56,997 nucleotides of DNA from an uncultured Halobacteriales archaeon. Lineage in GTDB: Archaea; Thermoplasmatota; E2; JACPAO01; JAHWKR01. Under the pieces are notes generated by a model, which was not told where the DNA came from, did not search any database, and was given only the letters and a program-made list of their open reading frames with translations. Made by a program: the position numbers and the translations under genes. The stretch's first letter is position 1; every line of letters begins with the position of its first letter. Positions 1 through 56,997 of the stretch are shown here, piece by piece. Location of the stretch: positions 1 through 56,997 of the forward strand of contig CAYVRY010000003.1 of assembly GCA_964452895.1 (NCBI GenBank). Direction: 5' to 3'.

Positions 1-1253
1 CGGAGGCCGCGGACGTGGATCTGCACGTGCACGCCCCGTATTACACGAACCTCGCCGGCGACGAGCGCAATCTGAAGCTGACCCGGGAGAAGGTGCTCAA
101 GGCGGGCGAGATGGCGCACGAGATGGGGGGCCACACCGTGGTCGTCCATCCGGGTTTCTACGGGGAGTACACCCCCCAGGAGGCCCTGGAGCGGATCGTC
201 CAGGTGGTGGGGGACCTGCGCGATGAGTTCAAGGAGAACAGTTGGAAACCGAACCTGGGCCTGATCACCATGGGCAAGCGGCCGGTCTTCGGCAGCCTGG
301 AGGAGATCATCGACGTGAGCAAGCAGGTCCCGGGGGTCCATCCGGTGGTGGATTTCGCCCACATCCACGCGCGCGGCAACGGGTCGTTGAACACGGTGGA
401 GGATTTCCAGGAGGTCTTCGACCAGTTGATCCCGTTGTCCCTGGAGCACACGTTGATCCATTTCACGGGGGTGCGTTACGAGAACGGCAACGAGCGGCAC
501 CATCTGCCCATCAAGAAGGGGGACCTGCGCTTCGAGCCGCTTGTCGAGGTGATCCTGGAGAACGATTACAATGTGACGTTGATCTCCACGTCGCCGATCC
601 TGGAGCACGATGCGATGTACATGCAGATCGTGTTGGACCGCGTCAAGGAGAAGCGGGAGCAGCGCCTGAAGAAGGACCTGGAGCGCCAGAAGAAGGAGGA
701 AGAGGAGGCGGCGATCGCCGCGGCGGCGGAGGCGGAGTCGAAAGCGGAGTACGAGAAAAGCCCGCCGCCGGAACCGGAATCGGAGCCCGAGCCGGAGAAG
801 CCGAAGAAGGCGCCGAAGCCGAAACCGGAGCCCCGTCCGCAGTGCGCGGCGTTGACCCATTCGGGTTCGCCCTGTTCGAATCCGGCGCGCACCGGTTCGA
901 AGTATTGTTCGTCCCACAAAGGGTACCGTCCGGGTCGCGCGGTGAAGAAAAAGGCGGACAACAAGGGGGCGCCGAAGAAGGCGAAGGCTCCCGCCAAGGC
1001 AGCGGGAAAGGCGTCCCCGGCGAAGAAGGCGGCCAAGAAGAGCAGCGGGGGCAGCGGAAGCAGCGGGAGCAACGGGGGCAGCGCCTCGCGCAAGAGCGCG
1101 CCGAAGGGGGCGAAGAAGAGCGCGAACCGGTCCACAGGCAGCAGGTCGGAGTCGAAGACCACGAAGAAAGCGGGCAAGGACGGTTCCGAGAAGAAGGGCG
1201 GCGGGCGGTTGCGCAAGGCCGCCCAGCGGTTGGTGCGTCGCCGGGAGGAATAG
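1..1253 (+). CDS. Endonuclease IV-like / xylose-isomerase-like TIM-barrel protein, 5'-partial, with a C-terminal CCCH knuckle and a Lys/Ala/Pro-rich tail
   Basis: The reading frame of ORF 15..1253 stays open to the window start. HAPYYTNL, VVVHPG, DFAHIHARG and HFTG resemble AP-endonuclease family 2, whose members normally have about 60 more N-terminal residues. The tail carries C-x9-C-x10-C-x2-H followed by KKA/KPK/GS repeats. Confidence 0.55.
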   Translation, partial: EAADVDLHVHAPYYTNLAGDERNLKLTREKVLKAGEMAHEMGGHTVVVHPGFYGEYTPQEALERIVQVVGDLRDEFKENSWKPNLGLITMGKRPVFGSLEEIIDVSKQVPGVHPVVDFAHIHARGNGSLNTVEDFQEVFDQLIPLSLEHTLIHFTGVRYENGNERHHLPIKKGDLRFEPLVEVILENDYNVTLISTSPILEHDAMYMQIVLDRVKEKREQRLKKDLERQKKEEEEAAIAAAAEAESKAEYEKSPPPEPESEPEPEKPKKAPKPKPEPRPQCAALTHSGSPCSNPARTGSKYCSSHKGYRPGRAVKKKADNKGAPKKAKAPAKAAGKASPAKKAAKKSSGGSGSSGSNGGSASRKSAPKGAKKSANRSTGSRSESKTTKKAGKDGSEKKGGGRLRKAAQRLVRRREE

Positions 1254-1256
1254 GCC

Positions 1257-1862
1257 ATGAGGGGTGCAAGGATCGCGGCTGAGAAACCGGAGCAGGGGGA
1301 GAAGGTGGACCCGACGCGGTTGGAGCTCGGGGTGGAGTATGTGCTGGAAGAGGTGCAGGCGGCCATCGGCCGTGCGGACAAGGAGGCGGTCCGATCCGCG
1401 TTGGAGGCACTGGAACGATCACAGCGGGTGTTCGTCTACGGAGCGGGGCGTTCCGGCCTGGTGGCCCGCTCGTTCGGCATCCGGTTGATGCATCTGGGTT
1501 ACCAGACCTTCGTGATCGGGGAGACGATCACGGCGCCCGTGGCGAAGGGGGACCTGGTGTTCCTGATCTCGGGGTCGGGGGAGACCTATCCGGTGGTGAT
1601 GACGGCGGAGATCGCGGCGAACATCGGGGCCACGGTGGTCTCCATCACGCGCAACCCGGAGACCGGGATCGCGGAGCACAGCGACATCGTGATCCACTTG
1701 GACCCCAGGGACGCGGACCCGCGCAAGAGCGAGTTGGCGCCTTTGGGCACGCTTTTCGAGTCCGCGGTGTGGATCCTGTTGGACGGGTTCGTCGCGGACC
1801 TGATGGGCCGTCTCGGGCAGACCGAGGTGGCCATGAGAAAGCGTCATGCTACCCTCGAGTAG
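1257..1862 (+). CDS. hxlB: 6-phospho-3-hexuloisomerase (SIS domain)
   Basis: GAGRSGLVARSFGIRLMHLG, ISGSGET and PLGTLFES motifs are typical of PHI-type SIS proteins. ATG at 1257 lies 3 nt after the upstream stop. Confidence 0.7.
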   Translation: MRGARIAAEKPEQGEKVDPTRLELGVEYVLEEVQAAIGRADKEAVRSALEALERSQRVFVYGAGRSGLVARSFGIRLMHLGYQTFVIGETITAPVAKGDLVFLISGSGETYPVVMTAEIAANIGATVVSITRNPETGIAEHSDIVIHLDPRDADPRKSELAPLGTLFESAVWILLDGFVADLMGRLGQTEVAMRKRHATLE

Positions 1863-1912
1863 GCGATGTGAGGGGCTCACGTCGTCTTCGGGCGTCTACC
1901 GATCCGTCCGGT

Positions 1913-2221
1913 TCACGCCGTGGCGCGTGTGACCGTGGCGCGGTATTTGTTCACCCAGCCGCGGATCCCCTCTTTGGAGATCTTCACGTTGTGGTGCGTG
2001 TAGAGGTGGTCCTGGATCTTCGCCAGGGAGAGGCCCTTGACGTACAGGTCGAGGGCTTCCGTCACCACTTCGGGCTCGGTCTTCATTTTCAAGAACCCGT
2101 TGTCCGGCGTGAACCGCCGGTCGCAGATGTTGCATTTGAACATCTGTTTGAACGAGCTTTTGTTCTTTCGCACTCCATACTTCACGGTATTGTCTGAACC
2201 GCAGAATCTGCAACCAACCAT
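1913..2221 (-). CDS. IS1 InsA-like zinc-ribbon/HTH protein (COG3677-like), orphan
   Basis: CRFCGSDN...CNICDRRF zinc ribbon followed by a helix-turn-helix-like segment. The longest ORF reaches 2284, but the Met at 2221 sits directly before the zinc ribbon. No DDE transposase ORF or terminal inverted repeats lie nearby. Confidence 0.5.
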   Translation of the reverse strand: MVGCRFCGSDNTVKYGVRKNKSSFKQMFKCNICDRRFTPDNGFLKMKTEPEVVTEALDLYVKGLSLAKIQDHLYTHHNVKISKEGIRGWVNKYRATVTRATA

Positions 2222-2333
2222 AGCAACACACTTCCAAGAGCCACCGGCTCTGTCCACTTGAAGAGTGGTGGTGGTATTTAACATTCTCGATAAATCGGTG
2301 AGTGGTCGATTTCGTCCATATTAAGGGGTCGGC

Positions 2334-3644
2334 TTAGAGGGGTGAGAAAAAAAGGCCGCTTTGAAGTTTTGGCAGGAAATAAGTGGACTTCTGCGGCATG
2401 TGTTCCCGGGCGTCCGCGACCTCGAGAACCGCCCTTTGGGGCGTCGCGTTCATCAGAACTGTACAATCCGCCTCGCCGCTCAGGCTGGCGGCCACGGCCT
2501 CCTGGGGGTCGCGCGTGTAGCGCAGCCGGTCCCCGGCGTTCTCCTGGGTGATCCCCAGGGTCGCGGGAAGCACGTGATGATGCAGGACGCTCACATCCAG
2601 GCGACGCCACGCCTCGGAACGGTCCGGGGCCATCTCCGGGGGGACCTCGTGGTCCGGGACCGAGACCCCGTCGCATCCCGCGGCTCCCCAATCGAACACG
2701 AAGCGGTGCTCCCCGTCGCCGGCCTGCCGCAGGTAATCCAGGATCGTACCGGCCCGCGTTTGGGGGTCGGAGTCCACGTCCAGTCTCTTCACCCGGAACC
2801 GGGCCGCCAGTTGTTTGCGGGCGTCCGCCGCGTCGTCGAGCTGCACGAGCCGGTGCGTGGGGTGCACGCTCAATCCGGGGTCTTCGGCCTCCATGAGGAC
2901 CGCGAGCTTGTGCTCGTAGCGCTTCGGTTGCTCCTCGCTGGAGTTCTGGTCGCGGCGCCATTTCGCGTAATGAAGCGCCGTGGCGTAACGGTGATGCCCG
3001 TCCGCGATGTAGGCGCGCTGGGAGCCGAACCAGTTCGTGATCGTCTCCACGGTGTCCGGGTCTGTGATCGACCACAAGGCGTGATGGGTGCCGTGCGGGT
3101 CCGTGAAATCCATCATGGGTTGCGCTTGATGGTCCTTGGTGACCTTCTCGACCGCCCCCATCACGCTGCCCTCCGGGTCGCGGTAAAGGAACTGGATCGG
3201 TTCCAGGTCCATGGCCGTCGCCTTCAACAATTCGAGTCGGTCCTCGATGGGGCCCTCGTGGGTGCGCTCGTGCGGGCGCACGTCGTCATATTCCGGGTCC
3301 AGCCCGATCAGGCAGCCCAGGCCGCGTGCGGTCCGGTTCTTCTCGCCGTCATGGTATGTGACCTCGTACAGGTAGAACGCGGGGTTCGGCCGCTGGTACA
3401 GGATCCCTTCCTTGCGCCACCGCTTGAGCAGCTTGTTCGCTTCCCGGTATTTCGTCTCCTCCGGCTTGCCGGGCGCCGGTGCAGGCAGCGTGAGATGGGT
3501 GACGTTGTACTCGTTCGCTTTCTTCAAACGTTCCATTTCACCTGCAGAGATCACGTCGTAGGGCAGCGAGGTGACATGCTCCGCGCCCCCCTGGATCTCC
3601 TCCAGGTCGTACATGAGGGCTTTAAACGGTCGGATAACCACCAT
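2334..3644 (-). CDS. DUF1015 family protein
   Basis: 436-aa ORF with an N-terminal IRPFKAL... segment and the ADGHHRYATAL motif characteristic of DUF1015/COG4198. Confidence 0.7.
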   Translation of the reverse strand: MVVIRPFKALMYDLEEIQGGAEHVTSLPYDVISAGEMERLKKANEYNVTHLTLPAPAPGKPEETKYREANKLLKRWRKEGILYQRPNPAFYLYEVTYHDGEKNRTARGLGCLIGLDPEYDDVRPHERTHEGPIEDRLELLKATAMDLEPIQFLYRDPEGSVMGAVEKVTKDHQAQPMMDFTDPHGTHHALWSITDPDTVETITNWFGSQRAYIADGHHRYATALHYAKWRRDQNSSEEQPKRYEHKLAVLMEAEDPGLSVHPTHRLVQLDDAADARKQLAARFRVKRLDVDSDPQTRAGTILDYLRQAGDGEHRFVFDWGAAGCDGVSVPDHEVPPEMAPDRSEAWRRLDVSVLHHHVLPATLGITQENAGDRLRYTRDPQEAVAASLSGEADCTVLMNATPQRAVLEVADAREHMPQKSTYFLPKLQSGLFFSPL

Positions 3645-3730
3645 AGCAGCGCCGGCGCGGCAAGGGGTCCCCCTCTAAACACCTTTGCTTCGAAGGGGGG
3701 TTTCACTTGGAGGGACGTGCCCATAGGCGT

Positions 3731-4594
3731 TTATGCATGCTCATGGGTGCGCCGGCGCCCGCGTTGCTTCTCGATGGCTTCCACGAGGGTGATCTCGCCG
3801 CGCGCGACGCGCGTGGCAAGCCTCCGGTCCACGGTGATCGCTCCGTCACTGGCGATCCGGGAGCGGCGCTGGATGTCCGAGATCTCACCCGGGCGCACAT
3901 CCAGCAGGACACGGCGTTCCACGATGCGTCCCCGTTGCATGGCGATCCCGATGGCGGCTTGGATGTCACGTGACAGATGCAACGTGGGCCGTCGCGCCAT
4001 GATCGGGTTCGTCGCGGTCTCGTCCACCACTTCCAGTCGCACGTCCTCCATGGCGAGTTCCAGCAGGTCGTTGAGCAGACGGTTGCGCGACAACCGGGCG
4101 CCGTGCCCGATGCGGATGATCACCTTGGTCGCAGGGAAGGACGGAAGGTAGCGCTTGAGATGGTCCAACACGGCGGGGACGTCTTCCAGATGCGCCGTGT
4201 GCACGACGCTACCGTCGCCCAGAAACGCCATGCCGGGGCGTTCACCCGGGTCGATGCCCACCACGAGCCGTTCGTAGCGTTCCGTGCCCGCGAGCCGACG
4301 CAGCCCTTCACTGATCGCGCGCTCGTAATCCTCCTCGCCCGCCTCGTCCATGCGGACGCTCACCACGGGCAGGTCGCTGGGCAGGTCCAGGTCGATGGGT
4401 TTGCCGTCGATCCGGCGTTGACCGCGCCCCCCCGCCGGGGGGAAGTCGCGCCAGGAAGCGATGAGCACGCCCACGTCGCCGGGGATCGGCTCGCCGTGGT
4501 CGAGCACCCGGTAAGTGGCCCCACGGGCGTTGAGGCGCTTGACGAGCTCATGCAGGACCCGGAAATCTCGCGTCAGGATGCCGAGGCGGCGCAC
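3731..4594 (-). CDS. Hypothetical protein with a possible RNase H-fold (RuvC/YqgF-like) core
   Basis: 287-aa ORF. VVGIDPGERPGMAF resembles the first acidic motif of RuvC/YqgF-type nucleases. The rest is unassigned. Confidence 0.3.
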   Translation of the reverse strand: MRRLGILTRDFRVLHELVKRLNARGATYRVLDHGEPIPGDVGVLIASWRDFPPAGGRGQRRIDGKPIDLDLPSDLPVVSVRMDEAGEEDYERAISEGLRRLAGTERYERLVVGIDPGERPGMAFLGDGSVVHTAHLEDVPAVLDHLKRYLPSFPATKVIIRIGHGARLSRNRLLNDLLELAMEDVRLEVVDETATNPIMARRPTLHLSRDIQAAIGIAMQRGRIVERRVLLDVRPGEISDIQRRSRIASDGAITVDRRLATRVARGEITLVEAIEKQRGRRRTHEHA

Positions 4595-4736
4595 AGGACC
4601 TCACAACCCGTTCGGGTTTTTGACGTGTCGCCTCTCGCGGCCGGTCCCCCGGGGCCGCAGCGGCGCCTGGTGCCGCGATCGTGCCCGGTGTCGCGGCTCC
4701 CGAAGGGTCATCATCTGGCGCTTCATGCGCGCGGGC

Positions 4737-6233
4737 ATGGCGAGGCAGCACATCCTCGCGCTCGACCAGGGCACCACGGGTTCCACGGCTTTCGTCTTTG
4801 ATGACGAAGCCCGTCCCGTGGGGCGGGCGTATCAGGAGTTCCAGCAGCATTACCCGAAACCGGGCTGGGTCTCGCACCGACCCGATGAGATCTGGGAGGC
4901 CACGCTCGCCGTGGGCCGGAAGGCGATCCAAGAGGCGGGGCTCAAGGGAGACGACATCACGGCGATCGGGATCGTGAACCAACGGGAGACCACCGTGGTG
5001 TGGGACAAGAAAACAGGGGATGCGATCGCGGACGCGGTGGTATGGCAATGCCGGCGGACCGCGGGGATCTGCCGCGGCTTGCGCGAGGCCGGGCATGAAG
5101 ATCTCGTGCGCGAGCGCACGGGCCTGGTCATCGATTCCTATTTTTCCGGGCCCAAGATCGCTTGGATCCTGGACAACACGGAAGGCGCAAGACGGCGTGC
5201 GGAAGCCGGTGAACTGGCTTTCGGTACCGTGGATTCCTGGTTGATCCATCGCTTGACGCGGGGACAGGCGCACAAGACGGATGCGACGAACGCGTCACGG
5301 ACCCTCCTCTTTGACATCCACAAGGGAGAATGGGATGAGGAACTTGCTGGGATCCAACGGGTCCCGGTCTCCATGTTGCCGCAAGTGCAGGATTCGGCGG
5401 GGGAGTTCGGGGTGGCGCACGCCCAGTGGTTCGGTGCCGAGATCCCCATTACCGGGGTCGCGGGCGACCAGCAGGCGGCCCTCTTCGGCCAGGGGTGTTT
5501 TGCTGCCGGGGCGGTGAAGAACACGTACGGGACGGGATGTTTTGCCTTGGAGAACACCGGTTCGCAGGCGGTGGCTTCGGACCATGGTTTGTTGACCACG
5601 GTGGCTTGGCGCATGAACGGTCAGACGACCTATGCCTTGGAGGGCGCGGTTTTTGTGGCGGGAGCCGTGGTCCAGTGGCTGCGGGACGAGTTGGGGTTGA
5701 TCAAGGAGGCCGCCGAGACGGAAGGCCTTGCAAACAGCGTGCAGGACAACGCGGGGGTCTACATGGTGCCGGCGTTCTCGGGCTTGGGCGCGCCGCATTG
5801 GGACGAGTCCGCACGCGGCGTGATCGTCGGCCTGACACGTGGAAGTTCGCGGGCGCACATCGTGCGGGCTGCCTTGGAGTCCATCGCGTACCAGTCCAAC
5901 GACCTGTTCGATTCGTTCACGAAGGACGCGGGTACGGACTTTTCAACATTGAAGGTGGACGGCGGCGCGGCGGCGAATGACTTCCTGTGCCAGTTCCAGG
6001 CGGACATTTCGGGATTGACGGTCGTGCGGCCGAAAGTGGTCGAGACCACGGCGCTGGGGGCGGCGTTTTTTGCGGGCCTGGGTGCAGGCGTGTGGGGTTC
6101 CACGAAGGAACTGGAGCACGTGTGGCAGGAAGACGCCCGGTTCGAACCCCGGATGCAGGCGGGGGAGCGCGAGCGGCTCATCGGTCAGTGGCATCGGGCC
6201 GTACAGCGGGCGAAGGGCTGGGAGAAGGAATAG
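4737..6233 (+). CDS. glpK: Glycerol kinase
   Basis: ILALDQGTTGS, NQRETTVVWD, GDQQAALFGQ and the FGGY-family C-terminal region. ATG at 4737 gives a canonical 498-aa protein. The upstream part of ORF 4515.. is Arg-rich nonsense. Confidence 0.9.
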   Translation: MARQHILALDQGTTGSTAFVFDDEARPVGRAYQEFQQHYPKPGWVSHRPDEIWEATLAVGRKAIQEAGLKGDDITAIGIVNQRETTVVWDKKTGDAIADAVVWQCRRTAGICRGLREAGHEDLVRERTGLVIDSYFSGPKIAWILDNTEGARRRAEAGELAFGTVDSWLIHRLTRGQAHKTDATNASRTLLFDIHKGEWDEELAGIQRVPVSMLPQVQDSAGEFGVAHAQWFGAEIPITGVAGDQQAALFGQGCFAAGAVKNTYGTGCFALENTGSQAVASDHGLLTTVAWRMNGQTTYALEGAVFVAGAVVQWLRDELGLIKEAAETEGLANSVQDNAGVYMVPAFSGLGAPHWDESARGVIVGLTRGSSRAHIVRAALESIAYQSNDLFDSFTKDAGTDFSTLKVDGGAAANDFLCQFQADISGLTVVRPKVVETTALGAAFFAGLGAGVWGSTKELEHVWQEDARFEPRMQAGERERLIGQWHRAVQRAKGWEKE

Positions 6234-6240
6234 AAGGTCA

Positions 6241-6519
6241 TTAATCGATCCAATCGTATCCGTCTCGTCGGTGAAAAACCCGCACGACCTCAAGCTTGCC
6301 CTTTCTCGGCCGAAAAACGACACGCCAAAGTCCTACTCGCAATCGATACAAGGGCACATCAGAAGGACCTGTTCTCATTTGGGTCACGTCCAAGGTCTTG
6401 GGCGAGGGCCATGTTTGCTTCAATTCTCTCAGTGACGCGCGCATGCGTTTTTTTATTGTAGGGTGCAGGTGACGAAGCACTTGTTGCGCTTCGCTGCCCA
6501 GCAGGATTTGAATGGGCAC
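6241..6519 (-). CDS. RelE/ParE-family toxin (type II TA)
   Basis: 92 aa. YRLRVGLWRVVF...VVRVFHRRDGY is typical of the RelE/StbE fold. Its start abuts the stop of the upstream small gene. Confidence 0.65.
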   Translation of the reverse strand: MPIQILLGSEAQQVLRHLHPTIKKRMRASLRELKQTWPSPKTLDVTQMRTGPSDVPLYRLRVGLWRVVFRPRKGKLEVVRVFHRRDGYDWID

Positions 6520-6717
6520 CTATTCTCCCCAATCAAAATCGTCCAGTTCTACCCAATCAGATTCATCATCTGCCATTCGGTGCAACTCGGTGGTGAATCG
6601 ATGTTTTTCGGCAGCATCCATGAGGCGCCGGAGAATCTCGTCGTAGCTCATACCGGCTTGACCGAATCCCCGCAGCCGATCGCGGGTCTTGGGGTCTACA
6701 GCAATCGTCGTCGGCAC
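6520..6717 (-). CDS. Putative antitoxin partner of the RelE-like toxin
   Basis: 65-aa acidic protein directly abutting the toxin start (6520/6519). GTG start at 6717. Located in a lower-GC stretch. Confidence 0.5.
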   Translation of the reverse strand: MPTTIAVDPKTRDRLRGFGQAGMSYDEILRRLMDAAEKHRFTTELHRMADDESDWVELDDFDWGE

Positions 6718-6735
6718 TTATGCCCCATTATGCCG

Positions 6736-6750
6736 AAATATATAATTTAT
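6736..6750 (-). promoter_or_regulatory. TATA-like box for the TA operon (leaderless geometry)
   Basis: AT-rich aaatatataatttat lies 20-30 nt upstream of the GTG at 6717 on the minus strand. Confidence 0.4.
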
Positions 6751-6848
6751 ATGTTTCTATATGGGTGTGGTGCCTGGCGTGGTGTAACCAGGGGCACGGT
6801 TCTCTAGTTTGCCTGCCGCATGGCGTTCGGTCTGCCGAGGTCGCCCGT

Positions 6849-7991
6849 TCACAGGTCCGGCAAGCCGATGGTCTCCAGGTCCAGCCGGAGCACGTCCATG
6901 CCGCGGCTCAGGTCGCCCGTGTAGAGGTGGCCGTCGTGGTATTGCACGTCCCAGACGTTGACGCTACTGGTCTGCCATTGTTCCACCACGCGCGGCAGGG
7001 CGGGGATCTCCAGGTCGATGACCAGCACGCCGCCGGTGTACCAACCCACGGCCAGAAGCGGAAGGTCGTCGATGAACTCGCCGAAATGCGCCGTGCACGC
7101 ACCTGGGCCGCTGTTTGGGGGCGTTATGGAACTGACTTCTTGCGGGGATCCGGGGTCCGTGATGTCGAACAACCAGATCGCGCCATCGGTCCCGCCGGCG
7201 CTGCCGGCCGGTGTATGCACACCGCCTCCGCAACCGTCGTCCTGGAAGCCGAAGTCTTCGTCCCCGATGATCAGTGTGTTGTGGTCCGACGTGGCGAGGG
7301 CCCAATGGTGGATTCTGATCTCTTCGTGGTCCACTTCACCGAGGACCACAGGGTTCAGGCGATCGCTGATATCCAGGATGTACGTGGCCCACAGTCCCGC
7401 ACAGTACGCGCGGTCCACCTCGGGGTAGGCTTCGATGTCGTGACAGGTGATGTTGCCGCTTCGCCACACCTTGACGAGCTCCGGGTTGTCGGGGTCGCTG
7501 ACATCCACGATGTCGACGCCGGAGGAGCCGGAACGGCTGTTGTAGAACAACGCTTCGCCTTCCACGGCTTCCACGTTGTGCAGGATCCCGCCCATGCTCA
7601 CCCGTTCGATGACCCATGGGTCTTCCGGGTCCGTGATGTCGATGATGTCCATCCAGAACGTGTTCGAACCGGCCGCTGCAATGACCCGGTCGCCCACTTC
7701 GAGGATCGCCACGTCGCGTGCCGGCACCGGCACGTGCGCCACGGACACCGGGTTCTGCGGGTCGCTGATGTCCGTGATGTGCAGTCCGCCGCTTTGGGCC
7801 CCGGAGTAGGCGTGGTCTCCGTAGATGAGGAGCCCGGCACCGCTTGTGAACGGCACGTTCGCCGTGTGTTCAATGGTGGCCTGGCTGGCCACCGGCAGCC
7901 AATTCTGGGCACCCGCACCGCTCGATACGAGTAGGGTCATAGTCGCGAGTCCGACGAAAAGAAGCAAGTCTTTGCGTGTCACACCATTCAA
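6849..7991 (-). CDS. Secreted LVIVD-repeat beta-propeller protein
   Basis: N-terminal signal/TM segment. Repeated [LIV]x[IV][IV]D[IV][ST]DPxxP units (HITDISDPQNP, IDIIDITDPEDP, VDIVDVSDPDNP, YILDISDRLNP, WLFDITDPGSP). Confidence 0.75.
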   Translation of the reverse strand: MNGVTRKDLLLFVGLATMTLLVSSGAGAQNWLPVASQATIEHTANVPFTSGAGLLIYGDHAYSGAQSGGLHITDISDPQNPVSVAHVPVPARDVAILEVGDRVIAAAGSNTFWMDIIDITDPEDPWVIERVSMGGILHNVEAVEGEALFYNSRSGSSGVDIVDVSDPDNPELVKVWRSGNITCHDIEAYPEVDRAYCAGLWATYILDISDRLNPVVLGEVDHEEIRIHHWALATSDHNTLIIGDEDFGFQDDGCGGGVHTPAGSAGGTDGAIWLFDITDPGSPQEVSSITPPNSGPGACTAHFGEFIDDLPLLAVGWYTGGVLVIDLEIPALPRVVEQWQTSSVNVWDVQYHDGHLYTGDLSRGMDVLRLDLETIGLPDL

Positions 7992-8172
7992 CTCCGCTTG
8001 CGGATATGCGGTGTCGCTAAATGGCTATCGGCTGCGGGATGCGCATGGGGTCACTGAAAGCACGGTAGGAAAGGACTCGGGTCGAAATCCCGTCTGTTGC
8101 GGTCACCCTGGTGTGCATCCGATCAACAAGGTCGAGGATCCATGTCGGCCATGTTGGGTCCAGTACCGGCAT

Positions 8173-9393
8173 TCAACGGAGTCTCCGTTTTGCATCGCGG
8201 TCGAACCGGTCACGGAACTTCTCGGCATGACGGTCCAATTGGTCGGCGTAGGCGCCCGATATCGATCCCAAAGAACGCCTTACGGAAGCCATCTGCTCCA
8301 CGTCCTCCTGGTTCAGCCGATAGGTTGTGCCCTTCAATTGCCCTTGGACTTCGAGGACGCCGACCTCGACGAGCCGGGTCAGGTCCCTGCGCAGAGTACG
8401 CTCGGGGATGGTGGGGTGAATCGCGTGGACGTCCGCGAACTTGACCCTTCGATGGGGCGAATCCTGGGCAAGCCTCGCAAACCACTGAGCCAAGCGCACC
8501 TGCCGGTCGTTGAATTCCGCAGGGAGACTTCGCTGGAACGTGAAGCGATCCAGGGCCCCTTCGAAGGTCCTCCGAACCACCCCGAGCCAATAGCGGACCC
8601 AGGGCGTGAAGTCGTAGCCGTTGGCCTCGACCTCGACCAGCGCGCCGAAATACCCTTCACGGTCGGCGTTGAACTCGTAGTCGATGAGCGCGACGCGTAC
8701 TCCGGGGTATCCCAAAACGTAAAGTTGATGCGTTGCGAGGGCGCGTCCCGTGCGGCCGTTGCCGTCCCGGAAAGGATGGATGCCCTGGAATTCATGAAAA
8801 AGCACAGCGGTGCGCACCAGGGGGTGCTCCGCCGCGTCCTGGAACCATGCCATCGCGCGGTCCAGTTCGGGCCGGACCCGGTGTGGAAGCGCAGGTACAA
8901 AGGTCACCTCCATGCGGGACCGGTCTCCGATGAAGTTGGGTTGGTCCTTGAAGCGGCCCGCATCGCGAAGCACACCATCGAAGAGTGTACCGTGAAGCGC
9001 TGCTACAGCATCGGCATCCGTCGGGAGGGTCCGGTCGGGGAGCCGTTTCATGTGCGCGACATAGTTGAGGATCTCGCGCTCGTCCGGCCGGTGCAGTGCC
9101 TCCGGTGTGGGGCCACGCTCGAGCAGGCTCTCGACCTCTTCAAGGCTGAGGGGATTGCCTTCGATGCTGGCGGTGCCAAAGGCGTTGCGCGTCAGTGCCT
9201 CTTCAGCAAGACGCCGTGTTTCCATGTCGTCCACCACGGCGCTGCGCAAACGCTCGTCGGCCCGCTCGATACGGCGTAGATCCTCGACGACGCCCGCTTC
9301 GAGCGTGTAGTGGGGTTCGAAGGTGTCGAAGATGGGTCGTCGGTGGGTCTTCCTGGTGATCCGATAGGGGCCGAAATCGACGTCAGGGGTCAT
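8173..9393 (-). CDS. Fic/DOC family protein (class II, N-terminal inhibitory helix) with C-terminal winged HTH
   Basis: Canonical Fic motif HPFRDGNGRTGR. Upstream TASIEGN fits the [ST]xxxE[GN] inhibitory motif. The C-terminal RTLRRDLTRLVEVGVLEVQG segment looks like a wHTH. Confidence 0.8.
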   Translation of the reverse strand: MTPDVDFGPYRITRKTHRRPIFDTFEPHYTLEAGVVEDLRRIERADERLRSAVVDDMETRRLAEEALTRNAFGTASIEGNPLSLEEVESLLERGPTPEALHRPDEREILNYVAHMKRLPDRTLPTDADAVAALHGTLFDGVLRDAGRFKDQPNFIGDRSRMEVTFVPALPHRVRPELDRAMAWFQDAAEHPLVRTAVLFHEFQGIHPFRDGNGRTGRALATHQLYVLGYPGVRVALIDYEFNADREGYFGALVEVEANGYDFTPWVRYWLGVVRRTFEGALDRFTFQRSLPAEFNDRQVRLAQWFARLAQDSPHRRVKFADVHAIHPTIPERTLRRDLTRLVEVGVLEVQGQLKGTTYRLNQEDVEQMASVRRSLGSISGAYADQLDRHAEKFRDRFDRDAKRRLR

Positions 9394-9537
9394 GGCCGAT
9401 ATTCTACCTTAGAGATGGCCTATAAATTTGCCTAATTTGGCCGATAAAGTGGCCGATAAAATTCTTAGCAAGTGTCAAAGCGCGGCGAGGGTTGCTAGAG
9501 CGTCAGTTTTATCAACCAGATGTGAACACCTATTCAC

Positions 9538-9849
9538 GTGAATGAATTTTCACTCTACCGCTGCCTGGGGGACCCGACCCGGTTGACGATCTTGAAGCAC
9601 CTGGCTGCCGGGGATGACCAGACGGTGACGCAGCTCGTCGAGCGAACGGGTCAGGAGCGCACCAATGTGAGCCATCATCTGTCCAAGCTGCGCGAGTGTG
9701 GTCTCGTGCGCACGCGGCCGGACGGCAAGCACACGCGTTATTCGTTGGGTCATGCCGGGTTGAAGGATCTGTTGGCCCTGAGCGGCGGCCTGGTGGAACA
9801 CATTGTGGCCGAGAACCCCGATGCCTGCATCGCGCAGGGGTGTTGTTGA
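9538..9849 (+). CDS. arsR: ArsR/SmtB family transcriptional regulator
   Basis: LGDPTRLTILKHL...VSHHLSKLRECGLV is a typical ArsR wHTH. GTG start. Its stop overlaps the next gene's ATG (TGATG). Confidence 0.8.
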   Translation: MNEFSLYRCLGDPTRLTILKHLAAGDDQTVTQLVERTGQERTNVSHHLSKLRECGLVRTRPDGKHTRYSLGHAGLKDLLALSGGLVEHIVAENPDACIAQGCC

Positions 9850-10556
9850 TGCTGGTGCGCCAGCTCGCTGCGGAATCCTTCGGGGCGTTCTGCCTGGTGG
9901 CGGTGGGCGGTTTTGCGCTTGTCGGCCTCTCCGATCAGTTGGCGCCGGTGGGCGTGCCCATCGTGTTCGGCGTCGTGATCGGCCTGTTGGTCTACACGCT
10001 GGCCCGCACCAGTGGTGCGCACCTGAACCCGGCGATCACCATCGCACTGGCCGTGACCCGACGCCATCCATGGCGGCTCGCGCCGCCGTACATCGTCGCC
10101 CAGTTCGTCGGGGGCGCGGCCGGGGCGCTCTTGGTGCGTGTCGTGGCTTCGGATCCCTTGGCCCTTTTGACCCAGCCCGCGCCGGGGCTGTCTTCCTTGA
10201 ACGCCGTGGCGATCGAGGCGTTGGCCACCGGTTTGTTGGCGTTCGTGGTCGCCTATGCAGCGGACGCCAAGACGCCGGCCGGCGACGTTCCCGCTGCGCC
10301 GATCGGTTTTGCGATCCTCTTGGGTGCGCTTTTCGCCGGCCCGTTCACCGGGGGCTCCATGAACCCCGCAAGAAGCATCGGCCCGGCTTGGGTCGCTGGT
10401 GACCCCTTGGGTATGTGGATTTATCTTGTGGGGCCCATTACCGGGGCCGTGACCGGGGCGCTGCTGCATGACTGGGTCGCCCGGAGACGAAGCAGGGCCG
10501 GCGACACCGCCAAGGTGGATGATTCCTCGACCCGGGCGCAAGGGGAGCTGGTTTGA
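9849..10556 (+). CDS. MIP-family channel (aquaglyceroporin, AqpS-like)
   Basis: Two NPA boxes (HLNPAITIA and SMNPARSIGPA) and six hydrophobic segments. ATG at 9849 overlaps the arsR stop. Confidence 0.8.
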   Translation: MLVRQLAAESFGAFCLVAVGGFALVGLSDQLAPVGVPIVFGVVIGLLVYTLARTSGAHLNPAITIALAVTRRHPWRLAPPYIVAQFVGGAAGALLVRVVASDPLALLTQPAPGLSSLNAVAIEALATGLLAFVVAYAADAKTPAGDVPAAPIGFAILLGALFAGPFTGGSMNPARSIGPAWVAGDPLGMWIYLVGPITGAVTGALLHDWVARRRSRAGDTAKVDDSSTRAQGELV

Positions 10557-10963
10557 CCGACCGACCGTTTCGCGTCCTGTTCGCATGCGTGGGTAACAGC
10601 GCACGCAGCCAGATGGCCGAAGGGTTCGCACGTTTCTTCGGCGGCGACCGGGTCGACGTACGAAGCGGCGGCAGTCGACCGCTTGGACACGTGCTTCCCG
10701 AAGCGATCCATGCGATGGATGAGGTGGGCATCGACATCAGCGGCCAGAAGAGCGAGGGTTTCGACGAGGCGTGGATCCGCGGTGCGGATCTCGTGGTGAC
10801 GATGGGTTGTGGGGAGGACGCGTGTCCGGCCTTCGTCGGCAAGCGGATCTTGGACTGGGAGTTGGAGGATCCCGCCGGCCAGGACCTGGATGCCTTCCGG
10901 CGGGTCCGGGACCGGCTCGCCATGGAGGTCCGACGCCTCATCGAGCAGGAAGGCCCGGAGTGA
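10553..10963 (+). CDS. arsC: Arsenate reductase, LMW-PTP type
   Basis: CVGNSARSQMAEG P-loop and a downstream TMGCGEDACP cysteine pair. TTG start overlaps the aquaporin stop (TTGA). Confidence 0.8.
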   Translation: MTDRPFRVLFACVGNSARSQMAEGFARFFGGDRVDVRSGGSRPLGHVLPEAIHAMDEVGIDISGQKSEGFDEAWIRGADLVVTMGCGEDACPAFVGKRILDWELEDPAGQDLDAFRRVRDRLAMEVRRLIEQEGPE

Positions 10964-11095
10964 TTGCGCATCGGCCAGGACCCACCTCTCGACAAATTGA
11001 CAATAGAATCTTAAACCAGGATGTTATTTGGCCAGATGTCGGGCGGTTGCCTGGCGTGTGGCAAGGGCGGTGTGCCCTCGGTTGGAGGCGATTGG

Positions 11096-11776
11096 ATGCG
11101 TGCAATGGGTTCGCGTGGAGTGACGACATCATGGCTGGCTGTTTTCGTGGTGCTCACCCTGGTGGCCGGGGCGTTTGTGATCGGTGCCAACGACTCCGCC
11201 GACGACCCGCGCCCGTTCGACCCCCTTTCGCGCCAGGAGGAGCAGCAGGCCATCGACATCGTCTTGGAGGACCAACACACCAACGGCGGGCTTTCACGGG
11301 ACCATGTCGTGATCGGGGCCGCGCTGTCCACCGACAAGGCACGGATCGAAACGGATCCGGATGGTCGTTATGCGGATGTGTGGATCTATGATTACGGCTC
11401 CGACGAGACCTTGTGGGCCGTGGTCTCCTTGGGCAAACAGCAACTCGTGTCGCTGGACCGCCTGCAGGATCACCAGCCGGCGATCACCTTCGGGGAAAAG
11501 CAGCGTGCTGCCCGCTTGGCGCTCGAGCACGTAGACGTGGAGGAACAACTCACCACGTGGGAACCCTATGAAGAGGTGGACTGGCTTGTCCGTTTGTGGA
11601 CCGGGCCCGGCGACACGGCCTGCCCCGTTCATCGCTGCGCACTCGTGGCGTTCCTGGTGGACGGAGAATACGAACCGGACTTCTTCGTGCGGGTGAACCT
11701 GTCACTGGGAAGGGTGGACCGGGTCCTGGACGGCGACGACGCCGATCAAAAAGACCTGAGGGAGGCCTTGCGTTGA
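11096..11776 (+). CDS. Copper amine oxidase N2/N3-like domain protein (membrane-anchored or secreted)
   Basis: N-terminal TM segment. FDPLSRQEEQQAIDIVL closely resembles the HPLDPLSxxE start of the CuAO N2 domain. There are two alpha/beta-like halves. The start is uncertain (11021, 11096 or 11105). Confidence 0.5.
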   Translation: MRAMGSRGVTTSWLAVFVVLTLVAGAFVIGANDSADDPRPFDPLSRQEEQQAIDIVLEDQHTNGGLSRDHVVIGAALSTDKARIETDPDGRYADVWIYDYGSDETLWAVVSLGKQQLVSLDRLQDHQPAITFGEKQRAARLALEHVDVEEQLTTWEPYEEVDWLVRLWTGPGDTACPVHRCALVAFLVDGEYEPDFFVRVNLSLGRVDRVLDGDDADQKDLREALR

Positions 11777-12942
11777 ACCCGCGCACCGTCTTCGCGACAA
11801 GCTGGGTGGCCCTGCTGGTCCTCTCCGGGATGGGCATGGTCGCACCGGCGGCCACCGATGACGATCACCCGGTGGAGGCCTGCTCCCAGCCGTACCATGT
11901 GTCCGGGGCAGGATGGGATTTCTGCTGGCAACAGGACGACGTGCGGGCCCAAGGCATCGAGATCAACAGGGCGTTTTTTGGCGGCGAGTCGGTGGTCTGG
12001 AAGATGGGGGTCCCGTTCACGCTCACAAAATACGAGACCACGCAGTTCGGGCCGTTCAAGGACACACTGGGCGCTCCCGCCGGCGGGGTCCCCGGTTACG
12101 GACGGGGTGCCATGGAACTGGAACCATCGGAATGCCCTCGATTCTTCGGAGGTCAGGCGCAACTGCTGAACAACGGGCGTCTGTGCGTGGAGTCACGCGG
12201 CGGTCCACAGCCCGCGGTCGCCGTTTGGGGGCGCTATGATGTCTACAATTACCAATTTCTCCAGGGATGGACCTTCGACGCGCGCGGACACATTACCCCC
12301 ATGCTCGGGATGGGTGGTCATCTGTATGACGGGTCGAACGTCGGTGCGCACGGGCACAACCACAACCACCACATCTATTGGCGCATCGACTTCGACGTCG
12401 CGGGAGCCGGGGACGACGTGTTCCAGCAGTTCCAGCGCGTCACGGGCGGGGTGCAGGGTTCCGGGCAGATCGTCGCCCTGGGGTCGTGCGAATCAAAAGG
12501 CGCAGTGGCCGCGACCGGTTGGTGCGAGGTCCCCGTGGAGTCCCAGCTGCAAAGGAACGTGCAGCTCCAGAACAAATGGCGCGTAAAAGACGCCCTGGAG
12601 ACGAACTCGCAGGGACGGCACAAGAGCTACGAGTTCGCGCTCCACTCGGACCAGGTTGCAGATGCGTTCTCCACCTTCGATGCGATGGCCGTGCAGTACC
12701 AGGGGGACACCAGGGAACTCGGATACGAGGTGCCCACGACACCGACCACGGGCGATTCCGCCTTGAACAACTACATGCTTCCACCCGGGGTCGTCGACGA
12801 CCCGGTCGTGTGGGCGGCCATGCACGTCTATCACGACACGCGGGACGAGGACCGCGGCTCCATGAGCGCCCACTGGGTGGATTTCGACATCCGGCCGAAC
12901 AATTTCAACAACCAGAACCCCGGTGAGAACACGTTCAAGTAA
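11773..12942 (+). CDS. Copper amine oxidase catalytic-domain homologue, stand-alone, with its own signal peptide
   Basis: VYNYQF at the position of the TPQ consensus N-Y-D/E-Y. HGHNHNHHIYWRIDFDVAG matches the H-x-H...R-x-D-x-x-x-D-G copper site. HVYHDTRDED...FDIRPNNFNNQNP matches the third-His/ED/RPxxFF region. TTG start overlaps the upstream stop (TTGA). Confidence 0.65.
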   Translation: MNPRTVFATSWVALLVLSGMGMVAPAATDDDHPVEACSQPYHVSGAGWDFCWQQDDVRAQGIEINRAFFGGESVVWKMGVPFTLTKYETTQFGPFKDTLGAPAGGVPGYGRGAMELEPSECPRFFGGQAQLLNNGRLCVESRGGPQPAVAVWGRYDVYNYQFLQGWTFDARGHITPMLGMGGHLYDGSNVGAHGHNHNHHIYWRIDFDVAGAGDDVFQQFQRVTGGVQGSGQIVALGSCESKGAVAATGWCEVPVESQLQRNVQLQNKWRVKDALETNSQGRHKSYEFALHSDQVADAFSTFDAMAVQYQGDTRELGYEVPTTPTTGDSALNNYMLPPGVVDDPVVWAAMHVYHDTRDEDRGSMSAHWVDFDIRPNNFNNQNPGENTFK

Positions 12943-12960
12943 GCCCGCCGGACCACAAGT

Positions 12961-13989
12961 TCAAGCCGGGCTCACCGGTGGCGGTTCGCTCGTGGATGCC
13001 ACCTCATGGTTGATCGCGACCTCGGCGATGTCGGCTGCGTATGCCGTGGTCCGCTGGATGCTTTCGATGATCAAGGCGAGATGACTGATCGCTTCGGGGC
13101 CCAGTTTGACGGCCTCTTGGAGAAGTTTTTCCTGGTCTTCCCTTTGGGCTTGCGCGTTCTGGATCACTTCGTGCGCGCCATGCGCGTCACGCTTCAGGAG
13201 GGTCGCGATCGCGCGTGCGAAGAGACTGCTCGCGGCACGTCCTTCTTTTTCCAGGTGTTTCAGGAGTGGTGTGTTGCGCTTTGCGGCGGGGATCCGGAGG
13301 GATTCGGTGGTGACCCGGTCGGCGTGGTCGGCGGTGCGTTCCACCAGGCGTGCGGCGAGAAGATAGTTCAGGGCCTGGGTCGGGGTGGTCTCCATCTTTG
13401 CGGCATAGCTCGCGTCACGCAGCATGGCGTGGTATTGTTTGTTGACGAGCCAGAAGAGCCGGTCCACTTCGTCGTCCCGGTCTTCGGACGAGGCCGAGGC
13501 CTCCTGGAGAGGTGTTTGCAGGTTACCGAAGGCTTCCTTTTGCATGGCCTGGGTGAGGATGCCCATTCGTCGCAGTGCTTTCTCGATGTGGAACTCGCGC
13601 GGATCGAGAAAATCCTGCAGGGTGACACTGTTGGTCTCCTCGTCGACGACCTCGAGACCCATGATCCGCCTTACGGCCCGACGGACCACTTCCCGGGTGC
13701 TCATGGTCAAGGGGCTTGTTCCTTGGATCTTGATCGTGTCGTAACCCATGAGGTAGGCGGCGATGATGCGGCGGAACAGGAACTCCGTCGGACCGCCGTC
13801 ATGGTCGATGCGTCGTTGGCGCGGAAGGCGGGCGCCACGGCCGTGCGCGAACAGGGTGAGGCTGCCGTCCGGGTTGTCTTGGCATCCGACGACGTCGCCG
13901 GCTGCGATCTGGGATTTTGCCGCCCACGCCTTGGGCAGGGTGACGCTGAGACTCGATCCGCCCGTCAGCTGGATTTTCCGGATGTCCAC
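12961..13989 (-). CDS. Archaeal phosphate-uptake regulator (N-terminal AbrB/SpoVT-like domain plus PhoU repeats)
   Basis: The N-terminal IQLTGGSSLSVTLPKAWA segment is an AbrB-like swapped hairpin. The C-terminal half has helical PhoU-like repeats. It is divergent from pstS. Confidence 0.7.
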   Translation of the reverse strand: MDIRKIQLTGGSSLSVTLPKAWAAKSQIAAGDVVGCQDNPDGSLTLFAHGRGARLPRQRRIDHDGGPTEFLFRRIIAAYLMGYDTIKIQGTSPLTMSTREVVRRAVRRIMGLEVVDEETNSVTLQDFLDPREFHIEKALRRMGILTQAMQKEAFGNLQTPLQEASASSEDRDDEVDRLFWLVNKQYHAMLRDASYAAKMETTPTQALNYLLAARLVERTADHADRVTTESLRIPAAKRNTPLLKHLEKEGRAASSLFARAIATLLKRDAHGAHEVIQNAQAQREDQEKLLQEAVKLGPEAISHLALIIESIQRTTAYAADIAEVAINHEVASTSEPPPVSPA

Positions 13990-14020
13990 GATAGTCCTCT
14001 CTCCGTTCTCTCCTTGACGA

Positions 14021-14060
14021 AATATATGGATTCTCTATATAGATTATGGATAGATATGGA
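14021..14060. promoter_or_regulatory. AT-rich divergent promoter region with three phased TATGGA direct repeats
   Basis: TATGGA at 14025, 14045 and 14055 (spacing 20 and 10 nt), interleaved with TATATA-like boxes, between the AbrB-PhoU gene and pstS. Confidence 0.35.
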
Positions 14061-14163
14061 GACCTATATACTCCCGGGAGGGCGAGGGAGCCCGGGGGAG
14101 GCTTCGTAGATTCCCTCGACAAGGCCTATCCATTCGCTGCACCCAGCAGATTCACAGAGAAAA

Positions 14164-15267
14164 ATGATGAGAAATAATGGGAACAAAAGAATGCGACTGT
14201 TCGTCCTGCTTGCCGTCGGGGTCGTCGTCGGCGTGGGCCTTGCCGGCTGCACCGGGGGCGATGCGATCACAGGAGGCGGTGCAAGTTTCGCGAACCCGGT
14301 GATCTCCCTCTACTCTACGGAGTACGAGGCCGCCACGGGCGAGCGCGTGAGCTACAACTCGATCGGTTCCGGAGGCGGGATCAAGGGCCACACGGACAAG
14401 GTGTTCCATTTCGCCGCTTCGGAGGCGCCCCTGAACGCGGAGCAGGAAACCGCTGCACCCGGCACCCTCACCCTCCCATTCGTGATTGGCACGGTCTCCA
14501 TGGCCTACAACGTGGAAGGCGTGGAAAACCTGCGTCTCTCCGGCGATGTGCTCGCGGACATCTACCTGGGACACATCACCCGGTGGGACGACGAGCGGAT
14601 CACCGGGCTGAACCCGGATGAGGACTTACCGGACGCCCGGATCACACTCGCGCACCGGAGCGACGGTTCGGGCACCACGTACGTCTTCACGGATTACCTG
14701 AGCAAGATCAGTCCGGAGTGGAAGGACGACGTCGGCTTCGGCACCAGTGTCTCCTGGCCCACCGGCACGGGCGGCAACGGGAACGAAGGGGTCGCCGGAG
14801 TGATCCGCAACACGCCGAATTCAATGGGATACATCGAACTGTCCTACGCGGACAGTGTCGGCCTCCCCACGGCCGCGATCGAGAACCGGGAGGGTGAGTT
14901 CGTCCCGCCGAGCCTCGAAGCGAGCACCCAGGCCGCCGCAGGCGTCGTGGATACATTACCGGCGTCCCATGAATCCTGGACCCACGTGAGCTTCACAAAC
15001 GCACCCGGGAGCGGTTCCTACCCGATCTCCTCGTTCTCCTATTACTTCGTCCACGAGGACCTGAGCGTCCTGTCCGGTTCCGGGGTGGACAAGGAGTTCG
15101 CGCAGCGGATCGTGGATTGGCTCGCGTGGACGATCACGGAAGGCCAGCAGTACAACAACGACGTGGAGAACGCACGCATCCCCGAGAGCGTGCAGCGGCT
15201 GAACCTGGAAGGCCTCGACCGGGTCCACTTCGACGAGGAACCCCTCGAGGTCCGCTACTCGATTTAG
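14164..15267 (+). CDS. pstS: Phosphate ABC transporter substrate-binding lipoprotein
   Basis: Lipobox-like LAGC after the signal peptide. GGGASFANP, SIGSGGG and HRSDGSGTT motifs are typical of PstS. Confidence 0.9.
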   Translation: MMRNNGNKRMRLFVLLAVGVVVGVGLAGCTGGDAITGGGASFANPVISLYSTEYEAATGERVSYNSIGSGGGIKGHTDKVFHFAASEAPLNAEQETAAPGTLTLPFVIGTVSMAYNVEGVENLRLSGDVLADIYLGHITRWDDERITGLNPDEDLPDARITLAHRSDGSGTTYVFTDYLSKISPEWKDDVGFGTSVSWPTGTGGNGNEGVAGVIRNTPNSMGYIELSYADSVGLPTAAIENREGEFVPPSLEASTQAAAGVVDTLPASHESWTHVSFTNAPGSGSYPISSFSYYFVHEDLSVLSGSGVDKEFAQRIVDWLAWTITEGQQYNNDVENARIPESVQRLNLEGLDRVHFDEEPLEVRYSI

Positions 15268-15288
15268 CCCGCGACCACCCCCTGACCA

Positions 15289-16299
15289 TTGGATGACGAT
15301 CGCGATGAAGGTGAACGGATCGTGACCCCGGAGGCATCCGCCGCGGATCCTGTCGCTTCAGGCCGGCACATGTCGTTTGGTCTGCTGCTGCGCAGGAAAT
15401 GGTTCCCCTGGACGATGGGTGCGTTCGCGCTTCTTGTGTGCGTGCTCGTCGCGGTGATTGTCTGGCAGCTCGCTTGGAACTCCCAGGCCGTCTGGCGACG
15501 CTGGGGGTTCGAGTTCCTGTACCGGACCCAATGGAACCCGGTGAGTGGGGAGTTCGGCGCGCTCCCCTTCATCGTCGGGACGATCCTCTCGAGCCTCATG
15601 GCGCTCCTGTTGGCCGTCCCCGTGGCCCTCGGAATCGCGATCCTGCTCTCCGAGTACATGCCCAAGGCGCTGCGCGATCCGCTCATATTCATCGTGGAGC
15701 TCTTGGCGGCGATCCCCAGCGTCGTGTACGGGCTCTGGGGGATCTTCATCCTGGCCCCCTGGCTGCACACACACGTCGTGCCCGCCGTCGCGAACAGCCC
15801 GCTGGGTGTGTTGCCGTTTTTCGGCGAACCAGGGCCGGTCTACAACCTGTTCACCGCGAGCGTGATCCTTGCGGTCATGATCCTGCCGATCATCGCGAGC
15901 CTGTCCCGCGAGGTCCTCCTCAGTGTGCCAACGGACCAGAAGGAAGCCGCCTTGGCCTTGGGGTGCACGAGGTGGGAGGCGGTGAAGAAGGTCGTGCTGC
16001 CGTATGGGCGCACGGGGCTTTTCAGTGCAGGGATCCTGGGCCTGGCGCGTGCGCTCGGGGAGACCATGGCGGTCACCATGGTGATCGGGAACCGGGTCTG
16101 GTTGGACCTCGACTTCTTCCAGGAATCCTACACGATGCCCTCGATCATCGCGAACGAGTTCCGGGAGGCCGCTTCCAACCTGCACGTGGAGGCGTTGGTG
16201 GCCGTGGGGCTCGTCCTGTTCGCGGTGTCCTTCGTGATCAACGCGACGGGGCGGTTCATCATATCGCGGTACAAACACAAGGGGGCGGGATCCTCATGA
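15289..16299 (+). CDS. pstC: Phosphate ABC transporter permease PstC
   Basis: Multi-TM protein with the permease EAA-like loop (ALGCTRWEAVKKVVLP). TTG start at 15289, alternative ATG at 15370. Confidence 0.85.
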   Translation: MDDDRDEGERIVTPEASAADPVASGRHMSFGLLLRRKWFPWTMGAFALLVCVLVAVIVWQLAWNSQAVWRRWGFEFLYRTQWNPVSGEFGALPFIVGTILSSLMALLLAVPVALGIAILLSEYMPKALRDPLIFIVELLAAIPSVVYGLWGIFILAPWLHTHVVPAVANSPLGVLPFFGEPGPVYNLFTASVILAVMILPIIASLSREVLLSVPTDQKEAALALGCTRWEAVKKVVLPYGRTGLFSAGILGLARALGETMAVTMVIGNRVWLDLDFFQESYTMPSIIANEFREAASNLHVEALVAVGLVLFAVSFVINATGRFIISRYKHKGAGSS

Positions 16300-17192
16300 G
16301 TGAGGACATCCGGCCCCTCGATCGCCCGTCGGGAATGGACAAACGCCTGCGGCTGCGCCTGGCAAGGGACCGGTTGTTCGTGATTTTGTGTGTAATCGCC
16401 CTTCTTCTGGCGGTCGGTCCATTGGTGTGGGTGCTTTGGGAGGTGGTCGTCACGGGGGCGCAGCATGTCACCTTGGAGTTTCTCACCCAGACGGCGCAGC
16501 CGCCCACGAGCTCGGGCGGCGGTTGGTCGCACGCGATCGTGGGGACCCTCGTGACGACGTTGCTGGCGGTCGCGATCGGTCTGCCCGTCGGGCTGGGGGC
16601 GGGGATCTACATGAGCGAGTTCGGGCACAACGCGCTGGGCCGGACCGCCCGCTTCCTGTCCGAGGTGCTCGCCGGGATGCCTTCGATCATCGCCGGGGTG
16701 GTGGCCTATGCGCTCATCGTGGTCGTGATGGGCCGTTTCAGCATCATCGCGGGAGCCATCGCTTTGGCGCTCTTGTTCATCCCCATCGTGGCGATCACCA
16801 CCCAGGAAGCGCTACAACTCGTGCCTCGGTCCCACCGGGAGGCCTCCTACGCCCTCGGGATGGCGGAAGCGCCGACCACGCTCAAGGTGGTCTTCCCGGC
16901 GGCCTTTGGCAACGTCCTGACGGGGATCATGATCGCCGTTGCCCGGGTCGCCGGGGAGACGGCGCCCCTGTTGTTGACGGCGTTCAACAGCCGATACCAC
17001 ATGTCGGGCCTGGACCAGCCCGCGGCCACGATCCCTGTGAACATCTACGTCTACGCGATCAGTCCGTTCGAACATTGGCACAACCAAGCCTGGGCGGGCG
17101 CCTTGATCCTGCTCTTCCTGGTACTCACCACGAACGCGATGGCCCGCACACTCTGGCAACGACGAGCCCGATTCATGAGAGGTGGAAAATGA
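16296..17192 (+). CDS. pstA: Phosphate ABC transporter permease PstA
   Basis: ATG at 16296 overlaps the pstC stop (ATGA). Multi-TM protein with the permease loop [19 protein letters not shown]. Confidence 0.85.
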
Positions 17193-18109
17193 GATCCAGA
17201 ACCCGCACCATTCAAGATGACGTACCCCTGGAGGGGGCCGAGCGACGAATCATGTCCGAACCATCCTCTGGAACCTCCGTAGAAGCCGGACCGGGATCGG
17301 GAGACGCCAAGGAGACGGGGCGGGAGGGTCACGCCGTTCGGCGTTGGGGACGTACGAAGCTGAGGGCCGAGAAGGTGAACCTGCGCTTCGGCGACCATCA
17401 CGTTCTCAAGGACGTCGACATGGAGATCCCGGCCAACGCGGTCACTGCGATCATCGGCCCCAGCGGATGCGGCAAGACGACTTTCCTGCGTGCATTGAAC
17501 CGGATGCACGACTTCACGGACCACTGCCGGATCGACGGCAAGGTCTTCCTGGATGACGTGGACGTCTACTCGAAGGACTTGAACCCCGTGTTCCTGCGCA
17601 CCCGGATCGGGATGGTGTTCCAGAAACCGAACCCGTTTCCCACCATGAGCATCAAGGACAATGTCCTGTTCGCACCGCGGCGTCTCGGGCTTGTCCATGG
17701 AAAAAAAGGGGCCCTCGAAATCGTACGGGAAGCATTGGAGCGCGCGGCCCTCTGGGACGAGGTGAAGGACCGGTTGGACGACTCGGCGACTTCCCTCTCC
17801 GGTGGTCAGCAACAACGGCTGTGCATCGCGCGGGCGTTGGCGATCAAGCCGGAGGTGATCCTCATGGATGAACCGTGCAGTGCGCTAGACCCGATCGCCA
17901 CGGGGAAGATCGAGGACTTGATCGTGGACCTGAAGAAGGATTACACGGTGGTGATCGTGACGCACAACATGCAGCAGGCCGCGCGGGTCTCCGACTGGAC
18001 GGCGTATTTCTACCTCGGGCAGGTCATCGAGTTCAACAGGACGGTGAAGGTCTTCGAGAACCCGGACGATCAGCGGACCGAGGCCTATGTGACCGGGAGG
18101 TTCGGATGA
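17189..18109 (+). CDS. pstB: Phosphate ABC transporter ATP-binding protein PstB
   Basis: Walker [10 protein letters not shown], signature [14 protein letters not shown], Walker B ILMDEP. ATG at 17189 overlaps the pstA stop (ATGA). A later Met at about 17252 is possible. Confidence 0.9.
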
Positions 18110-18194
18110 TGAGCAGCTTCTTCCTTCGTCGGGCAGGGCCGAGAGTCCGTTGTCTTGGTCGATCTCACAAGCGAAACGTGCGGGGGCGATATGG

Positions 18195-18851
18195 ATGACC
18201 CGGGAGCGGTTCCACGATCAGCTTTCGGCGCTTTCGGGACAATTGGACGAACTGGCCGTGTTCGCCAAGGGGATGTTGACCGGTGGCGTGGAAGCGTTCG
18301 AGGGTCTGGACCGGGATCTGGCGAACGACGTGGATTCCCGCAAGGAGACGCTCGCGGAGATGGACGACCGGATCGAACAGGAGGCGTTGCGCCTCCTCGC
18401 CTTGCAGCAGCCTATGGCGGGGGACCTGCGGCGGATCGGCGCCACCTTGAAACTGATCACGTACCTCACACGCATCGGGCGTTACGGGCGCGACATCGGC
18501 AACGTGTTGAACCGTTGGCCGGAGGGACAGAACCACGTGCTTGACCTCGTGGACTTGCCCCGCATGGCGCAGATGACGCTGGACATGCTCGATGAGGTGC
18601 TTGCTTCGTTCCGTGAAGAGCGGCCCCCCGCTCTGGACCGGATCCAGAAGCTCGAGAACGAGGTGGACGTCATGCGCCGGCGTGTGTGGGACTCCTGCAT
18701 CGTGGACATGCTTGCGACCCCTTCCCACGTCGAGGTGTGTGCACAATACATGATGGTGGCCCGCTATCTGGAACGCTGCGCCGACAATGTATGCAAGATG
18801 ACCGAGAAACTCCATTATGTGGCTACGGGTCAGCGGGTGCACGTAGGATGA
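18195..18851 (+). CDS. phoU: Phosphate transport system regulator PhoU
   Basis: Two PhoU repeats, with a DxxxD-type motif in EMDDRIEQEALRLLALQQP and a second half RYLERCADN. ATG at 18195 is preferred over 18150. Confidence 0.8.
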   Translation: MTRERFHDQLSALSGQLDELAVFAKGMLTGGVEAFEGLDRDLANDVDSRKETLAEMDDRIEQEALRLLALQQPMAGDLRRIGATLKLITYLTRIGRYGRDIGNVLNRWPEGQNHVLDLVDLPRMAQMTLDMLDEVLASFREERPPALDRIQKLENEVDVMRRRVWDSCIVDMLATPSHVEVCAQYMMVARYLERCADNVCKMTEKLHYVATGQRVHVG

Positions 18852-18872
18852 GTATCGAGCCACCCGGCCCCA

Positions 18873-19577
18873 TCATTCCCGCACGAATCCACCCAGGTCG
18901 AACTCCACTTCCCTCTTGACGCGGACTTTGTGTTCACTCCCTCTTTGCCGCGCGACCATGTGGTCCACGAGCGCCTGCGTGGCGATCGCGGCAGCGAAAT
19001 GGGCCGTGGTCGCGATGCGGCTCTCCGTTTTTGGTTCGGGTGGGTCGTTGAGGGACAACCACGGCAGGTCACTGGGCCACTTCACGTCACGGTCCGCGTT
19101 CAGGTCAGATAACCAGTAACCGCCGGTGAGCCCGGCGTGTCGTGCCACGAGCACGACGGGTCGTTCGTCCTGCGGCCATTGGTGGACAGCACCGAGCACC
19201 CGTGGCGGGAGCCTCGGGTCGCTCGTGGTGATCACGATGGCGTTTTCCCGTCCCGGGGTGAGGTGTTCCAGCGCGAAGGGTTTCGCGGTGGTGATGCATC
19301 GCACGCTCTTGTGGATCCGGGCGAGCACGATGCTCAAGGCGGCGGCTTTGTTGTGGCCCACCTGGTCCTCCGAGAACGCGGCGCGGTTCAGGTGGTCCGG
19401 CGTGACGGCGCGGGGGTCGATCAGGTGGAACCGGCGGACACCGAGGCGCACGAGGATCCGGGCGATGAGCGTGCCCAGGGATCCGCAGCCCAACAGCATG
19501 ACATGCTGGTCTTGGACCGTTTCCAGGGGGATGATCTCCTGGTGGCGGGAAAAATGGTGCGGGTCGACTGTCGGCAC
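18873..19577 (-). CDS. ThiF/MoeB/HesA-family (E1-like) Rossmann protein
   Basis: VMLLGCGSLGTLIARILVRLGVRRFHLIDPRAV...NR matches the E1-like nucleotide-binding fold. Only 234 aa. No C-terminal cysteine or rhodanese domain. Confidence 0.55.
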   Translation of the reverse strand: MPTVDPHHFSRHQEIIPLETVQDQHVMLLGCGSLGTLIARILVRLGVRRFHLIDPRAVTPDHLNRAAFSEDQVGHNKAAALSIVLARIHKSVRCITTAKPFALEHLTPGRENAIVITTSDPRLPPRVLGAVHQWPQDERPVVLVARHAGLTGGYWLSDLNADRDVKWPSDLPWLSLNDPPEPKTESRIATTAHFAAAIATQALVDHMVARQRGSEHKVRVKREVEFDLGGFVRE

Positions 19578-19763
19578 GGGGGTGGCCTCTCCTGCTGCGG
19601 CGGCGCCGGGAGGGCCCTTGTTGTTAGAGGTTTTCCGTCTTGGACGGTTCAGCGGGGCTCCCCCGGTTGCAAAGGCTCAAAAGAGCCCGGGGGGTCCCGC
19701 GGCTTGTCCCCAATCGCCCGGGCGCCGGTCGCCGTCGCCGGAGGCCGGGGGCTTGGGTGGACC

Positions 19764-20738
19764 ATGACTCAGGAAGGCGCTACGTTGCTGTTCGATCCGC
19801 GGGAATTCATCGAGGAGGCACTGGGGGACCTGCGCGAGAAGGTCAATGATCGGGCCGTGATCGCGTGCAGCGGGGGCGTGGATTCCACGGTGGCCGCGGC
19901 ACTGGCCAACGAGGCGGTGGGGGACCGATTGGTGGCGGTCTACGTCGACACAGGGTTCATGCGCAAGGGGGAGACCGAAGAGGTGCGCGCCATGTACGAA
20001 TCCATCGGGTTGAACCTGCGGTACGTGGACGCCGCAAACGAGTTCCTGGATGCGTTGGCGGACGTCACGGAACCGGAGGAGAAGCGGCGTCGGATCGGCG
20101 AACTGTTCATCCGTGTTTTCGAGCGGGTGGCCAAGGAGACCGACGCCAAGTATCTCGTGCAGGGGACGATCGCGCCGGATTGGATCGAGTCGGGCGGCGG
20201 GGCACGGGATACGATCAAGAGCCATCACAACGTGGGCGGACTGCCGGAGCGCATGGACCTGGAGGTCGTGGAGCCGCTTCGCGACCTGTACAAGGACGAG
20301 GTCCGCTCCGTGGCGCGGGCCATGAAGCTCCCCATCGCGGAGCGTCAACCGTTTCCCGGTCCGGGTCTTTTGGTGCGCGTGTTGGGGGCGCCCACGCGGG
20401 AACGGGTGGAGACGGTGCGCGAGGCGTGCGCGATCGTGGAGGAAGAGATCGACAAGGCCGTGGAGAGCGGGGAGCTGAAGAATCCGCCGTGGCAGTATTA
20501 CGCTGCGTTGTTGCCGGTGCGCAGTGTGGGCGTGCAGGGCGACATCCGGGTCTACGGCGAGACCATCGTGGTGCGGGCCGTGGAGTCCGTCGACGTGATG
20601 ACCGCCACGGCGACACCGATCCCCCCGGAGGTGCTCGCGCGGATCAGCCGCCGGATCACGAACACGCTCAAGGACCGGGTGAACCGCGTGGTCTACGATG
20701 TGACGGACAAGCCGCCGGGCACGGTGGAGTGGGAGTAG
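19764..20738 (+). CDS. guaA: GMP synthase subunit B (ATP pyrophosphatase subunit, archaeal split form)
   Basis: SGGVDSTV PP-loop, C-terminal dimerisation region ending PPGTVEWE, no glutaminase domain. Confidence 0.9.
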   Translation: MTQEGATLLFDPREFIEEALGDLREKVNDRAVIACSGGVDSTVAAALANEAVGDRLVAVYVDTGFMRKGETEEVRAMYESIGLNLRYVDAANEFLDALADVTEPEEKRRRIGELFIRVFERVAKETDAKYLVQGTIAPDWIESGGGARDTIKSHHNVGGLPERMDLEVVEPLRDLYKDEVRSVARAMKLPIAERQPFPGPGLLVRVLGAPTRERVETVREACAIVEEEIDKAVESGELKNPPWQYYAALLPVRSVGVQGDIRVYGETIVVRAVESVDVMTATATPIPPEVLARISRRITNTLKDRVNRVVYDVTDKPPGTVEWE

Positions 20739-20775
20739 GCACGCGGAAGGATGCACTGGGAAAGTTGTTGACAGA

Positions 20776-21393
20776 GTGAATCAGGCTATAAGTAAAAGCC
20801 AAAACAACACAAAGCTTTATATACTTAGATGGGTCAAAGGCGGTGTTGTGAGCGCCCCCGTCGAGTTTGTGGTCACTCGTCATATGATCTCCCATCACGA
20901 GGACTCTCCTTCTGAGGCTGCCCGGCATTGCCACTTGGAGAGATCCAGCGTGTCCAAGGCGCTCAAACGATTGCGGACGATGGGCATCGAGACGGACGGC
21001 CAGCGGTTGGCCCACCTGGAAACCCTGCCCCGCAGACCCCACTGGCCGTGCTATTTTTTCCACGCCCCAAACCCTGACCATTGGGTCCAGGAGGCAAAGT
21101 TTCCTCATTGGCTGACCGGGGAGGCGGCAGCCGCGTTCGAAGGCCTCGACCTCGTACCGGCACGCCTTGAGGTTTATGTCCGGCGTGTGGACACCGAAGC
21201 CGCATTGCTCGCGGCGAAACGGGCATTCGCAAAAATATCCTCTGGCCGGGATGCCAACCTGATCGTCCGGGTCGCCGATCCTTGGCTTCATCTTCGCCCT
21301 GACGAGCCTCTTGTCGAGCGGGGCCAACGACTATACGATTACGCACGCAGTAAGAACATCCAGTTCGCCAAGGAGATGGAAAGACTTGAGTGA
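20776..21393 (+). CDS. wHTH protein, AbiEi-like antitoxin candidate
   Basis: HTH-like EAARHCHLERSSVSKALKRLRTMG plus a C-terminal domain. Lower-GC region. TTTATATA at 20816-20823 sits about 25 nt upstream of an in-frame GTG at 20848, which may be the true leaderless start. Confidence 0.4.
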   Translation: MNQAISKSQNNTKLYILRWVKGGVVSAPVEFVVTRHMISHHEDSPSEAARHCHLERSSVSKALKRLRTMGIETDGQRLAHLETLPRRPHWPCYFFHAPNPDHWVQEAKFPHWLTGEAAAAFEGLDLVPARLEVYVRRVDTEAALLAAKRAFAKISSGRDANLIVRVADPWLHLRPDEPLVERGQRLYDYARSKNIQFAKEMERLE

Positions 21394-21429
21394 GTTCATG
21401 GTGAGGACATCCTCACAAGGAGCCGACGT

Positions 21430-22062
21430 TTGTATGAGCAGATCAAGCCCTGGGCAGAACACCGAGGGGATGTGACGTTGATTGGCGGCTGGGCGGTCTA
21501 CGAGCTTGTGGCGCCACCATATCGGATGCAATCACGTGACATCGACCTGATCATGCACAATGGACCGGCCCTCGAGGCTTTCCAGCTCGAATTGCCGAAA
21601 TGGGGGTTGAAATGGCGCGAAAAGGGTCGCAACCGATTCAGCGACTGCCATCTCAAGGAAGATCCGGATAAGAATATCGTGGTCGATGTATTCAAAGACC
21701 ACCATTTTGCCGAACGGGTTTTCAAGGGCATCAAGGCTCGAGGGGGGGTCGGGGTAAAGTCGGCAGGTGGGCATGGCTTTCTTCCCGGTGTAGAATGGAT
21801 GATCGCCGACAAAATCCAGACGATACCAAAACGGGTAAGAGACCGTTCATTGAAGCAGGCAAAGGATCTCTTGGACATTCACGCTCTGGTTTTTCATAAT
21901 CTGCAACAGAAGACGCCCCGTGACCTTCTGAAGACGGCGTCGGATGCGAGTCGTTCCGAAGCAGCTCGATACATACAACCATCACTGGAACTACGTCCCC
22001 AAAACCAAGAGGAGCTGGAGGGACTCAGACTTTGGCTGGATCAATCCATCGATGAAGTATAG
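21430..22062 (+). CDS. Nucleotidyltransferase-fold protein, AbiEii/DUF1814-like toxin candidate
   Basis: IGGWAVYEL...SRDIDLIM fits the GG...R-x-D-x-D minimal NTase motif. TTG start. Lower-GC region. Follows the wHTH gene after a 36-nt gap. Confidence 0.45.
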   Translation: MYEQIKPWAEHRGDVTLIGGWAVYELVAPPYRMQSRDIDLIMHNGPALEAFQLELPKWGLKWREKGRNRFSDCHLKEDPDKNIVVDVFKDHHFAERVFKGIKARGGVGVKSAGGHGFLPGVEWMIADKIQTIPKRVRDRSLKQAKDLLDIHALVFHNLQQKTPRDLLKTASDASRSEAARYIQPSLELRPQNQEELEGLRLWLDQSIDEV

Positions 22063-22161
22063 TGTCGTCGGCCAGGACTCGATACCCATCTTGGATGATG
22101 AAACAACACGAAAAGCAGGGGGAGTAGGAAAGAGAAAGGGGGGAGAAGGCGGTGCGCTCCA

Positions 22162-22923
22162 CTACATGGATTCCACGTAGAGCACTTCGATCAGGCCTTT
22201 GGCGCTCACGCTGCCGGATTCGGTCTCCAGTTCGAACGTGTAGTTGCCGGCGGGCGGCTCGGAACCGCTGAGTTCGATGGTGGCGTTCTCACCGGCGCCC
22301 AGTTCGCGGCGTTCCTCTTCGAGGGTCTCGTTGTCCTCGCCGAGGATGCGTACGGTGAACTCGGACGACAGGGCCGGGTCGTTGTTCTCCACGTCGAGCC
22401 TCAGGAGCCAGCCTGTGGCTTGTTCATACACCTCGAACCCCGTTTCGGTCCGCTGGGTGTCGCCGGGAAGGTCTTCGATGGGGTTCGCTGCCGTGGTTTC
22501 GCTGATCTGGTGACGTTCGTTCACGACGAGGGTGAGTTCATCCGTGTCGGTGCGGTTGTCCCCGTCCTCGTCCTGCGCGGTCACGGTCAGGGTCGCGGTG
22601 AATACGCCGCCGTGTTCGTATTCATGTTCGTAGACGGCGCCGTCGAGGTCTTCGGCTTCGTGGACCGTGCCGTCGCCCAGCTCGAAGCGCCAGTGCGTGA
22701 TCTCGCTGTCATCGGGTGGGGTCGAGTTGGACCCGTCGAATCGGACGGTGTCGCCGGCCCAGGGGTCCTCGTTGTCCGCGAGGAGGGCCGCTTCCGGGTC
22801 GTCACCTGATATCGGTGTTCCGTCCAGGCAGCCGGCGAAGGCGACCATGGCGAGGAACGCCGTGAAGATCAGGGCGTAGACCCCGCCCGACTGGTGTCGG
22901 TGGCGGGATGTGTGGTCTCGCAT
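22162..22923 (-). CDS. PKD-domain lipoprotein
   Basis: Signal peptide ending FAGC (lipobox-like). The PKD signature WRFELGDGT...YEHGGVFTATLTVTA. The Met at 22923 is preferred, because the upstream part of the 343-aa ORF is Pro/Arg-rich nonsense. Confidence 0.7.
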   Translation of the reverse strand: MRDHTSRHRHQSGGVYALIFTAFLAMVAFAGCLDGTPISGDDPEAALLADNEDPWAGDTVRFDGSNSTPPDDSEITHWRFELGDGTVHEAEDLDGAVYEHEYEHGGVFTATLTVTAQDEDGDNRTDTDELTLVVNERHQISETTAANPIEDLPGDTQRTETGFEVYEQATGWLLRLDVENNDPALSSEFTVRILGEDNETLEEERRELGAGENATIELSGSEPPAGNYTFELETESGSVSAKGLIEVLYVESM

Positions 22924-23366
22924 GGGATTCACTTGACCCGCAGATTCACATAAAGGGTCTCTCAGGTTATTCGACGGGTTTTTTCCTGTTCTCGAAGGAC
23001 CTGCGTCGTACGGGGTTTGTAGTGTGTTCCTTGACAGTGGTTGGATAACCAGGAATGTAGAAGCGCGGGCATGGGCTCGCCGCTTGCGGACCGGAAGAGG
23101 ACGGGAAAGAGAATCGGGTGGAGGCTGCGGTGGGTTCAACCGAACAGACGGGCGATCCAGGATCGCTGTGATCGACGACGCCGCGGCGCGCACGTCAGTC
23201 TCTTGCGAACCGGGCTCATTCCTGCATGATGACGGGGGCGCAGATCATGGTGGGTCGAGCGCATGATGCACGATTTCGGTCTCGATCTGTAAGCATGGGG
23301 GCCTGCCGGGTGAGCCGTGTTTTCTCAGCAGAAACGTTTTCCCTGACACGCCCGTGCGCGCCTTCG

Positions 23367-23609
23367 ATGGCCGAACCGGTCACCTATTCCGGGCCGCGCG
23401 GCGACCTGATCTGGTCCCCTGATGATTGTTATGACTGCTCTGGCTGCGTGGGGGCGTGTCCTTTCTCTGCGCTGGAGATCCGCGACGGGTTGATCCTGGC
23501 GGACATGCAGCGCTGCACGCTGTGCACGATCTGTGAGCGGGTGTGTCCGACGGCGGCGTTCGCGATCCAGCGGTCGAACGTGAAGACCACCGGGGCCGTG
23601 TCGCCTTGA
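23367..23609 (+). CDS. 2x[4Fe-4S] ferredoxin
   Basis: Two CxxCxxCxxxCP motifs (CYDCSGCVGACP and CTLCTICERVCP). ATG at 23367. Confidence 0.75.
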   Translation: MAEPVTYSGPRGDLIWSPDDCYDCSGCVGACPFSALEIRDGLILADMQRCTLCTICERVCPTAAFAIQRSNVKTTGAVSP

Positions 23610-24622
23610 GCGAAAGCGGCCCGCCGCCGGTCGCCCCGGATCGGCCCGGCCCCGTGCAGGAGGGGGAGTGGGGGTTGGTGGATTGGGTGCGCTCGCGTGC
23701 GGCCGTGTCCGTCCCGAAGACTGCGGTGGGGCCAGGCGATGATGCGGCGGTCTTGCCGTGGCAGGGTGATGATCTGGTCATCACGACGGATCTGGTCGCG
23801 GAAGGCACGCATTTCTTCCCGGACACCGCCGGCGAGCAGGTGGGTCGTTTCGCGGCGGCGGTCAACCTGAGCGATCTCGCGGCCATGGGCGCCGTGCCGC
23901 GGGGACTCGTGGCGGCCTGCGGCGCTCCCAAGACCGCGCCGGGGGAGTGGTTCCGCGGGGTGAGCGAGGGTCTGATGAAGGGGCTTGCACCCTACGAGTG
24001 CCCCCTCATGGGCGGGGATACGAAGACCGCACCGGCGCGCGTGGTAGCGGGTACGGCGTTCGGGTCGGTTCCCTCGGGCAGCGCGATGCTGCGAAGCGGT
24101 GCGCAACCGGGGGACCTCATCGTCGTCACGGGACCCATGGGGGGCCCGGGGGCCGCGTTGTGCTTGTTGCAGGATGCCGTGTTGGGACGCGACGAGGCGC
24201 TCGCTCATGTGTTCGATGTTGAGCCGCGCGTGAAGGTCGGTGCCGCGCTGCGCGAATCCGGGGTCCGGGCGGCGGTGGATACCAGCGACGGCCTTGCGCG
24301 CTCGGTGGGTCTCATGGCGGCGGCATCCGGTGTCGCGGTGGACATGGACCTGCGCTCGGTGCCGGTCCATGACTTGGTGATGAAGGCCGTGGGGGACGAT
24401 CGTTCCAAAAAGCGGTGGCAGGAAGTGGTGTTGGGGACGGGGGGAGAATACGAGCTCGTGGTGGCCGTGGCGGAGGGCGGGTTCGACCGGGCGCGCGAGT
24501 TGGCCGCGCGCTTCGGCGTGGCGTTGACCCGCGTGGGGGAGGTGCGCTCGGGTTCGGGGGCACGGGGGCAGCTGGACGGCGAGTGGTTCGAGCTGCAGGG
24601 GCGGGGCTGGCGACAGCGCTGA
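23606..24622 (+). CDS. thiL: Thiamine-monophosphate kinase
   Basis: GDDAAVL, ITTDLVAEGTHF and VNLSDLAAMGA motifs of the ThiL/AIR-synthase-like family. TTG at 23606 overlaps the ferredoxin stop (TTGA). Confidence 0.8.
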   Translation: MSESGPPPVAPDRPGPVQEGEWGLVDWVRSRAAVSVPKTAVGPGDDAAVLPWQGDDLVITTDLVAEGTHFFPDTAGEQVGRFAAAVNLSDLAAMGAVPRGLVAACGAPKTAPGEWFRGVSEGLMKGLAPYECPLMGGDTKTAPARVVAGTAFGSVPSGSAMLRSGAQPGDLIVVTGPMGGPGAALCLLQDAVLGRDEALAHVFDVEPRVKVGAALRESGVRAAVDTSDGLARSVGLMAAASGVAVDMDLRSVPVHDLVMKAVGDDRSKKRWQEVVLGTGGEYELVVAVAEGGFDRARELAARFGVALTRVGEVRSGSGARGQLDGEWFELQGRGWRQR

Positions 24623-24655
24623 TTCCCTGCCCCTCCTGTCGGCTTATAAGGGCTG

Positions 24656-25780
24656 ATGCACGATGGGGCCATAAAGGAAATAAAGGCGCAGAGGGGCTCG
24701 CCATCGAAGATGGCTGCCCAAAGGATCTCCGAGAAGCAGTTTCGCACCCGTCGTCGCGACCGACGCATGGTCTGGGTGGATGCTTTGGCATTCCTGCTTG
24801 GCCTGCTGATCGTCACGGCGAGCGTGGGCGGGGTGATCCTTTACGAACCGGTGACCAAGCCCATTGAGTGGACCGGGGTGTTCTTCGAATCGACTGTGGA
24901 CGAGACGCGCACTTGCGCTGGTTTCGAGGGCGGGGACCAGAAGGGTGAAGCCTGCTCGGCTCCGATCATGTCCGACCTTCATCAGGAAGGCGAGGAGAAC
25001 GCGTTGGATTATGCATGGCCCCCGGTGACGGCGGCGAACGTGACGGAGGTCTCGTTCCGCTTGAGCTGGCGGGACACGGTCCCTGAGACGCACCCGGACG
25101 AGGGTTGCGACGAGCAAGGCTCCGACGGCGAGGAGAACTATTGCTATCGGGAATGGGATTACAACGAGAATTCCACCGCGATCCTCCGTTTGGCGGTCTA
25201 CAGGCCGGACGGGACCTTGTTCGAGGAGGTGGAGAAGGCGAACAACTGGGAGAACGTCACCAGTGGGACCGGCAGCGGCGTCCCCAGCGGGAGCATCCGG
25301 ATCACGGTGCCCGTGCTCGAGTTGCCGGGCGAGGTGTCGAACCTGAGTGCGGACACGCAGGCGGAGGCAGAGGCGCAGATCAACGAGACCCATTACGCCG
25401 CCGACCACGAAGCATTGGGGGAATGGAAGACCACGGTGACCGTGGTGCGCCAAGGGGGCATGAACGGCACCATCCCGACGAGTCCCTGCGCAACGGCGAC
25501 CGGGCCGGATGAAGTGCCGCTGCGTCAGGAGGACCTGCCGGTCTCCGAAGAGGATTGCAGCATCTATGAGGCGTACTACGACCTGGGGAATCCCGGGCAG
25601 GGCATAGGACAAGGGAGCCCTCCGTCGCAGTATGCTGGCCTCTACGAATACTACGGCAGGAACACCCCCGAGATCGTGCGTGACGAGCTTCCGTACACGT
25701 CGACCTATGAGGGCGAGGGCCAGTCATGGCTTCTGAGCATGAGGACCCGGGCGTACGAGGCAGCAGCCGGCGTCGGGTGA
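24656..25780 (+). CDS. Hypothetical membrane-anchored acidic protein
   Basis: Basic N-terminus, one TM (VWVDALAFLLGLLIVTASVGGVILY), then an acidic Cys-containing ectodomain. The start is uncertain (24656, 24710 or 24767). Confidence 0.45.
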   Translation: MHDGAIKEIKAQRGSPSKMAAQRISEKQFRTRRRDRRMVWVDALAFLLGLLIVTASVGGVILYEPVTKPIEWTGVFFESTVDETRTCAGFEGGDQKGEACSAPIMSDLHQEGEENALDYAWPPVTAANVTEVSFRLSWRDTVPETHPDEGCDEQGSDGEENYCYREWDYNENSTAILRLAVYRPDGTLFEEVEKANNWENVTSGTGSGVPSGSIRITVPVLELPGEVSNLSADTQAEAEAQINETHYAADHEALGEWKTTVTVVRQGGMNGTIPTSPCATATGPDEVPLRQEDLPVSEEDCSIYEAYYDLGNPGQGIGQGSPPSQYAGLYEYYGRNTPEIVRDELPYTSTYEGEGQSWLLSMRTRAYEAAAGVG

Positions 25781-25876
25781 GGCGGCCCGCTTCGCCTGCA
25801 AGCGCCCGGCCGCCGCAGCCCAAAGACACAACCCTTATACCGCGACCTCGGCTCCAAGAGCACGGAGGCGGAAGTC

Positions 25877-26521
25877 TTGGTTTCAAGTGACACCATCGTG
25901 GGGATCGTCGGAGCGGTCATCCTGACCGGGGCGATGATCGCGGTTTTCTATTACGAGGCGGACCGCGGGGACGACGGAGCACCGGGGACCATTGGTGACG
26001 GGGCGGAGCGTTTTGACTTCCGCTTTACAGAGTCCGATCATGCCTTCGTGGATTCCGAGGATCAGTCCCTGACGGAGGAGGATTCCCAGGACTTCCCCGT
26101 GGATGTCCCGCCATATGCATTCAAGATCCTTGTCGAGGTGGAGTGGCAGGAGCACGATTTCCCCGAGTTGGTGGGGGAGCCGGGCTACACGATCGAGGTG
26201 CTCGACGACGACGCGGACGACGCGGTCCTCTACACGAGCAATGCGAGTCCTCTGGATGAGGGCATCAACGACACAAAGTCTGCTCCGCAGAGTATGGACT
26301 TGACGGTGGCCGCCGACAGCGAAGAGGAGGCGCAGGAGACCGTCGATGAATACATGCAGAGCGAGGAAGTGGCCGCCAACGGGCGCAACTGGACGGTCCG
26401 GGTCACGTTGGACGACGATGGGATCGACGACCCCACGGGGCAGGCCGGCCAGGAGCGGATGTTCGACATCACGGTGCGCCTCTCCCATTACGTGCCCGAG
26501 TTGGTCGACGACACCGAGTGA
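25877..26521 (+). CDS. Hypothetical membrane-anchored acidic protein (possible paralogue of the upstream gene)
   Basis: N-terminal TM (IVGIVGAVILTGAMIAVFYY) followed by a very acidic domain, the same architecture as 24656..25780. Confidence 0.45.
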   Translation: MVSSDTIVGIVGAVILTGAMIAVFYYEADRGDDGAPGTIGDGAERFDFRFTESDHAFVDSEDQSLTEEDSQDFPVDVPPYAFKILVEVEWQEHDFPELVGEPGYTIEVLDDDADDAVLYTSNASPLDEGINDTKSAPQSMDLTVAADSEEEAQETVDEYMQSEEVAANGRNWTVRVTLDDDGIDDPTGQAGQERMFDITVRLSHYVPELVDDTE

Positions 26522-27580
26522 TCACTTTTCCGAGGGGAGCGGGAACCGCAACCGGGCGGCGACCCCGCCGAGACCGGCCAGCCGCTGCCCCGCTTCATTG
26601 ACCTGCGCGATGACGTGCACGTCCGCGTTGACGCGTTCGGCGAGCTCCAGCAGCTCGTCGTGGTTCTTCTCGCGAACGGTGTGGTCCGTGATCAAGAGGG
26701 TCTCCACGGCACCGATCTCCAGGGCCTGATGGGTCTCTTGCGGTCCATACGTCGCGAGCCCGGATCCTTTGGCGATCTCGGCCAGCAGTTGTTCCATCTG
26801 CTCGGTGTCCTGCGCGATCCGGTGGTCCTTGACGATGCGTTCGAGCATGCCGCGTTTGACCGCTTCGTGGATCCCGGTCATGCCGGCCTGGCCGGTGCCT
26901 TCGGTGTACACGTCGCCCTTGTGTCCGGGGTAATCCTTGCCGAGGCGTTCTACGAGCCGTTCCCGTTTCCATCCGGGTCCCACTACGATCAAGGGGGATT
27001 GGGGGTCGCGGATCCCGGCGATCCGTTTCGCCACTTCCCCGAGGAAGTCGCCTTCGTCCTTGCTGTCGTACATCTTGCCGTGGCCTTGGGCGCTGAGCGT
27101 GGAGACTTCGCGGATCCCGTAGGCTTGCACTTCGGCGATGGTGGCTTCGTCTTCTTCCACGGCCACGGCCCATACGAGCGGCTGCCGGGATTCCTTTTCC
27201 GACTGCTTGAGGCGGTCCCAATGGTGGCGTCGCCATCCGGCCGGTTTGTGCAGGGTGAGGTCGTTGCGGCCGTCGGCCTCCACGTTGAGCGTGTGGTGCA
27301 TGCCGTGGTCCTGGCGCCCCGCGATGATCGTGCCGGCCACGCGCAGCCGGTCGCTGAAGTCCTGGAATTCCACGGTCTCCACGCGGATCGTCAGGGTCAT
27401 CGCTTTCTTCTCGGGTTTCCCGCGGCGTTCCACGGTGTCGTCCACGTCCGGTGTGCGGTGCGTGGTGGCACGCACGTCGTCGCCGGATTCCACGAGTTGC
27501 GCCAGGTGGTAGAGGTCGCCGATCACTTGGGGCACGAGTTTCACGGTGCCCGTCTCGCGGTCCCTCTTCAGGACCTTCAT
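26522..27580 (-). CDS. pelA: Pelota (Dom34) ribosome-rescue factor
   Basis: MKVLKRDRETGTVKLVPQVIGDLYHLAQLVESGDDV N-terminus, with eRF1-like central and C-terminal domains. ATG at 27580 overlaps the upstream stop (ATGA). Confidence 0.85.
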   Translation of the reverse strand: MKVLKRDRETGTVKLVPQVIGDLYHLAQLVESGDDVRATTHRTPDVDDTVERRGKPEKKAMTLTIRVETVEFQDFSDRLRVAGTIIAGRQDHGMHHTLNVEADGRNDLTLHKPAGWRRHHWDRLKQSEKESRQPLVWAVAVEEDEATIAEVQAYGIREVSTLSAQGHGKMYDSKDEGDFLGEVAKRIAGIRDPQSPLIVVGPGWKRERLVERLGKDYPGHKGDVYTEGTGQAGMTGIHEAVKRGMLERIVKDHRIAQDTEQMEQLLAEIAKGSGLATYGPQETHQALEIGAVETLLITDHTVREKNHDELLELAERVNADVHVIAQVNEAGQRLAGLGGVAARLRFPLPSEK

Positions 27581-29883
27581 CACGAGGCCTCCTCGAAGGC
27601 CTCTTCCTGGACGTGCAGGCCATGTGCCGAGACGAGCTGCAGGCTCCCGGGCGGCAGGTTGCGTTCGATGGGGTCCGGGTGGGCGTCGAAGGCACGCGCC
27701 AACGTCTTCGTGACACGGCGTCGGTCCGTCTTGCCGGGGCCCAATACGACCCAACGGTCCGCGTGGGCCTGGATCGCCGAGGGGGCGCCGGCCATGATCT
27801 TCGCCCGGAGTCCGCCGGGGGCCGTGGGGTCCGTCGGTGCGGCAGTGGGGTGTCCTTGTTTGTCGAGCCAGACGCGTCCCATGGCGAGTTCCATGGGGAG
27901 CTTGCGCATCCAGGTGCGTTTGCCGCGCACGATGAAGGCGCCGCGGGCCAGGTGTTCTCCGGCTTCCGCGGTCTTGGAGACCTGCATCGGCGTGGCCCAG
28001 TAGGCGTCGGCGCTGCCGGCTTGCGGGAAGGCGCGTGAATAGATCACGGCGAAGCGTCCGGCTTCCTCCAGGGTCTTCTCGGGGATCGCTTCGTCTTCCC
28101 GCAGGGCCTTGACCACGATGCTCGGCGCGCCGTGGATGTCCGCGTGCACGTAGCGGTCGTTCTCCTGCAGATGCTTCTTGATGAGCCGGTCGTTGGACGC
28201 GGCGTCGCGTCCCCCCAATACGAGTTCCCCGTTGGAGGCGTACATCCAGCGGAAGCTCTCGAACCAGTGGTGGCGTTCCCCGCCGATCAGGAGCGCGGGA
28301 CGGGCGGCGAGTTCGCGTGCTTCCTCGGCGGCCATGGACGCTTCCTGGGCCGCCGCCTGGAGCCGTTCCCGCGTCGATGCGAGGGCTTTCTTGGCACCGG
28401 CGAGTTTGCTCCGGCCTGCCTTGGAGCGCGTGTAGGCCACTTCCGCGTTCTCGTTGACGTTCTTCGTGATGTCCAAGGCGACGTCTTCCTGGCTGCCGTC
28501 GCTGTGGTCGAGGCGCAGCACGAGGCGTCCTTTCTTGGGTTCGAGCGAGACGATCCGTTGGGCGTCCGGGTTGCCCGCCTTGCGTCCTTGTTCGATCCGG
28601 TCCATGATCGTGGCCCAGTCGTGTTCACGTCGCGCCGTGTGGATCCCTTCGAGTATCCGTTCGATCTCCTGGTAGTGGGCGTACAGCAGGTCGCCGTGGC
28701 GGCGGCTCTTTTTCTCCTGCTCGGCGAATTTCACGATGGCCTCTTCCTGGGCGTCGCGCTGCGTCTCGAGTTTTGTTTTCGCTTCGTCGACGCGTTCGGA
28801 TTCCTCTTTCGCCTCCACGGTCCTTCGGCCTTCCAGGTGAAGGCGATCCAACGCGGCGCTGAACGTGGGGGTCTCCACGATCTGGTAGCGTCCGCTGTCC
28901 GCCTCGACCTTTTGTTCCATGAGGACGCTCCGGTGGGGTGCGCAGTCCACGGCGCGACCGTCTTCCATGAGCAGGCGCCCGGTGGGGGTCTCGTCGCTGA
29001 CTTCCTGGCGTAGGCCTTCCCAGGCGGCGAAGATGCGCGCGAGGGTCTCGTCGTGGGCCTCTTCGATGGGTGCGTTCTTGTCGACCCCGGCGCGGGCGAT
29101 CACTTCCTCGGCGACGGGACCGCCGAGTCCCACTTCCCGGGCCACGGCCCGCACGATCTCCCGGTTGCCTTCGCGCAGTTTCGCGATGAACGTCTCTTCG
29201 TCGAAGGTGAACGGGTCGGCGCGCGCGGGCGGCGGTTCGTACGCGGCACCGGGGCGCAGGGTGCGCGTTTTCCAGGCTTCATGCACCAGCGGGAGCAGGA
29301 TCCGGCCGTCGGGGCGGATGAGCAGGCAGTTCCCGTCGCCGAACATCTCCAACACGATGCGGTAGTCGCCGTCGCGTTTTTGCACGTGCACCGTGACGAT
29401 CCGGTCGAAGCCGGCTTGTTCGATCTTGTAGATGCGGCCGCCGGCGGCGTGGCGGCGGATCGCCATGGCGAACGAACTGGGGTGCGTGGGGTTCGCCGGG
29501 GGGTTCGTGGTGAGCAGGACCAGGGCGCCGCGTCGGGCGTAGAGATCCCGGCGGCCGACGCCGGGTTGCCGCAGGCGCAGGAGCAGTTCGTCGCGCGTGG
29601 GTTGGTAGGCTTTTTCCACGAAGGCGCCCACCAGGGGCTGCAGTTCCTTCTGGAGCGCCCGGATCTCCAGGGCGCTCAGTTGCGAGCGTTTGGGTCGCGG
29701 CAGCAGGATCTCTTGCGTGGGGTCGTCCGGGTCGGTGGTTTCTTCACTGCGGGGCGCGGGCTCGTGGGTCGGCTCGGAGGGGCCGTCCTTGCCGTGTGCG
29801 GGGTCTTCGTGGGCCCCCTGGGAGCCTTCCCGTGGGGGGGAGGGTGTGGCCACGGGGCGCGGGAGGTGGGTCGGGGTCTTCAC
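27580..29883 (-). CDS. NFACT-family protein (FbpA/RqcH/Rqc2 homologue) with a DUF814-type C-terminal domain
   Basis: NFACT-N features (LSALEIRALQKEL, FDRIVTV, EMFGDGNCLLI), a long coiled-coil middle, and HADIHGAPSIVVK of the NFACT-R/DUF814 region. An about 70-aa Pro/Glu-rich N-terminal extension makes the start uncertain. Confidence 0.8.
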   Translation of the reverse strand: MKTPTHLPRPVATPSPPREGSQGAHEDPAHGKDGPSEPTHEPAPRSEETTDPDDPTQEILLPRPKRSQLSALEIRALQKELQPLVGAFVEKAYQPTRDELLLRLRQPGVGRRDLYARRGALVLLTTNPPANPTHPSSFAMAIRRHAAGGRIYKIEQAGFDRIVTVHVQKRDGDYRIVLEMFGDGNCLLIRPDGRILLPLVHEAWKTRTLRPGAAYEPPPARADPFTFDEETFIAKLREGNREIVRAVAREVGLGGPVAEEVIARAGVDKNAPIEEAHDETLARIFAAWEGLRQEVSDETPTGRLLMEDGRAVDCAPHRSVLMEQKVEADSGRYQIVETPTFSAALDRLHLEGRRTVEAKEESERVDEAKTKLETQRDAQEEAIVKFAEQEKKSRRHGDLLYAHYQEIERILEGIHTARREHDWATIMDRIEQGRKAGNPDAQRIVSLEPKKGRLVLRLDHSDGSQEDVALDITKNVNENAEVAYTRSKAGRSKLAGAKKALASTRERLQAAAQEASMAAEEARELAARPALLIGGERHHWFESFRWMYASNGELVLGGRDAASNDRLIKKHLQENDRYVHADIHGAPSIVVKALREDEAIPEKTLEEAGRFAVIYSRAFPQAGSADAYWATPMQVSKTAEAGEHLARGAFIVRGKRTWMRKLPMELAMGRVWLDKQGHPTAAPTDPTAPGGLRAKIMAGAPSAIQAHADRWVVLGPGKTDRRRVTKTLARAFDAHPDPIERNLPPGSLQLVSAHGLHVQEEAFEEAS

Positions 29884-30033
29884 GATTGGGTTCCTGGCGC
29901 CCGGTTCTTGTGGTCGCCGCCAAAAGCGGATGTTGTACGGCCAAGACCGCCCCCATGGTCCCGTTAAGTGTCAGCAGGGTGTCGTCGCTCACGCGCGCGG
30001 TCTTTGGGGGGTCAAGCGCGCTCAGGTGTCTTC

Positions 30034-32196
30034 ATGGGCGGCGATCGGTTGTTGTTGGCATGCGCACTCGTGGGCCTGCTTCTGGTCCCGGTCGCAGCCC
30101 AGGCGCTGGCGACCCCTGTCGGCGACGGCCCGCGCCCCGATGAGTCTTCCATGGGCACAAAATGGGCGCAGGATCCATGGTGGCTCCACTCGGCCCGTTT
30201 CCCCGGTGGTTCCGGGCTCGACCCGGCGCTGGGGCGCATCGAGTCGCAGGGGATCGAGGCGGCCCGGTCGGACTCGGGCCGGCCCCTTTATGCGGTCCAG
30301 CAGACCCCGGATGGCTTCCGGTATGATGTGTTCGTGCGCTTCTTCGAGGCGCCGGGACGGGGCGAGCTGGAGGCGTTGGCGCGGTTTGCACCGGGGAGGA
30401 TGACCCCGTATTCGTTGGCGGAGGCGGTCCATGTCCGCGGGGTCTCGTTCGCGCAGGCCACCTCCATGCTGCAGGTCCCGGGTGTGGCGGCGGTGGAACT
30501 GGAACGGAGCGTGGTCCCGTTCGTGGACGTCGCGGCGGCGAACGCGTTGGTTGCGGGTCACGAGAATCTGGGCCCCGGGGCCCGGGAGCGCTGGAAGGTC
30601 GAAGGCCGCGACGCGGTGATCGCGGTCCTGGACACGGGGATCGATACGGAGCACGAGGTGTTCGAGCCGCAACGCTATGTGGGAGGCTACGATGCGACGG
30701 TCCCCACGGGACGCCTGGGGGATGAACTCCTGGACGGGAATCCTACTTGGACGCCGCTCAATGAGGTCGATCCGGATGATGATTATTACGCGGACGAGGA
30801 CCGGTACGCGCACGGGACGCACATGGCGAGCATCGCGTTCGGCCATGACCCGAACGGGACCTACACGGGGATGGCGCCGGCGGCGCGCTTTTTGGACGTC
30901 AAGGTGTTCTCGAACCTGACGGCGGGCGTGGGTCTTGCCGGGGGGCCGTCGGATCTGCCGTACGGGTGGGGCAGTTATGTGTTGGAGGGGATGGAGTTCC
31001 TGCATCGTTACAACAAGGGGGAGAGTCATCTCGGGGACCCGGGGCGGGACGCGGTGGATGTGGCGTTGATGGCGTTGGGGGAGACGGAACCGGACCCGGA
31101 CGGCACGGGGGTCTTGTCGCATGCGGCGAACCGGCTGGTGGCCACGGGGGTGAGCGTGGTCGCAGCCGCAGGCAATTGCGGGCCCGGAGGCAATCCGGAA
31201 TGCGCGGGCCACAACAACACGATCGCGGCGCCGGGTGCGGCCGAGCGGGCGATCACGGTGGGGTCCATGGTGCACAACGGCACGGTGGGTCCCTGGTTGC
31301 ACGACGACGAGAAGGACATCTGGTCATGGGACGAGATGTTGTCCCGGTTCTCTTCGCGCGGGCCGAACGGCGGTGAACCCAAGCCGAACCTGGTGGCGTA
31401 CGGGGAGGGGATCCGCGCCGCCCGGGGGGAGCCGGTCTCGTTCGAAGAGGCGTCCAACGAGTACAGGAACGGGACGGGCACGTCGCAGGCTGCGGCGCAG
31501 ATCGCCGGGGTCGTGGCGCTCATGCTCGAGGTGGAACCGACCATGAAGCCGGATGAGCTGAAGTCCGTGCTCATGGGCACATCGCGCGATCAGGGGCCCA
31601 AGGGATGGGATGAGGAGCATGGGGCCGGGGTGGTGAACGCGCTTTTCGCGGTGGGTGTCGCCATGGGGGTGCTGGACATGACGACCACGATCATTGATGA
31701 ACGCGGCCAGGATGCGGGGGACCGGCTGCAGAACACGACGCAGGAGGAACCATCGCCGCCGCGCACGGTGAACCAGGCGCCCGTAGCGCGCTTCCACTAT
31801 CGGCCCAGTACGCCCCAGGTCGGCGAGTCCGTGGTCTTCATCGACCGCTCTATGGACCCCGATGGTGATGACCTGGTGTCGCTGCGGTGGGATTTCGGGG
31901 ATGGGGAGACGGGCGAAGGCGCGCGTTCGGCGCACGTATATGAAAAACCGGGGGAGTACCGCGTCGTCTTGACCACAACGGATGTGCAAGGCACCGCCGG
32001 TTCTTGGCATACCGAGGTGCGCGTGGAGCCGGACGCGCAGGTCGAAGAGAGTCCTCCGGGTGGGCTCGTGTGGGTGTTCGTGGGCGTCGTGGGTCTCCTT
32101 TTCGCGTTGCGACGAGGTAAAAAGGGGGCCGCCTGGGGAGGTGCGCCGGGTCCGATGGGTTCATCATGGGTCCCTGCGATGGATTCATCACGATGA
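30034..32196 (+). CDS. Secreted subtilisin-like (S8) serine protease with PKD domain and C-terminal TM anchor
   Basis: Signal peptide. Catalytic triad contexts AVLDTGID, HGTHMAS and GTSQAAAQIAG. PKD motif WDFGDGETG...YRVVLTTTD. C-terminal PPGGLVWVFVGVVGLLFALRRGKKG. Confidence 0.85.
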   Translation: MGGDRLLLACALVGLLLVPVAAQALATPVGDGPRPDESSMGTKWAQDPWWLHSARFPGGSGLDPALGRIESQGIEAARSDSGRPLYAVQQTPDGFRYDVFVRFFEAPGRGELEALARFAPGRMTPYSLAEAVHVRGVSFAQATSMLQVPGVAAVELERSVVPFVDVAAANALVAGHENLGPGARERWKVEGRDAVIAVLDTGIDTEHEVFEPQRYVGGYDATVPTGRLGDELLDGNPTWTPLNEVDPDDDYYADEDRYAHGTHMASIAFGHDPNGTYTGMAPAARFLDVKVFSNLTAGVGLAGGPSDLPYGWGSYVLEGMEFLHRYNKGESHLGDPGRDAVDVALMALGETEPDPDGTGVLSHAANRLVATGVSVVAAAGNCGPGGNPECAGHNNTIAAPGAAERAITVGSMVHNGTVGPWLHDDEKDIWSWDEMLSRFSSRGPNGGEPKPNLVAYGEGIRAARGEPVSFEEASNEYRNGTGTSQAAAQIAGVVALMLEVEPTMKPDELKSVLMGTSRDQGPKGWDEEHGAGVVNALFAVGVAMGVLDMTTTIIDERGQDAGDRLQNTTQEEPSPPRTVNQAPVARFHYRPSTPQVGESVVFIDRSMDPDGDDLVSLRWDFGDGETGEGARSAHVYEKPGEYRVVLTTTDVQGTAGSWHTEVRVEPDAQVEESPPGGLVWVFVGVVGLLFALRRGKKGAAWGGAPGPMGSSWVPAMDSSR

Positions 32197-32259
32197 GGCC
32201 CATCCTCGTGTTCGTCGTCATGGTCTGCACGAAGATGTCCCGGACCTTGTCATCTCGTC

Positions 32260-32868
32260 ATGCCGCGAAGGGGGCCGTGCATGGGTGAAGTGGACGCGCG
32301 GCAAAACGGAGAGGGGGCCACTGGCGACGGCCGCGATCATGCCCCCGGTCACGATGCGAGGGAGGATCCCGTTCCCGAGAAGGTGGTGCCGGGCAAGGAC
32401 GAGGTGGACACGCAGGTGTTCCTGGAGCGTGCCCGTCAGGCATTGTTGAAGGAGGGGTTCCGGTCGACGTCCATGCAGTACCGGAAGAAGGAGCAGGTCT
32501 TCGGACTGGTCAAGGACCATGGGGACCGGCTGCAGCTGCATGTGCGGGCTTTCAGGAACGGCGTGATCGAGAGTGAGGTGGAGCTCTCGAACCGCTACAT
32601 CGAGCATTTGTGGTCTCCGCGCCGCAGCGCGCACAACGAGATCACCCAGATTCTTGAGAAGCACGGGTTGGACACGGCGACGATCAACACGGAGTTCCGC
32701 ACGCGAACGGGCGCCGAGCGTGAACGATTGCCGCGCATCGTGACGCCCACGCGCCCGCTGGTCAAGGGGGCCATGGGTGTCGCCGGGGCCGTGGGGGCGG
32801 TCGCATTGGCGCGGTACCTGCAGCGCATGACGGGCCGTTCCCGTGCCTCGAGACGATGGCGGCGGTAG
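32260..32868 (+). CDS. Hypothetical protein with a C-terminal hydrophobic segment
   Basis: 202-aa ORF with no recognisable motif and a C-terminal GAMGVAGAVGAVALARYL segment. The start is uncertain. Confidence 0.35.
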   Translation: MPRRGPCMGEVDARQNGEGATGDGRDHAPGHDAREDPVPEKVVPGKDEVDTQVFLERARQALLKEGFRSTSMQYRKKEQVFGLVKDHGDRLQLHVRAFRNGVIESEVELSNRYIEHLWSPRRSAHNEITQILEKHGLDTATINTEFRTRTGAERERLPRIVTPTRPLVKGAMGVAGAVGAVALARYLQRMTGRSRASRRWRR

Positions 32869-32896
32869 TGAGGAGGATCGGGTGGTGGCAGGCGAG

Positions 32897-33826
32897 ATGA
32901 AGGGACCCACAGGTGATGGCGACCCGCCCCGCTCCGGCGGTGCGTGCCGCGTCTTGTTGGTCTCGCGTCCGGACACGGCGAGTCGGAACATAGCGCGGGG
33001 TGTTTTGCAGCAGGCGGATTGGGCGTCCACGGACAAGGAGTTCGACGGCGCGCCGGTGCGGCGTCTGGAGGACCCCGATGCACCCTACCCGGTGCTTCTG
33101 GTGGAGATCCCGGATTGGCACATCGAACGCGAACAGATCGGGGAGCAGCTGGAGAAGGTCTTGGGACCGGTGGAATCGATCATGGTCCTCTCGCGCCACC
33201 GTGCGGCTTCCGGCAAGCCGAGCCTGACGGTGCACCCGGTGGGCAATCCGGGGGCGCAGGCCATCGCCGGCGGCCGCCCGTTCACCGCGACGCCCACCCA
33301 TCCCCATGTCTTGTCCGCGGCGTTCCGGGCTCTGGTGGTCGGCGCACAGCGCGCCGGTCTGGATCATGCGGTGAGCTTGGAGGCGACGCACCACGGTCCG
33401 TTCACGAAGGTCCCGCTTCTGTTCATCGAGGTGGGTTCTTCCCAGGAGCATTGGGAGGACCCATTGCCGGGGGATGTGGTGGCCGGCGCCGCGCTTTCTG
33501 CCGTGCGCCATGTGGCGCCACCGGGGACGCGGACGATCATGGGCGTCGGGGGGCCTCATTATGCGCCGCGTTGCGGAGCCTTGTTGAACGAGACGACCGT
33601 CAGTGTAGGCCACATGGTGGCGGATTACCATTTCAAGGCGGACGAACCGCCGGGACGCGACGTGTTGGCTGCTTTTCTCGCGGCTTCGGCCGCACCGGGC
33701 GCCCAAGGCGTGGATGGGGTCTATGTGGACCGCAAGAGCCTGCCGGGCCCAGCGCGTCGCCAGGTCATGCAAGTCATGGACGCCCTGGGGGTGCCGGTCT
33801 TGCGCACGGTGGACCTCCAGGATTGA
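32897..33826 (+). CDS. dtdA: D-aminoacyl-tRNA deacylase, archaeal type (DTD2)
   Basis: SRHRAASGKPSLTVHPVGN, SLEATHHGP, FIEVGSS and GVGGPHYAP match the conserved blocks of archaeal DtdA along its length. Confidence 0.8.
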   Translation: MKGPTGDGDPPRSGGACRVLLVSRPDTASRNIARGVLQQADWASTDKEFDGAPVRRLEDPDAPYPVLLVEIPDWHIEREQIGEQLEKVLGPVESIMVLSRHRAASGKPSLTVHPVGNPGAQAIAGGRPFTATPTHPHVLSAAFRALVVGAQRAGLDHAVSLEATHHGPFTKVPLLFIEVGSSQEHWEDPLPGDVVAGAALSAVRHVAPPGTRTIMGVGGPHYAPRCGALLNETTVSVGHMVADYHFKADEPPGRDVLAAFLAASAAPGAQGVDGVYVDRKSLPGPARRQVMQVMDALGVPVLRTVDLQD

Positions 33827-33970
33827 GTGGTGGACCGGCTCCCGCCCGCGTCCGGTTCAAGGGCTACTGGCTATATATGTGCAACCAGAACGAGGCTTGT
33901 GTTCCGGAGGAGATTTAGCCTAGCAAGCCGTGGTCGTTTCTACGCGGACCTTCTCTCAGGTGTCTGATCC

Positions 33971-34951
33971 ATGGATTTGAATGACCGCTCGATGATGTCG
34001 CCACTCGCCGTGGGGATCGTGATCCTCTTGACCCTGGCGGCTTGGGGCGCACCGGCGGGCAGCGCGGATTCCGCCGCGGGGTCGTACGACGAGCCGGCGC
34101 CCGGTGCCGTCTGGGTGCATCCGCTGTACATGGCGGGCGACCATGCCAGCGGGGGTCCGGCCTGGTTGGACGACGAGTTGCGGCGGAGCCTGGAGCGCGG
34201 TGAAAGCGTGCCCGTCGACGCGATCGAGGGGTTCGCGCTCACCGCCCGGCAGTACCGGCATGCGCAGCAAGCGCAGGAGAATGAGGGTTCGTACGGATGT
34301 CAGGTGTTCTGTCTCAGCATTCCATATCTGCACATCCGTCCGGGTGCGGCATTGGGCCTGACCCAGTTCGCGTGCACGGCGAACTTCGTGTTCGAGAACG
34401 GCGACCGCCTCGCCATCGGGACCGCCGGTCATTGTACCTGGGAAGGTCAGACGCAGTATACGCTGCTTGTGAACCCGGAACAGCAAATGGCGTACACGGC
34501 GATCGGTCGTACGGTCTTCAGCACGGGGAACGCCGGGATCGGGTCCGATTTCGCGCTCATAGAGATCGATGAGCGCTTCCATGGCATCGTGCGGCCGGAG
34601 GTGTCGTTGATCGACGGGCCGTGCGGCTGGGGGATGACGGCCTCCCTGGGTACGCCCATGGAAGGCTACGGCCATGGCCTGGTGTGGGGCGCGGGCGGGC
34701 AGTCCCGGGCCGGGGCGCTGCTCAGCGACGACGGGCACGCGTTGACCTACGCACTGGCGCCCGGCGTGAGTTGGGGGGATTCTGGCAGCCCGGCGATCTT
34801 CGCGGTGGGGAGTGAAGCCGCGGCGGTGACGACGCACGCGATCGCCATGACGCCGTACGCGGTGGGCACGAGCATGCCGCGCGTATTCGAGCTTCTGGAC
34901 GCGGCCGGGCATGGCGGATGGTCTCTTGTGGACAGTCCCAATTGTCTGTGA
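33971..34951 (+). CDS. Secreted chymotrypsin-fold (S1, streptogrisin/alpha-lytic-like) serine protease
   Basis: Signal peptide. His context GTAGHC, Asp context SDFALIEID, Ser context WGDSGSPA. Confidence 0.7.
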   Translation: MDLNDRSMMSPLAVGIVILLTLAAWGAPAGSADSAAGSYDEPAPGAVWVHPLYMAGDHASGGPAWLDDELRRSLERGESVPVDAIEGFALTARQYRHAQQAQENEGSYGCQVFCLSIPYLHIRPGAALGLTQFACTANFVFENGDRLAIGTAGHCTWEGQTQYTLLVNPEQQMAYTAIGRTVFSTGNAGIGSDFALIEIDERFHGIVRPEVSLIDGPCGWGMTASLGTPMEGYGHGLVWGAGGQSRAGALLSDDGHALTYALAPGVSWGDSGSPAIFAVGSEAAAVTTHAIAMTPYAVGTSMPRVFELLDAAGHGGWSLVDSPNCL

Positions 34952-34963
34952 ACGACCGGTCTC

Positions 34964-35680
34964 TCAGCGGTGGCGTTTGCCGTAACGGACGAAGTCGCTG
35001 ACGCTGTAGATCGTGAGCCGGTCCTGGATGCCCAGGGTCGTGGCGAGGCCGGTGCCGCGATGGAATCGGTCGTGGCTGACGAGCATGTGGAACCGTTCGT
35101 CGTCCAACGCGATCTGCCAGAGGGCCGCGTCCGCGGCGCTTGGCGGGGTGATCCCTTGGCCGTGGGTGCCCATGATGACGGGGTCGATGTTTTCCGGGTC
35201 GGGGAGGATCGTGATGTGGTTGAAGACGATCTCCCGGTCTACGTTTTTCAGGAACCGGACTTCGTCGGCCACGCTTTGGGCCGTGTAGTAGTGGAAACCC
35301 TCGGGGGGTTCCAGGATCAGGTGGATCATCCCGCCGAACGTGCCTTTGGCGCCTTCGATGATCGCGTTGGCATCGAGCAGGATATGCAGTTCGGCGCGTC
35401 GTTCATGGCGCACAGGGGGAGGCGGGGAGTGGTCTTCCTTGATGCGTCGCAGTCTGCAGGGCACCATCTCGATGTTCGGGTTCACGCGGCAGGTCACGGC
35501 CTTGTCCGGGTCGGTCTCGATGACCTCCCACGGGCCGCCGGGAGGTGGGCTCGGGTCGCACGTACCGTGCAGGGGGCATCCCGGGCACTGGTATCCCGTG
35601 TAATCCCGGATCCGTGCCACTTGGTGGTTCACCCGGGCCTGGGCGACCGGGAGGCCCGTGGTGCGCACCCGTTTGGCCAT
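34964..35680 (-). CDS. Cys-rich N-terminal domain fused to a PIN-like domain
   Basis: N-terminal CPGCPLHGTC...C...C, possibly a zinc ribbon. The C-terminal half begins ILLDANAII, like the first acidic motif of PIN nucleases. Confidence 0.4.
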   Translation of the reverse strand: MAKRVRTTGLPVAQARVNHQVARIRDYTGYQCPGCPLHGTCDPSPPPGGPWEVIETDPDKAVTCRVNPNIEMVPCRLRRIKEDHSPPPPVRHERRAELHILLDANAIIEGAKGTFGGMIHLILEPPEGFHYYTAQSVADEVRFLKNVDREIVFNHITILPDPENIDPVIMGTHGQGITPPSAADAALWQIALDDERFHMLVSHDRFHRGTGLATTLGIQDRLTIYSVSDFVRYGKRHR

Positions 35681-35833
35681 TGGGCCCTCATGCCGGCCGA
35701 TGGGTCATAAGGGGCGGGTTCGTGGCCATGGGGGGAATTGGCCTCCCTGGAGGGAAAAGGGCGCCCGGGCGCATCCGCCTTCAGCGGCCGGCCGACGGAA
35801 ACCTCTTTGGGACGGGCTCCTCTGGTCGGGTGC

Positions 35834-36370
35834 ATGGGGCGCGGTAGGGTTCCGTTCATGGTCGTCGTGGTGGTGGCGTTGACGCTGCTCGTGTCGTCCT
35901 GGGGGGCGGGGGCGGATCATCAACCCGGTCATTTCATGCGCAGTTACGAGGGTTCGCACACGATCGTCTGGGGTGCGCCCGGGCAGGGTGGCGCCTTCGT
36001 GGGGACGGTCTTTTGCAACGCGGATTCGGATGGACTTTCCACGGGGGCGTGCGTGCGGTACAAGACGGGCGGCTTCGATCATTCGGGGTCGCAATTCGAG
36101 GTGACGCTCACCGACCTGGCTTTTGGTCGACAGACGGCGTTCCTTGTCGGCTTCGATCTCACAGGAAGCGGCAGCATTGATTGCACGGGTGCGGGCGGCG
36201 GTCCCGACCGGTGTCATTTCGGCAGGGGGACGGTCACCGGCAGTGTGCCCACGGATGCGGGCACACCGGTCTTGTGGGTCTATCCCGCCACGGTGCACAG
36301 TTCCGCCTTTCCCTGTTGCCCGCAATCCTTCGCCACGGTGGGCGACATCGAGATCACGTTCAACAACTAG
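35834..36370 (+). CDS. Hypothetical secreted Cys-rich protein
   Basis: Signal peptide MGRGRVPFMVVVVVALTLLVSSWGAGA. Several Cys residues. No recognisable family. Confidence 0.4.
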   Translation: MGRGRVPFMVVVVVALTLLVSSWGAGADHQPGHFMRSYEGSHTIVWGAPGQGGAFVGTVFCNADSDGLSTGACVRYKTGGFDHSGSQFEVTLTDLAFGRQTAFLVGFDLTGSGSIDCTGAGGGPDRCHFGRGTVTGSVPTDAGTPVLWVYPATVHSSAFPCCPQSFATVGDIEITFNN

Positions 36371-36508
36371 GCGGCCGGCGTGTGGGCCCGTCCATGCGGG
36401 TTCACGCCTGGGCGGCCCGATTTCCTGGCGTTTTCTCGGGGACCGACCGTGTGCCTTTTCCCGTCCGCCGCCATGGGCGGTCTGCCCGCCCGGCGGGAGG
36501 ATGCGAAG

Positions 36509-37723
36509 ATGGTGCAGTTGAAGGACATCGAGGATGCGAGGCGGAAGATCGGCTCGATGATTCATCATACGCAGCTCAAGCACAGCATGACGTTCTCTCG
36601 CGCCACGGGGGGCGAGGTCCATCTGAAGCTGGAGAATCTGCAACGCACGGGTTCGTTCAAGATTCGCGGTGCCTTGAACAAGATCTTGTCGCTGAGCGAA
36701 GCGGAGCGCAGCCAGGGGGTGATCGCGGCGTCGGCGGGCAATCATGCGCAGGGGGTCGCGTTGGCGGCGACGACGGTGGGGATCAAGAGCGTGATCGTGA
36801 TGCCGCGCGACGCCGCGCACGCGAAGGTGGAGGCGACGCAGGGGTACGGAGCCGAGGTGGTGTTGACGGGGGAGGATTACGACGCGGCCTACAAGAAGGC
36901 CCGGGAGCTGCAGGAGCAGCATGGGTACACGTTCGTGCATGCTTATGACGACCCGGCGGTGATCGCGGGTCAAGGCACTCTGGGTCTGGAGATCCTTGAG
37001 GATCTGCGGGACGTGGACACGGTGGTCGTGGCGATCGGGGGAGGCGGTCTGATCTCGGGGGCGGCGGTGGCGCTCAAGGCGAAGAACCCGAAGATCCGGG
37101 TGGTGGGGGTGGAAGCGGAAGGGGCGGCTTCGGCGTTCGCGGCGCGCCAACAGGAGAAGCGTGTGCTCCTGGATTCTCCGCGTACCATCGCGGACGGGAT
37201 CGCCACCCGGATCGTGGGCGAGCGCACGTTCGAACTGATCGAGGAGCACGTGGATGAACTCGTCACGGTGAGCGACCGGGAGATCGCGCGGGCGATCTTG
37301 ATGCTCTTGGAGCGCGGCAAGACCGTTGTGGAGGGGGCGGGGGCGGCCCCGGTGGCGGCGCTTTTGGCGAAAAAATTGGACGTGCGGGACGAGAAGGTGG
37401 TCGCCGTTTTGTCCGGTGGGAACATCGACATCACGCTCATGGGGGAGATCGTCCAGCGGGGCTTGATGGAGGAGGGCAGGATCCTTCGGTTCACGACGGT
37501 GCTCCCGGACCGCCCGGGGGCGCTCAAGGGGATCATCGATCTGGTCGCACAGCACCGTGGCAACCTGCTGCGGATCCAGCATGACCGGGAGTTGCCGTCG
37601 TTGTCGCTCGATCAGACCCTGGTGGACATCGAGGTGGAGACCCGGGGCCCGCAGCATCTGCGCACCGTGGTCGCCGCCTTGCGGGAGCAGGGGTATGAGA
37701 TGCAGGTGCGCATCGGGGAGTAG
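36509..37723 (+). CDS. ilvA: Threonine ammonia-lyase (threonine dehydratase) with a C-terminal ACT-like domain
   Basis: PLP-lysine context GSFKIRGA, ASAGNHAQG, the glycine loop GGGGLISG and a regulatory C-terminal domain. ATG at 36509. Confidence 0.85.
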   Translation: MVQLKDIEDARRKIGSMIHHTQLKHSMTFSRATGGEVHLKLENLQRTGSFKIRGALNKILSLSEAERSQGVIAASAGNHAQGVALAATTVGIKSVIVMPRDAAHAKVEATQGYGAEVVLTGEDYDAAYKKARELQEQHGYTFVHAYDDPAVIAGQGTLGLEILEDLRDVDTVVVAIGGGGLISGAAVALKAKNPKIRVVGVEAEGAASAFAARQQEKRVLLDSPRTIADGIATRIVGERTFELIEEHVDELVTVSDREIARAILMLLERGKTVVEGAGAAPVAALLAKKLDVRDEKVVAVLSGGNIDITLMGEIVQRGLMEEGRILRFTTVLPDRPGALKGIIDLVAQHRGNLLRIQHDRELPSLSLDQTLVDIEVETRGPQHLRTVVAALREQGYEMQVRIGE

Positions 37724-37789
37724 GCCTGACCCTGAAAGGGTGGAAAAAACGGGGGGAGGGAGGAAAAGGAACGGGTCGACCTTTCGGTC

Positions 37790-38215
37790 TTACTCCGAAT
37801 AGGTGAAGGTCGCACCGGGGATCGGTGCATCGGGCCAGGCGCCCAAAGCGGTGACGCAGCCGTATGCGTAGACCGAGCCGGCCGGGACGTTGTTGCCGTC
37901 GGCGAAGCCGTCGATCCACGCGCCGTTTGCATCGTAGAAGTCCACCCAGACGACGCCGTCGTCGCTGGTGGCCGTCCAGGCGGCGCCCGGGGTGACATCG
38001 TCGATGCGTTCGGAGTCCCCGACGGGGCTGTGCACGCCGTCAGCGATCCAGAGTGCCAGATAGTCCAGGCAACCGGAGTTCTCGCCGTCGCTGGTGGTGA
38101 CTGTGAGCGTGGGGGTTGTGCGGTCCAGAGCGTCGGTCCCGAACGCCGCCAGTGCGCCGCTTGCCGAGAAGGCGAGCGTGAGCGCCGTGACGATCGTGAT
38201 GGTTGTGGTTTTCAT
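37790..38215 (-). CDS. Small secreted hypothetical protein
   Basis: Signal peptide MKTTTITIVTALTLAFSASGALA. 141 aa. No family recognised. Confidence 0.45.
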   Translation of the reverse strand: MKTTTITIVTALTLAFSASGALAAFGTDALDRTTPTLTVTTSDGENSGCLDYLALWIADGVHSPVGDSERIDDVTPGAAWTATSDDGVVWVDFYDANGAWIDGFADGNNVPAGSVYAYGCVTALGAWPDAPIPGATFTYSE

Positions 38216-38573
38216 GTTTGCATACCTCCGATCACTGCCCCACAGGTCCGGCCGGCCGCCACGCCCGGGAGAAGCGATTCACCACCTAGAGATTTGCCGT
38301 ATTACTTGAACGTTGTCCGGGTTACCCAGCCATTACCACCCGAAGACTCCCATTTTCATGAGTCAAGGCGGATTTGGACCAACGCCGAATTTCCCTATAC
38401 GTAGGCAAGTCTTCGGTATGTAAATCCGGAGGAGTGGGGAAACAGACTAAATACAGTATGTCCATTCTTGGGGGTATGTGGCTTTGCCCGGCTGGTGACA
38501 AGGCCTGCGGACGACTCCGGTCATCCGCCGGCCCCGCCGGACCGGACCAGACCACGAAGTGGAGGTAGACCAT

Positions 38574-38837
38574 ATGTACAAAATTGTAGCAGCTCTCGCG
38601 GCTCTGGCGCTCCTCGCGGTGCCCACGGTCGCCGGCGACCACGCAGACGACGAATCCGCCCTCGGTACGGGAGAAATCCCCGACGTGACCGCTGGGTTCT
38701 ACATCGCAGTCGATGAAGAGGCAGGGACCGCGGGTCTTTACGAAGAGTCCAACGAGCACGCTGGGCTCCAGACCGAGGAGACCGTCGACGAAAACGACGA
38801 GCTGGTCCCCGCCGACACCGAGATCCTGGCGCTCTAG
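38574..38837 (+). CDS. Small secreted acidic hypothetical protein
   Basis: Signal peptide MYKIVAALAALALLAVPTVAG followed by a Glu/Asp-rich sequence. Confidence 0.4.
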   Translation: MYKIVAALAALALLAVPTVAGDHADDESALGTGEIPDVTAGFYIAVDEEAGTAGLYEESNEHAGLQTEETVDENDELVPADTEILAL

Positions 38838-38903
38838 GCGTCCGGATTCCCCAGTCGATCTCTTCCCCGTTCTCTTCCATTTTTTTATGATTTGAGCCGC
38901 GGC

Positions 38904-39911
38904 TCATCCCAGTTCCTGTTCAGCCTCCTCGAGACGCGACCACAGATGGGGGACCGGGTCGTGGTCCAGCAGATCACCGGTATGAAACGGTCCGTAAAGG
39001 TGGTTCGGGGCATCCGGCTCCCACGTGGCGCCCGCCGGCCCGAGCCAGGAGTCCCCGAGGTCCACGCGGTAGCCCAGGGTCTCACTGATGACCGCGCGCG
39101 CACCGGCTCTCGGGAAGTTCGACGCGGCGGCTTCGTTGTCCACGATGCTGTTCTGGGTGAGCTCGGCCTGCCCGCCCAGGGCGTCGCCCTCCTGGAACCG
39201 GAATCCCACCGTGAGGTTCGTAAGCAGGTTCGACGAGACCCGGTTCACGAGTTGGTTGCCTTCCTGGAAATGGAAGCCACCGCCTCCATGCGCGATCACG
39301 TTGCCCTCCGCCGCCACCATGGCGGGGCCGAAGACCCGTGAACCGACGAGCGTGGACACCACGTTGATCGCGAAGTCGCTGTTGCCGATGAACACGTTCT
39401 CTTCGATCCTGGCCGTGGCGTCGTTGACCCGGACCCCGATCACGCTCCCGACGACCAGATTGTCCTTGAATTCCAGTTCGGCCCGGTTGATCAGGGATAC
39501 GGCGTGGTCGCGGTTGTCGATGAACCGCGAGCCGGTGATCACGCTCGGCGCGGCATCCGGGTAGCGCAGCTCGATGCCATGGGACTGGGCGAGCAGGCTT
39601 TCGCTCATGCGGATCGAACCGAACACCAAAAACGGCCAAAGCGGATCCGCCTCGCTGTGACGTTCCAGTTCGCTGTGCTCCACGACGATCGAGCCACCGG
39701 GTGCGACGACGATGCTTCCGCCTCTTGCGACATGGACCGAGGCGTGGGTGAGTCGCAGCGTGGCGCCGCTTGTGATGATGAGTTCATGGTCCAGTAGGAT
39801 CGTTTCGTTCTCCACGGCCTCGTCGCCGGTCACGATCCACGCATCGGGGACCGGCCCGTTCAAGGCCCCCGCTTGTGTTCCTGGAGCGACGAGGGTCGCG
39901 ACCAGGATCAT
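38904..39911 (-). CDS. Right-handed parallel beta-helix repeat protein (NosD/pectate-lyase-like fold)
   Basis: Repeated about 22-aa units with N/I/V ladders (FIDNRDHAVSL, FKDNLVVGSVIGVRV, IEENVFIGNSDFAINV, LTQNSIVDNEAAA). The hydrophobic N-terminus is very short, so the start codon may be non-canonical. Confidence 0.6.
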   Translation of the reverse strand: MILVATLVAPGTQAGALNGPVPDAWIVTGDEAVENETILLDHELIITSGATLRLTHASVHVARGGSIVVAPGGSIVVEHSELERHSEADPLWPFLVFGSIRMSESLLAQSHGIELRYPDAAPSVITGSRFIDNRDHAVSLINRAELEFKDNLVVGSVIGVRVNDATARIEENVFIGNSDFAINVVSTLVGSRVFGPAMVAAEGNVIAHGGGGFHFQEGNQLVNRVSSNLLTNLTVGFRFQEGDALGGQAELTQNSIVDNEAAASNFPRAGARAVISETLGYRVDLGDSWLGPAGATWEPDAPNHLYGPFHTGDLLDHDPVPHLWSRLEEAEQELG

Positions 39912-40105
39912 GACGATCGCGTACGATGATCTTCGAATAAGAGGGGTAAGCCATGCATCGAGATAACATCTCGCATAAGCCGTCGCGGTTTGGGGATGTT
40001 GTGGGCTTCACATCCTTGATGGTCCTCGGCGCTCAGGGCAGCCCAAGGCGGAAGCCAGCGGGCCTGGCGCCGCCGTGCGCCATGGCGATAAGCGGCGTTC
40101 TTGAC

Positions 40106-41419
40106 CTATTGCACCCGTCGTCTGCGGCGGGCGAACACGAGCGCCAGGACAAGGGGCAGCAGGATGCCGGCAGGTGCGGGGACCGTCTTGTTCTCCAGCT
40201 CCTCGGATGCATCGCGTTCCCCGGTGGCGGCGGTGGCTTCGCCTGCTGTGTCTGCGTCGGGGGCTTTCGAGACGTCGTTTTCATGCTCGTCGTGCGAGGC
40301 TTCCCCGGCTGCGGAGTCGTTTGTGTCCGAGTCTCGCCCGATGCCGTCATCGTCGGTGGCGTGGCCGTCGTCATGATCTTCTTGTTCGTCGCCGGGGTCG
40401 GATGATTCGTTGTCCCCGGGGAGGGGTTCACCGAGCCGTGCCAGGTCGACCCGCGTCACGGCGCGACTGTAGTTGTTCGCGTCCGGGCGCCCGGCGACCA
40501 GGTAGGCGTGAGCGTCCACGAGGGCGGTGCCTCCGGACCAGCGAGCGGTCTCCAAGGTGATCGGGGCCGAGAACGCGTGCGTTGCGTTGATTTCGATGAT
40601 CGCGGTGGTGCCCTCGCTGCGGTCGTTGCGGGTGGCACCGCCGAAGAGATGGGCGACCCCGTCCTGGGCGGTCATGCCTGCGTTGCGAACGCCCTCGGGG
40701 AGCGTGTAGGAGGCGGTGGTCACGGCACCGGATGACGCGTCGAAACGTACGATGGAGTCTTTCACTTCGCCGTGGTCGCCCTGTCCCCCGGCGATCACGA
40801 AACGGGTGCCGTCGAAGGCGGCGGCTGCGGAATCCACTGGGGCGGGAAGCTTGGAGGAGAGGGTCCTGACCTGGGTGAGTGTGCTGGACGGGTTGAACTC
40901 GATGATCCGGTCGCTTCGTTCGATGAAGTCGACCTTGTAGCCGCCGAAGATGTAGGCTTTGTTCCCGTCGGATGCGGCAGCGCTGTTGATGAGCAGGTGC
41001 GGCAGCCTCGCCAGGGTGAGGGTACTGGCTTGCTGCGTGCCGGGGTTGTACTCGATGATCGTGTCGGTCGCCGTGGTCCCGCTTTCGGCCCCGCCGAAGA
41101 CGTAGAACTTGCCCTGCACGTAGGCCGCGGATCCGGCAAGGCGGGCCGACGGCAGTTGACCTGCGTTTTCTGGTTCCAGGGTTTCGGGGTCGATGCGCAG
41201 GATGTCCCGGCTGGGGGTCCCTTCCGCGGATCCGCCAAACAGGTAGATGTGTTCGCCGTCCGTGGCGGCCATGGGGTCCATGAGGCCCACGCTGAGCGTA
41301 TGTTCGGATTGGACGGGGTGCTCGTCCTGGCCGGCGACGGGGACCACCACCGCCAGGGCGAGTACGAGGAAGGCCGCAAGGAACGGAGAGTGGACTGTTG
41401 GGGGGTTCGAGTGCGACAT
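40106..41419 (-). CDS. Secreted Kelch-repeat beta-propeller protein with an acidic linker and a C-terminal P-x-G/TM/Arg-rich anchor
   Basis: Signal peptide. Six xxYxFGG-type blades (HIYLFGG, KFYVFGG, KAYIFGG, FVIAGG, AHLFGG, AYLVAG). C-terminal PAPAGILLPLVLALVFARRRRR. The Met at 41419 is preferred over 41686. Confidence 0.75.
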   Translation of the reverse strand: MSHSNPPTVHSPFLAAFLVLALAVVVPVAGQDEHPVQSEHTLSVGLMDPMAATDGEHIYLFGGSAEGTPSRDILRIDPETLEPENAGQLPSARLAGSAAYVQGKFYVFGGAESGTTATDTIIEYNPGTQQASTLTLARLPHLLINSAAASDGNKAYIFGGYKVDFIERSDRIIEFNPSSTLTQVRTLSSKLPAPVDSAAAAFDGTRFVIAGGQGDHGEVKDSIVRFDASSGAVTTASYTLPEGVRNAGMTAQDGVAHLFGGATRNDRSEGTTAIIEINATHAFSAPITLETARWSGGTALVDAHAYLVAGRPDANNYSRAVTRVDLARLGEPLPGDNESSDPGDEQEDHDDGHATDDDGIGRDSDTNDSAAGEASHDEHENDVSKAPDADTAGEATAATGERDASEELENKTVPAPAGILLPLVLALVFARRRRRVQ

Positions 41420-41643
41420 GAGGGCTCCAGAGGTGAAGGAGCCCCAGGAGGTCTTACCACTTTTGGCCAGTCTTAGGTATATAGGCTTCTCTTGGGGGCC
41501 ACGAGGCCCGCCCGTGCTGTCAAGACGGGTCCAGAACGCGGCGGACCCACGGGCCATCCTCTCGGCCCCTGTCCACAGGAGGTCATGGCCATCGATCCAT
41601 TGGTCATCGGGCCACCAAAGCATGTCAATGGTAAACAGATAGC

Positions 41644-42756
41644 TTGAAATGGGGATTTGTCGTGGGCACCGCGATGAGCGCACCACGTCAGACCCACACG
41701 AGTGTCCTTGGTAACGTGGAGATCCCGATCACCTATTCAGCGGAGGAGGCCGTGGGGCTCATGCAGGAAGCCGGCGTCGTGGGTGCAGGCGGCGCGGCCT
41801 TCCCGACCTATGTGAAGTACAAGGACACCCCGCAGGCGCTCGCCGTGAATGCTGCAGAGAGTGAACCGGGGTACTACGCCGACAAGATCCTGCACCGGGA
41901 CGAACCGGAGGCGTTCATCAATGTCTTCGAATGGATGAAGGCGACCTTCAGCATGGAGATCATGCTCGTCATCGCCGAGGACGTCGCAAAGCCCTACATG
42001 GAGCCCATGGAAGAGCTTGCCCAGAAACTCCATAATTTCTCGATCTCCTACATCGAACCCAAATACAAGTTCGGACAGGAGAAGGCCCTCTTGAAGGCCG
42101 CTTTGGGGCTGAACATCCCGAAAAAGGAGATCCCGCCGAACTATGGGTTCATCGTGAACAACACGGAGAGCATCTTCAACATCTACCGCGCGGTCTTCCG
42201 GGAGCGCCCCGTCGTCACGAAGTTCATGCACTTCTACGGGGAAGTGGGCGAGAACGTGAAAGCATACGAGGTGCCCGTGGGCACCTTGGCCCACGACCTG
42301 GTGGAGATCTACGGCGCGGAGGCGAAAGAGGTAAGGGATTGCATCCTCTACGACGGAGGGCCCATCCTTTCCGAGAAAGTGGCCGAACCCATGGGCGAAG
42401 AATGCCTGGTCCCCGTCACGAAGAGCACGAACGCGTTCCTCGTCGTGGATCCCGAGAAAGCCCGCCTGAAGAAGAAGCACTACCCGCACCCGGACTACGA
42501 GCACAACACGATCGATTGTCCATGGGCCCCGGACAAGATCGACAACCTGGAGGGGGACATCCATCGGGTGCGGATCCCGCTCACGGGGAAGTTCCAGAGC
42601 CCCGGGCGCCTCGACGTGAAGGAAGGTGACGAAGTACGGGCCCGTGAGACCCTGGCGGAACCCGCATCGGAGGGGTTCAGCGTCGGGGTCCATGCATCGA
42701 TCGACGGCAAGGTCACCAAGATCACGGACGACTGGATCGAGATCGTGCGCCAATAA
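41644..42756 (+). CDS. RnfC/NqrA-like SLBB-domain protein lacking Fe-S motifs, with the RnfC_N-type barrel at its C-terminus
   Basis: GVVGAGGAAFPTYVK and NAAESEPGYYADKIL match the RnfC nucleotide-binding region. C-terminal IPLTGKFQSPGRLDVKEGDEV...VHASIDGKVTKI matches the barrel-sandwich hybrid that sits N-terminally in RnfC. No CxxCxxCxxxCP motif is present. Confidence 0.55.
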   Translation: MKWGFVVGTAMSAPRQTHTSVLGNVEIPITYSAEEAVGLMQEAGVVGAGGAAFPTYVKYKDTPQALAVNAAESEPGYYADKILHRDEPEAFINVFEWMKATFSMEIMLVIAEDVAKPYMEPMEELAQKLHNFSISYIEPKYKFGQEKALLKAALGLNIPKKEIPPNYGFIVNNTESIFNIYRAVFRERPVVTKFMHFYGEVGENVKAYEVPVGTLAHDLVEIYGAEAKEVRDCILYDGGPILSEKVAEPMGEECLVPVTKSTNAFLVVDPEKARLKKKHYPHPDYEHNTIDCPWAPDKIDNLEGDIHRVRIPLTGKFQSPGRLDVKEGDEVRARETLAEPASEGFSVGVHASIDGKVTKITDDWIEIVRQ

Positions 42757-42762
42757 CCGTAG

Positions 42763-44091
42763 ATGTTCCGCGCGGATTCGTTCATGTTCATTGGGTCTTC
42801 ATCAGCGACGCACCCCCGGGACCAAGAGTCGTCCGTAGACAATAAGACCGCCGCGGACGTTGCCCATGAGCCCACCGTCCCCCCGGTCGCCCAGCCCGGT
42901 GTATCCACCGAGGCACCGCTTTCCGTCACGGCACCTCCTGCGACTCCCCGTCAACGGCTGCGGCGTCTGATCCGGCTGCAGGTCTATTACGGGTTTTTCG
43001 CCACGCTGCACTGGATCCTGCTCTATTTCTTCCTGCTCAACGAGTTGGAGACGCCGCTCATGTTCGTGCTTCTGCTGGCGGCGTTCTTCTACACGGTGGC
43101 CGCGCTGGTCATGATCCTGCTGCCGGCCATGGAGTACCGCTGGGCGTTGCGGACCGGGTTCTTCGTCCGGATCCTGGCGATCCTCCCATTCTGGCTCTGG
43201 CCCACCCCCGCCGGGATCTTCGTGGGCGGGTTCTTCTTCGGCTTGGCTCAATCCCTGTTCTGGGTGCCCTACAACCTGATCTTCTTCGAGCACCGGGCGC
43301 GCAGCGTGAACGCGGGGACCAGTGCGATCGCGTTCTCCGTGCAGCCCGTGCTGGATGTCATCGCCGCCATCGCGGCGGGTCTGATCGTCCTGCGCTTCGG
43401 CTACCCGGGCCTGTTCGCCTCCGCCTTCATCATCGGGCTCGTGGGATGGCCGGGGACCCTGCGTCTTGAACCGCGCACCCGGACACGGATCGAGATCTGG
43501 GCCCGCCTGGCCCGCTTGAAGAAACTGCGGCTCCTGATGTACCTGGACGGAGTGAGCCAGGGGGTCGTATGGATCGGGGTCGCGGTGGTGACGGTCGTGT
43601 TCATTGATTCCGCGCTCGAATACGCCGCGTTCTTCGCGGTCTTGGGGATCGTGGGCGGCGTGGCGGCCTTGCTCCTGGGGCGCATGTCGGACAAGCGCGC
43701 CAAACGGTTCGCATTCATCTGGCCCATCGCGTTGGTCTTCGGCCTGGCGAACATCGTCAGCGCGTTCGCCGTCTCCATCTGGGTGTGGGGGGCGGCCCGG
43801 GCGTTCTCCACGTTCTTCGGGCTCGTCTTCGACCCGTTCAAGAACGCCGTCTACCTGGACACCGCGACCACGGTGGAGGACCTGTACATGGGGCGTGAGC
43901 TCTTGATGAACTGCGGTCGCGTCACGGGCGCGTTGGTCCTGATGGCCGCTTACGGGTTGGGCAACATCCAGTCGGCGCTCCTGGTCGCGGGGGGGATCGC
44001 CATCGCGGTCCCGATCCTGATCTCCGTGGGCGACCTCTATCCGCAGGAGCGCTTCGTGCTCAAGCCGTGGCGCATGGCCTGGCGGCAGTGA
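42763..44091 (+). CDS. Polytopic membrane protein, MFS-like transporter
   Basis: About 10-12 hydrophobic segments after a roughly 75-aa low-complexity N-terminus. Basic loops between TM pairs (GRMSDKRAKRF). Confidence 0.5.
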   Translation: MFRADSFMFIGSSSATHPRDQESSVDNKTAADVAHEPTVPPVAQPGVSTEAPLSVTAPPATPRQRLRRLIRLQVYYGFFATLHWILLYFFLLNELETPLMFVLLLAAFFYTVAALVMILLPAMEYRWALRTGFFVRILAILPFWLWPTPAGIFVGGFFFGLAQSLFWVPYNLIFFEHRARSVNAGTSAIAFSVQPVLDVIAAIAAGLIVLRFGYPGLFASAFIIGLVGWPGTLRLEPRTRTRIEIWARLARLKKLRLLMYLDGVSQGVVWIGVAVVTVVFIDSALEYAAFFAVLGIVGGVAALLLGRMSDKRAKRFAFIWPIALVFGLANIVSAFAVSIWVWGAARAFSTFFGLVFDPFKNAVYLDTATTVEDLYMGRELLMNCGRVTGALVLMAAYGLGNIQSALLVAGGIAIAVPILISVGDLYPQERFVLKPWRMAWRQ

Positions 44092-44124
44092 TCATCCTGC
44101 GCGCCCCGGGCCGTCGGTCGCCGC

Positions 44125-45030
44125 TCATCCGCCCGGGTGCACCGGTTCGTCGCCGTGTCCGGGGGTCGCGCCATACGTGTCCCGCCTCGGCCCGATTCTT
44201 TTCTCCAGGGCAAGACCGGCGCCGTACGCGAGCAGGGCGACGAGCACGCCGGCGACGATGTCCAGCGCCCAGTGCACCTGCAGGTAGACGACGCTGAAGG
44301 CCACAGTGGGCGCGTAGACGACGACGGTGCGCCTGAAACGCGGGTTCACGGAGTGCAGGCCATGGAGCATGATCAGCGTGGCGAGGCCCACGTGCAGCGA
44401 CGGGATCGTGTTGTCGATGGTGGTGCCGCGGTAGAAGAGTGCGGTGGTGCCGGGGATCACCCGGTCGAGCACGCTGTCCAGTCCGAGGTAGACCGTCGGG
44501 TTGGTGGCCGGGAAGAAGGTGAAGCCGGGTAGCGCGAACAGCCAGATCATCAGGTAGGAGACAAGAAGCCGCCGCACGATGCGGCGTTCCCCGGTGTAGG
44601 CCAGGAAGAACGGGGCGATGAAGATGAAGGCGTTGTGCAGGACGAGGTAGACCCAGAACAAGACGAAGAGCAGGGGGCCCCAGTGCAGCGTGCTGAGCCA
44701 GGGGACGAGTTCGCCTTCGATGGCGTAGAGGAAGCCGGCGAAATCGAAACCGGTCAGGTCCAGCCACCATTCCCGGGTGACCGGGTTCAGCAGGTTCACC
44801 TGCACGACGTGCCCGATGATCGCGATGACCCCGAACAGCACGAAGCGCCGGTCCTGGGCAAGGCGGGACAATGTGAGCCCGAGGGCTTTGCCGGGAGAGG
44901 TGTATCGCTTCTCCGGCGGTGATGCAAAAAAATAGAAGGCGGCCGCGAAGGTGAGGCCCACGAGCAGGAAGAGCGGCCCGAGCAGCATGGCTGGCAACTC
45001 CGCTATAGCCATCCCTCCGCCTCGTACCAT
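44125..45030 (-). CDS. PAP2_C-type membrane phosphotransferase (sphingomyelin/IPC-synthase-like)
   Basis: Six TM segments. IPSLHVGLA and VHWALDIVAGVLVA correspond to the PSxH and HxxxD(V/I)xxG motifs of the PAP2_C/AUR1/SMS group. Alternative ATG at 45012. It overlaps the 3' end of the SDR gene. Confidence 0.6.
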   Translation of the reverse strand: MVRGGGMAIAELPAMLLGPLFLLVGLTFAAAFYFFASPPEKRYTSPGKALGLTLSRLAQDRRFVLFGVIAIIGHVVQVNLLNPVTREWWLDLTGFDFAGFLYAIEGELVPWLSTLHWGPLLFVLFWVYLVLHNAFIFIAPFFLAYTGERRIVRRLLVSYLMIWLFALPGFTFFPATNPTVYLGLDSVLDRVIPGTTALFYRGTTIDNTIPSLHVGLATLIMLHGLHSVNPRFRRTVVVYAPTVAFSVVYLQVHWALDIVAGVLVALLAYGAGLALEKRIGPRRDTYGATPGHGDEPVHPGG

Positions 45031-45989
45031 TCATGGGTCGCACGCAGCCCGCGGGTGAGGTCCATGCGCGGTTGCCAGGTCATGGCGTCCACGGTGCTCG
45101 TGTCCGCCACCCAGTGTTTGGCGCGGAGTTCGCGCACTTTGTCGGGGTTCAACATGGCCGGGCGTCCGGTGAACCGGCCCATGAGCCCGGTGAGTCGCGC
45201 GCTCCCGGTGAGCAGGGGGGCCGGGATCCGGAGGTTGCGAAGCGGGCGCGTGCCGAGGGCCTGGGCCAGGCTGGCGCGCACTGTGTCGTTCGTGTGCGGG
45301 GGACCGTCGGCGGGTTCCAGGATCCGTACTTCGTGGGTCGGCAGCGAGGTTCCAAGTTGATCGACGACGAGCCGGGCGCAGTCGGGCCCGTAGAGCATGC
45401 TGAAGTGGGCGTCGGGGGGGACCAGTACGGGGTACAGGCCGTACCGGGCGGTCTTCAGCAGACCCAAGAGCCCGCGGTCGCGTGGGCCGTAGAGGGCCGG
45501 GGGGCGCACGATCAGGGTTTTCACGGGGTGCTTCCTGGCATGATCGCGCACGGCGCTTTCGCCACCGAGTTTGCTTGCTCCGTAATCGGAGAGCGGGTGC
45601 GGTTTGGCGCCCGCGGGCCTTGGTGCCGGTGTGGGGCTGGGGCCTTTTGCGGCGAGACTGGAGACGTGGATCAAGGTCTCGACCGGGTTCTTCGTGCAGG
45701 CGGCGAGCAGGTTCCGCGTGCCCGTGGTGTTTGCTTCATGGTAGCCGTGCCGGTTGCTGGCTGCGACGGTACCGGCGGCATGGATCACGGCGTCGGCGTC
45801 CCGGACGAGCCGTTCGAGACGGTCCACTTCGGTCAATGAGCCGGGGATCTGGGTCACGCCCAGCGTGTCGAGGTGCTTCCGGTCGCTCGTGGGGCGCACG
45901 AGACAGACCGCTTCGTGCCCGTTCCCGGTGAGTTGCTCGGCGATGTGCGCGCCGAGGAATCCTGTGCCCCCGGTGACGGCGACGCGCAT
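45003..45989 (-). CDS. NAD(P)-dependent epimerase/dehydratase-type SDR (candidate 3-keto reductase)
   Basis: N-terminal VTGGTGFLGAHIA Rossmann motif and YGASK (YxxxK) catalytic motif. 328 aa. Confidence 0.75.
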   Translation of the reverse strand: MRVAVTGGTGFLGAHIAEQLTGNGHEAVCLVRPTSDRKHLDTLGVTQIPGSLTEVDRLERLVRDADAVIHAAGTVAASNRHGYHEANTTGTRNLLAACTKNPVETLIHVSSLAAKGPSPTPAPRPAGAKPHPLSDYGASKLGGESAVRDHARKHPVKTLIVRPPALYGPRDRGLLGLLKTARYGLYPVLVPPDAHFSMLYGPDCARLVVDQLGTSLPTHEVRILEPADGPPHTNDTVRASLAQALGTRPLRNLRIPAPLLTGSARLTGLMGRFTGRPAMLNPDKVRELRAKHWVADTSTVDAMTWQPRMDLTRGLRATHEWYEAEGWL

Positions 45990-46051
45990 CAGGCACCTCG
46001 GTCAGGCGGTGCTCGGCGTCGGCGCAGGGTGCCCCGCTTCGCGGCCATGGT

Positions 46052-47167
46052 TCATACCTGGGTTTCGTAGATCCGGTAGGTCTTGTAGTGCTCGCTGCCG
46101 GTGCGTTCGATGCTGCGGTTGATGGCTTGGTTGTCTTCCAGGGTCCACGAGAGTTCCCCCCATTGGAGGCCTTTTCGTTTGCCGGCCTCGTGCAGCCGGC
46201 CGTAGAGCCCGGTCAGGATCGCCCGGCTCCAGGGCCCGCGGTGCTTGGGGAGGATCCCCACGAGCATGAGGCGGGCGGTCTGGGTGCCTTGGACCTTCAA
46301 CCGCCACAGGAGGCGTGCCCATCCCAGGGGCAGAAGCCGGCCGTCGAGATCGGCGATCGCTTCGTTCACGTTGGGGACGGCCACGGCCATGCCGGCGGGT
46401 TCCCCGTCCAGTTCCGCGATCAGGATGTAGTCGGGGTCGGCGATGGGTTTCAACCCTTTCGCGGTGGCCCGCAGTTCGGATCTCGTGATCGGTGAGAATC
46501 CCCAGTTGTCCTTCCACGCCTCGTTGTAGATCGATACGATGACGCCGAGTTCCTCTTCGAATTTCTTCAGGTCCACGTTCCGGAAGACGAGCCGGTCCTG
46601 TGATTTCGTGGCTTCGTATTCGTCGATCACGTTCTGCGGCATGCCTCCGACCGTGAAGCGGTACGCGAAGAGGTCCTTCTTCTTCTCCAGCCCGGCGCCT
46701 TTCAGGAGCGCGTCGTAGTGTTCGCCGTTGTGGTTCATCATGAGCATGGGCGGGCTGTCGAAGCCTTTGACCAGGACTCCCAGTGGCTCGTGGCTGGTCC
46801 AACAATAGGGCCCTTGCATGCGTGCCCGGCCTTCTTCCCGGACCCAGGAGGTGGCGGCGTCCACGAGTTGCCGGGCGGCGCCCGGGTCGTCGACGCAGTC
46901 GAAGAACCCGAACGAGGCCGTGTCCGAGTCGTGGCGGGGGTCGTAGTGGGCGCTGATCCGTCCCACGGTCTTGCCGTCCTGCTTGGCAAGGAAGAGCCGG
47001 GCGCGGGCGTGGCGCAGGAAAGGATGACGTTTCGTGTCCAGTTGCTCCTTCATCTGCATGCGCAGCGGCGGGATCCAGTTCGGATCGTCGCGGTTCAACC
47101 GGTATGGGAGTTCCAGGAACCGCCGTCGGTCTGGGTCGCTTTCCACCGGTTCGGCCCGAAGGGTCAT
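46052..47167 (-). CDS. Long (371 aa) GNAT-superfamily N-acyltransferase, YghO-like, candidate bacterial-type ceramide synthase
   Basis: N-terminal FLELPYRLNRDDPNWIPPL...FLAKQDGKTVGRISAHYD...FGFFDCVDDP is the hallmark of the long GNAT family. A 16-nt gap separates it from the upstream alpha-oxoamine synthase gene. Confidence 0.55.
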   Translation of the reverse strand: MTLRAEPVESDPDRRRFLELPYRLNRDDPNWIPPLRMQMKEQLDTKRHPFLRHARARLFLAKQDGKTVGRISAHYDPRHDSDTASFGFFDCVDDPGAARQLVDAATSWVREEGRARMQGPYCWTSHEPLGVLVKGFDSPPMLMMNHNGEHYDALLKGAGLEKKKDLFAYRFTVGGMPQNVIDEYEATKSQDRLVFRNVDLKKFEEELGVIVSIYNEAWKDNWGFSPITRSELRATAKGLKPIADPDYILIAELDGEPAGMAVAVPNVNEAIADLDGRLLPLGWARLLWRLKVQGTQTARLMLVGILPKHRGPWSRAILTGLYGRLHEAGKRKGLQWGELSWTLEDNQAINRSIERTGSEHYKTYRIYETQV

Positions 47168-47183
47168 GGTGTCCTCTCCATGA

Positions 47184-48461
47184 TCAGATCACACCGAGCC
47201 GTTTGCCGACGCGTTCGAAGACCCCGAGGGCTTCTTCGATCTGTTCACGTTCGTGTCCGGCGGTGAGGCTCGTGCGCAGCAGGCCGCCGCCGGAGGGCAC
47301 ACTGGGCCAGACCGCGGCGTTCACATAGACGCCCTCGTTGAGCAGCTCCCGCCACATCTTGAAGACCAGGAAGTCCTGTCCGAGCAGGACGGGCACCACG
47401 GGGGTCTCACCGACGGTCTTGAACCCGAGGCCGGTGAGGCCTTTGCGCCAGATGTTCGCGTTCTGGTTCACGCGTTCGATCCGTTCCGGTTCGTCGCGCA
47501 GGATGTTCAAGGCGGCGTTCGCCGCGGCGAGGTTCGGGGGCGCCAAGGAGGCGCTGAAGATCATGCTGCGCCCGTAGTGCTTGATGTAGTTCATCACGAG
47601 GCGTTCCCCGGCGACGAATCCGCCGATGGAGGCGAGGGATTTGCTGAAGGTGCCCACGATCAGGTCCACGTCGTCCTGCACCCCGTAATGGAAGGCCGTG
47701 CCGCGTCCGCCGGGGCCGATCGTGCCCACGCCGTGGGCGTCGTCCACGAGCACGCGGGCGTTGTGCCTCTTGGCCACCTCGATGATCTCCGGGAGCGGGG
47801 CGAGGTTGCCGTGCATGCTGAACAGGCCGTCGGTGACGATCAGGCATCCCGTGTCGCCGTTCTGGTGGCGCTGGAGCAGGCGTTCCATCTGGGCCACGTT
47901 GCCATGGGGGAAGACGGCACTGCGGCCCTGCGAGAGCCGGCAGCCGTCCATGATCGAGGCGTGGGAGTGGTTGTCGATGAGCGCCACGGAGTGTTGGTTC
48001 AACAGGGCGGTGAAGACGCCGATGTTGGTCTGGTAACCGGTGGCGAAGACGAGGGCGGCCTCCTTGCCCAGGAAATCGGCCAGGTTGCGTTCCACCTCAA
48101 GATGGAGTTCGGAGGTGCCGTTGAGGAACCGGGAGCCGGTGTAGCTCGTGCCGTGGGACTGGGTGACCTTCTTGACCGCGTCCAGGACTCGGGGGTCGTG
48201 GGTGAGCCCGAGGTAGTTGTTCGAGCCGAACATGAGGACCTCGCGGCCCTTGATCACGGCGACGGTCCCTTCGTTGCGTTCCAGGGGCTGAAAATAGGGG
48301 TTGAGTTCCTGGGCGTCGAGCTGTTCGGAGATCAAGAACCGGCGGGCTTTCTCCAGGATATCCGGATGAGCCAAGTTCCGGTAGCGCTCCAGGACAGCGC
48401 CAGTGGATTCAAACGCAGTGTCCATCGTACCGTCTCCCAGGGCAGCCCGTTTCGGCTCCAC
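47184..48461 (-). CDS. Alpha-oxoamine synthase, serine palmitoyltransferase-like
   Basis: PLP-lysine context GTFSKSLASIGG. SNNYLGL. GSRFLNGT (the SPT-type version of this motif, versus BioF or Kbl variants). By eye it is collinear with Sphingomonas SPT to the C-terminal ...GVI. GTG at 48461 fits a leaderless start. Alternative ATG at 48425. Confidence 0.7.
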   Translation of the reverse strand: MEPKRAALGDGTMDTAFESTGAVLERYRNLAHPDILEKARRFLISEQLDAQELNPYFQPLERNEGTVAVIKGREVLMFGSNNYLGLTHDPRVLDAVKKVTQSHGTSYTGSRFLNGTSELHLEVERNLADFLGKEAALVFATGYQTNIGVFTALLNQHSVALIDNHSHASIMDGCRLSQGRSAVFPHGNVAQMERLLQRHQNGDTGCLIVTDGLFSMHGNLAPLPEIIEVAKRHNARVLVDDAHGVGTIGPGGRGTAFHYGVQDDVDLIVGTFSKSLASIGGFVAGERLVMNYIKHYGRSMIFSASLAPPNLAAANAALNILRDEPERIERVNQNANIWRKGLTGLGFKTVGETPVVPVLLGQDFLVFKMWRELLNEGVYVNAAVWPSVPSGGGLLRTSLTAGHEREQIEEALGVFERVGKRLGVI

Positions 48462-48480
48462 CGAGCCGTCAAACAGGGGG

Positions 48481-48490
48481 CAATATATAA
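48481..48490 (-). promoter_or_regulatory. TATA-like box upstream of the SPT-like operon
   Basis: caatatataa (minus strand TTATATATTG) lies 20-29 nt upstream of the GTG at 48461, the same geometry as at 6736-6750. Confidence 0.4.
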
Positions 48491-48680
48491 GAGCCGGGCC
48501 TTAAGGCGCGTTTTTTCGGCTGTCCGGCGCCTCGCCTAGCTCGGTCCCGGGGCTTCGCCGTTTGACGCGGCGGTGCCGTTGGTTTTCCACCCTTGTCTTC
48601 AGTTTCCGGGCTTGGGCGTGCCCGTGCACTGGTCCACCCGGTCGCGGCGGGCGCGGTGGCCGGGGGGTCCTGTTCGACCG

Positions 48681-50279
48681 TCAGTCCCGCTTGCTGCGCC
48701 GCGGGCCGGAGGGCCGCCTGTGCGCCCGGACGAGCGCGGTCAGCGCAACGAGCAGCAGGACGACGCCCGGCGCGCCGGTACTCACGATGTCGTCGAAGTC
48801 CACGGTGTTGTTGCCCGCTTGGAAGGGGTCGCTGTCTCCGCCGGCTTTGAACTGGAAGTGACGCGCCGTGTTGATCTCGTTGCCATAGAACGGGGTCGGC
48901 GGGGCCGGGGTGAGGGAGTAGGGGTCCACGTGCAGGGTGTAGTCGCCGTTTTTGGGCGGGGTGAAGGTGAACGGGTAGTCGCCGTCGGCATGGGTGTGCA
49001 GTTTGCCGGCCAAAAGCAGGCGGTCCGTGTCGCCGTGGGTGATCCGGATGTTGATCTCGCCGTGCGCGAAGGGTTCGCCGGCCAGCGAGTTCACCCGGAC
49101 GGTGACCTGGCTGGGCTCTCCGGCGGTGACGTCTTCGAGCCCGTCCACGGTGACGAGGTGCGGGCCCGGCGTCAACGTCGCCACCGGCGGCAGCACGGAG
49201 TAGGTGAATTCGGCGGTGCCGGTCCAGTCCGTGCGGCTGTCTTCGGCTTCCACGACGAGACGATGGTCGCCCACGGTCTGGTGGCTCGTGGTGATCTCAA
49301 GGATCCCGTCGAAACTGTGCAGGGTCTGTGCCTCGAACAGGACGTCCCCGTGTGGGCCCGTGATCGTGGCGTCGTAGTCCAGGTGCTCCACGGGGCGACC
49401 CGTCTCGCTGTCCACCACGCTGGTGACCAGTCGGATCGGGCTCCCCGCGCCCACGCTTGTGTAGGGGTCGTACGAGGCGAAGATCCGGTACGGTTCGGCC
49501 GCGCTCCCCCGGTCGACCCGGTTCTCGAGGGCGTCGTTCGTGATCAGCCCGGGCAGTCCCGGCGGGCCGGGTTCCACGTCCACGGTGTGCGTCGTGGTGA
49601 AGGCGGCGAACGTGGCCACGCCTTCTCCGGCGAATGCCTCGAAGGCGCTCAGACGCAACTGGTGCTCACCGGCTTCTTCGAAGACATAGTCCAGGGCGTG
49701 GTCGGCTTCCGGGTCGTGGGCGTGCGTGTCGGTCTTGAAGACGAGGGAGTCGCGCTCTACGTTCCAGATCTCCAGGTCCACTTGGGCATGCCGGATCGTC
49801 TCACCCTGCGCGTCGACCACGCGGTAGCGAAGCGGCGTCGGTTCTCCCGTCGTCGTCGTGGTGGGCGGGTCCCATTGCAGGCTCGCTTTTCCCTCCGCGT
49901 GTTCATGCACCACGCCTGCGAAGGAGGCGGTGGCGTCCTCGTCGCCGGGCACGCGCACGTCGACGCTGTAGTCGCCTGCGCCGGGGAAGGCGATCATGTA
50001 GCGTCCGATGCCGTCATAGTCGTGGCCGCTGGCGGCGGTCGTGGCGAACAGCGTCGTGTTGCGGTAGGTGACCACGAACTCGGCGTCCTGGTGGACTTGT
50101 GGTGCGCCGCGTGCGTCCAAAAGCGCCCAGCCGAACCGGTTCAGGTTGTCGGCATGGGTATCCCCGTTGGGCGGGTTCTCATGCAGGACCACGGCGTGTG
50201 ATTCTTGCCCCACGGCCGCGGGTGCGAACAGGGTGATCAACAGGACCAAGGCGAACAAGACGGGGCCACGAACACGCAT
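48681..50279 (-). CDS. Secreted protein with four His-rich Ig-like repeats and a C-terminal P-G-x/TM/basic anchor
   Basis: Signal peptide. Four about 110-aa repeats ending in GDYSVDVRV, GEHQLRLSAF, GDHRLVVEAE and GDYTLHVDP. C-terminal GAPGVVLLLVALTALVRAHRR. Confidence 0.6.
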   Translation of the reverse strand: MRVRGPVLFALVLLITLFAPAAVGQESHAVVLHENPPNGDTHADNLNRFGWALLDARGAPQVHQDAEFVVTYRNTTLFATTAASGHDYDGIGRYMIAFPGAGDYSVDVRVPGDEDATASFAGVVHEHAEGKASLQWDPPTTTTTGEPTPLRYRVVDAQGETIRHAQVDLEIWNVERDSLVFKTDTHAHDPEADHALDYVFEEAGEHQLRLSAFEAFAGEGVATFAAFTTTHTVDVEPGPPGLPGLITNDALENRVDRGSAAEPYRIFASYDPYTSVGAGSPIRLVTSVVDSETGRPVEHLDYDATITGPHGDVLFEAQTLHSFDGILEITTSHQTVGDHRLVVEAEDSRTDWTGTAEFTYSVLPPVATLTPGPHLVTVDGLEDVTAGEPSQVTVRVNSLAGEPFAHGEINIRITHGDTDRLLLAGKLHTHADGDYPFTFTPPKNGDYTLHVDPYSLTPAPPTPFYGNEINTARHFQFKAGGDSDPFQAGNNTVDFDDIVSTGAPGVVLLLVALTALVRAHRRPSGPRRSKRD

Positions 50280-50539
50280 CGAGGGCGCAGTGGCAAGGTG
50301 GCTACTTAAGTTCGTTGCTTGCCAGGGAGCCCGCCCCCTTCTGGAGCTCGCCGTTTTTTGCCGGCGGGGGCCCGCGCGCGCCCGCCGCGGCCGGCCGTGT
50401 TCGGCGTCCCGCCCCGCCGGGATCCGCCTGCGTCGCCGGGATGCGTGAAGCGACGAAACGGCCCATGCTTCATCATGCCGGGCGGACGCCGTGCGCAGGC
50501 TTGAAGAGGCCGACGGCTTGTCCCGACAGGGTCTGAGTC

Positions 50540-52267
50540 GTGTCGAAGAACACCGAAGTGGCGGCCTTCCTGGATGAGTTCGCGGATATCCTGGAACTCA
50601 AGGAGGTCAAGTTCAAACCGGAGGCGTATCGCCGGGCCGCGCAGCAGGTGCGTGTGTTCCCTGACGACATCGGCGACGTGGCACGAGACGAAAGGCTGCA
50701 CGAGATCCCGGGCGTGGGGGCGTCCATCGCCGCGAAGATCGCGGAGTACGTGGAGAAGGGCGAGGTCAAGGAGCTCACGAAACTGAGGAAAGAGGTGCCG
50801 GGGGGCCTCGCTGAACTCATGGACCTGCCCGGGCTGGGGCCGAAACGGGTCGCCCTGTTGAACAAGGAGCTGGGCATCAAGGACGCGGCGTCCTTGAAGA
50901 AAGCCGCCGAAGAGAAGAAGATCGAGAAGATCGACGGTCTGGGGGCCAAGACGCAACAGGAGATCCTGGACGGTTTGTCGCGGCAGCGGGACAAGCCCGA
51001 GCGCTTCCCACAGGGACGGGGGCTCCAGGTGGCCTCGCGGTTCATCAGGCTCATCGAGAAGACGGGCAAGGCGGACTCTGTGGGTTACGCGGGTTCCCTG
51101 CGCCGGGGACGGGACACGTTGGGGGACCTGGACCTCCTGGTGGCGGCCGGGGAAAGCGATGCGGAGGCGATCATGACCGCGTTCGTATCCGCGTCGGAGG
51201 TGGAGGATGTGATCGCGCACGGGCAGAAGAAATCGAGCGTGCGTCTTTCGGACGGGCTCCAGGTGGACCTGCGGGTCGTCACCCCGGACCAGTACGGCGC
51301 GGCGCGCCTGTATTTCACGGGTTCGAAGGCGCACAACGTGGCGCTGCGCAAGCGGGCCAACGGGTATGGTTGGACGCTCAATGAGTACGGCTTGATGCGG
51401 AAGAAAGACGACAAGGTGATCGCGGGGAGGACGGAAGAGGAGATCTACAAAAAACTGAAGTTCGAGTGGATCCCGCCGGAGATCCGGGAGGACCAGGGGG
51501 AGATCGACGCCGCGAAAAAAGGCAAACTGCCGAGGCTCCTGGAGCGCTCCGACGTGATCGCGGACCTGCACACGCACACGAACTATTCAGACGGGCGCGA
51601 CAGCCCGCGGAAGATGCTGGAGGCGGCGCAGGCGAGCGGGTTGAAGGTCTACGGGTTCAGCGACCATTCGTACACGTTGCGGTTGTCGAAGGGGGAGGAC
51701 GCGAAGATCCGCAAGCAGGCCAAGGAATTGGATAAGCTCAGGGAGGAGTTCCCGGACATGACGATCCTTCTGGGTTCCGAGGTGAACATCAAGAAGGACG
51801 GTTCCCTTGATTCTCCGAAAAAGATCCTGGCGGGGTTGGATTACGTGATCGGCAGCGTGCACAACGCGTTCGATTTGCCGGAGAAGGAGCAGACGAGGCG
51901 GGTCCTCAAGGCGATCGACGAGGGGATCGACATCTTCGGCCATCCGTCGGGGCGCAAGATGCCCAAGCGGGAACCGATCCGTTTCGATGATCGCAAGGTC
52001 TTCGAGGCGTGCGCCGAACAGGGGGTCTTGTTGGAGGTGGACGGGCAACCGGAGCGTCTGGACCTGCCCGGCGAACGGGTGCTCAAGGCGAAGCAGGCGG
52101 GATGTCGCTTCGTGGTGGACTCCGACGCGCACAGCACCGAGGCCCTGGAGTTCATGGGACACGCCGTGACCCAGGCGCGTCGGGGTTGGCTGGAGAAAGA
52201 GGACGTGGTCTCCACTTGGACGGCGAAGCAGATCCAGGGTGCCCTCGGGCGGATGAAGAAAGAGTAG
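50540..52267 (+). CDS. polX: Family X DNA polymerase with a C-terminal PHP domain
   Basis: HhH motifs, the GSLRRGRDTLGDLDLLV nucleotidyltransferase motif and PHP motifs DLHTHTNYSDG and DSDAHS. GTG start. Confidence 0.85.
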   Translation: MSKNTEVAAFLDEFADILELKEVKFKPEAYRRAAQQVRVFPDDIGDVARDERLHEIPGVGASIAAKIAEYVEKGEVKELTKLRKEVPGGLAELMDLPGLGPKRVALLNKELGIKDAASLKKAAEEKKIEKIDGLGAKTQQEILDGLSRQRDKPERFPQGRGLQVASRFIRLIEKTGKADSVGYAGSLRRGRDTLGDLDLLVAAGESDAEAIMTAFVSASEVEDVIAHGQKKSSVRLSDGLQVDLRVVTPDQYGAARLYFTGSKAHNVALRKRANGYGWTLNEYGLMRKKDDKVIAGRTEEEIYKKLKFEWIPPEIREDQGEIDAAKKGKLPRLLERSDVIADLHTHTNYSDGRDSPRKMLEAAQASGLKVYGFSDHSYTLRLSKGEDAKIRKQAKELDKLREEFPDMTILLGSEVNIKKDGSLDSPKKILAGLDYVIGSVHNAFDLPEKEQTRRVLKAIDEGIDIFGHPSGRKMPKREPIRFDDRKVFEACAEQGVLLEVDGQPERLDLPGERVLKAKQAGCRFVVDSDAHSTEALEFMGHAVTQARRGWLEKEDVVSTWTAKQIQGALGRMKKE

Positions 52268-52366
52268 GCCGTAAATATCGGGGGGCCGGGGAAAGCCCTG
52301 AGGCGTGATGGGACGGGCAAGGGGTCAAATGTTCCAGTCGGCAAAGCCTCTTGGTGTAGGTTCTCC

Positions 52367-52843
52367 ATGGTCAAAAGCAGTGAGACGATGACCATGGGAG
52401 AAAAGATCGATCCAGTGATCAACCAGCATATCCAGCAGGAGCAGAGCCAGAGGCGCCAGCGGGAACGCGAGGAGTATGAACGAAGGGTCCAGGATGGCGA
52501 GATGCCGTGGCGGGAATCGTCGGGCATCATGTCCGTTCTCAACGCGGTGCGGGACCGGGAGTTCCCCTGTTCCTTTGACCGCCTGCGCATGGAGATCGGG
52601 GACCGTGAAGTGGTCACCGCCAAGGGCCGGGGCCACCCGGTCTCGGAGGTGCTGGACGTGGTGGAGCCCCGTCTGGACCCGGAGAAGGACCCCCTTCTGG
52701 AGGACTGGAGTGTCCCGAGCATCAAGGATTTCGAGGGGATCATGCAGCGTCACTGGGAGGCCGTCCAGTATGACGACGTCCCGGACGACCAGAAGCCCGT
52801 CCGGGGCGGAGCCAACCCGCACGACCCGCGCACCCGCGGTTGA
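52367..52843 (+). CDS. Hypothetical protein
   Basis: 158-aa ORF with a charged coiled N-terminus. No motif recognised. Confidence 0.35.
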   Translation: MVKSSETMTMGEKIDPVINQHIQQEQSQRRQREREEYERRVQDGEMPWRESSGIMSVLNAVRDREFPCSFDRLRMEIGDREVVTAKGRGHPVSEVLDVVEPRLDPEKDPLLEDWSVPSIKDFEGIMQRHWEAVQYDDVPDDQKPVRGGANPHDPRTRG

Positions 52844-52960
52844 GCGGGCACGCCATTGAGCGGGCGTTCGCAAGGTCGGGGGTGGATATGTCCGGGAGGG
52901 TGCCCACCGCGGGCAAAACCCTCTTCATGGGCGGACACGCATCGCGGCGTTGGTGAAACC

Positions 52961-53362
52961 ATGCCACTTGGACTCGAAAACGTAGACCCACAGAAGAACA
53001 AGGACTACTACCGGCAGATGATGGACGCGGAGGTCGATGCAGCGACCTTGATCGGAGCGATCAAGAAAGGCGAGGACGACTTCCAGATCGTTGACGTGCG
53101 CGATGAGGAGAGTTACAACAAGGGCCACATCAAGGGTGCGATCAACATCCAGCTCGACGAGCTCTCCAACCGCATGAAGGACCTGGACAAGGACAAGGGG
53201 GTACTGACCTATTGTTACGACCCGCCCTGCATGCTGTCCGTGAAGGCGGCACGGATCCTGTCGGACCAGGGCTTCAAGGTCAAGGACATAGGCGGCGGCT
53301 TCGAGAACTATCAGAAGAACGAAGGCCCCGTCGAGAAGGGGACCGCCGAACTCACGCATTAG
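52961..53362 (+). CDS. Rhodanese-like domain protein
   Basis: IVDVRDEESYNKGHIKGAINI and YCYDPPCMLSVKAARILSDQGFKV fit the rhodanese fold and active-site loop region. ATG at 52961. Confidence 0.65.
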   Translation: MPLGLENVDPQKNKDYYRQMMDAEVDAATLIGAIKKGEDDFQIVDVRDEESYNKGHIKGAINIQLDELSNRMKDLDKDKGVLTYCYDPPCMLSVKAARILSDQGFKVKDIGGGFENYQKNEGPVEKGTAELTH

Positions 53363-53391
53363 ACGCCTGGACGCGGCGTGAGGACCGTGGC

Positions 53392-53491
53392 TTTGCCCTC
53401 GTCTTGTCTCAGCCCATTTGCCCTCGACCTGTCTCAGCCCATTTGCCCTCGACCTGTCTCTGCCCATTTGCCCTCGACCTGTCTCTGCCCA
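53392..53491. repeat. Tandem direct repeat, 4 x 25 bp (TTTGCCCTCGACCTGTCTC[A/T]GCCCA)
   Basis: Units at 53392-53416, 53417-53441, 53442-53466 and 53467-53491. Unit 1 has two substitutions. Units 1-2 and 3-4 differ at one A/T position. Intergenic, between the rhodanese gene and ligA. Confidence 0.95.
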
Positions 53492-53601
53492 GGGTGCATC
53501 CCGGCAACCGTCCGGGCCCGTTCCTCCACGAGGCCATGATCGCGGCCATGAGTCGTCGTGGGTCGGTCCGCAGATACAGAGTCCGGCCCGATTCCTTCTA
53601 A

Positions 53602-56997
<3,396 letters not shown>

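Follow-up and report, generated by a model that had tools for sequence, protein, structure and literature searches.

A bacterial-type ceramide operon predicted in the genome of an uncultured Thermoplasmatota-related archaeon

Does an archaeal genome carry the bacterial route to ceramide, and might that route continue to a phosphosphingolipid? The question is raised by four neighbouring genes in a stretch of 56,997 nucleotides of archaeal DNA, the whole of which we call the window. An earlier note on this DNA proposed that the four genes form an operon for a complete bacterial-type ceramide and phosphosphingolipid pathway. The features of the locus, with start sites as we now assign them, are as follows.

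47184..48425, minus strand: Spt-like alpha-oxoamine synthase (AOS), 413 aa (Pfam, NCBIfam, PDB match, NJ tree)
46052..47167, minus strand: bCerS-type GNAT N-acyltransferase, 371 aa (homology and gene context)
45003..45989, minus strand: CerR-like extended SDR of the epimerase/dehydratase family, 328 aa (Pfam, motifs, identity)
44125..45012, minus strand: PAP2_3 (Aur1/IPC-synthase-type) membrane protein, ~295 aa, candidate ceramide phospho-head-group transferase
48483..48490, minus strand: TATA-like box TTATATAT, read in the sequence, ~58-65 nt 5' of the probable ATG
48433..48438, minus strand: Shine-Dalgarno-like GGGAGA, 7 nt 5' of the ATG at 48425

The four same-direction ORFs lie within 44125-48461, where the earlier note had placed them, with the gaps that it gave of 16 nt (AOS-GNAT) and 62 nt (GNAT-SDR) and an overlap of the SDR and PAP2 genes, and all of the motifs that it named (GSRFLNGT, GTFSKS, LPYRLNRDDPNWIPPL, GGTGFLG, YGASK, PSLH and HWALDIVAG) are present. 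Two of its start sites required revision. The longest AOS ORF, given as 47184-48461, opens at a GTG at 48461, and the true start is probably the ATG at 48425, which would yield 413 aa as in all relatives. The PAP2 ORF, given as 44125-45030, probably starts at 45012 (MAIAELPAM...), again as in relatives; the resulting overlap with the SDR gene would be 10 nt, equal to that in the related loci L001 and L084.

Upstream of the operon, inspection of the sequence finds TTATATATTG at 48490-48481 of the minus strand, where a TATA-like box had been reported; the box TTATATAT occurs twice in the whole 57-kb window, which is 65% GC. Both the TATA box and the Shine-Dalgarno-like site are conserved among relatives: L001, L083, L084 and L087 keep an A/T-rich box at -65 to -70 from the ATG within intergenic surroundings that have diverged, and the Shine-Dalgarno position holds AGGAGG, GGGAGG or AGGAGA in L001, L083 and L084.

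The first gene encodes a fold-type I PLP enzyme by its match to Aminotran_1_2 in Pfam (E 3.8e-53), and its top NCBIfam models are SPT equivalogs (431 and 383 bits), ahead of bioF (365) and Kbl (358). It falls under all three SPT equivalog cut-offs (431 vs 640, 383 vs 500, 324 vs 670), these models being specific to the CFB, Beta- and Alphaproteobacterial lineages, and also under the bioF and Kbl cut-offs. The best solved match, nearly full length, is the Sphingobacterium multivorum SPT (PDB 3A2B/8GUH; 352 bits), followed by Sphingomonas SPT (281), KBL (~245) and BioF (~198); phmmer scores against ALAS (182/159) and CqsA (127) are much lower. With the S. multivorum enzyme the AOS shares GSRFLNGT, GTFSKSLAS, HASI(I/M)DG and a Val at the position of Sphingomonas R378; unlike that enzyme, it scores below the CFB-type cut-off of 640 and belongs to a separate clade, closer to Planctomycetota, Chloroflexota and Myxococcota sequences. 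The PLP lysine (GTFSKS), His (SHASIMDG) and Asp/His (VDDAHG) of the AOS align with SPT K265, H159, D231 and H234, whose catalytic and PLP-binding roles we take to be those of Sphingomonas SPT. An NJ tree of 33 sequences and 364 columns, from which ALAS and CqsA were left out, places the AOS inside a 27-sequence clade (90% bootstrap) with both solved SPTs and every bCerS-adjacent AOS, while Thermus AOS and E. coli Kbl and BioF fall outside it. Models, PDB scores and tree thus agree with the earlier assignment of the AOS as SPT-type and apart from BioF and Kbl. We predict that gene 1 encodes a serine palmitoyltransferase-like enzyme that would form 3-ketodihydrosphingosine from serine and acyl-CoA/ACP.

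It is conceivable that the product is instead a non-canonical N-acyl amino lipid, not derived from serine, such as one built on a 1-deoxy (alanine or glycine) base, a cysteate sulfonolipid-type base or an isoprenoid/branched acyl-CoA base. The sub-threshold equivalog scores speak for such a product, as do the lack of any evident straight-chain acyl supply in the window and the description of divergent members of the clade as merely 'Spt-like' in a Black Sea study. However, the AOS scores only 228-229 bits against cysteate-C-fatty acyltransferase, well below its matches to the solved SPTs, and it is nested in the clade that contains both of them. We regard a non-canonical base as improbable.

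The second gene belongs to a family of more than 6000 homologues for which standard models offer little: Pfam returns a weak, partial Acetyltransf_1 match (27.3 bits, residues 44-113), and searches found no matching NCBIfam model and no solved-structure homologue. Its assignment comes from orthology and context. Full-length alignment (380 aa) gives 40% identity between the GNAT and a Caulobacter endophyticus protein that we take as the positional orthologue of bCerS CCNA_01212, because its neighbours (an adjoining LptF/G-like permease gene and, ~4.4 kb upstream, a CDP-alcohol phosphatidyltransferase gene, CDP-OH_P_transf) match the ccna_01212-01217 layout published for the Caulobacter sphingolipid locus. 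In at least eight loci a bacterial homologue is flanked immediately by an Spt-like AOS on one side and an SDR on the other, and this AOS-GNAT-SDR order, found in several bacterial phyla, agrees with the clustering of spt, bcerS and cerR described in the literature (PMC11334938). Full-length identity and co-localisation with spt and cerR types both support the proposal that the GNAT is bCerS-type.

The third gene had been called an epimerase-type SDR, and it is of the type that comes after bCerS in many bacterial loci. In Pfam it matches Epimerase (E 2e-32) as well as 3Beta_HSD and NAD_binding_4, and it carries the NAD(P)-binding GGTGFLG (GxxGxxG) and catalytic YGASK (YxxxK) motifs. It is 31-39% identical over ~330 aa to SDRs encoded directly 3' of bCerS homologues in Polyangiaceae, Dehalococcoidia, Chloroflexia and Pseudomonadota loci.

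Is this set of bacterial-type genes really part of an archaeal genome? The markers named in the earlier note are borne out: the contig encodes pelota (TIGR00111, 225 bits against a curated cut-off of 177.65), an archaeal NFACT/RqcH protein (NF041120, 585 bits against 400), DtdA (PF04414), the GuaA C-terminal subunit and an AbrB-PhoU protein, together with DUF531. The nearest named pelota matches are from a 'Euryarchaeota archaeon' (57%) and from Thermoplasmatota/Thermoplasmata (39-42%). On these markers we assign the contig to an uncultured archaeon related to Thermoplasmatota.

An artefact of assembly or binning, fusing a bacterial operon for ceramide onto DNA of an archaeon that never carried it, would fit two observations: outside the operon's own clade all close protein relatives are bacterial, and the best 80 loci from a scan of GTDB species representatives include no archaeal genome. 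Against this, the synteny survey that had been suggested found the operon and its neighbourhood in three other assemblies, namely L001 (Logan, 47 kb), L084 (JGI) and L083 (NCBI MAG GCA_964599105.1). Both operon junctions recur in the Logan and JGI assemblies at 67-86% protein identity, and the MAG contig has the upstream junction in common with them. Where the contigs reach far enough the flanks are shared, with a Filamin-like gene common to L001 and L083 and PolX and MFS genes common to L001 and L084, and the L001 contig itself encodes a pelota 78% identical to that of the window. The operon also has the native composition claimed for it: GC3 (0.83-0.87) is similar to the remainder of the window, its genes rank 15-35 among 45 window genes for codon usage, and its tetranucleotide correlation (0.961) is typical of the window (median 0.966). 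Since three assemblies share the operon and its neighbourhood, relatives keep the archaeal-style TATA box, and the operon does not stand out from the window in codon or tetranucleotide usage, we conclude that the operon is neither a chimeric join nor a recent insertion; an artefact is in our view extremely unlikely.

The AOS-GNAT-SDR order is found in the window and in L001, L002, L083, L084, L087 and L088. These seven sequences are monophyletic with 100% bootstrap in the AOS, GNAT and SDR trees, the SDR NJ tree being congruent with the other two. The operon was probably acquired once from Bacteria and then inherited vertically as a block. In L087 a fatty-acid/sphingolipid-type hydroxylase gene (PF04116) lies two genes past the SDR, after an unannotated 553-aa ORF.

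The fourth gene, on which the head-group step depends, is a different matter. It had been labelled PAP2_C, and this label is unsupported because no PF14360 match was found at E <= 0.01. It matches PAP2_3 (PF14378; E 6.6e-16, 59.1 bits, cut-off 27, profile positions 21-189 of 190) and generic PAP2 (PF01569). Like SMS1/2 and SMSr (PAP2_C) it belongs to the PAP2/LPT superfamily, and the reaction proposed for it is also head-group transfer to ceramide; unlike them, it lacks the PF14360 match. When a profile of its clade was compared with solved structures, yeast AUR1 was the best match (E 2.9e-4), with LpxE behind, and PSLH and VHWALD align with AUR1 catalytic H255, H294 and D298. This His-His-Asp triad, whose role we take from PMC13133130, is invariant among 16 homologues. 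Like Aur1 and Bacteroides BT_1522, gene 4 combines PAP2_3 family membership with the C2 His and C3 HxxxD and lacks the Lys and Arg of the phosphatase type: in an alignment to LpxE, the phosphatase C1 Lys, C1 Arg and C3 Arg are replaced by F, N and V. A bacterial precedent exists in the AUR1 homologue BT_1522, which genetic work has validated as an inositol-phosphoryl-dihydroceramide synthase (PMC9246714). Unlike Aur1, the similarity of gene 4 spans just ~76 residues and there is no Kei1-like partner; the AlphaFold model of the protein (pLDDT 58.9) is too poor for fold comparison. Nor was an inositol-phosphate synthase or AIP synthase gene seen within the window.

There are two possible readings of this gene. 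The first is that it completes the pathway. The second is that the other three genes make dihydroceramide and the PAP2_3 protein is no sphingolipid enzyme, being instead a native archaeal membrane enzyme that happens to lie downstream or a phosphatase, with a ceramide, long-chain-base or polyprenyl phosphate as a possible substrate; in that case the pathway would end at neutral ceramide, or its lipid would be completed by genes elsewhere. The wider homologues of gene 4 are not linked to ceramide genes: distant PAP2_3 homologues (25-45% identity), common in metagenomes, have an AOS or GNAT neighbour in 0 of 79 loci, and the linkage is confined to the close clade of the window, L001 and L084 (the L083 contig is truncated). 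Some homologues, in contexts unrelated to this one, carry a fusion to an archaeal CCA-adding enzyme, L090 has a homologue in an archaeal context without ceramide genes, and the ceramide gene clusters of L002, L087 and L088 consist of the three core genes and lack PAP2. The triad is also present in true phosphatases of the LpxE and PgpB type (PMC13133130). What argues against the second reading is that the 10-nt stop/start overlap of SDR and PAP2 is kept in three genomes (the window, L001 and L084) ~30% apart at the protein level, that the Lys and Arg which hold the phosphomonoester in PAP2 phosphatases are missing, and that AUR1 outranks LpxE. We think the second reading rather unlikely. Because none of the 79 distant loci lies near ceramide genes, a role for the PAP2_3 protein as ceramide phospho-head-group transferase is only plausible. 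Thus, of the earlier claim that a sphingomyelin/IPC-synthase motif pair leads to a phosphosphingolipid, the Aur1/IPC-type family and the triad stand, the sphingomyelin-synthase type does not, and the step is weaker than was stated.

Returning to the reading in which all four genes act together, the Spt-like PLP enzyme would condense L-serine with a long-chain acyl-CoA to 3-ketodihydrosphingosine, the bCerS-type GNAT would N-acylate this to an oxidised (3-keto) ceramide, and the CerR-like SDR would yield dihydroceramide by NAD(P)H-dependent reduction of the 3-keto group. The PAP2_3 protein, which is translationally coupled, might then use its Aur1-like triad to move the phospho-head group of a glycerophospholipid, in this host presumably an archaetidyl lipid, to the C1-OH of ceramide, giving a phosphosphingolipid. 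We infer the substrates, the acyl donor and the entire PAP2_3 step, and have taken the order of steps from Caulobacter.

A search of the window for ACP, acyl-ACP synthetase and acyl-CoA synthetase genes found none, in line with the absence of ACP and acyl-CoA synthetase genes reported earlier. To our knowledge, ACP-based fatty-acid synthase is generally missing from Archaea. Both points count against the proposed pathway, as they leave its acyl donor unexplained, and with no donor supply in the window the description of the pathway as 'complete' cannot be asserted.

The closest known system is the ceramide pathway of Caulobacter crescentus, in which Spt is CCNA_01220, bCerS CCNA_01212 and CerR CCNA_01222 (Stankeviciute et al. 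2022, as cited in PMC9393093 and PMC11087976). The archaeal operon has the same three protein families, in the AOS-GNAT-SDR order of many bacterial loci, and presumably the same chemistry of condensation, N-acylation and reduction. Unlike in Caulobacter, where CerR is periplasmic, the host would have no outer membrane or periplasm; the operon has no dedicated ACP, ACP synthetase or LptF2/G2-type transporter, is preceded by an archaeal TATA promoter, and has a coupled PAP2_3 gene where Caulobacter has CpgABC or glycosyltransferases.

Our conclusion, as far as sequence can carry it, is that a bacterial-type Spt-bCerS-CerR operon is native to this archaeal genome, a prediction that held in every computational test run (profile scores, tree, GNAT orthology, synteny, composition and conserved promoter). 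That this vertically maintained operon encodes the bacterial ceramide route we consider likely; PAP2_3 head-group transfer as its last step is only plausible. More tentatively, and with clearly less confidence, we suggest that this Thermoplasmatota-related lineage makes dihydroceramide by Spt, bCerS and CerR and then a phosphosphingolipid by the Aur1-like PAP2_3 protein from an archaeal ether-phospholipid donor.

The predicted pathway is a known bacterial one, and what is new is its unexpected domain. The earlier note held sphingolipid synthesis to be undescribed in Archaea, and the literature searched contained no contrary report and none of an archaeal ceramide pathway. Because three bacterial ceramide genes and a possible head-group gene stand under an archaeal-style promoter, sphingolipids, which had not been linked to this domain before, may be made by some of its members. 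If so, Archaea would gain their first case of sphingolipid biosynthesis, and a membrane that mixes isoprenoid-ether lipids and sphingolipids would breach the 'lipid divide' in a new way.

All four co-directional minus-strand genes that the earlier note had read as a ceramide/phosphosphingolipid operon are present, with the spacing it had claimed (16 nt between the AOS and GNAT genes, 62 nt between GNAT and SDR, and an overlap of SDR and PAP2). Every motif it had cited occurs in the translations, and so does the TATA-like box in the sequence. The operon frames have a GC3 of 0.83–0.87 and were chosen over many shadow ORFs by a codon-position GC screen of the window (65% GC). The features, with ORF lengths from the ORF listing and the two upstream elements read in the sequence, are as follows.

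48490–48481, minus strand, TATA-like box TTATATATTG
48438–48433, minus strand, GGGAGA ahead of ATG 48425
47184–48461, minus strand, AOS ORF, 425 aa as the longest ORF
46052–47167, minus strand, GNAT ORF, 371 aa
45003–45989, minus strand, SDR ORF, 328 aa
44125–45030, minus strand, PAP2 ORF, 301 aa as the longest ORF

Gene calls give an AOS of 413 aa in all relatives; on the basis of this length and of the upstream GGGAGA, the AOS start appears to need correcting to ATG 48425 (413 aa). The PAP2 start is placed at 45012, because the resulting N-terminus, MAIAELPAM..., agrees with those of the relatives. This leaves a 10-nt overlap with SDR, identical in two relatives, L001 (a Logan contig from SRR34348008) and L084 (JGI 3300075907). 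An A/T-rich TATA-like box lies about 65–70 nt 5′ of the ATG in the window, L001, L083 (NCBI MAG GCA_964599105.1), L084 and L087 (a relative with the three ceramide genes but no PAP2), and a GGAG-type site lies 7–10 nt 5′ of the ATG in the first four of these. Apart from these two elements, the intergenic sequence is divergent among the relatives.

Directly 5′ of the operon (48681–50279, minus strand) is a gene for a secreted protein of 532 aa with Filamin/Ig-like repeats and a hydrophobic anchor at its C-terminus, kept in L001 and L083 and probably encoding a surface protein outside the operon. At the other end, an MFS transporter gene with a weak MFS_1 match (42763–44091, plus strand) is convergent with the PAP2 gene across a gap of 33 nt, and is preceded by a lone RnfC-like FMN-binding protein gene (41644–42756, plus strand). 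The MFS gene holds the same position in L001 and L084, as does the RnfC-like gene in L001. The MFS protein could be a lipid exporter or flippase; its kept position may only reflect general synteny.

The first gene encodes a PLP-dependent alpha-oxoamine synthase (Pfam Aminotran_1_2, E 3.8e-53). Against NCBIfam, two SPT equivalogs came top (431 and 383 bits), followed by bioF (365) and Kbl (358), the protein lying under every curated cut-off. Among solved structures, the Sphingobacterium SPT scored highest (352 bits), then the Thermus AOS (293), the Sphingomonas SPT (281) and KBL (about 245), with lower scores for cysteate acyltransferase (about 229), BioF (about 198), ALAS (about 182/159) and CqsA (about 127). 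A neighbour-joining tree was built from the AOS genes lying beside GNAT homologues in the fetched loci, E. coli BioF and Kbl, and three PDB sequences taken from HMMER alignments. The window protein falls inside a 27-member clade (90% bootstrap) that takes in the two solved SPTs together with all AOS encoded beside a GNAT homologue, and leaves out the Thermus AOS, Kbl and BioF. The Spt-like reading of the earlier note is supported; scores, and position in the tree, which held BioF and Kbl, make it unlikely that the protein is a BioF, Kbl, ALAS, CqsA or cysteate acyltransferase.

The GNAT protein has a weak Pfam GNAT match and none in NCBIfam or, by single-sequence phmmer, in the PDB. It has more than 6000 homologues; among the matches listed in a profile scan of GTDB species representatives, these are bacterial (36–47% identity) and come from Myxococcota, Chloroflexota, Planctomycetota, Alphaproteobacteria (including Caulobacter, Brevundimonas and Phenylobacterium), Nitrospirales and others. 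At many bacterial loci the homologue has an Spt-like AOS gene and an SDR gene as its immediate neighbours, one on each side. In Caulobacter endophyticus the homologue, 40% identical to the window GNAT over 380 aa, adjoins an LptF/G-family permease gene, with a CDP-alcohol phosphatidyltransferase gene about 4.4 kb away. This agrees with the published sphingolipid locus of C. crescentus, in which bcerS (CCNA_01212) is followed by lptG2/lptF2 (CCNA_01213/01214) and cpgA (CCNA_01217) (PMC9393093, PMC11087976). Because of this match of loci, the archaeal GNAT is, by homology, assigned to the bCerS family, as had been proposed. The third protein belongs to the extended SDRs (Pfam Epimerase, E 2e-32); along its full length it shares 31–39% identity with the SDRs found 3′ of bCerS homologues in bacterial loci.

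That the host is archaeal is indicated by markers on the same contig, all of those previously named (pelota, DtdA, NFACT/RqcH, split GuaA and AbrB-PhoU) being recovered. Pelota (TIGR00111) and archaeal RqcH (NF041120) exceed their curated cut-offs; the window further encodes DtdA (PF04414), DUF531, the AbrB-PhoU regulator and, as a separate protein, the C-terminal subunit of GuaA. The nearest named pelota relatives are from a 'Euryarchaeota archaeon' (57%) and from Thermoplasmatota/Thermoplasmata MAGs (39–42%).

One alternative is a chimeric contig joining bacterial and archaeal DNA, or contamination. The 47-kb contig of L001 holds both the operon and a pelota 78% identical to that of the window, in the same gene order: PolX, the Filamin-like surface protein, AOS-GNAT-SDR-PAP2, MFS, RnfC-like, Kelch, beta-helix and PALP. 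The shorter contigs of L084 and L083 keep this order as far as they span, the PAP2 gene of L083 being incomplete at the contig end. Protein identities of these relatives to the window are 85–87% for AOS, 69–74% for GNAT, 57–59% for SDR and about 70% for PAP2. The operon also fits the window in composition: its genes rank 15–35 of 45 in codon usage, and its tetranucleotide correlation with the whole window is 0.961, where 4.4-kb windows have a median of 0.966. We therefore reject chimerism and contamination on the grounds of synteny in L001, L083 and L084, the kept TATA-like box and native codon and tetranucleotide usage. Given the archaeal markers, shared gene order, kept promoter and native composition, chimeric assembly and recent transfer are both unlikely. 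A ceramide core in an archaeal host is supported.

Other genes of the window were noted. Pelota (26522–27754) and RqcH (27580–29883), both on the minus strand, are adjacent ribosome-rescue factors, and their apparent 175-nt overlap arises from an over-long 5′ start of the pelota ORF, the called pelota being 352 aa. A phosphate-uptake locus (12961–18851) comprises the AbrB/MazE-PhoU fusion regulator (minus strand), then a PstS-like binding protein, permease, ABC ATPase and PhoU. Further bacterial-type genes lie near the operon on this archaeal contig, namely the NAD-dependent DNA ligase LigA (53629–55677, plus strand; 854 bits) and a full PolX (50540–52267, plus strand; 454 bits), both over cut-off. 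There are also genes for a Fic-domain protein (8173–9393, minus strand), a copper amine oxidase-like protein (11596–12942, plus strand) and a short AbiEii-like nucleotidyltransferase toxin fragment (21430–22062, plus strand).

The window, L001, L083, L084, L087 and two further PAP2-less relatives, L002 and L088, form a seven-member clade with 100% bootstrap in the AOS, GNAT and SDR trees, nested among bacterial sequences, the trees resolving no sister group for it. Such a pattern is consistent with the block having been acquired once from Bacteria and passed on vertically since. In L087, whose GNAT is 58% identical to that of the window, AOS-GNAT-SDR is followed (5699–8080) by an unannotated 553-aa ORF lacking a Pfam match and a fatty-acid/sphingolipid-type hydroxylase (FA_hydroxylase, PF04116), which suggests hydroxylated ceramides and a tailoring set other than the window's PAP2_3. 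In L002 and L088 the three ceramide genes adjoin NucS, and L002 additionally has RtcB and archease. As a test of whether L002, L087 and L088 are archaeal, the NucS matches were archaeal PDB entries, the sole NucS entries matched, and the RtcB scores for Thermus and Pyrococcus were about the same. An ORF of 140 aa, conserved and lacking a Pfam match, lies directly after SDR and before NucS (L002, 7551–7973; L088, 2961–3383), and may be a further component of the cluster.

The fourth protein had been labelled PAP2_C. That identity is rejected: the Pfam search gave no PAP2_C match, but PAP2_3 (59.1 bits, over almost the full length of the model) and generic PAP2. A word-based search found six close homologues, all within the operon's clade. 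Single-sequence phmmer against the PDB returned nothing significant, and it was only with a profile of the six homologues, run against all PDB sequences, that yeast AUR1, the catalytic subunit of IPC synthase, was reached as best match (E 2.9e-4). In that alignment PSLH and VHWALD fall on AUR1 H255, H294 and D298, residues essential in Aur1 by mutagenesis (PMC13133130). The C1 Lys, C1 Arg and C3 Arg of the phosphatase LpxE are F, N and V in the window protein (HMMER alignment); across the wider PAP2_3 family alignment these positions carry no conserved basic residue, and the C3 Arg is absent from Aur1 too. By textbook knowledge of PAP2 motifs, lack of the phosphatase-type Lys/Arg would make transfer of a phosphodiester likelier than hydrolysis of a phosphomonoester. 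Among bacteria, the AUR1 homologue BT_1522 has been validated by genetics as an inositol-phosphoryl-dihydroceramide synthase (PMC9246714). AlphaFold2, given a 6-sequence alignment, produced a poor model of the PAP2_3 protein (pLDDT 58.9), for which Foldseek found no PDB match at E ≤ 0.001; this fold comparison was uninformative.

An exhaustive PAP2 profile search gave 651 representatives at E ≤ 1e-3, only 5 of them at E ≤ 1e-30. Neither an AOS nor a GNAT gene was found in the fetched flanks of any of 79 metagenomic loci encoding PAP2 homologues at 25–45% identity. In several PAP2_3 matches of ~700 aa the protein is fused to an archaeal class-I CCA-adding enzyme, and one of these fusions (L090, a more distant locus) lies in an archaeal context without ceramide genes. 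Because the distant loci and the CCA fusions stand against a dedicated sphingolipid role, we treat addition of a phospho-head group by PAP2_3 as a reasonable inference rather than a finding, and rate it a little below even odds. Of the phosphosphingolipid pathway originally claimed, the ceramide core is supported and the head-group step only plausible.

The fusions themselves (L090, 6001–8088; also P0190, P0192 and P0196) join an N-terminal PAP2_3 membrane domain, homologous to the window PAP2, to a complete CCA-adding enzyme (NTP_transf_2, tRNA_NucTransf2 and CAA_C). At least three are confirmed among the best 150 representative matches, with seven more of equal length. The L090 gene follows that of a LigT-like 2′-5′ RNA ligase, near an archaeal flagellin gene.

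We propose a step order taken from the Caulobacter model: Spt would condense serine and acyl-CoA to 3-ketodihydrosphingosine, bCerS would N-acylate this product, and CerR would reduce the 3-keto group. PAP2_3 may then move a phospho-head group from a resident phospholipid to the ceramide. Whereas CerR is periplasmic in Caulobacter, the archaeal host has no periplasm. Unlike the bacterial system, the window has no ACP, ACP synthetase or Lpt-like exporter, and the operon's promoter is archaeal-type. As had been noted, no acyl-donor gene was found within the window, and acyl-donor supply is the main biochemical gap of the proposed pathway.

Sphingolipids count as lipids of eukaryotes and certain bacteria, and archaeal membranes normally consist of isoprenoid ethers. 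A metagenomic survey of the Black Sea found Spt-like genes in 38 bacterial phyla and 0 archaeal MAGs, concluding that the archaea surveyed do not make sphingolipids (PMC11334938). Our literature search found no report of Spt, bCerS and CerR in Archaea, in keeping with the earlier note; a 2026 analysis ties eukaryote-type sphingolipid enzymes to Asgard archaea, a different and non-homologous enzyme set. The window system can be recognised as belonging to the bacterial ceramide pathway already known, and its interest lies in the host domain and the operon-coupled Aur1-like gene, a candidate prokaryotic ceramide head-group transferase open to biochemical study. If the operon is natively expressed and vertically inherited in an archaeal lineage, archaeal membranes would gain a third lipid class and these archaea would have to possess a supply of fatty acyl thioesters; the operon would also offer a clonable four-gene test case for amide-linked acyl lipids alongside ether lipids. 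Environmental sphingolipid biomarkers could then not be assumed to be purely bacterial or eukaryotic.
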